From Amoebidium appalachense (Eukaryota > Protista > Ichthyosporea), in contig CAVNZM010000016.1 of assembly GCA_963693365.1 (NCBI GenBank), positions 334,095 through 398,094 on the forward strand: 64,000 nucleotides of DNA. The letters run 5' to 3'. The translations under genes were made by a program, and so were the position numbers. Of the stretch, positions 1 to 64,000 are shown one piece after another (within the stretch, counting starts at the first letter, position 1; each line of letters starts with the position of its first letter). Under the pieces are notes generated by a model. It worked only from the letters and a program-made list of their open reading frames with translations. It was not told the origin of the DNA and searched no databases.

Positions 1-347
1 TGAGCGCAGCCCGTGCTACCAAGGAGGCCCTGTGGTTGCGCAAACTGACTACCGCCTGCGGCTTCCCTCCTATTAGCCCCACCATCCTGCACGAGGACAA
101 CCAGGCCTGCATCAAGATAGCCAAGAACCCCGAGTTGTTCAACCGCACGAAGCATATCGACATCAAGTACCACCTCACTCGCCACCACGTCCGTCGCGGC
201 GACATTTGGTTTGTGTACGTGTCGACCATTGAGCAAGCGGCGGACATGCTCACCAAAGCACTCGGGGGTGCAGCTCTCAACAACTGCAAGAAGATGGTGG
301 GCAAGGACACGTGCGACAAGTCATCGCACAAGATGCAGAAGAAGTGA
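1..347 (+). pseudogene. 3' end of Ty1/copia pol (RNase H), cut by window edge
   Basis: Copia RNase H motifs EALWL, EDNQACI, RTKHIDIKYH, QAADMLTKAL. Confidence 0.9.
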
Positions 348-483
348 GCGAATATTCGTGGCTATGCAACAAGGGGTGCGAGTGATTGTGTTTTCGTTAA
401 TATTTATTCGCTAATTTCTATTGGTGCACATTTATCCGCTAAGTTTTGTATTGCAGTATTTCGTGCCCTAATGTTGTAAGGGG

Positions 484-932
484 TGTGCCAGAATATACAA
501 CAATAGTGCACGGGTTGGCATATGCATTTCGCACGCACGTGCACAGCACGATTCTTCATTAGTTGCACATCTTTGGTTTACACAGGTTGCACGAGCACAT
601 AGCATACATAGTTAGGTACGATCGTTTATTTGTGCTTTATCTCCCTTTATTTCAAAAGCATGTACGGCATGCTCTTGTTTGCCCTCTGTTATTCATTAGG
701 CACGTGTGGTATTCATAGTTTGTTTAGCTATTGGCGATAGCAAGAGGAAAGCACGCATCCGACGATTGTTGTGCATGCTTTTCATGTTTTCTGTGTAGTC
801 GGGTGTTTTGTCTGCGATTGGACCGTATGAGGGGGATGCAGTTTGATTTCCGTTCATGTACGTGTCATTATATGATTGGTCAGATTTATAGTATTGATAG
901 TATTTGCCAATCAGATGCGCAAATACCTTTGG
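484..932 (+). repeat. Probable 3' LTR of the first copia, interrupted by the Ngaro element and resuming at 12077
   Basis: Purine run AAGGGG (478-483) followed by TG downstream of the copia stop codon. The partner LTR is outside the window, so the limits are uncertain. Confidence 0.45.
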
Positions 933-1492
933 ATAGAGGTTTTATTTGTGGAATTTATTGACATAAATATTTTTCTGGGTAAACACGTAGGATGGGTGTT
1001 CGATATTGACATAACCATGTAGGCTTCGTTTCGTGTTTTAGCAGTTCGCGATTGGCCGCTCGCACACGGGCACCTATTAGCTAATCAAAACATCAGATTC
1101 CACATATCGCTAGACCGATTTTGATTGGTTCGATTCAGATTCACATATCACTGGATCGATTTTCAATTGGCTCAGGTCGGTAGGCTTAGGTATATAAGCA
1201 AGACAGTTTTCAGCAGATCAGCAAGCTACAAACACATCTTCTGTGTTGAGCACCTACAGCCCTTACGGCTATACATTTTCTTTTCACACTCCGTGACAAC
1301 TCTTGACACGAGCTTCTGTCACACCTTGACAATCGTGCCATCCTTGCAAGTTCAGCTTGCCCTCGTGTCCTCCTCGCAAGTTAGGCTTGCACTCCTGCCA
1401 GTTCCGTCCCGGTTAGGGCTAGTCGCCCTACAAGTTCCTCGACACTTCAAGAAGATTTCCTGACATGGCCCCTCACGCGCCGCGCCGCTGTG

Positions 1493-4400
1493 TGTTGTTC
1501 TCGAGCGGGAGGAGGCAGCGGTGAGAGATGACACGTGTTCGGTCAGTCGGCGGTAACGGCTACATAGCGGTGCAAGCTGATTGGCCCTAACGGGTAGAAT
1601 GTTAAGCTCAGTCGTATGTATCTTTAGTGATTGGATATAGATCAGGTATAGTTATGAAGTGATCCGTAGTTATCAGTAGATAGGTGATATGATTGGTGGC
1701 TTTTCCACTGTTCTAAAAATGTGAGTGAGCCGCGCACCAGCTTTGTAGAGCTGGCTGTGGGCGTCGTTCGTTCAGTTCTTGTTTTTAGAGCTAGTGTGTA
1801 GGTGAAAAGAAAAAAGGGGAGGGAGCAACGTGATAAGGTAATAATTAGGCTGTTTGGGTGTTTTCTTGGTTTGGTGGCACCTTGTGTAAAGGGGCAGAAG
1901 CTGAGACCTCAGTCTGATTAGTTGGTGCCTTACGGTTTGCTCTTGCTTTCTCTTTGGTTTTCGTTTTAGCGTTTGTGTGAGTGTCTGGCATCAGAGGTAA
2001 AAGGGATTTGTAGAGTTAGTTGGTTGAACTAAGTTTGGTGGTGCTACTGTAAAAGCGCACAAACTAGTTGCCTTAGCTAGCTGTCCTTTTTTCTGTTGAC
2101 TTCTGCAATTGTCACACGAATTCTGGCAACTCAACGTTAACCAGCTCGTTCTCCTCATTTTCAAGGTTCCTTTTTTCGCTCTAGATATTAATACGACTTT
2201 TACATTTGTCTTTTCCCTTCAGTATGTTGTTTAGCTCGCTAGCGCTGAGGAGTCTTGTAGAGTGAAAAACTACGTAAATTTTGTCTGTCTCTCTGCCTAT
2301 ACAGTCACAGTGAACTTTCTGAACTCCAAGCATTACAAATACGTGCTCTGCTTTCCTTGACATGGGCAAGTGAGCCTCTCTTCTTCCCGAGCAGAACTCT
2401 CTTATATACGACATTGTGAGTCAATGCACGGTCTCTACTAGGTAGTCGAGCTCGGTGTAAACACACGGCCTCCCCCTGTGGGGAGGTGCGGGGGGTGTCA
2501 CGGTGGCGCGCGTGTGTGTGGATGGACCGTTCGATGGCAACAAGGATGCCTAGGCCCAGCTTCCACAGATTCGTACCCCCCTGCGCCTCCCGCAGCTGCC
2601 CAGCTGAGGCAGGGGGAGGCCACGGTCCACAGCCTTCGTTCCCGAACACAGCTGCCACGGAACCAGCTGAGTTTGGTTCTTTCCTTCGGAAGTGGTACAC
2701 CGGTGAGCCCGTAGCCCCCCATGTTAGTACCCCTGGTGAGGGCGTCACGGGCGCGGCTGAGCCAGGCTTGTTTCCCCATGTGTCTAATGATTTACTTCCA
2801 CTTCCCCTTTTTGTAGTCCCGCTGTTGCTTGATGGTGTTAGGTTGTCCTCTCCAAGAAGACGTGGGAGGTTCAACAAGAGATTTGCTGTGTTAAAGTTGG
2901 TTAATAGAACCATAGCTGCAATCAACACGTTGTATAATGGGCCACCTGGCTCGGTAGAATCTCCTAGGAACGATGTTTGGCACAACATGCACGACACCTC
3001 TTCCCAGAATCACACACACTTTTCAACATTTTCCCCTCCTACCAGCACACATTTTTTTCCCACGCCTTTTCCTAAATCCACGCACTTTTCTCATGCACCC
3101 TCACCGGCACATTCACAATCCATTCAGCGAATTTTCGTTTTTTGCGCGGATATGCGCCGCAGGATCAGCAATGTCCCCTTAGCGGCTGTGTCTGAATCTT
3201 TCCCATATTTCAATCACTCAAAAGCTTTCACCCCCATAGTTGCTGAGCGTATTGCCCTTCCTCCTGAGGGGTTTGGGGCAACAGTTCCGCTCCTAGAGGT
3301 CCTTCCACCTGACCTCAAGGAGATGATGGAGAAGCCAAACGTGTTGGTGGTGGCGTCAAATCGCACGGGTGACGCGGTCGGACAGCCGAACGGTCACGGA
3401 GTTTGCGGGCTTGGGGGCGTGTTGGCAACTGAGAGCACCACTGAGGGTGCTGAAGGAGCCCACCCTTTGCCCGGGCGTCCTGTCCATGCATTTGCGTCGC
3501 CTGCGGAGTGGCCTATATTGGCTAAGCGTATGTATGTTTGTGGTATGGTTGCTTTTTCAGAAATTTCGGAGCCCCCAAAGATTATCAATGGTTTATTTGC
3601 GGTGGAGAAAGATGAGAAGGAAGACCGTCTTATCATGGATGCTCGCCCCATGAATGCAGTCATGATAGACCCGCCCAATCCGAATTTTCCCAGTCCGGCA
3701 GATTTGTGTAGTATCATTGTTCCGAAGGACGCAGCGGTGGTGGTGGCCAAGTACGATTTTTCGAATTTCTACCACCGTTTTCGGGTGCCAGACTGGCTGT
3801 CTTGGTACCAAGGGCTTCCGCCGGTTTCGTCTTCAGCAGTGGGACTGCCGGGTGTCGATAGGTTGGTGTATCCGCGGGTGTTGTCTATGCCGATGGGCTG
3901 GAAATGGGCACCGTTTGTCGCCCAACGTTCTCACCAGCACATCACGCACCCGCCTTTACGTATCGAACGATGCATCCAATCGAATTCTTCACCGGCGCAT
4001 TCCATTACCGACCAATCGGATACGGCACATTTGATCTACGTGGATGATTGGGTGGGGGTTGGGTTGGAGGAATCTACTGTAAATTCCGAGATGACGGCAG
4101 CCGGGCGCGCTGGAGAGACACACGGATTCGAAATAAAACCGTCCAAAACGGTCACGGCGTCACGAGACCACCCGGAGACCGTAGCACTTGGGTTGGCTAT
4201 AGGACGGGACGGTGTTATTCGACCGGATGCATCACGGTTGGCGCGGCTACTAGCCGACACAAAGGCGGTTCTGTTCATGCGGGAGGTGGCTCCACGGGCG
4301 TTATCTCGTTTGCTTGGGGGCTGGGCGTGGTTGTTGCTTTTGAATAGAGCTTTATTTTCTGTGTTAGAGGCGAGTTATCAGTTTGCGTTGTCAGCCGGCC

Positions 4401-7054
4401 AATGTCCACTAACGGCATGCCCAATCCCCTCTGCAGTCAAGGGGGAGTTGGCCCTGTTGGTGGATTTGGCACCTCTCATTGTGTGTGATTTGACGGCTGC
4501 TCCCGCCTCTCTTCTGTTGGCATCAGATGCGTCCACCAAGGGAGCAGGTGTTTCTATTGCGTCCGTTACGGCTGAGCAATCGTTGACGGCATTAGCACAG
4601 TCGGTGTCCAGACCCGGTTATTCCTTCTTGGGGCCTGTGGACGACACCGGTGAGCTCGTGATTAACGCCCTTTCAGCCGATGAATGTAACGACAGCACGA
4701 ACCACCCCACGACCGACGACTCTTTTCTGAAAGTAGTTGACGGTCTGCAGTGGCACCATCCGATATCTACTCCGTGGCGGCACGAAGATCACATCACCAT
4801 CCTCGAGGGGCACGCGCTGCTATTATCACTACGACGTTTCACGCGAGCACCACAAAATCACAGCACCAGAGTAGCTCATCTCATCGACAACACATCTTTA
4901 TTGTTTGCGGTGGCCAAGGGTAGATCGAGTTCACGACGGCTAAACCATCTGTGCCGGCGGGTGGCAGCACTTGTGTGTGCAGCCGCACTTCGACCGGCGT
5001 GGGTGTGGGTCCCTTCTGCCCACAATCCAGCAGACATGCCGTCACGTGACGTCGTCCCCTCTGCAAAAATCACGCATATGCTCAATCTCAATGTCACGGC
5101 TCCCACAGTGGCGAAATACGACAACGCCTTGAACAAATTCGTAGCGTGGTGTGTGGAAGATGGGGTGAGCACCTTCCAGTCGGTAGAGCAGGTGGATAAC
5201 ATGCTTGCGAGCTATGCAGCTGACATGTACGAAGAGTTGGGGGAGACCCGCAGCGGGCTCGCCCACTGCAAGACGGTGCTGTCAGCCATCCACCATTTCT
5301 ATCCCCAGTGCAAGGACTCCTTGGTCCTGTCGGCCAGGGTCCTAAGGGGGTGGGACCATGCTAACCCGACCAATCACCACAGACCACTCCCCTACGACTA
5401 CATGATTTTGGCAGTGTCGGCTCTGTGGGAATACAAGATGCCGCACGTAGCACTCTATCTGTGTATGTCATTCGCAACCTACACCCGGCCGGGGGAGCTC
5501 TCGCGGCGCACGGTGGCAGACTTCATTCCTCCGAATGATCCACGGTTGATTGAAATCAATGCTCCAGCGGGCAGTGCAGTGTTGCTTCTTCCACGGTCCA
5601 AAACGGGCAATCATCAGATGGTGGTGATCCGTGATCCAGTGTGCTTGCATTTGCTGCAGAAGCTCATGGCAGTGGGTGCATTTCCCCATGGCTCCCGCCC
5701 ATCCGACCCTCTGTTTCATCCTGGGTACACACCATCGCTGGTAGCAACTCGTATGCAACAGAGTCTGACGGCTGTGGGCCTGGATAGCGACTTCTCATTG
5801 TACAGCACACGGCACGGGGCAGCCTCCACAGCAGCACTCAGAGGGGAGGACTATGAGCAAATTCGTATTAATGGTCGGTGGCGTAATTTCACGACGCCTT
5901 TCAACCACTACATTGACACGAACAAGGCCATGCTCCTGGCAATTTCAATGCCCGCTCATCTGTCAGCCCAGGCAAAATCCTTGGCCCGTAGGCCACACAT
6001 GATTACGCACGATTAGCAGCTACAGGCTTCTACTACACACACCCAACACACATTATTTAAAAGACACAATCACAAAATAAAAACAAGTAGGGTAGGTTTG
6101 GATAGATGAAGGGGTTCTTTCGGCCATTGTGTGCTGGAAGTGCTGTTCCTTCAATAGCCTATCATACACACACAAACACACACACATACACACACACACA
6201 CGTGTGCACACACACACAGTGTTCTGGGGTTTAGGGGGTTTATCCGGGGGTTTTGGGGGTTTTCTGATCAGATACTGATATTATTTATTAGGGCTAAAAT
6301 CAATAATAAAATTCCTCACTGACTTGCATTTCTGCTTCTCTTTGTCTCGGTCACCTCGGGGAGCCACGACGGGAGTGAGGGGAAGTCTTGCCTCCGGCAT
6401 GTTGTTCTCGAGCGGGAGGAGGCAGCGGTGAGAGATGACACGTGTTCGGTCAGTCGGCGGTAACGGCTACATAGCGGTGCAAGCTGATTGGCCCTAACGG
6501 GTAGAATGTTAAGCTCAGTCGTATGTATCTTTAGTGATTGGATATAGATCAGGTATAGTAATGAAGTGATCCGTAGTTATCAGTAGATAGGTGATATGAT
6601 TGGTGGCTTTTCCACTGTTCTAAAAATGTGAGTGAGCCGCGCACCAGCTTTGTAGAGCTGGCTGTGGGCGTCGTTCGTTCAGTTCTTGTTTTTAGAGCTA
6701 GTGTGTAGGTGAAAAGAAAAAAGGGGAGGGAGCAACGTGATAAGGTAATAATTAGGCTGTTTGGGTGTTTTCTTGGTTTGGTGGCACCTTGTGTAAAGGG
6801 GCAGAAGCTGAGACCTCAGTCTGATTAGTTGGTGCCTTACGGTTTGCTCTTGCTTTCTCTTCCCTCCCTCCCACCCTTGGATAGATGAAGGGGTTCTTTC
6901 GGCCATTGTGTGCTGGAAGTGCTGTTCCTTCAATAGCCTATCATACACACACAAACACACACACATACACACACACACACGTGTGCACACACACACAGTG
7001 TTCTGGGGTTTAGGGGGTTTATTCGGGGGTTTTGGGGGTTTTCTGATCAGATAC
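1493..7054 (+). mobile_element. YR retrotransposon family 2, copy 1 (single RT-RH-YR ORF, split direct repeats)
   Basis: A1 1493-1954 = A2 6400-6861; B1 6098-6275 = B2 6877-7054. Flanked by a 30-bp direct duplication (1463-1492 / 7055-7084). Confidence 0.92.
2486..6016 (+). CDS. Fused reverse transcriptase-RNase H-tyrosine recombinase polyprotein (first ATG near 2519-2546)
   Basis: RT: RLIMDARPMN, YDFSNFY, MPMGWKWAP, IYVDD. RH: ASDAST, ITILEGHA, IDN, WVPSAHNPADMPSR. YR: TRPGE, RSKTG, YSTRHG, GRW..HY. Confidence 0.92.
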   Translation: MRGVSRWRACVWMDRSMATRMPRPSFHRFVPPCASRSCPAEAGGGHGPQPSFPNTAATEPAEFGSFLRKWYTGEPVAPHVSTPGEGVTGAAEPGLFPHVSNDLLPLPLFVVPLLLDGVRLSSPRRRGRFNKRFAVLKLVNRTIAAINTLYNGPPGSVESPRNDVWHNMHDTSSQNHTHFSTFSPPTSTHFFPTPFPKSTHFSHAPSPAHSQSIQRIFVFCADMRRRISNVPLAAVSESFPYFNHSKAFTPIVAERIALPPEGFGATVPLLEVLPPDLKEMMEKPNVLVVASNRTGDAVGQPNGHGVCGLGGVLATESTTEGAEGAHPLPGRPVHAFASPAEWPILAKRMYVCGMVAFSEISEPPKIINGLFAVEKDEKEDRLIMDARPMNAVMIDPPNPNFPSPADLCSIIVPKDAAVVVAKYDFSNFYHRFRVPDWLSWYQGLPPVSSSAVGLPGVDRLVYPRVLSMPMGWKWAPFVAQRSHQHITHPPLRIERCIQSNSSPAHSITDQSDTAHLIYVDDWVGVGLEESTVNSEMTAAGRAGETHGFEIKPSKTVTASRDHPETVALGLAIGRDGVIRPDASRLARLLADTKAVLFMREVAPRALSRLLGGWAWLLLLNRALFSVLEASYQFALSAGQCPLTACPIPSAVKGELALLVDLAPLIVCDLTAAPASLLLASDASTKGAGVSIASVTAEQSLTALAQSVSRPGYSFLGPVDDTGELVINALSADECNDSTNHPTTDDSFLKVVDGLQWHHPISTPWRHEDHITILEGHALLLSLRRFTRAPQNHSTRVAHLIDNTSLLFAVAKGRSSSRRLNHLCRRVAALVCAAALRPAWVWVPSAHNPADMPSRDVVPSAKITHMLNLNVTAPTVAKYDNALNKFVAWCVEDGVSTFQSVEQVDNMLASYAADMYEELGETRSGLAHCKTVLSAIHHFYPQCKDSLVLSARVLRGWDHANPTNHHRPLPYDYMILAVSALWEYKMPHVALYLCMSFATYTRPGELSRRTVADFIPPNDPRLIEINAPAGSAVLLLPRSKTGNHQMVVIRDPVCLHLLQKLMAVGAFPHGSRPSDPLFHPGYTPSLVATRMQQSLTAVGLDSDFSLYSTRHGAASTAALRGEDYEQIRINGRWRNFTTPFNHYIDTNKAMLLAISMPAHLSAQAKSLARRPHMITHD

Positions 7055-7244
7055 ACATGGCCCCTCACGCGCCGCGCCGCTGTGATCTAAGTCCCTACCA
7101 CTCGTCTAATTTCAAACCCCGTTTTCAATCCCGATGGCCTAGAATTTCACACCCCGCTTCGATCCGCATTGACTATCCTCGCTCATAGTCCTTGCCCGAT
7201 TGCCCTTCTGAGTATTCAAATACGGTACTCCAATCGCGTCGCTT

Positions 7245-7976
7245 ATGTTAAACCCAGTCAAAGCACCTTGTGCTTTCCTACTGTTCAGGAGTACTGACCC
7301 CAAGTCCCTGCCAGAACAGCTTACCGTGTTCAACCCGCCTCCTTCCCTGTTTTCCCACCCTGTTTCCCGCCATGTCTCCCCCCACCATGACTTCACTGTC
7401 GATGGATACCTCACATTCCATTGGTCTGCCCCGCATTCCAGCAGCATTTTTTCCTCAGATCACAAGGCCAGCCTCGTCGAGATCTCAGCTACCCCAAACC
7501 CTGCACGGCCCCAGTTCCCCTGCAGCTATTCCCCCCCTGTTGCCACCCGACCCCGGCCAGCTACACATGCTGCCAGGTCCGGTCGTTCCCATCCACGTTT
7601 CTGCCCAGCCAGCCTACCGTGCTGCCTGCCCATCCACGTTTCTGCCCAGCCAGCCTACCGTGCTGCCCGCCCCCGTTTCCAAAGCCCCTGGCCCGACCCA
7701 GTTAACCTTCTCCGTCCGGACTTACCTGCCTTTGACCCTGCCTCCGTCGTGCCTGATCCCAAAACCAATCCCGTCAAAGCCCCTCCTCCCCTCCCTGTTC
7801 CGGCTTTCCCAGTAACCCCCGAGCAGCAAGAACCCTCAGGCTCGACGCCCCTCCAAACGAATTTCAAATTACGCGACCTCCGCAACCAGCTGCCCAACGC
7901 TCCCGCGGGCACTGACGCGCCTCCGGCGGCCCCCACCACCACGGACCCTCCAAGCCACTCTCCCCTCTACCCCTGA
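7245..7976 (+). pseudogene. Pro-rich remnant, probably the decayed gag-like ORF of the Ngaro element
   Basis: Position after A1 once the nested insertion is removed; no diagnostic motif. Confidence 0.35.
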
Positions 7977-8215
7977 AGCCCCCCCTCAGGCCTGTCCCAT
8001 GTAGTACCCCAAGCCCGGCTGTGGTCTAAGACTTGATGGCTTCACACCGCCCCACAAGCCCGGCGGGGGACAAACCCCCAACCGCCCCGACCCGCACCCC
8101 GGCCTGGCAACACCGGCCCGATCGGTGGAGCTACCCGCCACGCACTACATGAATTTCCACATTTAAGGTCGGTCCTGCGCTAAGCAGCCCTGCCCCCTCT
8201 CCCACGTGTGCCCGC

Positions 8216-8822
8216 TGTCATGTGCTGAGCTGATTCGTATTAGTTTGCTTCTATAATTCGTGTTTTGGTGAGTGAATTTCGGGGGTTTTCTTGCATAGTG
8301 ATGCCGGGGTCTAAGTGGGGTATGAGGAGATTAATCAGTGGTATGGGGAGAACCTGATGCGGCGGCGGCTGATTGTTAAAGGTGCGCGCGTGCATGCACC
8401 ATGCCTCTGCGTACTCTCCATGTTAAATGTTGTATTGCTTCTTGCTGTGTGCTTGGCGAGACCCATGTTGCCTGCTCGCGTGTGTGTATGCTTATATGTA
8501 TTGTGAGTAAACGTGTGTACGTGTTGTAGTGCTGTAGGGGTGTCTGAGGTGGCGGTAGCCAATGGTGTGGAGTGCGTGTAGTCTGTGGGGGAGGGAGTGT
8601 TGTGATTGGCTGAATGTCACTGTGGTATTTGTCTGGCCAGTGGGCCGCGTGTCTGTGAAGTGTCTCGCGGGGTCGCGGGCTTTTGGAAGTTCTTCTCAGA
8701 ACACAAAAAACTCGCTTCCCACCCAACTCAAAGAAAAGTTTATACGTATACACGGTTTCGAGCCCCTTTAAGCGTGCAGATAGTTAGAGTAGTTCATATA
8801 CACTCTGTTTGTTGCCACGACA
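8216..8822. mobile_element. Solo LTR (607 bp)
   Basis: TGTCATG...CACGACA termini; 5-bp TSD CCCGC at 8211-8215 and 8823-8827. Confidence 0.8.
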
Positions 8823-8889
8823 CCCGCTCTGCTCTGGCACACACCCCCGCAAAGACTGCAAGCCTAATGCCTAGTCTACGCGCACACCC

Positions 8890-9116
8890 ACACACACAGA
8901 TAGAACATAGGGGCTAGGAGCTAGGATACACGGGTACAGGGACACGGAGCTCGGGAGCTCGGGTCACTAGGGCTAAGTACAAATTTTTGCAAGCCACCTA
9001 CGGCGCGCGCGCGCGCCACAGAATACATGTCCCTACACAAAGACGTTATTCTGGCCACTGCACATAATTTTACTCCCCACCCATCCCACGAGCCCCCCCC
9101 CTTACACTCACCCTAG

Positions 9117-9147
<31 letters not shown>

Positions 9148-9961
9148 TTCTAACTCTGTGTCCACCCGCATCCCCGCGTGCTCGGGCATCCCCTGCACAT
9201 GGCCCCGCTGTTCTGCCTGCAACCTCCCTCGGGCCCAGCTGCCCGCACACACAGATAGAACATAGGGGCTAGGTGCTAGGATACACGGGTACAGGGACAC
9301 GGAGCTCGGGAGCACGGGCCACTAGGGCTGAGTACAAATTTTTGCAGGCCACCTACGGCGCCCGCGCGCGCCACAGAATACATGTCCCTACACAAAGACG
9401 TTATTCTGGCCACTGCACATAATTTTACTCCCCACCCATTCCACGAGCCTCCCCCCCCCCCTTACACTCACCTAGCACTCCCTCCCCCCCCCCCCCCCCC
9501 CCCCCCTTCTAACTCTGTGTCCGCCCGCATCCCCGCGTGCTCGGGCATCCCCTGCACATGGCCCCGCTGTTCTGCCTGCAACCTCCCTCGGGCCCAGCTG
9601 CCCGCACACACAAGATAGAACATAGGGGCTAGGAGCTAGGATACACGGGTACAGGGACACGGAGCTCGGGAGCACGGGCCACTAGGGCTGAGTACAAATT
9701 TTTTTTGCAGGCCACCTACGGCGCCCGCGCGCGCCACAGAATACATGTCCCTACACAAAAGACGTTATTCTGGCCACTGCACATAATTTTACTCCCCACC
9801 CATCCCACGAGCCTCCCCCCCCCCCCCCCCCTTACACTCACCTAGCACTCCCTCCCCCCCCCCCTTCTAACTCTGGGTCCGCCCGCATCCCTGCGTGCTC
9901 GGGCATCCCCTGCACATGGCCCCGCTGCCCTGCCTGCAACCTCTCTCGGGCCCAGCTGCCC
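8890..9961. repeat. Tandem repeat, ~355-360-bp unit, 3 copies, inside the Ngaro element
   Basis: GATAGAACATAGGGGCTAGG recurs at 8899, 9254 and 9614; units differ mainly in poly-C length. Confidence 0.9.
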
Positions 9962-9985
9962 TACTCTAAACCCCCCGGGGCCCTG

Positions 9986-10022
<37 letters not shown>

Positions 10023-10053
10023 CTGCCGGGGTCTCCCCGAGGGTGCCCCACCC

Positions 10054-11330
10054 TTGCTAACCACACCTTCCCCCGAGGCTCAGACCCGGAGGCCCAGCCC
10101 CCCCTCGGCCACCAGCGCGGCCACCCTCTTCCCGGACCAATTCCTTGCTGAGTTTCCGGTCCTCCGTTCCTCCCCCATCGGCGCCGTTACTACAAAAACA
10201 AGCCCGGGACCCCAGCTCATTCTCGACGCAGGCCCCGGCTGCTACATGGCAGTGGCAGACGTGCAGGCTGCCTTCCGGCACATGCCCTCTCCCTTCCCCT
10301 GGGCTCAACCCCCCTCCCCTCCCCCCCCCCCCCGATCTTCCCTTCCGGAGCAACGCTGGCAGATTGGCCCCCCACTTTGCTCCGGCCGTGCTGCTTCGAG
10401 CCACCACTACCCTGCAGGAGTGCCAGGCCCTGAGTCTCAACCTCGACTCTCGGGCCTTCTACTCCCGGGTGCAGAAAGTGTTCATCGATTTTTGTGGCAT
10501 CTCGGCTGCCATCCTCCTCCGGGTCCTACCTCCCGGCCTCCCCACACACCGGGCAGCTCTTTCTTGCCTGGTGTGCCCAACAAGGGGTACAGGCCTCTTC
10601 CTTGGCCGGCTACAATTCGGCTATCACCAGACTCCACCTCGACATGGGACTTCCGGCTCCCTACCCCCACGACAAGTCTCTCGCCTGGTTCCTACAAGGG
10701 GTGGGCAGATGGCAGCTTTTCTCACAACATCCGACCCCGATCATCTCCCAGAGAACCCCTCCTGCCCTCCCACCTCGGCCTACTCCATGGCCAGTGCCCC
10801 ACCCAGGCCTCCTCAGCCAATCGCCGGCTTTGGACGGCCCTCATCGTCGGTTTTTGTGGTCTCCTCCGTTCGTGGGAATTTACCTCCAAGACCCTGACTT
10901 CCTTCGACCCGTCCCGTCACGTGAAATGGAAGGACATGACCTTCAGCTACACCCCCACCAGTACTTTGTCCCATGCCACCCTCCACCTGCCAACCTCCAA
11001 GATGGATGTACAGCCCTAAGTGTCAACGTCACTCTAGCTGCCCTGCCTCTCAACCACTTCTCCCCAGCCCATCTCCTCCGGCAGTTCCTGGATACGACAT
11101 CCGGTCAACCTGACGACCCCCTGTTCAGTCTCGGTGGCATTCCCTACACCAAGGGTGTTTTCTCTGACGACTTCCGTGCCCTCCTCTCCCGGGCGGGCCT
11201 CTCACCCTCCCGGTTTGCCGGCCACAGCCTCCGAATTGGGGGGGCCACAGCCCTGGCCGAGGCCGGGGTCGACGACTCCAGGATCCAACAACTTGGCAGA
11301 TGATCTTCCGACTGTTCCCTGATCTATACT
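10054..11330 (+). pseudogene. Ngaro RT fragment plus frameshifted tyrosine recombinase
   Basis: GPGCYMAVADVQAAFRHMP (RT); GFCGLLRSWEF, LHLPTSKMD, GHSLRIGGAT, IQQLGR*SS (YR, with Trp replaced by a stop). Confidence 0.85.
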
Positions 11331-13039
11331 CGACTTCGCCGGCCCCCATGGCTGCCACTAACAAACGTGTATTTGCCTCTATCCTTAAGTGAAACCTTTG
11401 GAGCAAGCATACTGCTCTCGTGCCGTGGTTTACAACCATTGCAGGTTCACTTTCGTCCAAGGGGATGTCCCCCTAGAGGCAACACACGTCCCGGAGTAGT
11501 TTTCATAGAGGTTTTATTTGTGGAATTTATTGACATAAATATTTTTCTGGGTAAACACGTAGGATGGGTGTTCGATATTGACATAACCATGTAGGCTTCG
11601 TTTCGTGTTTTAGCAGTTCGCGATTGGCCGCTCGCACACGGGCACCTATTAGCTAATCAAAACATCAGATTCCACATATCGCTAGACCGATTTTGATTGG
11701 TTCGATTCAGATTCACATATCACTGGATCGATTTTCAATTGGCTCAGGTCGGTAGGCTTAGGTATATAAGCAAGACAGTTTTCAGCAGATCAGCAAGCTA
11801 CAAACACATCTTCTGTGTTGAGCACCTACAGCCCTTACGGCTATACATTTTCTTTTCACCCACCCACCTACACCCACACTCACCCCCATTGATCCACACA
11901 TGCGTGCTGTTTTTTCACGGGGCGAAGACTTCCCCCGTTTTTTGGGCACAAGGACCTCACGGATCAATAAATTGATGACTGGGGGCTTGCCGTGGTTTAC
12001 AACCATTGCAGGTTCACTTTCGTCCAAGGGGATGTCCCCCTAGAGGCAACACACGTCCCGGAGTAGTTTTCATAGATCTGTATTCATGGAATCTGCCTGC
12101 GGCAGATAAATAGGTGAGAATCGAGCATAATAAATTAGACGTAGATTGACAGAACATGCAACTGTGTTTCTACCTCTCCACACTACCCTCTCTGTTAGTG
12201 CTGTGGCATCGTGCATTGCCCAGCACCACTCTGCACGTGTTTATGTCTGTTAGTTTAGTTGCCTGATCACCCACGTATACTCTCATTCATATGCATGTGT
12301 GCCCAAGTACATGTTAGTTGTAGTGTGTACACACTGCTAGTCAGGCGAGAATAGTAGGGACTTTTGCCGTAAGTCAGCACTTTTCTTGCAAGCTACACTG
12401 ATTCTGATGCTGAAAATGAAGAAAAACACGAACAAGTTACGAAGACACACCCACAAACGAAAACGAACACATGACTGCGAAAGTGCATGAAGAAGATCAC
12501 TTCGACCAGGCTGAGCCGAGCCCAAAACACCCGTATTTAACGAAATCCCCCTTGCAGGATCCCCTCTGGCGCCTGCAGGTGGACTGGCAGGCACGCCAAG
12601 TCGCCGGAGAGGCTCTGATGTCAGCACAGGCTCAGGAGGTAAGGCTGGGTCTATATTGAACAAGCACTTTGCAGAGCACGAAAACCGAGTATAAATAGCT
12701 ATAGTATATGTCATTGACATGTGTATTAATAGTGACAAGATGTGTAATTACTTGATTTATTTGAGTAAGAGTTCCTACTAGGCTTTAGTTAGGTCGGAAG
12801 TTGGAATGTGTATGCTCTGTTGGAATGTGTTTTTCTATCATCTGATAGAACCAATTGGTTCTCACCCTTTAGTTGAGATAAGATGATAAGTTGCAAGTAC
12901 AAAAAGAACCGAGAGCAGAATAAAAGATCAGTTGTTGTTTGAAATCTTTCAATGTGTCGTGAACAACACCGATTGCCCTCTCTTTATTGTGTTGGTCGTG
13001 TTTTACATGACACCTCTGTGCACTCTGCTCCCTTAGACC

Positions 13040-13225
13040 CATACAAAACAACACCTTCTGCTTGTCGAAGTTGTTGGGCCAGAGAACGGTGGGTGTGAGT
13101 TTGAAGGCCTCCTTGAGTGCCTGCCCGCGTTCAGACTCGTAGATAGCCTGAGTCTGCAGATGCCGAAAACATGCCGTCCCCCCCTCGAATAAGAGATCGG
13201 TTTTTTGACCGTTGATCTCCCACAC
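13040..13225 (-). pseudogene. P-element/THAP9-like transposase remnant
   Basis: FKLTPTVLWPNNFDKQKV resembles the P-transposase KLTxxHLxPxxFxKMxV motif; no catalytic residues were traced. Confidence 0.5.
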
Positions 13226-14725
13226 AAAAGTGAACCGAGGTAATACGAAGGAAGCCCCAGGTATAGGGAGATCGGATGATAACCGGCTAAAAAAATATAA
13301 TAATTGATAATAATTTACAAAATTTAAAACCTTTACCCAATAACCATAACCCTACTAGTAATTGTTGCCTAGCCTGTACATATGTCACTAGCTGCATTTG
13401 ATTGGCTGCGCTGGAAAACGCAGTAGGCCGTCGACTGGCTGGGCCCCCAGCAGTGTCCGCGCAATAAAAAGTTTTTTTAATAATGACTTTATTGATATGC
13501 TCAGCAAAATAGAAGCCATCGAGATATTGCCGATATCTCGGAGAAGAAAATACAAAAAAAATCCCCCTCCCTCCATCGCTCTTCCCCCCAGATTCACCAA
13601 CACTACTTCTGAATGTCCTCAGCCTACCCTCTTTCAACCTGGTTCTTTCTCTTGCTATCTCACTCCCTCTTTCTTTTCTCTTCCTGTTTTTTCCTGCCTT
13701 TTCGCGTTATTACCATACGCAGTATAAGTTTCTTTCTCGTTCTGTTAGAGAAATCAAAGGTAAAACTCAGTCGGCATGTGTTATGTTCCTTAGGCAACAC
13801 CGTACTGATCATTATCGCTTTTTGGGAGCTTTGGCAGGATATATTTCTCCTGCTGTATGTATGTGACATATACTAATCCGTCTCAGCAGATTAGCCTAAG
13901 TCTACGATCGAGATCGGGGGGGGGGGGGGGGGGGGGTGGCCCGGGTCCACAGATCATCAAGATCAAGTCCGGGGCCTCAAGATAGCTGTACAGCTGCGTG
14001 TATCTTGCCTCTGCCGGCGCAGGGCATTGGACCACGTCAGCCGGGACAGCCGACCAATAGAATTCTAATTAGTGTGTAGGATAGATCGTAGGAGGACTTA
14101 GGAATGTGATTGTTCGGGCAGAAGCCCTTTTGTAAGTATTGGCAAGGTTTGATAGTGTATGTTGCCAAACGTATTTATATAATTAGATGTAGAGGAAAGG
14201 GGGGGGAGGGAGGGGGGGGAGGATAGTATGAAATGTAGATTTAGACTCTGCGGTGCCACTAGGGGGAGGGTGAGGGGTGAGACATGGATAGATATATTAG
14301 TTGAGTAGATCGACTTAGCTCGTGCAGGCGCACGATAAAAGTAGATCGGAATGTTTGGAATGTGGCATCGTAGGGGGCCAGGTGATGATGATCTTTGAGG
14401 GCACGGCCTTGATGGCCTCAGTTGTAACTTAGTCTCATTCCGTACGGATCTAAGTTTGCCCGTCGGAGCCTGGTCTGAATAAACTTTACCGTTTTTCCGT
14501 ACACGTTCGTTCCTTTTCGTGTGTGTACACTTAGTAGAGTGCCGCGTCTCTAGTACATATACATTAGGATACGACAAGCTACACCTTTCTTTTAGTGCGG
14601 TTTTTCGCGCTAGGGTAACGCGGTGACAGTTCCTTCTGGGCTGTTGCTACACCTCAAACACACAGAAAAAAACAAAAAAAACAAAAACAAAAAAAACATA
14701 AACACAACCACCCGAACACCACACA

Positions 14726-16171
14726 ATGGCTAAGTTTAACGTAGACATGTTCTACGCATTGGCAGCTGAGGATAGCTCCCTGCACACACAGGTACCACAG
14801 GTTCATACACTAGACGTTAGACAGACCACAGCTTTCAGTTTTACACTCAAACACGACTCGGAAATACCTAGGTGGCTTAGGACACTCCTAGCTAACACAC
14901 CCAAACTAGTGTTAGACACAAAGAAGGCCCCCACTGTGGCGGCCTCGTGCTTAATGATCAAACAGTGCATCGACCACAAAACAATGGCCGACTTATGCAC
15001 CCTGATGGAGGAGCACCCGTACCGGGCCGAGCAGGCCCCCCAGGTGACGGCTCGTATATACGAGCAGCAGTACGACGAGGGGAGGGACGAGATGGTGTCC
15101 CGGACCCTCGGCCAGAAACGTCTGGCCGCACGATTCATCCCCGACGACGAGGACGAGAACAGCACCGACGACGTGGACGGGGGAGCTCGAGGCCTTCACA
15201 CGGCCGGAAAACGAGCTCGAGTATACGGCCCGGCTCGTCGGCCGATACCTGACGGCCGACCGGCGCCGTACCTTCCGGGCCCAGCTCAGAGAATGGAAGT
15301 ATACCTTTCCCACTTTAGATATGTCCCCCGTAGAAGCTCGTGCATTCTTTGAGAGGGAATATCGGGTCTTTGAAGTCTTTAAGACCTTTGTGAGTTAGCT
15401 GGTGACGTGAGTGATAGGGAAAAATTCGAGTTTGCTCGTAAGGCTCTCTCTGTAAACACAGACACTGCACGCATGTTTGGGGAGCATGATGATGTCGATG
15501 AGGTGGTGTTGCATGTTAAACGTCACTTGCTTGCCATGCACGAGGTGAAGTTCAATAAGAGGGATAAAAAGGAGGTGATGGAAGTAGACAAGAAAAAGAA
15601 GGAGAGTGGACAGAAGGGGGAAAAAGAAAAAAAAGAGGGTGAACAGCCAGATGCACTCACCATGTTGGTCAAGCAGGTTGCCGAGCTCTCCCAGGCCGTC
15701 TTTTCTGGCCGAGGGGGCTTCGGCTTCCGGGGTGGCCGTGGCGGCGACCAGGGTGGACACGGCGGTCGGGGCCGAGGTGGACGTGGAGGACAACAGCAGC
15801 AGTTCACCGAGAGGTTTGCCCCTTATCTTGCTCGTGGTGGTGGGCAGGGTAGAGGGAGGGGTGGAAATGGTGGTGAGAGAGGCCGAGGGGGGCAGGGGGG
15901 AAGGGGGGCCGTGGTGCACACGGTGGGCCCCCCCAGCATGACCGGGCTCCCGGTTATGCTTTGCGCCAAGGTTTTGAAGTCCCCCCTGGCCCCTTCTTTG
16001 GTGCATGTTACTTTTGTGGCCGGCAAGGGCACTCTGCTGCATATTGCCGTAGTTACAAAAGCTATTGAGTTCCGGGGGAGGGGGAAGCTGGGGTCACTGA
16101 GGGAGGGGGGGGGACAGTATCGGTCCCCCCCAGGTTGCAGAGAACCTTCACCCTCCCCCACCCCAGGTTAA
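14726..16171 (+). pseudogene. gag: Gypsy gag region (two frames, RGG-rich tail)
   Basis: ORFs 14726-15352 and 15407-16171 directly follow the 5' LTR; RGG-rich basic segment. Confidence 0.65.
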
Positions 16172-17319
16172 GCTTCCCTTTGCCCCCTCACCGCCCCGAT
16201 ACGTGTGGGAGCCGGGCATCGTCGTGGGTCCTCAAGACAGCGTCGAGGTGGTATGGCATGAATGTTTGTGGGGTGACTCTACCAAAGGTATGAATGGTGT
16301 GAATGTTTTGTGGTTGGGGGAGGTTCCCCAGCCACAAGTGGATGGTCTCAGTGTTTCTTGTCCCAACTGTTGGACATTGTGTTCATAGAAGCTAGTTCTA
16401 GTGCACGTTGTTCCTTCTGTAAGTCAGAAATGATTGCATCTTGTGAGGCCAACCTCTGCTCCAGTAGTTGGACTAGTTGCTGCAACTGTAAGTTGTCAGA
16501 CATAGTGTCGTGTATGATGGGTAACTAGTCTATGTGTTTTGTGCACTGGAAACGACAGTAGAAAAGTGTGAATCAAACGTTCTGCTTCCCATGTTTGTGA
16601 CATGGGAGGCACTGCTTTATATAGTCGTTGGCCACCTCATGGTGGCCTCGTGTGCACCCTGGTGGTGGGCCATGTACAGCATGGCCGAAAAGAGAGCACA
16701 ATGAAAACAAGTCGTTAAAGATATAAAAGTTAACTGTGCACGTTGAGTGGCTAGTTAACTTGCACTAAAGCACACAAATAAACGTGTTTAACACACCAAT
16801 TGCAGTTAAACGTAAATCTTGCTTCACACAACTAAAAATATTCTGAGAATATCCGGGAATAAAGCACACTACCACTCTAAGAATAGAATCCTGTGGCAAA
16901 TATAGACATGACATCATCTGAACCGGGAATAGCCGAAAAGAGAGCACAATTAGCACGTTGCTAGTGAAGCTCGTCATTGGTACAGTTTTGGCTCAAACAT
17001 ATAACTACCATATATGAATATGACCGTAAACAAAAGCTCTATGCACTCGAGTGAGTGTTGAAACAGTTATTCAATTGCTCAGAAACTTTCTCTAACAGAC
17101 ATTGCTAGCCGGGAGTACCAGTGTACTCCAACACCCCTACTCAATTGGATAATTGTGGTATGAATTAATGCAACTGAGCTCGAGTGCTTCAGGTGCACAA
17201 AATACAGACAATAAAGATTCCCCTACTCAATTTTAGTATGGTACACGTAGTTGCACAGTCGGATGCAACTCTCTCCCCCCCCCTGAAGTATGAGGGCGCA
17301 GTTGGTTGATGACGGGTGC

Positions 17320-18240
17320 TCAGCACATGTTGAGCATCCCCACGGCCTTGGTGAAGAAAGAGGCAGACAGGGCCTTGGTGAACATGTCGGCCTTGTTGTC
17401 AGCAGAAGCCACCGGGACCACAGTGATGTTGCCCAGCAGGTGATGTTCCTTGACGGAGCAGTAGCGGACGTCGATGTGCTTGGTCTTGGGCTTAACCCCC
17501 AGGGTGTCCAGCAGGGCCCGGGCAGACTCATTGTCCCCATGGATGGGCACCGGGGTGGGCTCATTGATAGGATTAAGGCCCAGGTCGTCCATCACATAGT
17601 TGAGCCATAGGGCCTCGTTCGTAGCAGCAGACATGGCCACAAATTCAGCCTCAGTGGAGCTGTGGGTGGTGATGGACTGGAGCCGAGACACCCAGGACAC
17701 AGGGGAGGAGTTGATGAAGAAGACATAGCCCGTGGTGGAGCGCCGGGTGTCGCGGTCCTCGGCGTAGTCGGAGTCGGAGTAGCCAACAAGGTTGGGGGGG
17801 CCGGGACGGTAGACAATACCCAGGTCGATGGTGGCCAGCAGGTAGCTTACAACTCTGGTAGCCATAGTCCAGTGGGTGACGGTGGGCGCATGAATGTGTC
17901 GAGTAAGGACTCCCAGAGCCTGGGAAATGTCGGGGCGGGTGGTACGCGCAATCCACAGCAGGGCACCGACCAGGCTGGCATAGTCCTCCTTCTTGCTGTA
18001 GGCTGGGGTCTTGTTGCTTTCACTGGCCTGGCCCGGGACGATGGGGGTCTTGGTGCCGGACATGTGGGTGAGACGAAAACGGGCAGCCAAGTCGATGATG
18101 TGTTGACGATGGCCCAGACGCAGAGACCCGTCCTCCAGCCAGGTAAGAGTGTGCCCGATGAGCAGGGTAGGACGACCCAGGTCCTTGGCAGAGAAACGAG
18201 CATCCAGCTTGGTGAAAAAATCGTCGATGAGCGCATCAGT
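17320..18240 (-). pseudogene. Minus-strand copia RT C-terminus and RNase H
   Basis: TRPDIS, YSDSDYA, SSTEAEF, GDNESA, KHIDVRY, ADMFTKAL. Confidence 0.9.
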
Positions 18241-21200
18241 TGTTGTAATACGTAGTATTTACATATGGTAAGATCTTCTCAGTTTGTGTTATGTTTCAGT
18301 TCATATGCTTAGTGTAAATGCCACACTCCTATTATGTAAAGTGTAGCATCGATCTCCGATATGCTTGTATACTTGTAATCGTGTTGTATCGGCATTAATT
18401 GTGTATTGTAATATCGATTAGAATATTTATATGTGTGTACACGGATCCACCCACTCAGGGAGAGACGTGTACATGTTCGTGTGTACATAAATATCTCTGG
18501 TTATAGTTATGCTATTACTATCTTGTTTGTTGATCTGTGTTCTCTTTTCCTTCCTCTTTCTCCTTCCTTATTTTCTTTTCTTTCTCTCCTTGTCTTCATG
18601 TGTATAATCGTATTTCTTTTCTACTAATATATGTTAGGTAGATTTGTGTTACTTAATACGTGTTCATTGGACGGTAACACACTTAGGCTACACTTAGAAT
18701 AGCATGTGTGTTTAGACTTCATTAATTCACTTTAGTTTTCATGTGTTGCCGGGCTTTATCCAATCATCAAGGTTAAGTGTGATATGTCTGAGTCTTTGCA
18801 GTATGTCATAGGTTAGAACTTCCTTGATGATGACACGAGTTGATCTTAACTAGTGTCTGTGTCCTATCGTGTACGTCTCCGCGTACCGGATCTCTCAGAA
18901 AGCAATTGGTTCTTAGTGATTGGTTTCTATTAGAGATAGATCTGATTTTCGACTGGTCGGAAATCATGTATGGATTGGACTTAGAGGAATTTCAGGTATT
19001 TATTCGAAGATCAGAATAAATTCAGTTCAGTCGTGTCTAAACATTGATGTCTGTTGTGTACACTGCTCCGATCGTTCCGTGTTTTGTTGTTGTGTGTGTC
19101 TGTGGTGTTTTCACACTGCACCACTGTGTCTCTGCTTACATCCTAAATACTTATAGAAATTAACAGGTTATGCAGCCCTTTTGCACGCTCCCTACACACA
19201 TCTAGAACTCGCGCTCGTTTTTCAATCATGGATCCAAACAAAACTGGCGTAAACAAAATCACCATGTGGAAAGGTGAAGGGAAGACTGGTCCCGATAGCA
19301 AAACTACCTATTTTCAATGGGAAATCATTTTTCTCGGCATGATGACCGGCACTAAAGGTGTCCGACTCGTGGATGTTGTCCTTGCTGACAACTACGTCCC
19401 CCCTACCACCGTCGCGGTTGACGGTGAACCCCCCTTCTATGGCTACGGCACTACCGCGGAACTCAAAGAGGCCCGCAATTGCCTCCTGCTCCATATGATA
19501 CAGAACATCGACCCTTCCGTCCTCACCACCGTTGCCCAGTACCGTATTGGCATGGACCCTGAACGGGCCATGTGGAAATTCCGTCAACACTATCTCCAAG
19601 GCAAACCCGATCAGATCCGCATCCTTCACCGTCAGTGGGATGCCTGTGCCCTTCAGCCCGGTGAATCATTCACCACCTACCTGAGCCGTCTGCAGACCAT
19701 CGTGTACCAGCTCCAGTCTCTCCAAGATGAGTCCATTCACTTCACTCGTCTAGCTGAGAAGTTCTTCAATGAACTCACCACCAGAGACGACCTCACCCCT
19801 GAGTTCAATCGTCTTATCGAAGACTATCACTTCGGTGATAAGCTATTCCCCGACTTCGAGTCCCTCCATAACCACGTCAAGGGCATCGAGTTACGTCAAG
19901 ACCTCAAGATGCAACTCCGGAACAACCGTGCCCACCGTGCCTCCAAGTCCAGCATGGCATTAAATGCCAGTGCTCCCCCCCGTGATCTTCCTCGCCGTGA
20001 CTTACGCACCCGACTTGACCGTACCTCTGGCACGGACCTCCGAACTCGTCTCTCCCGTCAGCACACCCGATCCCGTTCCCCCCACCGGCCTGCCTTCCGG
20101 TCCACGTCTCGTTCCCCCAGTCGTTCCCGTTTCTCGGGTTCCCGTCGTTCTGATTCCCCGGCTCGTTCTAACACCCCGTCCGTGAAAGAATGCTCCTACT
20201 GCCACGAGCCTGATCACACGATCATCGATTGCCCTGAGCCGAAATGCCGTATGTCCAGACACAACCGTTCCCGTCAAGGCAGTGAGAAATCTGTCTCCTT
20301 TGCTTTCTCGGCATACAATGCTAGCTCCGTCCCCGTGTCCTCCGACCCTGCCTGGGATTCCGGGTGCAACATGACTGTTTGACCCACCCGTGAGTTCTTC
20401 CATGACCTCACTCCCCTTCCGACACCGACTCCCGTTGCTGCCTTCAATGGCACCCCCGTCTTGGCCACTCACACCGGCCATATCGTCATCAACACCACCA
20501 CCGACCATGGCACTACCACCCTAACCATTGAAGCCTACTACACCCCGTCTGGCCAAGCCTTCCTCATTTCAACATCCCAAGCTGCTGCCGAATACATCAA
20601 GGGTGATTTGAACGATGCCTCCACTCCGTCATTCCTCTTCGACCGACTCACCGGCCGTCATCTCGTCAACCTCCGTCTACACAACGGTCTGTATTACTTC
20701 AAGGACTACACCATTCAACCACACACTCGTCCTGTGGCTCTGGCTGCCACTACCAGTGTTAACCCATCCATCTGGCACCATCGTCTGGGGCACCGAGCTA
20801 TGACCAGCATCAAGGACATGGTGAAACACGACCTTGTTATTGGTCTCCCCTCCTCTGTCCTCGCCTGTGATGTTCCTGATTGTCATGGCTGCATTATGGG
20901 TAAGACCACCAAGGCTCCGTTCAGGGGTGACCGTCCTCACTCCAACATCCCCGGTCATGAATGGCATTGGGATTTTTTTGAGCCTACCACAACATCGTAC
21001 GGAGGTTCCAAGGTTGCTCTCGTCACTGTCTGCCGTGCCTCTGGCCTCGTCAAGATCTACCCGATGGCCGACCGTACCACCACCCTGGATATTCTCACAG
21101 CTCACACCAACCTCGTTGCCACCCATGCCCCCTCCAAAGTTGGTGTTTACCACTTCGACTCCGGCTCTGAGTTCACCTCCAAGGATACCCGTGCTTTTTG

Positions 21201-24200
21201 CCTCTCCCAGGGCATCAAGGCCAGCTATGCTCCGGTGGACTGCCCTCAACTGAACGGCTATGTTGAACGACGTATGCGGTTCCTCCAAGAGATTGTCCGT
21301 TGCCTCCTCCATCAAGTCCAAGATCAGTCTCTGTCTCCCAAACTGTGGGCTGAGGCCCTCCAACATGCCGCCTACATCATCAACGTCACCCCGTCCACGA
21401 CTGCCAATGGTCGTACACCATTCGAGGTTTTCTACGGTGTCAAGCCCGACATCTCCGAGCTCAAAGTGTTCGGTTGCCCTGCCTACACTCACGTGCCAGC
21501 CTCTAAACGGAACAAGCTGGCCCCCACCGTCAAACTCGGCATGTATATCGGCTATGATCTTCAATCACACTGCCACCGGATCTTCAATGCCACCACCCAT
21601 CGTGTCGGCCTCTTCCGTGATGTGATTTTCGACGAATCAGCTTATCTCCCGTCCGACATTCCATCAACCCTTCCGACCCCCGACACCACTGCTACCTCGA
21701 CCACCCCACCCCCCACAGTTGACACTGAAGATGATGTTTGTCTGGTGTACTCTGGCCCCCCTCCTGCCATCGTCGTTCCCCCGACACCCCCCCCCCACCG
21801 GCCCCCCTGCCCCCGTGCCCGTCCAGCCTGCCGACCCTCATCCTGGCCCTGGCAACGTCACACCCATCCGACCCGGCTCCCCCGACAACTTCCACTCGGC
21901 CCCGTCCAGCCCGGAGGTTGCCCCCCCTGCACTTCCGAACTTCCAAGTTCCCCCCCCACCGTCTCCACCTACCCCGGTTCCTGCACCCCGTCGTTCTGCC
22001 CGTCTCCAGGGCAAGGTTGGACTTCAAGCCACCACCACCCTGCCAGTCCCCCCGGTCCCCCCATCAACATCGACCAACTACCCAAACTTGTCCGTCAACT
22101 CTGTTCCGGACCCAATGGTGATCAGGTCAAGTCAGCCCTGACTGCTGAGTATCAAGCCTTCGTCGACAAAGACATCTTTGAACTTGTTGACCCTCCCCCT
22201 GGTGCTAACATCGTCGGCTTCAAGTGGATTGTCTCCGAGAAAACTCTCAACTCGGCTGGTGACACCAAGATCAAGGCACGTGGTGTTGCTCAAGGCTTCA
22301 GTCAGCAATACGGTGTTGACTATGAGTTGATTGAGAGCCCTGTCATCCGTCCGGCTGCTCTCCGTGCCATCCTAGCTCTGGCCGTTGTTGAAGGTCATGA
22401 CATACATCAACTCGACGTGTCTACGGCCTTTCTCAACAGCCCACTCACCGAGACCATCTACATGAAACAACCCCCGGGATTCATCACCATGGCCACACTT
22501 GGCAAGGTCTGGAGACTCAAGAAAGCCCTGTACGGCCTCAAGCAAGCCTCCAAGGCTTGGTACGACTTCCTCGACGGCATTCTTCTTGCCCATGGCCTGA
22601 CCCGTACTAAGACCGACCCGTGCATCTACCTCCGGTTCTTCCCCAACAACGATGTGGTACGGGCTGGTAACTACGTCGATGACTCCACCATCACCAACAC
22701 CCGGGGTTCTACTGCTGCCAGTGACCTGGCTGCCCACATCAGCAAGATGGCCAGCTGTCGTATGAGTCCATTTGACCGTATGCTCGGTGTTGATTTTAAT
22801 CACTCTGATCCCCATCACCTCCACATGCACCAGAGGTCTTACATCAGGGATATCATCCACGACTTCAACCTCACCGATGCCAAGTCCAAGTCTACCCCCA
22901 TCCCTGCAGGCACCACCGTCTCCCTGGCTGATTGCCCCCCCCAACCGTTCACCGTGCCCTACCGTGAGTTACTCGGCCGTCTCCTCTGGGTGGCACGGTG
23001 CACACGTCCCGACATTGCCTATGCCATCGGCTTCCTTGGTCGGTTCAGCACCAACCCCGGCAAGACTCACTGGGACCTTCTCCGTCGTGTGGCCCGGTAC
23101 CTGCTCGGCACCATTGACCTTGGCATTGACTACAAGTACTCGGCCACCCAGTCCCCCATACTCGAATGCTACACGGATGCTGACTTTGCTGGTTGTGCCG
23201 ACAGCAAGAAGTCTACCACCGGCTACATTATCGTGTTTGCTGGTATGCCCGTCATCTGGTACTCCAAGCTCCAGCCCATCACGGCCACCAGCACCACTGA
23301 AGCTGAGCTGATTGCTCTCAATGCTGGCACCCAAGAAGTTGCTTGGGTCCGTGACCTCTTCAAGGAACTCGGCTGTCCCATGCTTGCTCCGACTCCGGTG
23401 TACTGTGACAACCAGTCGACCATTGCCATCGTCAACTCCACCGGCATCAAGCACCGTACCAAACACATTGCCGTCCGGTATCACAACACCAAGGACTACA
23501 TTGCCAGTGGGGACGTGGTTGTCCACTACGTTGAGTCAGCCCACAACTTAGCTGACATACTCACCAAACCCCTCCCCGGCCCGAGTCATGTCCACCATCG
23601 TGCTCGACTTTGTTTACCGGATATTGTGGATTGACCCGACCTACTTCAAGAGTGATTTTCTCATGTGTACTACTTACTTTATCAACATCATTATATCATA
23701 TGTATTGCCTTTGTGGGTATGCCCACTTAGGGTTTATATATAAGGTTTGACCTGTACCATCACTCTACTCTATCTTTCACTGGTTTAAAACCCAGTTAAT
23801 CAAACACCGCCTATACACGTTATATATATTCGTTGTTTTTGCCCCGGTTCCCTTCCCCCCCCTCCCCCCCCCCCCTTCCCCCCCCCCCCTTCCCCCCCCC
23901 CCCCTTCCCCCCCCCCCTCCCCCCCCCCCTTCTCCCCCCCCCCCCCCCCCCCCCCCCGGAAAAGTACACACTTTAATTTTTTTTTTTTCCGTTTCTGTTC
24001 TCAAGTGGGGAGATTTCACTAGTTCAGTGGGGATATGATAACACAAACTTCAAAGTCTTAAGTGGGGATGTTGTAATACGTAGTATTTACATATGGTAAG
24101 ATCTTCTCAGTTTGTGTTATGTTTCAGTTCATATGCTTAGTGTAAATGCCACACTCCTATTATGTAAAGTGTAGCATCGATCTCCGATATGCTTGTATAC

Positions 24201-24993
24201 TTGTAATCGTGTTGTATCGGCATTAATTGTGTATTGTAATATCGATTAGAATATTTATATGTGTGTACACGGATCCACCCACTCAGGGAGAGACGTGTAC
24301 ATGTTCGTGTGTACATAAATATCTCTGGTTATAGTTATGCTATTACTATCTTGTTTGTTGATCTGTGTTCTCTTTTCCTTCCTCTTTCTCCTTCCTTATT
24401 TTCTTTTCTTTCTCTCCTTGTCTTCATGTGTATAATCGTATTTCTTTTCTACTAATATATGTTAGGTAGATTTGTGTTACTTAATACGTGTTCATTGGAC
24501 GGTAACACACTTAGGCTACACTTAGCATAGCATGTGTGTTTAGACTTCATTAATTCACTTTAGTTTTCATGTGTTGCCGGGCTTTATCCAATCATCAAGG
24601 TTAAGTGTGATATGTCTGAGTCTTTGCAGTATGTCATAGGTTAGAACTTCCTTGATGATGACACGAGTTGATCTTAACTAGTGTCTGTGTCCTATCGTGT
24701 ACGTCTCCGCGTACCGGATCTCTCAGAAAGCAATTGGTTCTTAGTGATTGGTTTCTATTAGAGATAGATCTGATTTTCGACTGGTCGGAAATCATGTATG
24801 GATTGGACTTAGAGGAATTTCAGGTATTTATTCGAAGATCAGAATAAATTCAGTTCAGTCGTGTCTAAACATTGATGTCTGTTGTGTACACTGCTCCGAT
24901 CGTTCCGTGTTTTGTTGTTGTGTGTGTCTGTGGTGTTTTCACACTGCACCACTGTGTCTCTGCTTACATCCTAAATACTTATAGAAATTAACA
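18241..24993 (+). mobile_element. Young full-length Ty1/copia element
   Basis: 925-bp LTRs 18241-19165 and 24069-24993 (one mismatch seen); TSD TCAGT; PBS-like GGTTATGCAGCCC; PPT AGTGGGGA. Confidence 0.96.
19228..23634 (+). CDS. Copia gag-pol with one in-frame TGA at 20380-20382
   Basis: Zn knuckle CSYCHEPDHTIIDC; protease WDSG; WHHRLGH; integrase D..D..E; RT DVSTAFLN, LKKALYGLKQ, YVDD; RH ADILTKPL. Both ORF segments share a frame. Confidence 0.9.
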
Positions 24994-25809
24994 TCAGTGG
25001 CGGCCGTCACGGTGAAGTCATCCACGTAGGCAGCAAGGGCAATAAACGTTGGGGTCCCGGCATTCTTGATGAACAGGCACGGGTCAGCAGCACTCACAAT
25101 GAAGCCTTGGTCGAGGAGATGGTCACGGAGGGCCTCATACCACTGGCGCGGTGCCTGTTTTAGGCCGTAGAGCGCCTTGTGGAGCAAGCCGACAGCATGG
25201 GGGGCCGAGGGGTTGACGAAGCCAGGGGGCTGCTCAATGTAGATGGTCTCGTTGACGGTGCCGTTGAGGAATGCTGTGTTGACGTCGATGTGGCGCAGAG
25301 GCAGACCTTGGGCCACGGAGGTAGCCAAAACCAGCCGGATGGTAGCCAGCGCAGCCACAGGTGACTCGGTGACGAAATAGTCCTGGCCAGGCTGCTGGTA
25401 GTTGCCCCGGGCCACAAGCCGGGCCTTGAAAGCAGTGACGTTGCCGACGTTGTCCTGCTTGACCGTAAAGACCCAGCCGACCGGAATGACAGTGGAGCCA
25501 TCCTCTGGACGGGGCACAAGGGTGAAGGTGCCGTTGTCTTCCAGGGCCTTGAGCTCACGGTGTGCAGCCTCCTCCCATTTCAGACGCTGGGGACTCTTGA
25601 GTGCAGCCCGGACAGTCTTGGGGACAACAATGGTGGAAGCCTTGATGGGTGTTGATGCAGGAGCCGTAGCCTGGGGGGCAAGGGGGGCCGTAGCAGCAGC
25701 CACGTTGGCAGTCGGGCCTCGACGTTGGTCGTTGTACACAGCGCCACTACGGGTCGTCCGGGGGAGCCGATGTGCAGGCTCGGGCAGGATCGGAATGTCC
25801 AATTGATCA
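24994..25809 (-). pseudogene. Minus-strand copia RT N-terminal part
   Basis: KARLVARG, DVNTAFLNG, LHKALYGLKQAPRQW, YVDD. Confidence 0.9.
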
Positions 25810-25893
25810 CTCGGTGTTGGAAGATGGTATCGTTATCCAGTCCGATCGCATGAATCAGATCATGATCGGCTGGTGGCCTGCGAGATCTTAACC

Positions 25894-25966
25894 GATCTCG
25901 TAGCTCAGTTGGTAGAGCACTCGACCGGAGATAGAGGGGTCGCGGGTTCAAATCCCGTCGGGATCA
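25894..25966 (+). tRNA. tRNA-like gene in the TRIM LTR (Phe-like body, GGA at the anticodon position)
   Basis: 73-nt cloverleaf: acceptor GATCTCG/CGGGATC, box A TAGCTCAGTTGG, box B GGTTCAAATCC, loop CCGGAGA; followed by TTTTT. Confidence 0.85.
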
Positions 25967-26263
25967 TCTTTTTCTCATCCTCTTCTCGCTGGGGTAAAAG
26001 CCAGCACGCCTTTACTGGCGTCATCACAACCATCGGCAGTGGTTAGGTTGTGATCTCAAGGCTAGCAAGATCGCTAGTCTCTGCACCAGGACAAAATCCA
26101 AAATGGTAGCATGAACAGGGGTTCAGTGGGGACTGAGGGGGCAGTCCACCCTAACCTGATTCTGCGATTCGTCCTGAGTGGGGATGTTGGAAGATGGTAT
26201 CGTTATCCAGTCCGATCGCATGAATCAGATCATGATCGGCTGGTGGCCTGCGAGATCTTAACC

Positions 26264-26336
26264 GATCTCGTAGCTCAGTTGGTAGAGCACTCGACCGGAG
26301 ATAGAGGGGTCGCGGGTTCAAATCCCGTCGGGATCA
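26264..26336 (+). tRNA. Second identical tRNA-like copy in the other TRIM LTR
   Basis: Same sequence as 25894-25966. Confidence 0.85.
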
Positions 26337-26478
26337 TCTTTTTCTCATCCTCTTCTCGCTGGGGTAAAAGCCAGCACGCCTTTACTGGCGTCATCACAAC
26401 CATCGGCAGTGGTTAGGTTGTGATCTCAAGGCTAGCAAGATCGCTAGTCTCTGCACCAGGACAAAATCCAATACTCGG

Positions 26479-28898
26479 CGCTGTCCCATTGGCTGACAGA
26501 CGAGACGAATCAGATTGCTGATCATTCCGGACGATGTGATTGGCTGGCTGATTTGACGAATCAGATGACTCCAAAAAATGATGAATTGCCGGTGCGGTCG
26601 ACCAATCAGATGGGACATCACGGAGGGGGTGCAGAATAGCAGCCTCGTCGAACTGCACGTCACGGCTGACGGTCATCTTGTGTGCTGCTGGAATCCAGAC
26701 CTTGTAGCCCTTGATGTTAGGAGGGTAGCCCACGAAGATGCCCTTGACGGCACGAGGCGCCAGTTTCGGTGTATCCTGTTGATGGACGTAGCAGGGAGAG
26801 CCCCAGACACGGAGCCGGCTGTAGTCGGGAGGAATGCCGGTCCACAGCAGGGCGGGAGACGATTGGCTGCCGGTGGCTCGCGACGGGAGCATGTTGCGTA
26901 TAAAAGCCGCGGTCACAGCTGCCTCGGCCCAGAATCCCACCGGAAGGCCGGACTGCTGCAGGAGTGCCCGAACCATGTCGAGGAGGGTCCGGTTCAGTCG
27001 TTCGGCAGTCCCATTCTGTTGAGGAGAGCCGGTGGTAGTGATCTGATGGCGAATGCCATGCTCACGGTTGTAGTCCCCGAAGGCCGTGCCCATGTACTCG
27101 CCCCCCCGTCGGACTGAAACACCTGCATGGGAACACCGTGTTGGGTAACCGCCGCCTTGTGGTACGTCACATATGCAGCCAGTGTGTCCGACTTCTTGAC
27201 GAGGGGCACGGCCGTGGTGTGGCCGGTGAATTCGTCGTGGAACGTCGCCAAGTACTGAGCACCACCGATCGCGGGAGGGAAGGGGCCGCTGATGTCGCTG
27301 TGAACCTTGGCTAGGACCCGGGGAGCTTGGCTAGTTGATTCGGAGAAGGCAACACGGTGGGCTTTGCCGAGGGCACAGGGCTCACACACACCCGGAGACT
27401 TGGCACCGCCACCCACCAACAGGCCTGCAGACTTGATGACCGAGCGTACAGCGTCAATGCCAGCATGGCCCAGACGGTAGTGCCACGTGTTGAGGTCGGC
27501 AGTAACCTTGAGGATACGCGGAGCAGTGGTGGTTTGGGCGTCCGGGGTTGTGTCCGCGGGCAGAAGAGACACCGCCATGTGGTACAGCTTGGTGCCGACA
27601 GCCGAGCCGGTGGCCAGAATTTGATCGCCGTAGCACAACTTAACGCCGCCGCGGGTGTCAAAGCGGGGTAAAACACCGTTGGTAGTTGCCGTGAACACAC
27701 TGATGAGAGTGTCGGGGATGGAGGGCACGTAGAGTACATCCGTCAGCTGATGCACCGCAGTAACGCCGTCGATGGTGCTGGAAAAGAACACGTCGCCCAC
27801 CCCAAGCACTGCACATGCACCCTTGTCGGCTACTTGGACCGTGGAGTAAGGCGCCGCACGCATGTTGATGAACACATCGGGCCGGGGGCACACATGGTCA
27901 GTGGCTCCAGAGTCGAGGAGCACCTTGTTGGTGCCACAGTCGTTGCTAGACATGAGGAAAGCCCGGGGAGCGGCAGCCCCCCCCTTGCACTGTGCCGTAG
28001 TGTGGGTAGTAGAGGCAGGGTGGTTGATGCAGGACCCAGGCGGGAGGGGACCACCCTTAGGTTTGCGGCCGTTGGCACGGTTGCCCCCCTTGCACATGGC
28101 GGTAGTGTGACTGGTAGACAGTGGGTGGTTGACGCAGGAACCCTTGGGGTAGGTGCTGGCACGGTTGTTGCCAGAGTTGCTGTGTTGGCCGTTGCCGTTG
28201 GGGCACTGAGACTTGATGTGGCCTGGTTTGCCGCAGCCGTGGCAGATGACAGGTTGAGGAGCCCGTGTGGTGAAGGCGGCCGGCCCGGAGCTGGTAGTCA
28301 CACGTGCACGTGGGTGGCTGGTCTCATATGCCCGTAGCTGTTGGAGGAGGCCCATCACGGTAGGCTTGGGTGTCATCTTGTAGGCAATTACAGGCATTTC
28401 GTAGTAAGGCACCTTGCCGAGGTCGTTGGTGAGCTTGGTCAGCACTTGAGCATCACCAATTTGTGTGCCGTAATCGGCCAGGCGTCGCACGTAGCCGCGG
28501 AGTTTCATGGCGTATTTCGTCGCGGTGTCCGTAGGTTCAGGCGTAGAATTCATGTACAGCCCGATAAGGTCGTACTGATTGGCCTCAGATTGCTCCAGGT
28601 AGTGGGCAGATAGGGCCGACCATATCTCCGCAGGTGTGGTGGTGCGTGTTAACCCTAGGATACAACGCACGTCAACCGAGAGTGCTTGCCACAGGTAGGA
28701 ACGGGCAGTGTCGACCTGTTCACGGGTAGCCGGGTGCTCCGTACTGGGCGCGATGGTGTGGAGAAGACCAGCACCAGAAAGCTGGACATACATGGTTTCG
28801 GCCCATGTGTGGTAGTCCGTGCCTGAATCATTATCAATGCCAGTGAAGAGAGGGATGTCGACCTTGAACTTGATGGAATCATTACGTGAGGGGCCCAT
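26479..28898 (-). pseudogene. Minus-strand copia gag-protease-integrase (frameshift in a G run near 27105)
   Basis: CHGCGKPGHIKSQC, LDSGATDH, WHYRLGH, VHSD, SDGG, PQQNGTAERLNRTL, FWAEA. Confidence 0.9.
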
Positions 28899-28914
28899 AA
28901 CCCTGTTGGACATT

Positions 28915-29942
28915 TGTTGGAAGTAGAGTCCGCTGTGACTAGGGTCGTCGTGGCGCGCTTGGGCGCTGACCCGTTTTTTACTGCTTTCAGTGTGTTAACT
29001 CCATGACTGAACTCCATGACTTAACTCCATGACTTAACTCCATGACTGCACCTGGCAGAGACGTGGCTTATATACCCGTGGGGCAGCAGTCTGGAATGTA
29101 ATCCGGATGCCAGGTGCTAATCGGATTGGTTACTTTCATTTAGAGATCTCTGGGACCAGTGAACCAATCGTTTGCAGTCAAAACACAATTGGCAACATTC
29201 CTCAACTATGCAGATGTGCATGTGGTGATCGAGTGTCAGCGTGTGTCTGTGTACACGGAACCAATTGTAAAGCTAACATACACATATTGTGGAGTGAGCG
29301 TAAGTCTGCACTCCAACACCCCTACCCAATTGGAGAAGTGTACACACCACTAGAGAAGAGAGAGTGAGTGTGGCTGCTTGCAGGGTAGACCGGGGTGTGC
29401 ATTCCACTGTGGTGCGTGCCCCGCCAATGAAGTGGAATACTTGACGTTGATGTCGCAGGCTGCTGCGGATGGAGTTTGTGGAAGCGAAAGTCTCTAATGA
29501 AGTTAGAGGCCGCGGTGTCGTGTCTGGGCCCATAACCCTGTTGGAAGTAGAGTCCGCTGTGACTAGGGTCGTCGTGGCGCGCTTGGGCGCTGACCCGTTT
29601 TTTACTGCTTTCAGTGTGTTAACTCCATGACTGAACTCCATGACTTAACTCCATGACTTAACTCCATGACTGCACCTGGCAGAGACGTGGCTTATATACC
29701 CGTGGGGCAGCAGTCTGGAATGTAATCCGGATGCCAGGTGCTAATCGGATTGGTTACTTTCATTTAGAGATCTCTGGGACCAGTGAACCAATCGTTTGCA
29801 GTCAAAACACAATTGGCAACATTCCTCAACTATGCAGATGTGCATGTGGTGATCGAGTGTCAGCGTGTGTCTGTGTACACGGAACCAATTGTAAAGCTAA
29901 CATACACATATTGTGGAGTGAGCGTAAGTCTGCACTCCAACA
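28915..29942 (-). mobile_element. 1028-bp TRIM inserted in the copia 5' LTR
   Basis: 404-bp LTRs 28915-29318 and 29539-29942; TSD ACATT; PBS GGTTATGGGCCCAG; PPT GGGTAGGGG. Confidence 0.93.
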
Positions 29943-30972
29943 ACATTGTGTTCATAGAAGCTAGTTCTAGTGCACGTTGTTCCTTCTGTAAGTCAGAAAT
30001 GATTGCATCTTGTGAGGCCAACCTCTGCTCCAGTAGTTGGACTAGTTGCTGCAACTGTAAGTTGTCAGACATAGTGTCGTGTATGATGGGTAACTAGTCT
30101 ATGTGTTTTGTGCACTGGAAACGACAGTAGAAAAGTGTAAATCAAACGTTCTGCTTCCCATGTTTGTGACATGGGAGGCACTGCTTTATATAGTCGTTGG
30201 CCACCTCATGGTGGCCTCGTGTGCACCCTGGTGGTGGGCCATGTACAGCATGGCCGAAAAGAGAGCACAATGAAAACAAGTCGTTAAAGATATAAAAGTT
30301 AACTGTGCACGTTGAGTGGCTAGTTAACTTGCACTAAAGCACACAAATAAACGTGTTTAACACACCAATTGCAGTTAAACGTAAATCTTGCTTCACACAA
30401 CTAAAAATATTCTGAGAATATCCGGGAATAAAGCACACTACCACTCTAAGAATAGAATCCTGTGGCAAATATAGACATGACATCATCTGAACCGGGAATA
30501 GCCGAAAAGAGAGCACAATTAGCACGTTGCTAGTGAAGCTCGTCATTGGTACAGTTTTGGCTCAAACATATAACTACCATATATGAATATGACCGTAAAC
30601 AAAAGCTCTATGCACTCGAGTGAGTGTTGAAACAGTTATTCAATTGCTCAGAAACTTTCTCTAACAGACATTGCTAGCCGGGAGTACCAGTGTACTCCAA
30701 CATGCCAACCCGGTGTTTATTCTAACCACACCGGAGGGGGTTTCTGTGCCATTGTTTCCGGGAGGGGGGGGACACACACGAGTAAAGGGGGAAGGGGGGG
30801 GAAGGCACAGACACGTAGAAACACACCACCACAACAACATACGACGGTTGCAGACACACCTACACCCACACACACACCCACACATACACCAAACACACAC
30901 ACACCACCCACCCACACACCACACACACACACTCCACCACCACCCACATCACATACACACCCCACCCCACCC

Positions 30973-33900
30973 GTGCAGGCACCACAGGTAGGTATGTTGC
31001 ACGTAGGTATCGAGGGTGTGAGTCTTCGTGGGCATGGATTGGGTGTGAGTGATGATGTGTTGCTTGAATTGGAGGAGGATTTAGTTGGTTTTAGCCGGCA
31101 TTATATAGACGTATGGTTAGCTGATGGTAAGTTGAAGGCTGTTGCTTTGCTCGATGGAGGGGCTCAGGTTAATTGTGTGCATGCTTCGTTTATTCGTCGT
31201 TTTAATCAGGCCGGGGGGGAAATTCCTATTTTAGATGCTTCTAGCACAGCCTTAGGTAGTGCTAATAATAGTAGTATGTCTGTGGAAGGTGTTTGTGTGT
31301 TGCCGTGTGAGATAGGTGGCCAGGCTATGCATGTTGCTTGTTATGTGGTTAAGGATTTAGCTCAAAGTGTTTTGTTGGGAGCCCCATTTTTCCGTAGACA
31401 TGTGAATGCTTTGTTTGAACGTACGAATGTTTTAGAATTGCAGTCCGGCGTTAAAATTAAAACCCATGATGGGCTCGACGGTTATCAGTCTGGTGCTAGA
31501 ACAGTAGCTGAAGTAGTAATCGAGCCTTATCAGTGCCAAACGGTACGTGTCCGGGCCGGCAATCATGTTAGGATAGGGGATTTAGGGGTTTTTACTCCGA
31601 AAACCCCATTTCAGGAGGTGGCCCAATGGACCCTTAGTAGGGTATGGCCGGATAAGACAATAGAAATAGAATTAGTGAATCCGGGCATCGAGCCTATAGT
31701 GATTAGGTCAGGTGTTTCCGTCGGTAGTTTCACTAATGAGATTGGTAGTATAGAGGTCTCTCTTATTACCCAAAAGGAGGATGCCGGCTCGAAGGGTGAC
31801 TCAGGAGGAGGGGGAACAACTTTATTTAACGTTAGCCACCAAAATGTCACCCGACACGATGGGGGGGGGGACCGGGACAGCACCGGTCCCACTCCCCCGA
31901 CCCCCAAGAGGAAGGAGGGTCACCCCGGGTGTGAGAATGTGCAGGCAGGGGGGGAGGGTGTTGGTCTAACCCGTGGATCTGACGGGTTAACCAACACCGT
32001 GGGGGGCAGGGTGGCCACAGACCTGGCCCCCCACATACATGCACTAACTCATCAGGAATTGCCCGGGGGCATGGGTGTGCCGGGGGGAGGGGGGGGTGCT
32101 AAGGGTGACCGCCTATATCCGGAGGTACCTCAATCTCACCCCGAGCAGCACCGATGTAATACAGGAGGTGAAATGTTAAGTGGCACTCCGGTGAATAAGG
32201 ATGCATCCACTTGTGATGGGGGTAAACCGGAGTTAGTATTGCCGTTTGGTATGAAGGAGGGGGATTGGACGGTAGAACAGAAAAAATTGCTAGCTAAGTT
32301 ATTTGATAGGACTCGGTTTGCATTTCTGGCCGATGATAACGAAGTAGGCTTCGTTAAAGGGTTTGAAATGCAGATCGACACAGGTGATAATAGGCCGGTA
32401 GTGATGCCTAGCTATAGAATGGAGCAGTATAAATTGTCGGATGCGCTAATAATAGTGAGTGATATGTTAAAAAAGGGTCATGTGGAGCATAGTTCGAGTC
32501 CGTGGAGAAGTCCGGTGCTATTGGTTAAGAAGCCCGACGGGTCTTGGCGTCTAGTGAACGATTACAGGGCTCTGAATCGGATCACTAAGGCAGACCAATG
32601 GCCTCTCCCTAACATAGACGAGCAGCTTTCACAGCTGCACGGCTATACTCACTTTGCTAAACTTGATTTAAAAGCAGCTTTTAAATTTGGCAGATAAGGT
32701 TGGAGGAGAGCAGCAAGGAGAAGACTGCCTTTGCACTGGGTGACCAGCTGTTCCAGTACAAGGTGGTGCCGATGGGTTTGCTCTCCTCTCCAGCTATGTT
32801 GTGCCGGGTAATGTATAAAATTCTCCACCCTCATTTGGATGTATGCCACCCTTATTTGGATGATGTTTTAATTAAAGGTAGGTCATTTGAGGAGCTAGTT
32901 AATAATTGTGAAAAAGTATTTTTAGCTTTGGGTGAGTCTGGTCTTCGCATTAGCGGTAGCAAGACTGTGATTGGTGTGCCGGAGGTTAAGTTTTTAGGTC
33001 ATATTGTGTCTAGTAATGGTCTTTCCCCTGATCCGGAGAAAATCCGGGCCATAGTTGAGTGGCCCCGTCTTCAGACTGTCACTCAACTAAGGCAATTTTT
33101 AGGTTTAACTAATTATCTTCGTCGTTATATTAAGGATTATAGTATGCTTGCTTTGCCGTTAACTAGTCAGACGGGGGGGGAGAAGAAGAATAGAATAGAT
33201 TGGAATGTTGATGCTGTTTCTGCTTTCGAAAAGCTTAAGTTAGCTTTGCAGTCTTCGAGTATGCTTGTTCATCCTGATTTTTCGGCCGGGGGGGGGATGT
33301 TTAAAGTTCGGTGTGATGCAAGTAAGGTTGCTGAGGGGGCCGTGTTATATCAAGTGCAGGAGGGGCAGGATAGAGTGATTGCTTATGCTAGTCGTTCATT
33401 TAGTAAAAGTGAACGTAGATATAGCAATCCGGAGAGAGAGTCCCATGCTATCTTTTGGGCAGTCTCACAGGCATGGAGGTATATACTCGCAGGCAGGACG
33501 TTTGAGGTCTACACCGACCACAGGCCCTGCCTAGCCATGGCCGGCACCACTCGTCTGGTCAACGAGAGGATGCAGAAGTGGGCCGCGGCTCTCGGTGAGT
33601 TCTCCTATAAATTGTTTTATGCCAAGGGTGAAACAATGGTTGACTGTGATGCTCTCTCTCGTGCTGCTTATATTTTGTTTGAAGAAGAGAAGGAGGGGGA
33701 GGGGGGGGCTAGTGAGAGACGGGGGGGGGAGGGGGGGAAGGGGGGGGAGAGTGAGCAGAAAGGAATAGATGCTGTGTCTGTTGATGTGTCTTCTTGGGCT
33801 CCGGGGTTGCTTGCTTATAAGTGTAGGGGAGGGGGGGGGAGGTATTTGTCAGTGTCTGAGGTCGGGACCGAGCCTCATGGCTCGGCCCCCGCCTTAGCAC

Positions 33901-34570
33901 CTACGGCTTTGATCTTAGCTCAGGAGGAAGATGTGTTGATTGGTCTGGTTAAGAATTATTTAAATGGGCCGGTTGATTCGATTAAATTTAAAAATAAAAG
34001 GCAGATGATTAAGGTAGCTAAGTTAGCAAAAATGTGTCAGGTAGAGCAGGATTTAGTTTATCATTGTTCTGGGCCAGACGGACACCGAGTTTGGGTCCCG
34101 ACGGCACTTGTGCCTGAGGTTTTGCATATGGTGCATGAGCATCCCATGGCTGGTCATTTAGGTGTAAATAGGACGTTGCTTCGTGTTAATCGTTCGTATT
34201 TTTGGCCGGGTATGAGTAGGGAGGTGAGGGATTATGTGTTGTCATGCATGCATTGTCAGGAAAGGAATGAGAGTCCCCACTCTCGTTCCCGCCCGTCGTT
34301 TATTAGGGATTTTAATGTTCGTATGTTTGAAAGGGTAGCAGTGGATGTGGTCGGTCCTTTTAATTCTACGGTTGAGGGTAACACTGTTCTTGTTACCGTC
34401 ACCGATGTGGCCACTCGTTGGGTTGAAGTTTTTCCTCTCCCCACTGCTAATGCCGTTTTGTTTGCTCGTATTTTTGTGGATGAAATTTGTCTTAGGTTTG
34501 GTTGTCCTCGTGTTTTGTTAACGGATAGGAGTCGTGTGTTTTTAAATCAGTTGGTGTCGGAGGTGTGTAA
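30973..34570 (+). pseudogene. pol: Gypsy pol: protease, RT, RNase H, integrase N-terminus; frameshift at ~32685
   Basis: LLDGGA, SPVLLVKKPDGSWRLVNDYRALN, YLDD, CDAS, YTDH, integrase H-H-C-C, AVDVVGP. Confidence 0.92.
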
Positions 34571-37624
<3,054 letters not shown>

Positions 37625-38764
37625 TAAAATTTTAAGGGTAGCTCATATCACTACGTCTGCATATCACCCTCAAGCAAATGCCATCTCTGAACGTGTGCAT
37701 GCAGTGTTTCAGAAGTCCTTTGGCAAAATGGTGGATGTGGAGGCTAATGATTGGGATCAGATGTCTAGGTTTATTGCTCATTCATATAAGTCTACCCCTC
37801 ATGCTGTGACTGGTTTTCCTCCGTTTTATTTGGTCTATGGGCAGGACGCTATTAGTTTGTTAGATACGGCACTTTTGCCGATGGGGGGGGGGCTGACCGA
37901 CTAACTTATCCCCACTGGACTGAGTTCCGGGAGCAGCTACTAACCCGGGCCCGGGCTGCACGTGATGCAGCTCTGGCCCGTACACAGCAGGCACAGACAC
38001 GTGCAGACGTGTCCACACGTCCGTTACGTGAATTTGCTGAGGGTACTTTAGTTTTAATTAGGGATCATACTAGGAAAAAGAGATATAAGCAGGAGCAGGA
38101 AGGTAAGGGTGAAGGTGAAGGTCTTCGTAAGTATGGTAAGAAATGGTTGCCTCTTTTCATTGGCCCGTATAAAATAGTGGCTAGGTTAGGTCCGACGGAA
38201 TATAAGGTGCAGAGGTTAGATAATGAGAGTGATGTTAGATTTTATAATGTAGATGATATAAAGGAATATTATGATAGGTCCCTTAGGGTTAAACGGCCGG
38301 AGGGCCGTCGAGTGTTAGATGCATTCACCCCCGACTATGACGGGTCGGTGGATGTATCGGAGGCTGCAGTGGATAAAATTATGGATAAAAAGGTTATCGA
38401 AGGTAAGGAAGGTAAGGTAAATTATTATTTAATTCGTTTTGAGGGAGGTTATCAGGAAGATCAGTGGTTGCCTGAGTTTCATTTGGATTGCCCGTTTTCT
38501 ATTCGTGCTTATGAGGCTAGATTAGTGCAGAGGGAGTTGCCTAGTGCTCCCTCTAGGCCAAAGAGAGTTATTCCTCAGTTTAATCGTGGTGTGAAGAAGT
38601 CGGTGGGGGAGGGGGCCGGGGGGGGGAGTGATGCAAATACACGTAGACACACGGGGGGAGGGGGAGGGGGGGAGGAGACAGAGGAGGAGTGTGAACGTAG
38701 TCGTAGGAATTTAATTTATTATCATAGGTGTCTCCGTAGGTATCAAGCTTATGGTGTAGATTGA
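37625..38764 (+). pseudogene. Gypsy integrase C-terminus with GPY motif and chromodomain
   Basis: AYHPQANAISER, FIGPYKI, VDKIMDKK..YYLIRFEG..DQWLPE..L. Confidence 0.88.
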
Positions 38765-38948
38765 TTTATTATTTTTCTTCGTAATTTATTTAATTTAATT
38801 TTTTTTAGGAGACTGATTAGTCTATGTCTTTTTAGGGGGTGTTAGATGTAATGTGACTGAGGTGGGACTCAGCTTTTCCGGGGGCCGGGGGGGGAGTTGA
38901 CATATACTAATCCGTCTCAGCAGATTAGCCTAAGTCTACGATCGAGAT

Positions 38949-38991
<43 letters not shown>

Positions 38992-40869
38992 GGCCCGGGT
39001 CCACAGATCATCAAGATCAAGTCCGGGGCCTCAAGATAGCTGTACAGCTGCGTGCATCTTGCCTCTGCCGGCGCAGGGCATTGGACCACGTCAGCCGGGA
39101 CAGCCGACCAATAGAATTCTAATTAGTGTGTAGGATAGATCGTAGGAGGACTTAGGAATGTGATTGTTCGGGCAGAAGCCCTTTTGTAAGTATTGGCAAG
39201 GTTTGATAGTGTATGTTGCCAAACGTATTTATATAATTAGATGTAGAGGAAAGGGGGGGAGGGAGGGGGGGGAGGATAGTATGAAATGTAGATTTAGACT
39301 CTGCGGTGCCACTAGGGGGAGGGTGAGGGGTGAGACATGGATAAATATATTAGTTGAGTAGATCGACTTAGCTCGTGCAGGCGCACGATAAAAGTAGATC
39401 GGAATGTTTGGAATGTGGCATCGTAGGGGGCCAGGTGATGATGATCTTTGAGGGCACGGCCTTGATGGCCTCAGTTGTAACTTAGTCTCATTCCGTACGG
39501 ATCTAAGTTTGCCCGTCGGAGCCTGGTCTGAATAAACTTTACCGTTTTTCCGTACACGTTCGTTCCTTTTCGTGTGTGTACACTTAGTAGAGTGCCGCGT
39601 CTCTAGTACATATACATTAGGATACGACAGTATGGATACCACCCTAGTAGATAAGTCTGTATGGTGCTCTGATGTTGATATTGCCTGGGAAGTTGTGCAG
39701 TGGCGTTGTAATTTTTGTTTCCATCGCTGCTGGTGCCACTTTTGTGCTGAACGTTTTAATCGCAAGCATGTTGATAGGTCACTGAATTTTTATGTCGCGT
39801 TTTACCTCTTTCCCTACGGATGTCTGCTACACTGGCTCGCAATGTGACCACTTTAAACTATTTGTTGAATTCTGTTGGTCGTCACATTGAGTATTTATAT
39901 GTTTTTCACACAGTGTTCAGGTATCTCAGTATGCACTTGTTACTGGATAGCTCGTGAAGTTTTATAAAACCGAGACAAAAGAAAAAAGTTTTTATTGTCT
40001 TCTCGGTATGCCGTGTATACTTGCATATCTTGCCATCGAATAAATTCAGTCAAAAGAAAAAGAAAAAAAAATACAAAAGCCCTCACTCTCGGATACGGAG
40101 GAGGAAAAAACTTGCCGGAATAGCCAAGGCATCCGATCCTTGACTACCCCGGTTGGAGTTAGCTTATGTAGAGGGCCATTGCCATAGTCCTGCACCCATG
40201 CGAGTCCCATCAGGGCATCCGATCCCCAATGCAACAAAAAGTGTGTAAACCCCCCGAGTTTTTATGTCGCTTTTTACCTCCGAGTCTTTCCCTCCGGGTG
40301 TCTGCTACACTAGTACTGGAGCCTGGCAATGTGAACACTTAACACAATGTTCAGGTATCTCAGTATGCACTTGTTACTGGATAACTCGTGAAGTTTTTAT
40401 TGTCTTCTCAGTATGCCGTGCATACTTGCATATCTTTCCGTCGGCGAGGGGGAGGAGGGGGGGGAGGGGGGGGGGAGGTTGAGGGGGGGGAGGGGGGGGG
40501 GGGGGGGCATGAGAGGGAGGAGTAAATCTCGCATCGTAAGTATGAGCACCGTGTACTGTCACGCACATTTTGGGGTGGTGCCGGATATATTTACACACTG
40601 CTTGCAGGCAAAAGTAGCTATAGGTGCTCACGGAATACATTTTTTCTAACTACCTTTTGAATAAACCAAATACTAACATATTTCTTTACAATATAGCCTG
40701 ATATGAAGCCTCACTAGAATTTAGTCCATATGCACCAGTATACGTACTGATGATACGGGGGTCGCATGCTGAATCGCATGTCACGCGGCAGCGTACGGCC
40801 TACAACTTCCAGCCCTGCGCCAGCGCTGGCAGGTTGTGTGACGTCATCTGTAGGACGTCAGTTGCGGGT

Positions 40870-40962
40870 CGGCCCGGGAACCAGTGTTTCGAGCCGGGAA
40901 CCACTGTTTCAAACTCGGGAACTGAGGTTTCGAGCCGGGAACTACGGTTCTGGCCTGGGAAC
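40870..40962. repeat. Five degenerate ~20-bp GGGAAC repeats
   Basis: CGGGAAC(C/T)..GTTTC recurs about every 20 bp. Confidence 0.7.
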
Positions 40963-41779
40963 TAGCCCTGGATTCGACCCGTATTTGTTCCCGGGAACTG
41001 CATTCCAGCAGCTGGAATGCGGGAACACGGTATCACTGAGGTGCTGCCCGGATTCCGCTTGAACTTCGAAGGGTGACAGACGAGCATGTGATTGGATGGC
41101 AAAGCCAATGAGCGCTTTGATTGGCGTTAATTACTAGCATCTGGATTGGGGGAAAGGCGGTCATATTTGTGATTGGCACTCCAATTTGTAGGGTTTCAAA
41201 TGTAGTCATATGGGGCCATCCGATAGTGCACGGTGACTTCAAAAAGACGTGAAAATAGTTCTGGAGTTTTTGGATTTGGAAGTGACAAGGTTTGATGGTG
41301 GCGCTTATAGGTTAGCTGTATGAAAATACAAAGCATTTATTTTTCATTATGTATATTTCATTATTGACTTTTTTCTTTTTTGGAATCCAGCAAGTTGGGG
41401 CACCATACGTTTCTATGCACACCCATCCGGCTCTGACGCAAAATTCGTGGGAATCATTGAAATGATTCCTAACCCCGGGCCCTTGCTAATGGGTTCTCTT
41501 TAGATCACACGTTTTTCATTTTACAAGGGGGAGCCGAGAAAATGAGCATTTACATTTGATTGATTGATTCCTACATAGCAAAATTTGCTTACCTTGTGAT
41601 TGTCCCCCTTTTCGAAAGGCCTTCCCATATTTCTTGGGGGGAATGTGCTGTTTATTGCGAACTTCTTTCGGACTAAGCAACAAAACTGAACGTGCAGCCA
41701 TCACCGTAGTGAGCCCTGGATTCGACCCGTATTTGTTCCCGGGAACTGCATCCCAGCAGCTGGAATGCGGGAACACGGT

Positions 41780-46146
<4,367 letters not shown>

Positions 46147-46950
46147 ACACCCGTATTTGTTCCCAGGAACTGCATACCAGCAGCTGGAATGCGGGAACAC
46201 GGTATCACTGGAGGTGCTGCCCGGATTCCGCTTGAACTTCGAAGGGTGACAGACGAGCATGTGATTGGATGGCAAAGCCAATGAGCGCTTTGATTGGGGG
46301 AAAGGCACCAATCATATTTGTGATTGGCACTCCAATTTGTAGGGTTTCAAATGTAGTCATATGGGGCCATCCGATAGTGCACTTCAGAAAGACGTGAAAA
46401 TAGTTCTGGAGTTTTTGGATTTGGAAGTGACAAGGTTTGATGGTGGCGCTTATAGGTTAGCTTTATGAAAATACAAAGCATTTATTTTTCATTATGTATA
46501 TTTCATTATTGACTTTTTTCTTTTTTGGAATCCAGCAAGCTTGGGGCACCATACGTTTCTATGCACACCCATGGCTCTGACGCAAATCCGTGGGAATCAT
46601 TGAAATGATTCCTAACCCCTTGCTAATGGGTTCTCTTTAGATCACACATTTTTCATTTTACAAGGGGGAGTCGAGAAAATGAGCATTTACATTTGATTGA
46701 TTGATTCCTACATAGCAAAATTTGCTTACCTTGTGATTGTCCCCCTTTTCGAAAGGCCTTCCCTTTTCCTGGGGGGGATGTGCTGTTTATTGCGAACTTC
46801 TTTCGGACTAAGCAACAAACTGAACGTGCAGCCATCACCGTAGTGCGCCCTGGATTCGACCCGTATTTGTTCCCGGGAACTGCATTCCAGCAGCTGGAAT
46901 GCGGGAACACGGTATCACTGAGGTGCTGCCCGGATTCCGCTTGAACTTCG

Positions 46951-47337
46951 ATTGGGATATTCGGGTTGGTTGTAAGGTTTTCGGGTCGGGCCGAAGGCCC
47001 TAACGGGCCGCAGGCCCGCTTATTGGGCCGCTAGGCCCTAGGCCGCTAGGCCGGGGCCCTGGGGACCGGGGGCCTCCCCACCCCCGCGAGCCACCCCGGC
47101 CCGGCCCGGCCCCCCGGGGCCCAGGGGGGGGGGGGTTAGCAGCCGCTGCTAACCCCCCCCCCCCTGGGCCCCGGGGGGCCGGGCCGGGCCGGGGTGGCTC
47201 GCGGGGGTGGGGAGGCCCCCGGTCCCCAGGGCCCCGGCCTAGCGGCCTAGGGCCTAGCGGCCCAATAAGCGGGCCTGCGGCCCGTTAGGGCCTTCGGCCC
47301 GACCCGAAAACCTTACAACCAACCCGAATATCCCAAT
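46951..47337. repeat. Perfect 387-bp GC-rich palindrome
   Basis: 193-bp arms ATTGGGATATTCGGG...CCCGAATATCCCAAT centred on a single C at 47144. Confidence 0.95.
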
Positions 47338-47569
47338 ATTGCTTCATTCTGATTGGTTGTCACACCGCGGGATTTCCCGATTGTTCTTCCAATGACATTT
47401 TCTATCACTATCGACAGTTCTCCAATATTAGAACAGAAAAGGGTTTATACCCAGATGGCCAGATGGCCAGATCAAATTCAGTCTGTGAGCAGGGGGGGGG
47501 GGATCCACCTGAAGTCAAAACAATCTGGCCATCTGGCCATGTGGCCATAGAATAGATTAGCATGTAAGG

Positions 47570-48122
47570 CACTGGCTGCCACCACTGGGGGCCGTGGTTC
47601 CGGCAGCAGGGGGGGCACACGTGCAGGGGAGGCAGGGGGTCGGGGGAGGCACACGTGCACAGGAGGCTGGGGAGAGTGGGGGAACCATGGCACCGCTGGG
47701 GGAATGCCACCACTGGGGGGCCTGGTTCCGGCAGGAGGGGGGGCAGGGGGGCAGGGGGGAGGGGGGAGGCAGAGGAGGCAGAGGAGCAGGCGAGACTGGC
47801 GGGCCACTCACAGCGTGGATGAATAATATGTATGCATATTAAGACACTCACTGCAACCACTGGGGGGCCTGGTTCCGGCAGGAGGGGGGCAGGGGGGGGG
47901 GGGGGGAGGGGGGCAGGGGGGGCACACGTGCAGGGGGGGCTGGGGGGGGGGGGGGGGAACCATGGCACCACTGGGGGCCTGGTTCCGGCAGCAGGGGGGG
48001 CAGGGGGGGGGGGGCACACGAGCAGGGGAGGCTGGGGGGGGGGGGGCGTGAGCAGGGGGGCTGGGGGGCACACGTGCAGGGGGCTGGGGGGGGGCAGCGC
48101 TGGGGGGCTGGGGGGGGGCAGC
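47570..48122. repeat. G-rich degenerate subterminal repeats
   Basis: CCACTGGGGG..TGGTTCCGGCAG recurs four times, with GCACACGTGCAG motifs. Confidence 0.75.
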
Positions 48123-48541
48123 GCCCTACACGTGTGGTGTCTAAACAGCCTATAGGCATGCTCCGTGTGCAGGCACCAATTTCTACCCTCTTCTGGTTGG
48201 TGCCAAGAGGCAGTGCCCTACACGTGTGGTGTCTAAACAGCCTATAGGCATGCTCCGTGTGCAGGCACCAATTTCTACCCTCTTCTGGTTGGTGCCAAGA
48301 GGCAGTGCCCTACACGTGTGGTGTCTAAACAGCCTATAGGCATGCTCCGTGTGCAGGCACCAATTTCTACCCTCTTCTGGTTGGTGCCAAGAGGCAGTGC
48401 CCTACACGTGTGGTGTCTAAACAGCCTATAGGCATGCTCCGTGTGCAGGCACCAATTTCTACCCTCTTCTGGTTGGTGCCAAGAGGCAGTGCCCTACACG
48501 TGTGGTGTCTAAACAGCCTATAGGCATGCTCCGTGTGCAGG
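48123..48541. repeat. 92-bp tandem repeat, ~4.5 identical copies
   Basis: GCCCTACACGTGTGG starts at 48123, 48215, 48307, 48399 and 48491. Confidence 0.95.
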
Positions 48542-48844
48542 GCACTGATTTGTTGTGCCTTCCTTTTTTGGTTAGATCTATACCCGGCCAATGGTTAGCA
48601 GCCACGGGTTTGTTTTCATCAAGCTTAGACGTGATACTTTGCCAATCATCAAAGCCGTTTGAGTGACAATGACCGTTGATTGGTCAGATCTATCCCATTG
48701 AGCCTTGGCACCATTGCTGTAAGCTGCTTTGTACCGTGGCATATAAAAGCAGCACACACGGTCACATTCACTCATTTCAACACTGACACTCAATAGTAAA
48801 AGGCGACACACAACAAACTTGTTTTTCAAACACTCACACGAAAC

Positions 48845-49933
48845 ATGGATTCTTTGAAAGAGGAGCTTCAACAGCTGCAGAAGCGCTTTGATTTTCTGTA
48901 CACGGACCATTCGTCTCGCTTAACGGCCCTGCACACCGACCTCATCAGCCTCCGCAGTCAAGTGACCAATGAGAATGCTGCGCGTACCCCCCGACCCCCC
49001 CAACCCCAGCCCTCTGATGTAGAGGCACGACTGAGGGCAGCCGAAGAGCAGATCAAGACCCTGCAGGTCGAGCTTGCCAGCCTGCAACGGGCTGCAGCAC
49101 CCCACCGGGATGGCCAGGTGGCCTATGAAAACTACATTTTCAGTGGCCCTCGCAAGACTACCCCTGTCGCCAAGACCACCACTCTGACTGCCCCCACCCC
49201 TGCCGCCAAGACCACCACTGTGACTGCCCCCACCCCTGCCGCCAAGACCACCACTGTGACTGCCCCCACCCCTGCCGCCAAGACCACCACTGTGACTGCC
49301 CCCACCCCTGCCGCCAAGACCACCACTGTGACTGCCCCCACCCCTGCCGCAAAGACTGCCCCTGCCAAGGCCACCCCTACCACCAAGACCACTCCTGCCA
49401 AGACCACCCCTGCCACTAAGCCCAGGCCCAAGCACTCCAAGACACCTGAGACTTCGTTGCATGACCATACGATGGACCTCGATGCACAGCTAACTAGTGT
49501 GAGGGGGGAGCTCCAGAATGCTCGAGAGCGTGTCAAAGAGGCAAAGGCGGCTGAAGATGAAATGGCGGAGGCCTTGGCCCTTGCTGCTGTGGGTGTAGCC
49601 CAAAACACCATAAAAAGCATCCGAAGGAAGATTCTGCGACGGGAGAAGAACTTGAAGGCATACACAGGTGGTAATGAGTCTGTCTCCTCACCTGCCTCAC
49701 CCGCCAAACGCGTCCATGATCAATGTGATTGGGACTCAGATGAAGCGTTCAACCCCAGGCGGCTCAAACGACGGGCAAATCAGGTACTCGATGATATGAC
49801 AGATGACGAATCTGCGTCTGATCGTGAGTCGGTCATGTATGACCGCAAGCCTGAACCCAAACATAAACAAACTGAAGAAATTCCCATCATTGATCTTGAC
49901 CAGGAATATTTTGACCAGGATGAGATGGACTGA
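48845..49933 (+). CDS. Coiled-coil protein with 12-aa PAAKTTTVTAPT repeats and an acidic SIM-like tail
   Basis: 362-aa ORF; ATATAAAA at 48741 and ATTGG at ~48679 upstream; IPIIDLDQE near the C-terminus. Confidence 0.85.
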   Translation: MDSLKEELQQLQKRFDFLYTDHSSRLTALHTDLISLRSQVTNENAARTPRPPQPQPSDVEARLRAAEEQIKTLQVELASLQRAAAPHRDGQVAYENYIFSGPRKTTPVAKTTTLTAPTPAAKTTTVTAPTPAAKTTTVTAPTPAAKTTTVTAPTPAAKTTTVTAPTPAAKTAPAKATPTTKTTPAKTTPATKPRPKHSKTPETSLHDHTMDLDAQLTSVRGELQNARERVKEAKAAEDEMAEALALAAVGVAQNTIKSIRRKILRREKNLKAYTGGNESVSSPASPAKRVHDQCDWDSDEAFNPRRLKRRANQVLDDMTDDESASDRESVMYDRKPEPKHKQTEEIPIIDLDQEYFDQDEMD

Positions 49934-50337
49934 TTTGATTGGTCGACTAAGTGGCATTCTCTTTTGATTTGTATTTGAATTGATCGGTCTTGTTTTAATT
50001 TGTTTCTTTTCTCTTTTAGTTTGTATTTTAATATACTAGGTCCAAGTTGATTTGTTCTTTGTAATCTGACTAGACTATCATGTACGTACTTAGTCTTTTT
50101 CTATACAATCACTTGTGTTCATATTAAAGGATTCTGTGTACGTGGACCACGGAAACATACACCATTTTTTGCAGTGCTTCATGCTATAAAATAACCATGA
50201 GAGACACAAACAAATACACCAAGTGTGTACACGTCTACCCATAGGCCCAAGTGTTGACATGTCTGCCCACAGTTCCCTAAGGCTTAAAGCACACATCTGC
50301 CTGTATGCCATAAACTTTACTTTCACCACAAGACACC

Positions 50338-51155
50338 CACCTAAGTACACTCTGCACACCCTAAGTACACTGTGGTGCACAGCCCCACCCTAAGTACACT
50401 CTGCACCACCTAAGTACACGTCTGCACCACCTAAGTACACGTCTGCACCACCTAAGTACACTCTGCACACCCTAAGTACATGTCTGCACCACCCTAAGTA
50501 CATGTCTGCACCACCCTAAGTATATGTCTGCACCACCCTAAGTACACTCTGCACCACCCTAAGTACATGTCTGCACCACCCTAAGTATATGTCTGCACCA
50601 CCTAAGTACACGTCTGCACCACCCTAAGTACATGTCTGCACCACCCTAAGTACATGTCTGCACCACCCTAAGTATATGTCTGCACCACCCTAAGTATATG
50701 TCTGCACCACCCTAAGTACACTCTGCACCACCCTAAGTACATGTCTGCACCACCCCAAGTATATGTCTGCACCACCTAAGTACACGTCTGCACCACCCTA
50801 AGTACATGTCTGCACCACCCTAAGTATATGTCTGCACCACCCTAAGTATATGTCTGCACCACCCTAAGTACATGTCTGCACCACCCTAAGTATATGTCTG
50901 CACCACCCTAAGTATATGTCTGCACCACCCTAAGTACACTCTGCACCACCCTAAGTACATGTCTGCACCACCCTAAGTACACTCTGCACACCCTAAGTAC
51001 ATGTCTGCACCACCCTAAGTACATGTCTGCACCACCCTAAGTATATGTCTGCACCACCCTAAGTATATGTCTGCACCACCTAAGTACACGTCTGCACCAC
51101 CCTAAGTACATGTCTGCACCACCTAAGTACACGTCTGCACCACCCTAAGTACACT
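50338..51155. repeat. ~22-bp minisatellite (CCTAAGTACATGTCTGCACCAC), about 35-38 copies
   Basis: Directly visible; lies between two convergent ORFs. Confidence 0.95.
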
Positions 51156-51206
51156 CAATGTTAAGTACATCTGCACACAAGCACTAGAATAGCCTGAGGC
51201 TACTCT

Positions 51207-51752
51207 CTAATAGCGGCCCCTTTTTTCACCGTGTCGAGGCCTGTTGGTATCTCCGTCTGAAGACTCGGAAGACGAGTACTCCTCATGTTCTGACTGCTGT
51301 CCCCGTGTCAAGGTCTTGAACCAAGCTAACGAGGCCCGAGACAGACCAGGCACTGGAGGAGTGTACTCCTCCTCCGACCCAGAGCTTCTGACTTCCTCTC
51401 GTGTCCTCTTCTGCTGTCTTCGTGGTTTCTCCCGTGTCTTGGACCCCTGTGTGATGTGCAAACGTGAGCGCTGCAGGGGCTGGGGGGCCAAGTCCACGGG
51501 ATAGGAGCTGCCATGCTCGCCAGCACGAAGTGCAGGTGCCGCTGCCAGGACAGGGGGTGCCACGGTTGCCGCTGGGGGTGCCACGGTTGCCGCTGTAGTG
51601 GTGCGCGAAGCGCGGGTGTGCCTAGCAAGGGCGCGCGCGAAACGGGCCTGGGTGTCCCGCAGGGCCTTTGCATCCTCCTCCAAAGTCTTGAGTCTTGTCT
51701 CTATTTTTTCAGCGCGCCTTTCTAGATCTTTGATATCCTCTTTAGAACTCAT
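51207..51752 (-). CDS. Coiled-coil protein with basic/acidic tail
   Basis: ATG at 51752 (MSSKEDIKDLERR); TATA-like and CCAAT motifs at 51840-51950 on the minus strand. Confidence 0.75.
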   Translation of the reverse strand: MSSKEDIKDLERRAEKIETRLKTLEEDAKALRDTQARFARALARHTRASRTTTAATVAPPAATVAPPVLAAAPALRAGEHGSSYPVDLAPQPLQRSRLHITQGSKTREKPRRQQKRTREEVRSSGSEEEYTPPVPGLSRASLAWFKTLTRGQQSEHEEYSSSESSDGDTNRPRHGEKRGRY

Positions 51753-52659
51753 TTTCGTGACAGTTGGATGTACGTTGTGTGCCAAGGGAGAAGCTAGCTA
51801 GCATGGAAAAGGTGTGTGGATTGAAGAGAGTAGGGGCTTTTATATGACGTACCCGGCTTTGGCATCACACGCGTTATTGCATTAGATTGGTTGGATATAC
51901 CCCAGCCGCAACGCTTGATTGGATCTAGAGATCGCGTGAACATCTGATTGGTTAATTGTCATTTTGGCATCTTGGTGTATCTGATAAGTTGAGGCTCAAC
52001 CAAATCTGCTGACTGATTGATGAATTCTGATTGGATCTTAAACAAGAGCATGTTTTGACTTGAGAATTGTCATTTTGACAGATTGGATTGTAATCCGATC
52101 TTTGCAAGGCCGTCAGTGTTTGAACACAATGTATTTTGATGTAGCAACTCCTAAAAAAACACGAATGTGCTTCCCAACAATTACGAGCATTATTCTGTCT
52201 ATCAGGGATACAAAAATTGGTCAGGAAAGGTACGCAATCACATGGTGCTGACAGCTTGAGCACGATGTCAACATGTCACTTTTTGAGCAGCACTTGGGAA
52301 ACTCGCGCTCACGTGGATCCAATAGTTATACACCAATCAGAAGTGTGCGCACAGGGGTTCGCTGGATACAAATGGCTTGGTGTGTGTGTGTGTGTGTTTT
52401 ATTTTGCATTGTGTAAGGGGCGCTTTTTTTTGTTCACACTGCTTTACTTCGTGTAAATAATCAGTGGCGAGTTTTTTTAGTTCACGGTGTGTTTGCGCAT
52501 CATAGGATTTTGCTTTATTTTGCACTGTGTAAGAGGGACGTTTTTTTGGGTCACACTTTTGCTTCGTAAAAATAAGAGGGGCGTTTTTTTGGTCACACTG
52601 CTTTCCTTCGTGGATAGAAAAACTAAACACCTCCTGCCCAACCGGCTGCAAACGACACG

Positions 52660-53058
52660 ATGGATGAAACAGATACACAGCGCCAAGATGCACACACCGA
52701 GCAGCTGCAAGAGACCAACAAGATGCTGAAGGAGGCCAACGAGGGGCTGCACGGGCTGATCCAGCAGCTGAGGGAGTTGAACAACGACATGGACAAGGAC
52801 AACGACGCGCTGCGCACAATGAACAAGAACCAGCGGGAGGTGATCAAGGGCCTGCAAGAGGAGCGCAACAAGGTGTGCGAAGAGAACAAGAAACTACGAG
52901 ACGATATCGAGAAGCACCAGGGGGTGGTCACGAATTTGGTGGTGGAGAACCAAGAGCTGCAGCTGGAAAACGACAAGCTGAAGAAGCAAAAGGACTTTCT
53001 ACGGGCCTGTCTCATACGGCTGGGCCAGTCCGCTAAGACTCCGGATGAAACGGATTGA
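52660..53058 (+). CDS. Small coiled-coil protein
   Basis: 132 aa with continuous heptads and GC-rich third codon positions. Confidence 0.75.
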   Translation: MDETDTQRQDAHTEQLQETNKMLKEANEGLHGLIQQLRELNNDMDKDNDALRTMNKNQREVIKGLQEERNKVCEENKKLRDDIEKHQGVVTNLVVENQELQLENDKLKKQKDFLRACLIRLGQSAKTPDETD

Positions 53059-53564
53059 TACAATCATGAGGGATAACACGTGCGAGTGATTTCATTCTGT
53101 TACTTAGTATGTATCTACAGGTTGTATGCACACGGTAGTTCGGAAATGGGTTGGAAATTCTTGTCATATTTAGTCGAGTAACATCTAGTGTGGGACACTT
53201 GTCTGTATTACTCAGAATCAGTACCTTGAGTAAGATAAATATTACTCAGTGCAACAAGTTTCAGGTGACGTGTATCTGCTTATACTTATATATATATATC
53301 CTGAGTGTAGGGCTGGCTCCCTAATGGACACTCCAAACCCACATATTTGTAACAATATTATCGACCATAATCCCAACGCACACCAGACATGTGCTCCGAT
53401 GACTCCCTGGCTGTGGGCCTCCTTATATTCACATGCTGCGCCATCCAGGGCACAGTCGCACCTTCACCGGCAGTCGCACACACACACGCACTGCGTGATA
53501 CCTGCATTATTCTCTACGCCGCTGCCTATTTTTCTTTACTGATTCATATAGCTTCAGCGACAGG

Positions 53565-54401
53565 ATGTCGCAGCCCGTGTCGTACCACAGAAGATCCTTC
53601 AGAAGGTCAATTCGCACAAGGGTAGTTCGCTGGCTCAAAGCCTTCAAGGGGACAGCTCGTCCCTCGCCCATGCCCTCCTCCTCCGTCGGATCTCTCGGTG
53701 GCAGCAGCGATAGCGTGGTGTCCCAGCGCTCCCAGGTCAGCCGAAACGACTTGCCCCAATCCAGGTCGATGGTCACCGCATCCCCGGCCCCCTCCAGTGG
53801 ACACGTCGAAAACACCAGGTGGTTGAGTCCAGTCCTGTTCGACGCTTCTACAGACTGCAGCGGCAGCATCGTGTCCGACAGCATCGTGTCGCCCTTCCCG
53901 AGTCGTGCGTGGAGCTGCAGCGGCCCGCTCGCAACGTGCCCGGCGCCGTTCGAGTCGAATGTCATGCTCGAGACAAACAGAGAGAGGCGGCTGACGAATA
54001 GCTTCAGGTCCTGCTCAAAAGCCATGGTCGGTTCTGGTGCAGATGCAGACTGGCAGCTCCCCGTGTCAGACACACGCTTTTATACCCTCCAGAGTCCCCG
54101 CCTGCGTCGTCGAACGCTCGTTCGCAAGGTGTCGGTGCTCGAGGCGCTGCACGACCATGAGTGCACTCTTGCGTGTCTGGGCGTGTGCGTGCGCGGCCCG
54201 GACTCGGGTTGCGAGGTGCTCAGCGTGCGCTGTTGTACGTCTCCTTGGACCGCAGGGGTCCGCCCGGGAGACCTGATCGTGGTCTGTGACATCAAGCCTG
54301 TCGGCCCCGGTTGGCGGAAGATGTATCTCGAGCTCGAGGAGGGTGCGTGGACCAGCAACCTGTGCGCGGCTGGGTGCAAGAGGAGGAAGTGGTTTCACTA
54401 G
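53565..54401 (+). CDS. Ser-rich protein with a PDZ-like C-terminal segment
   Basis: LGVCVRG..GCEVLSV..SPWTAGVRPGDLIV resembles a PDZ core. Confidence 0.5.
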   Translation: MSQPVSYHRRSFRRSIRTRVVRWLKAFKGTARPSPMPSSSVGSLGGSSDSVVSQRSQVSRNDLPQSRSMVTASPAPSSGHVENTRWLSPVLFDASTDCSGSIVSDSIVSPFPSRAWSCSGPLATCPAPFESNVMLETNRERRLTNSFRSCSKAMVGSGADADWQLPVSDTRFYTLQSPRLRRRTLVRKVSVLEALHDHECTLACLGVCVRGPDSGCEVLSVRCCTSPWTAGVRPGDLIVVCDIKPVGPGWRKMYLELEEGAWTSNLCAAGCKRRKWFH

Positions 54402-54574
54402 AGAGGTTGTGCAGCCGAGCGCCCACAATTTTTAGGCAAGGGTCATGTCAAAGCAAAGAGGTCGCTCCAAAAAGAGGGGTCACAGACGTGTGAAGTACGT
54501 GTATGCAGACGAGTTCATGCCAAAATACAGGAGACTGGTGCTCCGCCAGAGCGTGCGAGTGAAGCGTAAATGAG

Positions 54575-55864
54575 TTATTGTTTGGTTTCTGCGTCCGTTG
54601 GATTGGTTTTCGCTTTAAACGGAGCCAATAGCCTCTCCATATCTTCCATCGAAACCAGCCTGCTGTACAGCACGCCCAGATCTGTCGTCGCCTCGTGCCA
54701 GTCGTAGAACAGGTACCCCACACGGATACGCCCTTCTTTGAACAGTGCAACCTGGTCCGTGTCTTGCACGTGTCGGATGGCAACTATGAGTGCATCGAGC
54801 CTCTGCTTCATGGCAATTCGCTGTGTTTTGCCGTTGACCTTGAACCCGTGCGGGTTGAACCGAATAAACATTGTCGGCAATTCGTGTACCGAAGCCTGGT
54901 TGAACATCCGCGCAACCTCACACGTGGTGTCATAAGCACGGTGTTGGTCCTCGTCTACCTCTACAACCAGCACAAAAGTCCCAAAGTCGTAGTACAGATC
55001 CGGACGAGTGCGCTCTCCACAATCGTTTGGTACTACTTTGTCGTGGCTGGTGGGGGGGCCTATGAGGCCTGACACATGACGCAAAACCTTGATTTCTGGA
55101 CGCGCCTCGGACCACTTGGCTCTACATGTGGATTGTGGGTCACAAGTGGCGCACAGATTTCCCCTCTTCTTCACATGTGTCAGTGTGCACGCGGCGCAGA
55201 AGTAGCTCAGGTCACATAATCGGCAAAATGTCTTCCGCTTCCCATGGTGGCAGAGCGCTGTGCCTCCACAAAACACACACCGCGCTTTTTGTTTTCCATG
55301 TTTGCAGTACCTTGTGCCCCCACACGACCTACAGTCAAACTTGGTCTTACCATGTTTGCAAATCGCCTTTCCGTTGCATTCTTTACATCGGTCTCTCCGT
55401 TTACGATGTGGGCAGAGCGCTGGCCCTCCACAAAGCCCACAGTAGACTTTACATTTGCCATGTTTACAAAAGCTCCTCCCACCACACCGTCTGCACCTGG
55501 CTTTCGGTTTCCCATGCGGGCACAATCCTGATCCACCGCATGACTGGCAGAAGATTTTGCGTGCTCCATGCGGACACAGCTGCGATCCGCCACACCCCTT
55601 GCACAGAGGCCTATATCGACCGTGCGGGCACATTTGCTTCCCGCCGCAAGGTACGCAGATATATTTGCGCCTGCCGTGGGGGCAAAAGGTTGCCCCGTTG
55701 CATGCTTTACAAAAACTCCTCTTCTTCTCATGTGGACACAGAGCAGATCCTCCACAGGTTTTGCAGTACCCTCTCGGTTTCCCGTGCTCGCATTTTCTGG
55801 TCCTGGTCGGTTTTTCTGGTCGGGGCTGCCTTTCGACCATACTGTCAATGTTAGCAGATGCCAT
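54575..55864 (-). CDS. 11x18-aa CxH..CxxC repeat protein with a C-terminal PD-(D/E)xK-like endonuclease
   Basis: CPHGxxxxxCxxCGG repeats; RPDLYYD..VVEVDEDQH..FIRFNP, a pattern seen in large DNA virus nucleases. Confidence 0.85.
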   Translation of the reverse strand: MASANIDSMVERQPRPEKPTRTRKCEHGKPRGYCKTCGGSALCPHEKKRSFCKACNGATFCPHGRRKYICVPCGGKQMCPHGRYRPLCKGCGGSQLCPHGARKIFCQSCGGSGLCPHGKPKARCRRCGGRSFCKHGKCKVYCGLCGGPALCPHRKRRDRCKECNGKAICKHGKTKFDCRSCGGTRYCKHGKQKARCVFCGGTALCHHGKRKTFCRLCDLSYFCAACTLTHVKKRGNLCATCDPQSTCRAKWSEARPEIKVLRHVSGLIGPPTSHDKVVPNDCGERTRPDLYYDFGTFVLVVEVDEDQHRAYDTTCEVARMFNQASVHELPTMFIRFNPHGFKVNGKTQRIAMKQRLDALIVAIRHVQDTDQVALFKEGRIRVGYLFYDWHEATTDLGVLYSRLVSMEDMERLLAPFKAKTNPTDAETKQ

Positions 55865-56131
55865 TCTCGTTCTTAGTGACAGAAAATATTGAAACCTAGC
55901 AAGGCATTGGTTGGCCGCGATTAGATGCTAAATATATCTGACATCAAAAATCCGATTGGATCTTATGGTTACAACTTTCATTCAATTGGACCATTTTGAT
56001 TTGATCAGATAGAATAATTTATGTCCATCCAATCAAAAAAGGTCACGCAACAGTCTGTCAGGCACAAAAAGTCGCGGCTCAGCCGATGTTCTGCCATTTT
56101 CCACTCTTCCTGTTTTCCGTTTCGGCAGACA

Positions 56132-56536
56132 ATGTCCGACACGTCCCCAAAGGCCAAACCCACCAGTCCACGGCCCCCAGGGTCATTTGCCGCGTGGCCT
56201 CCCGAATGGCAGCAGTACCTGTACGAGGAGGCAAAGCGTGACCTCGACCGTGCGCGCGCCAGCGAGCTGGAGCTGCGGCGCAAGTACAAGGTGCTGCGCA
56301 AGAAGTATCTGCACCTCAAGGCCAGCACGCGTCTGCACACAGGGAGGCTCCTGAAGAACCTCAGCGACGACGAGCCCATATGCATCTCCGATGAGGAGGA
56401 GGAGCCCGCCGTGTGCATCCACGACTCCGACGAGGAGCCCTCCGACGAGAAGCCCCCCAAGAGGAAGCGCGCGCGGTCGCCCGAGGACCCTTCGCCCCCC
56501 ACCGAGAAGCGTAGCCGTGCGGAGCCCGATGAGTAA
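56132..56536 (+). CDS. Small putative nuclear protein: coiled coil, two SIM-like motifs, NLS
   Basis: PICISDEEE, AVCIHDSDEE, PPKRKRAR; several ATTGG boxes at 55900-55990. Confidence 0.75.
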   Translation: MSDTSPKAKPTSPRPPGSFAAWPPEWQQYLYEEAKRDLDRARASELELRRKYKVLRKKYLHLKASTRLHTGRLLKNLSDDEPICISDEEEEPAVCIHDSDEEPSDEKPPKRKRARSPEDPSPPTEKRSRAEPDE

Positions 56537-56634
56537 ATAAGAATTGCCACGTTTGCCCTCTCCCACATTTGAGGTGTGTCGTGGTTCTCGTATGCAGTAA
56601 AGTACAAACAACTTGCACTCTTTCAGAGTTTTCT

Positions 56635-57009
56635 CTATAAGGCATGCCCCACGTTGCCCGCGTTGCTCCAGGGGGTCCCCTCGTTCCACTCATCAAGGTC
56701 CGCACCCACCCCCTCGAACTCCTGGTTGCGGTTGCGCCCGTAGGCTCTGTCAACACCCTCGCGCAGCGGCAGCCCTGCTGCCTCCACCACGTGGCCGACC
56801 TCTTTGAAAAAATAGTCAAGCCAGCGCTCACCCCAATCTTCAAGTGCTGTGCTCAGGTCCTCGGTGGTTGCGCCGCCCGGGGCCATGGTGGTGAACCACC
56901 ATGTTCCTTCCGGATCCTCACCCGAGCACACCCTGTCCATGTACCTCGTCAGTGCGTCCTCCGTCTTGGCGCGCCCTACGTCCCAGCGGTTTTTAGGTTC
57001 CATTAGCAC
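56635..57009 (-). CDS. Hypothetical protein
   Basis: 124-aa ORF with protein-like composition; no recognised motif. Confidence 0.45.
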   Translation of the reverse strand: MLMEPKNRWDVGRAKTEDALTRYMDRVCSGEDPEGTWWFTTMAPGGATTEDLSTALEDWGERWLDYFFKEVGHVVEAAGLPLREGVDRAYGRNRNQEFEGVGADLDEWNEGTPWSNAGNVGHAL

Positions 57010-57083
57010 TGCGATGCATAATCTCTGTGTGTGCTCCCCGAGTTGCTGGGGAGGGGGCGCTCCAAACTATCTCTTCGGAAGGT

Positions 57084-57338
57084 ATGACTTCTCCGAACAT
57101 TGCAAACCTGAGATTTGACAACCCGAGTAACTCGAGAGTGCGCAGGGATGACATTGCCGCCGACCCGCACGAGTACCACCTGACCATCGACAACAACACG
57201 CGCTTCATGCTCTACATGGGCACTTCATTGGACGACCATGATGCACAGCTCAAGAGGGCTTCGATGTGGAGGGGCATAGCGCTTGCATGCATGGTGCTGC
57301 TCGTGCTGCTCGCTGGCGTGCTGGTGTACAGGTGGTAG
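57084..57338 (+). CDS. Small tail-anchored membrane protein
   Basis: C-terminal hydrophobic helix GIALACMVLLVLLAGVLVY. Confidence 0.6.
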   Translation: MTSPNIANLRFDNPSNSRVRRDDIAADPHEYHLTIDNNTRFMLYMGTSLDDHDAQLKRASMWRGIALACMVLLVLLAGVLVYRW

Positions 57339-57391
57339 GGGGGGGGGGGGGGGGGGGGGGCCCACATTCATTTTCTACCCTTTCTTTAGCA

Positions 57392-57829
57392 ATGGCTGAA
57401 CCATGCAGACCCCCACACAAGAGAGTATTTCCATGCACCGACTGTGCCCAAACGTTCACCACAAACGCAAACATGAAAAGACACCGTGCCGCAACACACT
57501 CCGAGAAACGCCCTTACACGTGCCCCCATGAAGGCTGCTTTGCTACCTTTACCCGCAGCGATTACATGAAGCTGCATGTGCGAATGCATACCGGTGAGCG
57601 GCCATACGTCTGTGACACGTGCCCGGCCGACTTCCCGTACCCTGCCGCACTGTGGTGGCACCGGCGCTTAGTCCACAAGGAAAACAAGACGCCAAAACAG
57701 CCTGTGCGGAACACCCTCAGGTGTCCGTCTGTGGGCTGTACATCTGCGTTCAACCGGTCGGCTGCGCTCAACTGCCATGTCAGAGCCGCGCACCCCGAGC
57801 TGGTGGGTTCAGCATCCGAGCCGATATAA
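57392..57829 (+). CDS. C2H2 zinc-finger protein (4 fingers)
   Basis: CxxC..HxxxxH fingers with SEKRPY and TGERPY linkers. Confidence 0.9.
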   Translation: MAEPCRPPHKRVFPCTDCAQTFTTNANMKRHRAATHSEKRPYTCPHEGCFATFTRSDYMKLHVRMHTGERPYVCDTCPADFPYPAALWWHRRLVHKENKTPKQPVRNTLRCPSVGCTSAFNRSAALNCHVRAAHPELVGSASEPI

Positions 57830-57890
57830 ATACCCCAAACACAAGGCGACACCCGTCAGATATTATCTAACCATATATACAACGGACAAC

Positions 57891-58385
57891 ATGGAAGATC
57901 TGTACATGAAGATAGCAACGGGTATGTCCGAGAACGAGCAGCTCAAGCTTGCAGCATACGAGGAGTTTGAGAGGACAACAGGCACTCGCAACAACTGGTT
58001 GGACGCGGACATCGTTGAGCAACACGAGTGGACGGAGGAGCAGATTCATACGTTCTGCCGTACTCTGGTGGCATATTCCCACCCGGACGGTGCGTACATC
58101 TTCAAGCGTTTCAAGGATGGGAGATTCGTCTTCGAGATCAAGTCGAAGAAGAATGTGGCCGACATGCTGTCCAAGTACAAGTTCAAATACAACCCGACAG
58201 GCAAGAAGATAAAGATATACAAGGGATCGTGGCACTTGGACAGCAGTCATATGGTCGTTTACCACGGTGGCATCGTCTTCGACCGCAACGACCCCGATCC
58301 CGAGACTGGCGTTCGCAACCCGCGTTACACGTCTACCCATAGCCGGACGTTCAACATTTTCCAGGGCGACGCATCGAAAAATTGA
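57891..58385 (+). CDS. Stand-alone paralog of the helicase N-terminal domain
   Basis: IVFDRNDPDPETGVRNP..FNIFQG matches IIFDPADPDPKTGKRKP..YNIYRG of the next ORF; TATAAA at ~57825. Confidence 0.75.
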   Translation: MEDLYMKIATGMSENEQLKLAAYEEFERTTGTRNNWLDADIVEQHEWTEEQIHTFCRTLVAYSHPDGAYIFKRFKDGRFVFEIKSKKNVADMLSKYKFKYNPTGKKIKIYKGSWHLDSSHMVVYHGGIVFDRNDPDPETGVRNPRYTSTHSRTFNIFQGDASKN

Positions 58386-58490
58386 GAGTTTTCTGGACCC
58401 GGCAGCCCCAACCCCAAGGGTATAAAAGGCAGAAAATTCAGTATTTTCCAGCAGTGTCCCTGCGTAAATATTTTCTCAGCAATACTAATA

Positions 58491-60017
58491 ATGCAGACAC
58501 ACCAACAAACTGGACAAGAGACAATGTTTGGCATCGATCAAGAGCGTATCAGAAAGAGAAGCAAAGAGCGCTTTGAAGCATTTGAGTATCTCGGGGCTGA
58601 TGCCTATAAGGGGCTGATGATGAACCCAGCGACCTGCGAATTCAGAGAGTGGGCGAGAGAGGAGGTGGAGGAATTCATAGGCGCCAATGTTGCACACATC
58701 AGCGGGACAACTCTATTTGTCCTGAAAACATTTGACCATGAGATCAAACAGCATGTTGCAACGATCGTCAGCAAGCAGGAAATCTATGCAACACTTTCAC
58801 TCTTTTCATTTCGGCAGCCAAACATGAAGGTTGGAAAACAATGGAAGCCCCAACCTCCAATTAATGGGACAGAAATCTTAAAAACAACCGCAATCCCCAT
58901 CTACACCAAGATCATCTTTGACCCAGCTGATCCTGACCCCAAAACCGGAAAACGAAAGCCAGACAATACCGATTCGGTCTATCGTCCATACAATATCTAT
59001 CGAGGACTCCGTTTCAATTTTGACCCAGAGTACTGTCTGCGTCAAGACCTGACCAGCTCGTTCCACGAGCATGCCAGAAGGGTTCTGTGCAACAACCGGG
59101 AAGACGAGTACAGTTATCTGCGGATGTGGGTTGCCCACCTGTTTCAGTACCCTGGAAGCAAACCAGGTACAGCACTGCTGTTTGTATCTGAACAAGGAAC
59201 CGGAAAGAACGTGTGGTGGCAGGCAATCATGGACATCCTTTCACCAGAGTACTACGCCTATGTCATTCACCGGGAGCACATGTCGGGAAAGTTCAACCAG
59301 CACATTGCAAACAAACTTCTTGTGCTGTGCGACGAGGTGACGTGGGGTGGTTCACACGAAACTAACAACTTAATGAAGGCGCGCATTACACAGCCCACCA
59401 TGATGTTGGAGAAGAAAGGATGTGATGCAATCAACACCAACTCGTATGAGCGATATGTTGTCTTGTCTAACGAAGATTGGCCTGTACGTGTGGAGACCAG
59501 TGATAGGCGATGGGCATGTTTTGGGGTCAGTCCGGAACGGATTGGTGACCACAAAGACTTCGAGGCCTTTGTGGAGTATCACAGACGTCCTGACGTATTG
59601 GCAGCAATTTACCACGACTTCATGAACATGCCAGACATCCCCCAAACAATGCCCAGGCCTATGGATAACGACACAAAGATGAACATCAAATCGATTAGCC
59701 GGAGCGACGAGGCTCAATTTCTCAAGGACCTCATCTCTCACACAAATGGCTGTGAGGAGTTTGACTTCATTTACAGCGGCTGTGCTGTTACCCCTACAGG
59801 CCTGTTTCAGCTGTACCAAGCTTGGCACAAGATCAATGCCCGAGACACAAAACTGCCAAGCAACCGGACTTTTGGGATGGCTATCAGGAAAATTCTGGGC
59901 AAGCCGAAGACTACACTGGAAGCAAACATCTGCAGATGGCCATACCACCCCCCAACCGGTACCAGCGCGAAGGCAGATTGCTATATATTATGCCCAAGAG
60001 CCATTGCTAAGGCTTGA
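58491..60017 (+). CDS. SF3/D5-like (DUF5906/NrS-1-type) helicase with a C-terminal winged-helix-like domain
   Basis: Walker A SEQGTGKN, Walker B LVLCDE, EKKG, sensor VLSN, Arg finger DRR; TATAAAA at 58421. Confidence 0.88.
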   Translation: MQTHQQTGQETMFGIDQERIRKRSKERFEAFEYLGADAYKGLMMNPATCEFREWAREEVEEFIGANVAHISGTTLFVLKTFDHEIKQHVATIVSKQEIYATLSLFSFRQPNMKVGKQWKPQPPINGTEILKTTAIPIYTKIIFDPADPDPKTGKRKPDNTDSVYRPYNIYRGLRFNFDPEYCLRQDLTSSFHEHARRVLCNNREDEYSYLRMWVAHLFQYPGSKPGTALLFVSEQGTGKNVWWQAIMDILSPEYYAYVIHREHMSGKFNQHIANKLLVLCDEVTWGGSHETNNLMKARITQPTMMLEKKGCDAINTNSYERYVVLSNEDWPVRVETSDRRWACFGVSPERIGDHKDFEAFVEYHRRPDVLAAIYHDFMNMPDIPQTMPRPMDNDTKMNIKSISRSDEAQFLKDLISHTNGCEEFDFIYSGCAVTPTGLFQLYQAWHKINARDTKLPSNRTFGMAIRKILGKPKTTLEANICRWPYHPPTGTSAKADCYILCPRAIAKA

Positions 60018-60021
60018 ACAA

Positions 60022-60186
60022 TTCTCCCGATATCTCCAGATCGATCTCCCGATCGAAATCCAACATCGGGAGATATCGGGAGATAATGATTGGTTAAAAG
60101 TCACGTAACTTTGCAGTTTTTCTAATTGATTTCTTACTGCTTCTATATAAGGTTATTTTATCGGGAGAATCGGGAGGTCGGGAGAG
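60022..60186. promoter_or_regulatory. Iteron cluster with an AT-rich spacer (candidate replication origin)
   Basis: CTCCCGA x3 (one with a mismatch) then TCGGGAG x5; AT-rich ~60085-60160. Confidence 0.6.
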
Positions 60187-60330
60187 GGTTTGAGCTAAGG
60201 GGAGGTCAAAAAACGGAGCCATTTGATTGGAGGATAGGGTGTTTTGGGGGTTGCGATAATCGACATCAGAGAACCCCCGATCAGTCCAGATGGTTAATAT
60301 TTTTTTTTTATCCAGAGTTTACAGTGAAAC

Positions 60331-60801
60331 ATGGAGGCGCAACTAGCCTTTGTGTGTGATTGGGAGACTTGTAAAATGCCTTTTGATAGTAATGCAGCAC
60401 TCAGGCGACACACTCTCACACACCTGGGTCACCGTCCTCATGTCTGTTCGTGGCCAGGGTGCATAAGAAGATTTACACAGAAACACTCGTTCGAGGTTCA
60501 CTATCGGCTTCACACGGGGGAAGCACCATACCAATGCAGTTGGGATGGGTGTAAAGCTGTGTTTAGATGTAAAAGCCAACTAAAAATGCACCAGTACAAG
60601 CACACAGATGCAAGAGCATTTAAATGCACATGGGATGGTTGTGAAGCCAACTTTAATAGTAAAGACGCACTCGTAGTGCACATGAATCGCCACACTGGAG
60701 ACCGCCCATACCAATGTAAGGAACCAGGCTGCCAGGTGTCATATCGCCAGCGAGCCAGTCTCTGGTATCACATCCGAAAACACCATGTCGACATCCAATA
60801 A
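60331..60801 (+). CDS. C2H2 zinc-finger protein (5 fingers)
   Basis: CxWxGC..HxxxH fingers with TGEAPY and TGDRPY linkers. Confidence 0.92.
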   Translation: MEAQLAFVCDWETCKMPFDSNAALRRHTLTHLGHRPHVCSWPGCIRRFTQKHSFEVHYRLHTGEAPYQCSWDGCKAVFRCKSQLKMHQYKHTDARAFKCTWDGCEANFNSKDALVVHMNRHTGDRPYQCKEPGCQVSYRQRASLWYHIRKHHVDIQ

Positions 60802-60989
60802 ACGTCAGAGACGAGCAAGCAGGTCTTGCACTTAGTCTGAAAACAGCTTTCAAAGCTACCGCGGCGGGGCATGGGGGGCTGGGGGTGGCTGGGGGTGGCA
60901 CACTAAGCATGGGGCCGGGGAGGACGGGGAGGCACGGTGGCTCACCGGCGGCTCGCTTGGGCTTGATGTTTTTTTTTCTTTGTGCTTAT

Positions 60990-61652
60990 ATGATGGCCGA
61001 CTACGACGAGGCGTCTGTCAGAGACAGACTAGCACAAATAGAAGGGGGGACTACCGAGGTCTTAACTCCAGCTGGACGAATTGACCTTTTGACGAGCACC
61101 GAAATCATCGAAGTTAAGCGTGCTTCCAAATGGAAGTCCGCCATTGGGCAGGTGCTATCCTATTGGGGGTTCTATCCTAAACATCGTCCAAGAATTCACC
61201 TATTTGATACAGCACCGATCGAGGTGTTCAGAGTGGCAGTTGAGACAATGTCTCGTCTGGGTATACGAGTAACAGTCGAGCAGGATGTAATGGAGCTAAT
61301 GTGGGGGTCACAGGCTTGCCCTCCAAAGTCTGAGATGCAGCCAGTTGTATGTGATCTTCCTGAGATTACCCTCTGCCGGGAGGACTACGTGCTGTTTCTC
61401 AAGAGTTTGGTTACCGATGGTGATACTCCACACATCAAGGATGGCACTATCACTGATTCCGCCACCCTTCTACCAATTTTCCAGGTCTGGTGCCAGAAAA
61501 ATGGCAAAGACCACAGCAAGGCTAGTGTCAACACCATGGGCAGGACTCTCAGGCAGGTGCTCGGAGAGCGTGTGAGTGTTTATGTACCTGGGTCAACCAT
61601 AGCAAAAGGATACAGGGTATCCTTTGCAAAAATAAGGGCAATTAGCCAGTGA
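60990..61652 (+). CDS. PD-(D/E)xK nuclease fused to a helicase-type winged-helix-like domain
   Basis: EVLTPAGRIDLLT..IIEVK..WKSAIGQ..Y; the C-terminus resembles that of 58491-60017. Confidence 0.8.
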   Translation: MMADYDEASVRDRLAQIEGGTTEVLTPAGRIDLLTSTEIIEVKRASKWKSAIGQVLSYWGFYPKHRPRIHLFDTAPIEVFRVAVETMSRLGIRVTVEQDVMELMWGSQACPPKSEMQPVVCDLPEITLCREDYVLFLKSLVTDGDTPHIKDGTITDSATLLPIFQVWCQKNGKDHSKASVNTMGRTLRQVLGERVSVYVPGSTIAKGYRVSFAKIRAISQ

Positions 61653-61828
61653 CACTGCGCCCGGGGCTTGGGGGGCTGGGAGTGGCAAGTGGGGCACGGA
61701 AGGACCAGGAGGCGGGCGAGGCACGTGCGCTGGGGGGACACAGGAGCCCCCCCCAGCCACCCCCGGCCACCCCCAGCCACCCAGCCCCCCAGGCCCGGAT
61801 GGGTGGCAGATATGGACTGGACCCGGGT

Positions 61829-62704
61829 TTATTGACGTGCCGCGGCGGCCCAGGCAGCAAACGCCGTGCGGCCATCCGCAAGCGCCCGCGCGACCTTCCC
61901 GGGGTCGACGTCCATGGGCGAACCAAACAGCCTCCGCTCCGGAGCGACCACCACGAGGCGATCTCCGAGGCGGGTGCGGAGGTTGGCAAACTCGGTGGCC
62001 GCTAGCTCGGTGCCCGAGTCACGCTGCAGGGCATAGCAGAGCTCCATGCCCGTTCTTGGCACGGATTCTGCGGGGCAGTGCGCCAGCGAGTCGCACAGCA
62101 CCGTGACGTAGATGCCGTCGAACCCGTCTGCGGCGTCCTCGAGTGCTTTGGTGAGGGGCACCAGCTCGGAGACCCCGCCGTCCAGAAACACGGTGCCGCC
62201 GTACTCCACGGGGGGGACCGCGAGCGGAAGGGCCGAAGACGCGCGCATGCCGACCTGGTACTCGGGCCCCGTGAACCACCGCTCCTTCTTGTTGAGGAAG
62301 TCCCAGGCGACGCAGTGGCAGCGCGTGTAGATGTCCGCGTCGATGCCCTCCAGAAGCGCCGCCGCACGCTCCTGCAGGGTGAAGCGGCTGTACGCCGCCC
62401 CGTACAGCATTGACCCCACAACCGTCCTCCAGCTTTTCGGAAGCAGCGCCATTGCGCCACCCCACGGTTCCACGATGTCCTCCACGCACGTCAGCTTCCC
62501 CAGCTCGCGCGCCAGGTCGTCCAGCCGGTCGGCAACCACGAACGGCGCCACCAGCGCGCCGACGGACGTGCCGTACACCCTGTCGACCTCGTACAGCCCC
62601 GACGCGAGCATCCCCTGCATGAACCCGACTTGGAAGCAGCCCTTGACGCCGCCCCCGGGCAGCAGGATCCGCACACGTGTCCTGGCTTGGGAGGGTGTGT
62701 CCAT
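61829..62704 (-). CDS. Patatin-like phospholipase
   Basis: GGGVKG, GTSVG, ASSALP and DGG motifs. Confidence 0.93.
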   Translation of the reverse strand: MDTPSQARTRVRILLPGGGVKGCFQVGFMQGMLASGLYEVDRVYGTSVGALVAPFVVADRLDDLARELGKLTCVEDIVEPWGGAMALLPKSWRTVVGSMLYGAAYSRFTLQERAAALLEGIDADIYTRCHCVAWDFLNKKERWFTGPEYQVGMRASSALPLAVPPVEYGGTVFLDGGVSELVPLTKALEDAADGFDGIYVTVLCDSLAHCPAESVPRTGMELCYALQRDSGTELAATEFANLRTRLGDRLVVVAPERRLFGSPMDVDPGKVARALADGRTAFAAWAAAARQ

Positions 62705-62736
62705 GTTGATGTAGGGCGCGATAAGAGTTGACGGCT

Positions 62737-63603
62737 TCATTCCAAATCCAGGGCGTTGCACACCGAGACCAGGTTTGCCCTTGCGCAGTCCAGCACGAAG
62801 GCCGCCAGCTCGGAGTAGTCGTGGGGGGGCGGCTGGCTCTGCGCGGCCAGCAGCAGCGAGTGGTAGCGCTCGCGGGAGCTGCGATCTGTGTACAACGAGA
62901 GGGGAACGGCAATATAGGGCGAGAGCAGCACGCTGACCAACAGACGGGCGACGCGCCCGTTGCCGTTGCTGAACGGGTGGATGTAGAGGAACTCCCCGAG
63001 GAAACGGGCGGCGACCTGTATGGCACCGAGAACGTCATTGCAGCCTTGGAGTTCGGTGCGTGTCCTTTCGAACAGACGCTTGAGAGCCTCTTCGATCTTG
63101 AACGGTGCAAGGTACTGATGACTGCAGCCTGCGGGAAGCGCAAAGCGCACCCGATACCGTCCAGCGCTATCGAGCAGCCCGTCCATGACCTTGCGATGGA
63201 CCTCCCTAGCGAGCTCCACCGTAAACGTGCCTGGATCAATCCCCTTCCAAACCCACGGTGTGGGGAACAGCTCGCGAACTGCTAAAACGATGTTTTTCAG
63301 TTTCTTCGATGAGCGCGTGTGTTCGGACGTTTCATCGGGGCAGGAGATCAGCCTCTCAATATGTTCGACTGGGACATTTTCGTTTGTTTCCAGTTCCATC
63401 AGGTGCTTGATGTATAACACTAGGTGGTGCGTTGTGTATCCCTGCATGAACAAAGCGCTGCTCTTGTCGTTATCCAAAAACGTGCGCACCAGGTTGAGGC
63501 AGTGCACAACAGCACCTTCGCTGAGTTGAGACATCACGGTGTTGAACCGACAGATAAAGTACCACAAACTATCAAAATCGACCTTTACCTCACACGGCAA
63601 CAA
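62737..63603 (-). CDS. Fic-domain protein (first ATG at 63534; true start uncertain)
   Basis: HPFSNGNGRVAR Fic motif; upstream AGRYR. Confidence 0.9.
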   Translation of the reverse strand: MLPCEVKVDFDSLWYFICRFNTVMSQLSEGAVVHCLNLVRTFLDNDKSSALFMQGYTTHHLVLYIKHLMELETNENVPVEHIERLISCPDETSEHTRSSKKLKNIVLAVRELFPTPWVWKGIDPGTFTVELAREVHRKVMDGLLDSAGRYRVRFALPAGCSHQYLAPFKIEEALKRLFERTRTELQGCNDVLGAIQVAARFLGEFLYIHPFSNGNGRVARLLVSVLLSPYIAVPLSLYTDRSSRERYHSLLLAAQSQPPPHDYSELAAFVLDCARANLVSVCNALDLE

Positions 63604-64000
63604 CCCGGCCCATATCCACCTGCGCGTTCACCACCCTGTTCTCCTGCCCCCCGCCCCCTACCCAGTCCACCGATTTCTCCACAAACCAGAGAGAACACGG
63701 CAGTGCCCATGAACGTTTGGCCCGCATTTTGCTAGAGAACAGCATCGCCGGTCCCCACCATGTCTCCCGGAACCCAAGAGAACACCATGGCATCCCCAAC
63801 CATGTCTCCCGGATCCTTGGAGAACAGGTGCCGGGGATGGACCCTGTTCGCCGATTGCTTTTTCCTAGGAGAGGGGCCTGGGGGGCTGGGAGGGGCGCGC
63901 AGGACCACGGAGCCCGAAAGCCCGACCCAACTGGCGCGGGCGTGGGGGCTCGGGAGGCATGTGAGGCATGCAAGGGCGGGAGACACAGCGGGCTCACGGG

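Follow-up and report, generated by a model that had tools for sequence, protein, structure and literature searches.

A tRNA-bearing TRIM nested in a Copia element

A small non-coding retroelement of the TRIM type lies near the middle of the window, by which we mean the whole 64-kb stretch of DNA that was analysed. Its features are as follows.

25810..25814, +, 5' copy of the target site duplication (TSD), CTCGG, 5 bp; public contigs hold an empty site with a single CTCGG
25815..26473, +, TRIM, 659 bp, non-coding, two LTRs and an internal part
25815..26103, +, 5' LTR, 289 bp, TGTTGGA..TCCAAAA
25832..25877, +, predicted long hairpin within U3
25878..25903, +, 10-bp "decoy" hairpin (predicted), whose arm 25878-87 pairs with tRNA nucleotides 1-10
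25894..25966, +, tRNA-like unit 1, 73 nt (ARAGORN, Rfam), with A box 25901-12, B box 25945-55 and anticodon loop 25925-31
25925..25928, +, CCGG, self-complementary, at tRNA positions 32-35 (C33 replaces U33); candidate dimerisation loop
25969..25973, +, T5 run, 2 nt 3' of tRNA-like unit 1; candidate weak Pol III terminator, to be read through
25988..26080, +, four predicted local hairpins within U5
26104..26184, +, internal region, 81 bp, non-coding
26104..26111, +, primer binding site (PBS) TGGTAGCA, 8 nt, of the 3'-end tRNA-iMet type by comparison with fungal Helenus
26176..26184, +, polypurine tract (PPT) GAGTGGGGA
26185..26473, +, 3' LTR, 289 bp, TGTTGGA..TCCAATA
26264..26336, +, tRNA-like unit 2 (ARAGORN, Rfam), with decoy hairpin 26248-73 and CCGG 26295-98
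26339..26343, +, second T5 run, 3' of tRNA-like unit 2; candidate end point for the full-length transcript
26474..26478, +, 3' copy of the TSD, CTCGG

The initial annotation had described a 659-bp TRIM with TSD, PBS and PPT. This anatomy was confirmed, and the 5-bp TSD is matched by empty sites with a single CTCGG. The LTR ends that it had given, TG..AA and TG..TA, were also correct: the two LTRs differ only at position 288, the second-last base, which is A in the 5' LTR and T in the 3' LTR. U3 contributes 79 bp before the tRNA-like unit and U5 about 130 bp. The T5 runs at 25969-73 and 26339-43 are the only runs of at least four T on the + strand of the TRIM. Neither TATA nor the poly(A) signal AATAAA occurs in its LTR. 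An Rfam scan to E 10 returned no ribozyme family, such as the LTR hammerhead of a retrozyme.

The TRIM interrupts the pol frame of a larger Copia element, and the frames are in phase on both sides of it. Two further elements share this host.

16368..30702, -, host Copia element; the TRIM lies antisense in pol, between integrase and reverse transcriptase (RT)
18241-24993, second Copia, inside the host Copia, TSD TCAGT
28915-29942, -, second non-autonomous LTR element, in the host Copia's LTR, 404+220+404 bp, TSD ACATT

Three young insertions (the second Copia, the tRNA TRIM and the second TRIM) are thus nested in one Copia. The second TRIM has identical LTRs, received no tRNA call, and shares with the host Copia an anticodon-loop PBS, the PPT and the LTR ends; from these sequence characters it looks like the host Copia's ordinary TRIM. 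The host Copia has the TSD CCAAC (16363-16367; 30703-30709), set off by two extra bases at the 30702 end. A protein search with the Copia RT region gave a best identity of about 40% among the matches listed, which mixed plants, algae, fungi, an oomycete and arthropods.

Elsewhere the window holds the following features.

933-12076, RT element with ORF 2420-6016 and split direct repeats (933-1287/11505-11859 and 1493-1954/6400-6861)
46951-47337, near-perfect palindrome, 387 bp, two 193-nt arms, 100% complementary, with a 1-nt spacer
54575-55864, cysteine-repeat protein
58491-60017, DUF5906 primase-helicase
61829-62740, patatin, best protein match 46% among the matches listed
62737-63534, Fic

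The RT element at 933-12076 is possibly of the tyrosine-recombinase type; its distant protein matches include dinoflagellate RT-methyltransferase proteins, and a rearranged relative lies at 43016-46147. The second RT has a best protein match of 36% over its length among the matches listed. Each of the three protein searches (patatin, Copia RT region, second RT) took in at most about 8000 candidates, so nearer relatives may exist; the distant matches suggest a host eukaryote with little representation in protein collections and speak, without proving it, against the well-sampled Helenus hosts. The region 52000-64000 is a cluster of intronless ORFs, C2H2 zinc fingers among them, of the kind expected where a large DNA virus or a Polinton-like element has inserted.

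The tRNA-like unit and its Helenus relatives

The initial annotation saw a complete tRNA gene in each LTR. ARAGORN makes two tRNA calls in the 64-kb window, both within the TRIM's LTRs (Ser, GGA), and each unit matches Rfam RF00005 at 57.4 bits (gathering score 29, E 1.3e-11). In fold predictions of the mature 73-mer, all four stems are possible (acceptor 0.97, D 1.00, T 0.89). Might the LTR carry a working tRNA, serving as a Ser-GGA decoder or as a primer for the element's own reverse transcription? The foldable stems, the Rfam score and a terminator at the usual place would fit. A functional tRNA-Ser has U33, a paired anticodon stem, a long variable arm and G73. Against this standard, the unit has C at position 33, a G30-A40 mismatch in the anticodon stem, a 5-nt variable loop and A73, all at odds with a serine tRNA. 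Nor does it suit the primer role: the TRIM contains no complement of at least 5 bases to the start of its PBS, so the unit cannot prime the TRIM's own PBS, and the unit's 3' end plus CCA matches TGGT only. The leader predicted below would also block the cloverleaf. We consider a working tRNA very improbable, and Kojima (PMC10886601) concludes likewise for most Helenus families. What stands of the earlier description is a unit of full length and cloverleaf shape, with A and B boxes and T5 behind it; "complete" was an overstatement, given C33, G30-A40 and a variable loop of just 5 nt alongside a Ser anticodon, and the unit is probably not a working tRNA. Its boxes (TAGCT..TGG and GGTTC) fit the motifs TRGCY, YGG and GGTTC of PMC10886601.

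To which group does such an element belong? Kojima 2024 (Biology 13:119, PMC10886601) defines Helenus (TRIMp3) as the tRNA-bearing group, known from fungi, animals and Selaginella, and Ajax as the 5S-bearing group, known from two nemerteans. The initial annotation had swapped these names. It was right that Cassandra carries 5S-derived sequence, but it attributed 5S to Helenus as well and tRNA to Ajax. Its proposal of an Ajax-like TRIM does not survive either: the Rfam scan to E 10 detected no 5S, returning the tRNA and chance matches only. In contrast, every testable defining feature of Helenus is present: two LTRs, no coding capacity, a length below about 1 kb, A and B boxes in both LTRs, PBS and PPT, a 5-bp TSD, an interspersed tRNA-bearing family, and a tRNA-like unit that is not the primer. 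The element is almost certainly of the Helenus type. These characters mark it as a new Helenus family, which resembles the fungal ones in PBS, TSD, ends and T-run; three motifs specific to it gave 0 hits each in Data S1 of PMC10886601. The accessible text of PMC12859917 mentions Helenus in one sentence.

For comparison with the fungal families we tallied T-runs and anticodon-loop palindromes by eye in supplement parts 1 and 4 of PMC10886601; the other parts could shift these counts. T4 or T5 stands just 3' of the tRNA-like unit in 53 of the 56 published fungal LTRs: T4 in all 26 complete LTRs of part 1 (one truncated entry was excluded), and T4 or T5 in 27/30 of part 4, one of these runs lying in the opening bases of the internal part as listed. 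Such T-runs are thus not peculiar to our element, and neither are its non-CA ends, as one published family, Helenus-3_MLP, has the identical TGTTGGA..TCCAATA ends.

Fungal Helenus in these parts share with our element a non-coding TRIM below 1 kb, a tRNA-like unit with A and B boxes in both LTRs, a 5-bp TSD, the PBS TGGTAGCA, a G-rich PPT, a T-run just 3' of the tRNA, a palindromic anticodon loop, occasional non-CA ends, and a unit not complementary to its own PBS. Examples that match in the PBS are Helenus-5_PSt, Helenus-1_AmAr and Helenus-1_CCin, and Helenus-1_CroRib has a CCGG loop too. Our element differs in its longer LTR (289 bp, against a fungal maximum of 284 in Table S1), in its T5 in place of the usual T4, in a decoy hairpin that spans the whole 5' acceptor strand, and in having the tRNA near the LTR start, after 79 bp of U3, whereas most fungal families have it near the end.

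Animal and Selaginella Helenus have the same architecture. Within the accessible entries, Helenus-1_SaGl has CCGG at the same loop position, and Helenus-1_SMo (Selaginella) combines a palindromic loop with a 5-bp TSD and an iMet-type PBS, as here. Several wasp families show, by eye, a strong hairpin over the first 2-4 bases of the tRNA-like unit together with T5-T6 runs, whereas the fish and coelacanth families seen have no T-run. Animal families further differ in 4-bp TSDs, in primers of the Lys, Leu, His, Arg and other types, and in their dependence on Gypsy. Cassandra likewise has a small-RNA-derived Pol III promoter and terminator in both LTRs, but the module is 5S rRNA (type 1 promoter) rather than tRNA (type 2), and its hosts are vascular plants (PMC7215508, in the part available; PMC10886601). 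Ajax, also a TRIM, resembles our element in its 5-bp TSD and in the Pol III-type module of its LTR; it differs in its partial 5S sequence, its tRNA-Leu primer and its occurrence in two nemerteans (PMC10886601).

Copies, mobility and the likely partner

Among 24 public sequencing runs listed, 20 contain the stretch, from six studies (five rows may be the window's own source), and four organism labels hold half or more of the stretch's words. We examined six runs (X1, X3, X12, X13, X15 and X19), using contigs only and comparing each with the stretch carrying one LTR; X20, at a share of 0.06, does not enter the evidence. The 370-nt unit of LTR plus internal region, including the tRNA, is present in 6/6, with 0-1 differences on the main contigs. 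No joint that skips the tRNA was seen in these runs, with the proviso that contigs drop rare variants; the family variants found, one 5-nt deletion and one 4-nt insertion, both lie outside the tRNA.

The element has also moved. An empty site with a single CTCGG occurs in X1, X13, X15 and X19, although these may be paralogous host-Copia copies rather than this locus, and other insertion flanks occur in X1, X13 and X15. The left flank in X13 ends in ATCAC and the right flank in X15 begins with ATCAC, which fits a second 5-bp TSD. In X15 the ratio of LTR to internal depth is about 2.1 (4540/2128), fitting mostly two-LTR copies; private variants near depth 70-77 in that run would suggest about 30 copies, but contig depth is no copy number. 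Hence the family is young, interspersed and tRNA-bearing throughout, within the limit that contigs drop rare variants. Circular 400-nt contigs (X1, X3, X12, X13) were not taken as evidence for tandem arrays or circles, since LTR-internal-LTR with its low-depth flanks pruned gives rise to the same contigs.

Perhaps a tRNA gene or SINE landed once in an ordinary TRIM's LTR and has since been a passive passenger? The initial annotation had named this alternative, to be recognised by most members lacking the tRNA; all six runs carry the unit, as described above. A SINE insertion is also what Kojima (PMC10886601) proposes as the origin of the whole group. For this family, passive carriage is nevertheless quite improbable. 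In addition to the missing tRNA-skipping joint and the placement of both indels outside the tRNA, neither a TSD nor an A-tail surrounds the unit, and its stems and boxes are intact, yet its anticodon loop is altered in the way seen in distant Helenus families.

At the LTR/PBS junction, the main contig has AA in every run that lists it, and 3' LTRs end in TA (this copy and one in X15) or AA (two in X15, by inference), four ends in all. Recurrent change beside the primer, or selection by integrase, could explain this TA/AA variation at 26472-26473 as against AA at 26102-26103. In X3, at place 26084, a 62-nt contig of depth 63 shares 26055-26084 (a U5 hairpin) and then diverges; it is a related element or a chimeric junction.

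When a 26-nt stretch of the tRNA was used to scan metagenomes, at least 120 loci came up; none among the matches listed resembled the TRIM outside the tRNA, and these loci were drawn on for the null sets below. Five loci from a viral-contig scan with the first 18 bases of the LTR matched over 18-21 bases only and were dismissed as chance.

Which autonomous element mobilises the TRIM? Its PBS is found in neither Copia of the window, the host Copia using an anticodon-loop PBS. The last 8 bases of the PPT plus TGTTG equal the PPT/LTR junction of the neighbouring second Copia (18241-24993) at 24061-73 (13 nt). In addition, the 12-mer 26121-32 recurs in that Copia's 3' untranslated part at 24022-33, a match that arises by chance in 55/4796 random 450-nt windows. 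Our best guess for the partner is a relative of the neighbouring Copia with a 3'-end iMet PBS. In X15, a loose end (place 26105) matches window 25048-25076 in reverse complement, from which we infer another tRNA TRIM copy in the RT region of the same Copia family. There is some hint that the tRNA TRIM is targeted to these Copia clusters.

Transcription, leader and anticodon loop

The initial annotation asked how a full-length transcript can be made when T5 directly follows the tRNA. The question is a real one; it applies to the whole group and is not addressed in PMC10886601, where Pol III transcription of Helenus is likewise a reading from sequence. By its boxes, the tRNA-like unit is likely to act as an internal promoter that drives the element by Pol III. 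Most Pol III starts lie 18-20 nt ahead of the A box (PMC4937561, accessible part), and G25882 offers the only pyrimidine-purine step at that distance. How firmly would T5 stop the polymerase? For yeast in vitro, the available part of bioRxiv 2021.08.27.457903 reports no release at T4, intermediate release at T5 and efficient release at T6. It also reports that weak terminators gain strength from a hairpin or acceptor stem within 7 nt, and that RNA structure blocks the loading of Sen1, a fail-safe helicase. The available part of PMC4937561 adds that read-through of tRNA terminators is common in vivo and that T4 suffices in humans. By analogy T5 may be a sub-optimal terminator here, on a strength scale that comes from yeast and may not be the host's, given that T4 suffices in humans. 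The spread among Helenus families, with T5-T6 in several from wasps and no T-run in those seen from fish and coelacanth, is a further point against this reading. We reason that a T-run of intermediate strength would suit an element that has to pass the first copy and possibly stop at the second. A stop at the second T5 would not be strictly needed, because a longer 3' end merely lengthens the repeat. No further T4 lies between the two terminators, but it is absent in 1587/2000 shuffles too, so its absence is no signal. A parallel exists in Cassandra, for which the available literature reports transcripts running from the unit of the 5' LTR to that of the 3' LTR, with inner LTRs read through.

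Contig depth offers a weak hint of transcription. X19, a run guessed to be RNA, has depth 1837 on the unit against 6.4 on the host Copia, and X12, also guessed RNA, has 105 on the unit with the host Copia absent, whereas X1, X13 and X15 show similar depth on both; depth is a poor measure of expression. The X19 contig spans T5 and the LTR/PBS junction. The contrast between RNA and DNA is not clean, however, as X3, guessed to be DNA, also shows the unit without the Copia flank.

Alternatively, Pol II could make the genomic RNA, from a U3 promoter or by read-in from neighbouring elements, leaving the tRNA-like unit to produce a short side RNA only or to serve as a TFIIIC-bound insulator or enhancer. 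Pol II would ignore T5, and 79 bp of U3 lie ahead of the tRNA. The whole unit is assembled in X12 and X19, and such libraries are often poly(A)-selected (the type is off record here); furthermore, multi-unit transcripts of Cassandra arrays are reported in mRNA and EST data (PMC7215508, in the part available). On the other side, the LTR has no TATA or poly(A) signal, this copy is antisense to the host Copia, and the element's size is within the Pol III range (PMC10886601). In the accessible entries, moreover, the LTRs of Helenus-2_TeGr and Helenus-1_MLe begin a few bases before the tRNA-like unit, which leaves no space for a Pol II promoter. On balance we hold the Pol II explanation to be rather unlikely, and Pol III read-through to be the probable source of genomic RNA.

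The predicted leader may bear on read-through. In fold predictions, the 10 bases 25878-87 pair with tRNA nucleotides 1-10 over a 6-nt loop. This pairing competes with the acceptor stem, and the likely Pol III start at G25882 falls inside the hairpin. The predicted acceptor-stem probability is 0.91-0.97 for leaders of 0-8 nt, 0.03 at 12 nt and 0.00 at 14-20 nt; hence a start at G25882, which gives a 12-nt leader, lowers it from 0.97 to 0.03. The decoy of the 3' LTR copy has a predicted probability of 1.0. None of 104 microbial tRNA genes reaches 7 bp (the longest has 6 bp; these controls are not eukaryotic), and a stem of at least 10 bp arises in 7/5000 U3 shuffles and 15/20000 random 30-mers of the window. 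The whole unit is rich in hairpins (z -3.4), so the decoy may be merely one of many. Family copies are near-identical, and for that reason offer no covariation evidence. We saw, by eye, no comparable arm in the fungal LTRs looked at, and partial hairpin overlaps with the tRNA start in wasps and one oyster family only, among the entries seen. In many animal Helenus LTRs among these entries a strong hairpin, judged by eye, abuts the start of the unit or overlaps it, and PMC10886601 does not mention hairpins there. In the model, the decoy would weaken termination and would shield the repeat ends from RNase P and Z; it would weaken the second terminator as well, which counts against it. A function for the decoy is possible, though on present modelling somewhat doubtful.

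Loop positions 32-35 of the unit are CCGG. By eye, a 4-nt palindrome occurs in 48 of the 56 published fungal LTRs of the two supplement parts. In part 1 a strict palindrome stands at position 32 in 19/26 (13 CATG, 5 CTAG, 1 GTAC), with a palindrome at 33 in six and none in one; in part 4 it stands at 32 in 18/30 (13 CTAG, 4 CATG, 1 CCGG), with five at 33, one at 34, three wobble-only and three without. Loop numbering was counted from the D stem by eye and may be off by one base in degenerate arms. Three more agaric families, Selaginella and several oysters (one with CCGG) also fit among the entries seen, while the exceptions are many of the wasp families, some of those from bivalves and those of sturgeon, and the fish CATG lies further 3'. 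As null expectations, 0/118 microbial tRNAs (with a shared D arm and mostly of five isotypes) and 16/128 combinations of YU plus anticodon have a palindrome at 32 or 33. Three points count against a role of the palindrome as a signal: the relatedness of the published families, the fact that tRNAs with AGN anticodons naturally have a CTAG loop, and CpG deamination, which can link CCGG, CTGG and CTAG without selection. In the predicted full-length RNA, CCGG is mostly paired, with 0.17-0.5 unpaired per base, as compared with 0.1-0.9 in the short leader form.

The accessible part of PMC6844567 describes Ty1 RNA as dimerising through palindromes, with the proposed kissing-loop step not confirmed, which makes a dimerisation role of the loop plausible. 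That the anticodon loop is a dimerisation signal we put forward only tentatively. PMC10886601 makes no mention of palindromes, dimerisation, kissing loops, self-complementarity, hairpins, read-through or RNase P. Neither a palindromic Helenus loop nor the decoy hairpin was found in print within the literature covered, to which subscription journals and Repbase reports did not belong. Taken jointly, loop and leader would make the Helenus tRNA a re-purposed RNA module, a dimerising loop plus a Pol III leader acting as a switch. The loop would be C-N-N'-G, with TA, AT or CG as alternative middle pairs in fungi, an oyster and this host; the leader, in this family, would fold back on the acceptor strand and so switch between a short tRNA-like RNA and a read-through genomic RNA. 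We offer this joint reading as a speculative one.

The anatomy, the TSD, the empty sites, several insertion flanks and the near-identical copies are direct observations. The explanation that we favour overall, and think fairly probable, is a young multi-copy Helenus (TRIMp3) TRIM with a likely Pol III promoter, likely mobilised by Copia. In the 5' LTR, TFIIIC would bind both boxes, A and B, and Pol III would start near G25882, 19 nt before the A box. The first T5 would, as a sub-optimal terminator, let a fraction of polymerases pass. Pairing of the 12-nt leader with the 5' strand of the tRNA is predicted to prevent the acceptor stem; since that stem would strengthen a weak terminator and invite cleavage by RNase P and Z, the pairing would favour read-through. 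The RNA would cover U5, PBS, PPT, U3 and the second tRNA-like unit, ending at the second T5 or beyond. At about 460 nt, it would carry about 90 nt repeated at both ends, sufficient for strand transfer. Host tRNA-iMet would prime at the 8-nt PBS, and a Copia particle would provide RT and integrase (5-bp TSD). In the most speculative step, the self-complementary anticodon loop would aid RNA dimerisation for packaging.

With this TRIM the Helenus group, whose 2024 description drew on sequence alone, gains a further family, with a host that is probably a little-sampled eukaryote. If the loop reading is true, it would explain why the surplus "tRNA genes" of rust fungi have mostly N-G-N anticodons (Thr, Ser, Ala, Pro). 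A dimerisation signal would also explain why the whole cloverleaf is kept, where a SINE needs just two boxes, and would give a simple rule for weeding such copies from tRNA gene annotations. Young, nearly invariant and possibly well transcribed, the TRIM may allow the first experimental test of a Pol III-driven Helenus, and as a test case it could show how a Pol III retroelement passes its own terminator.
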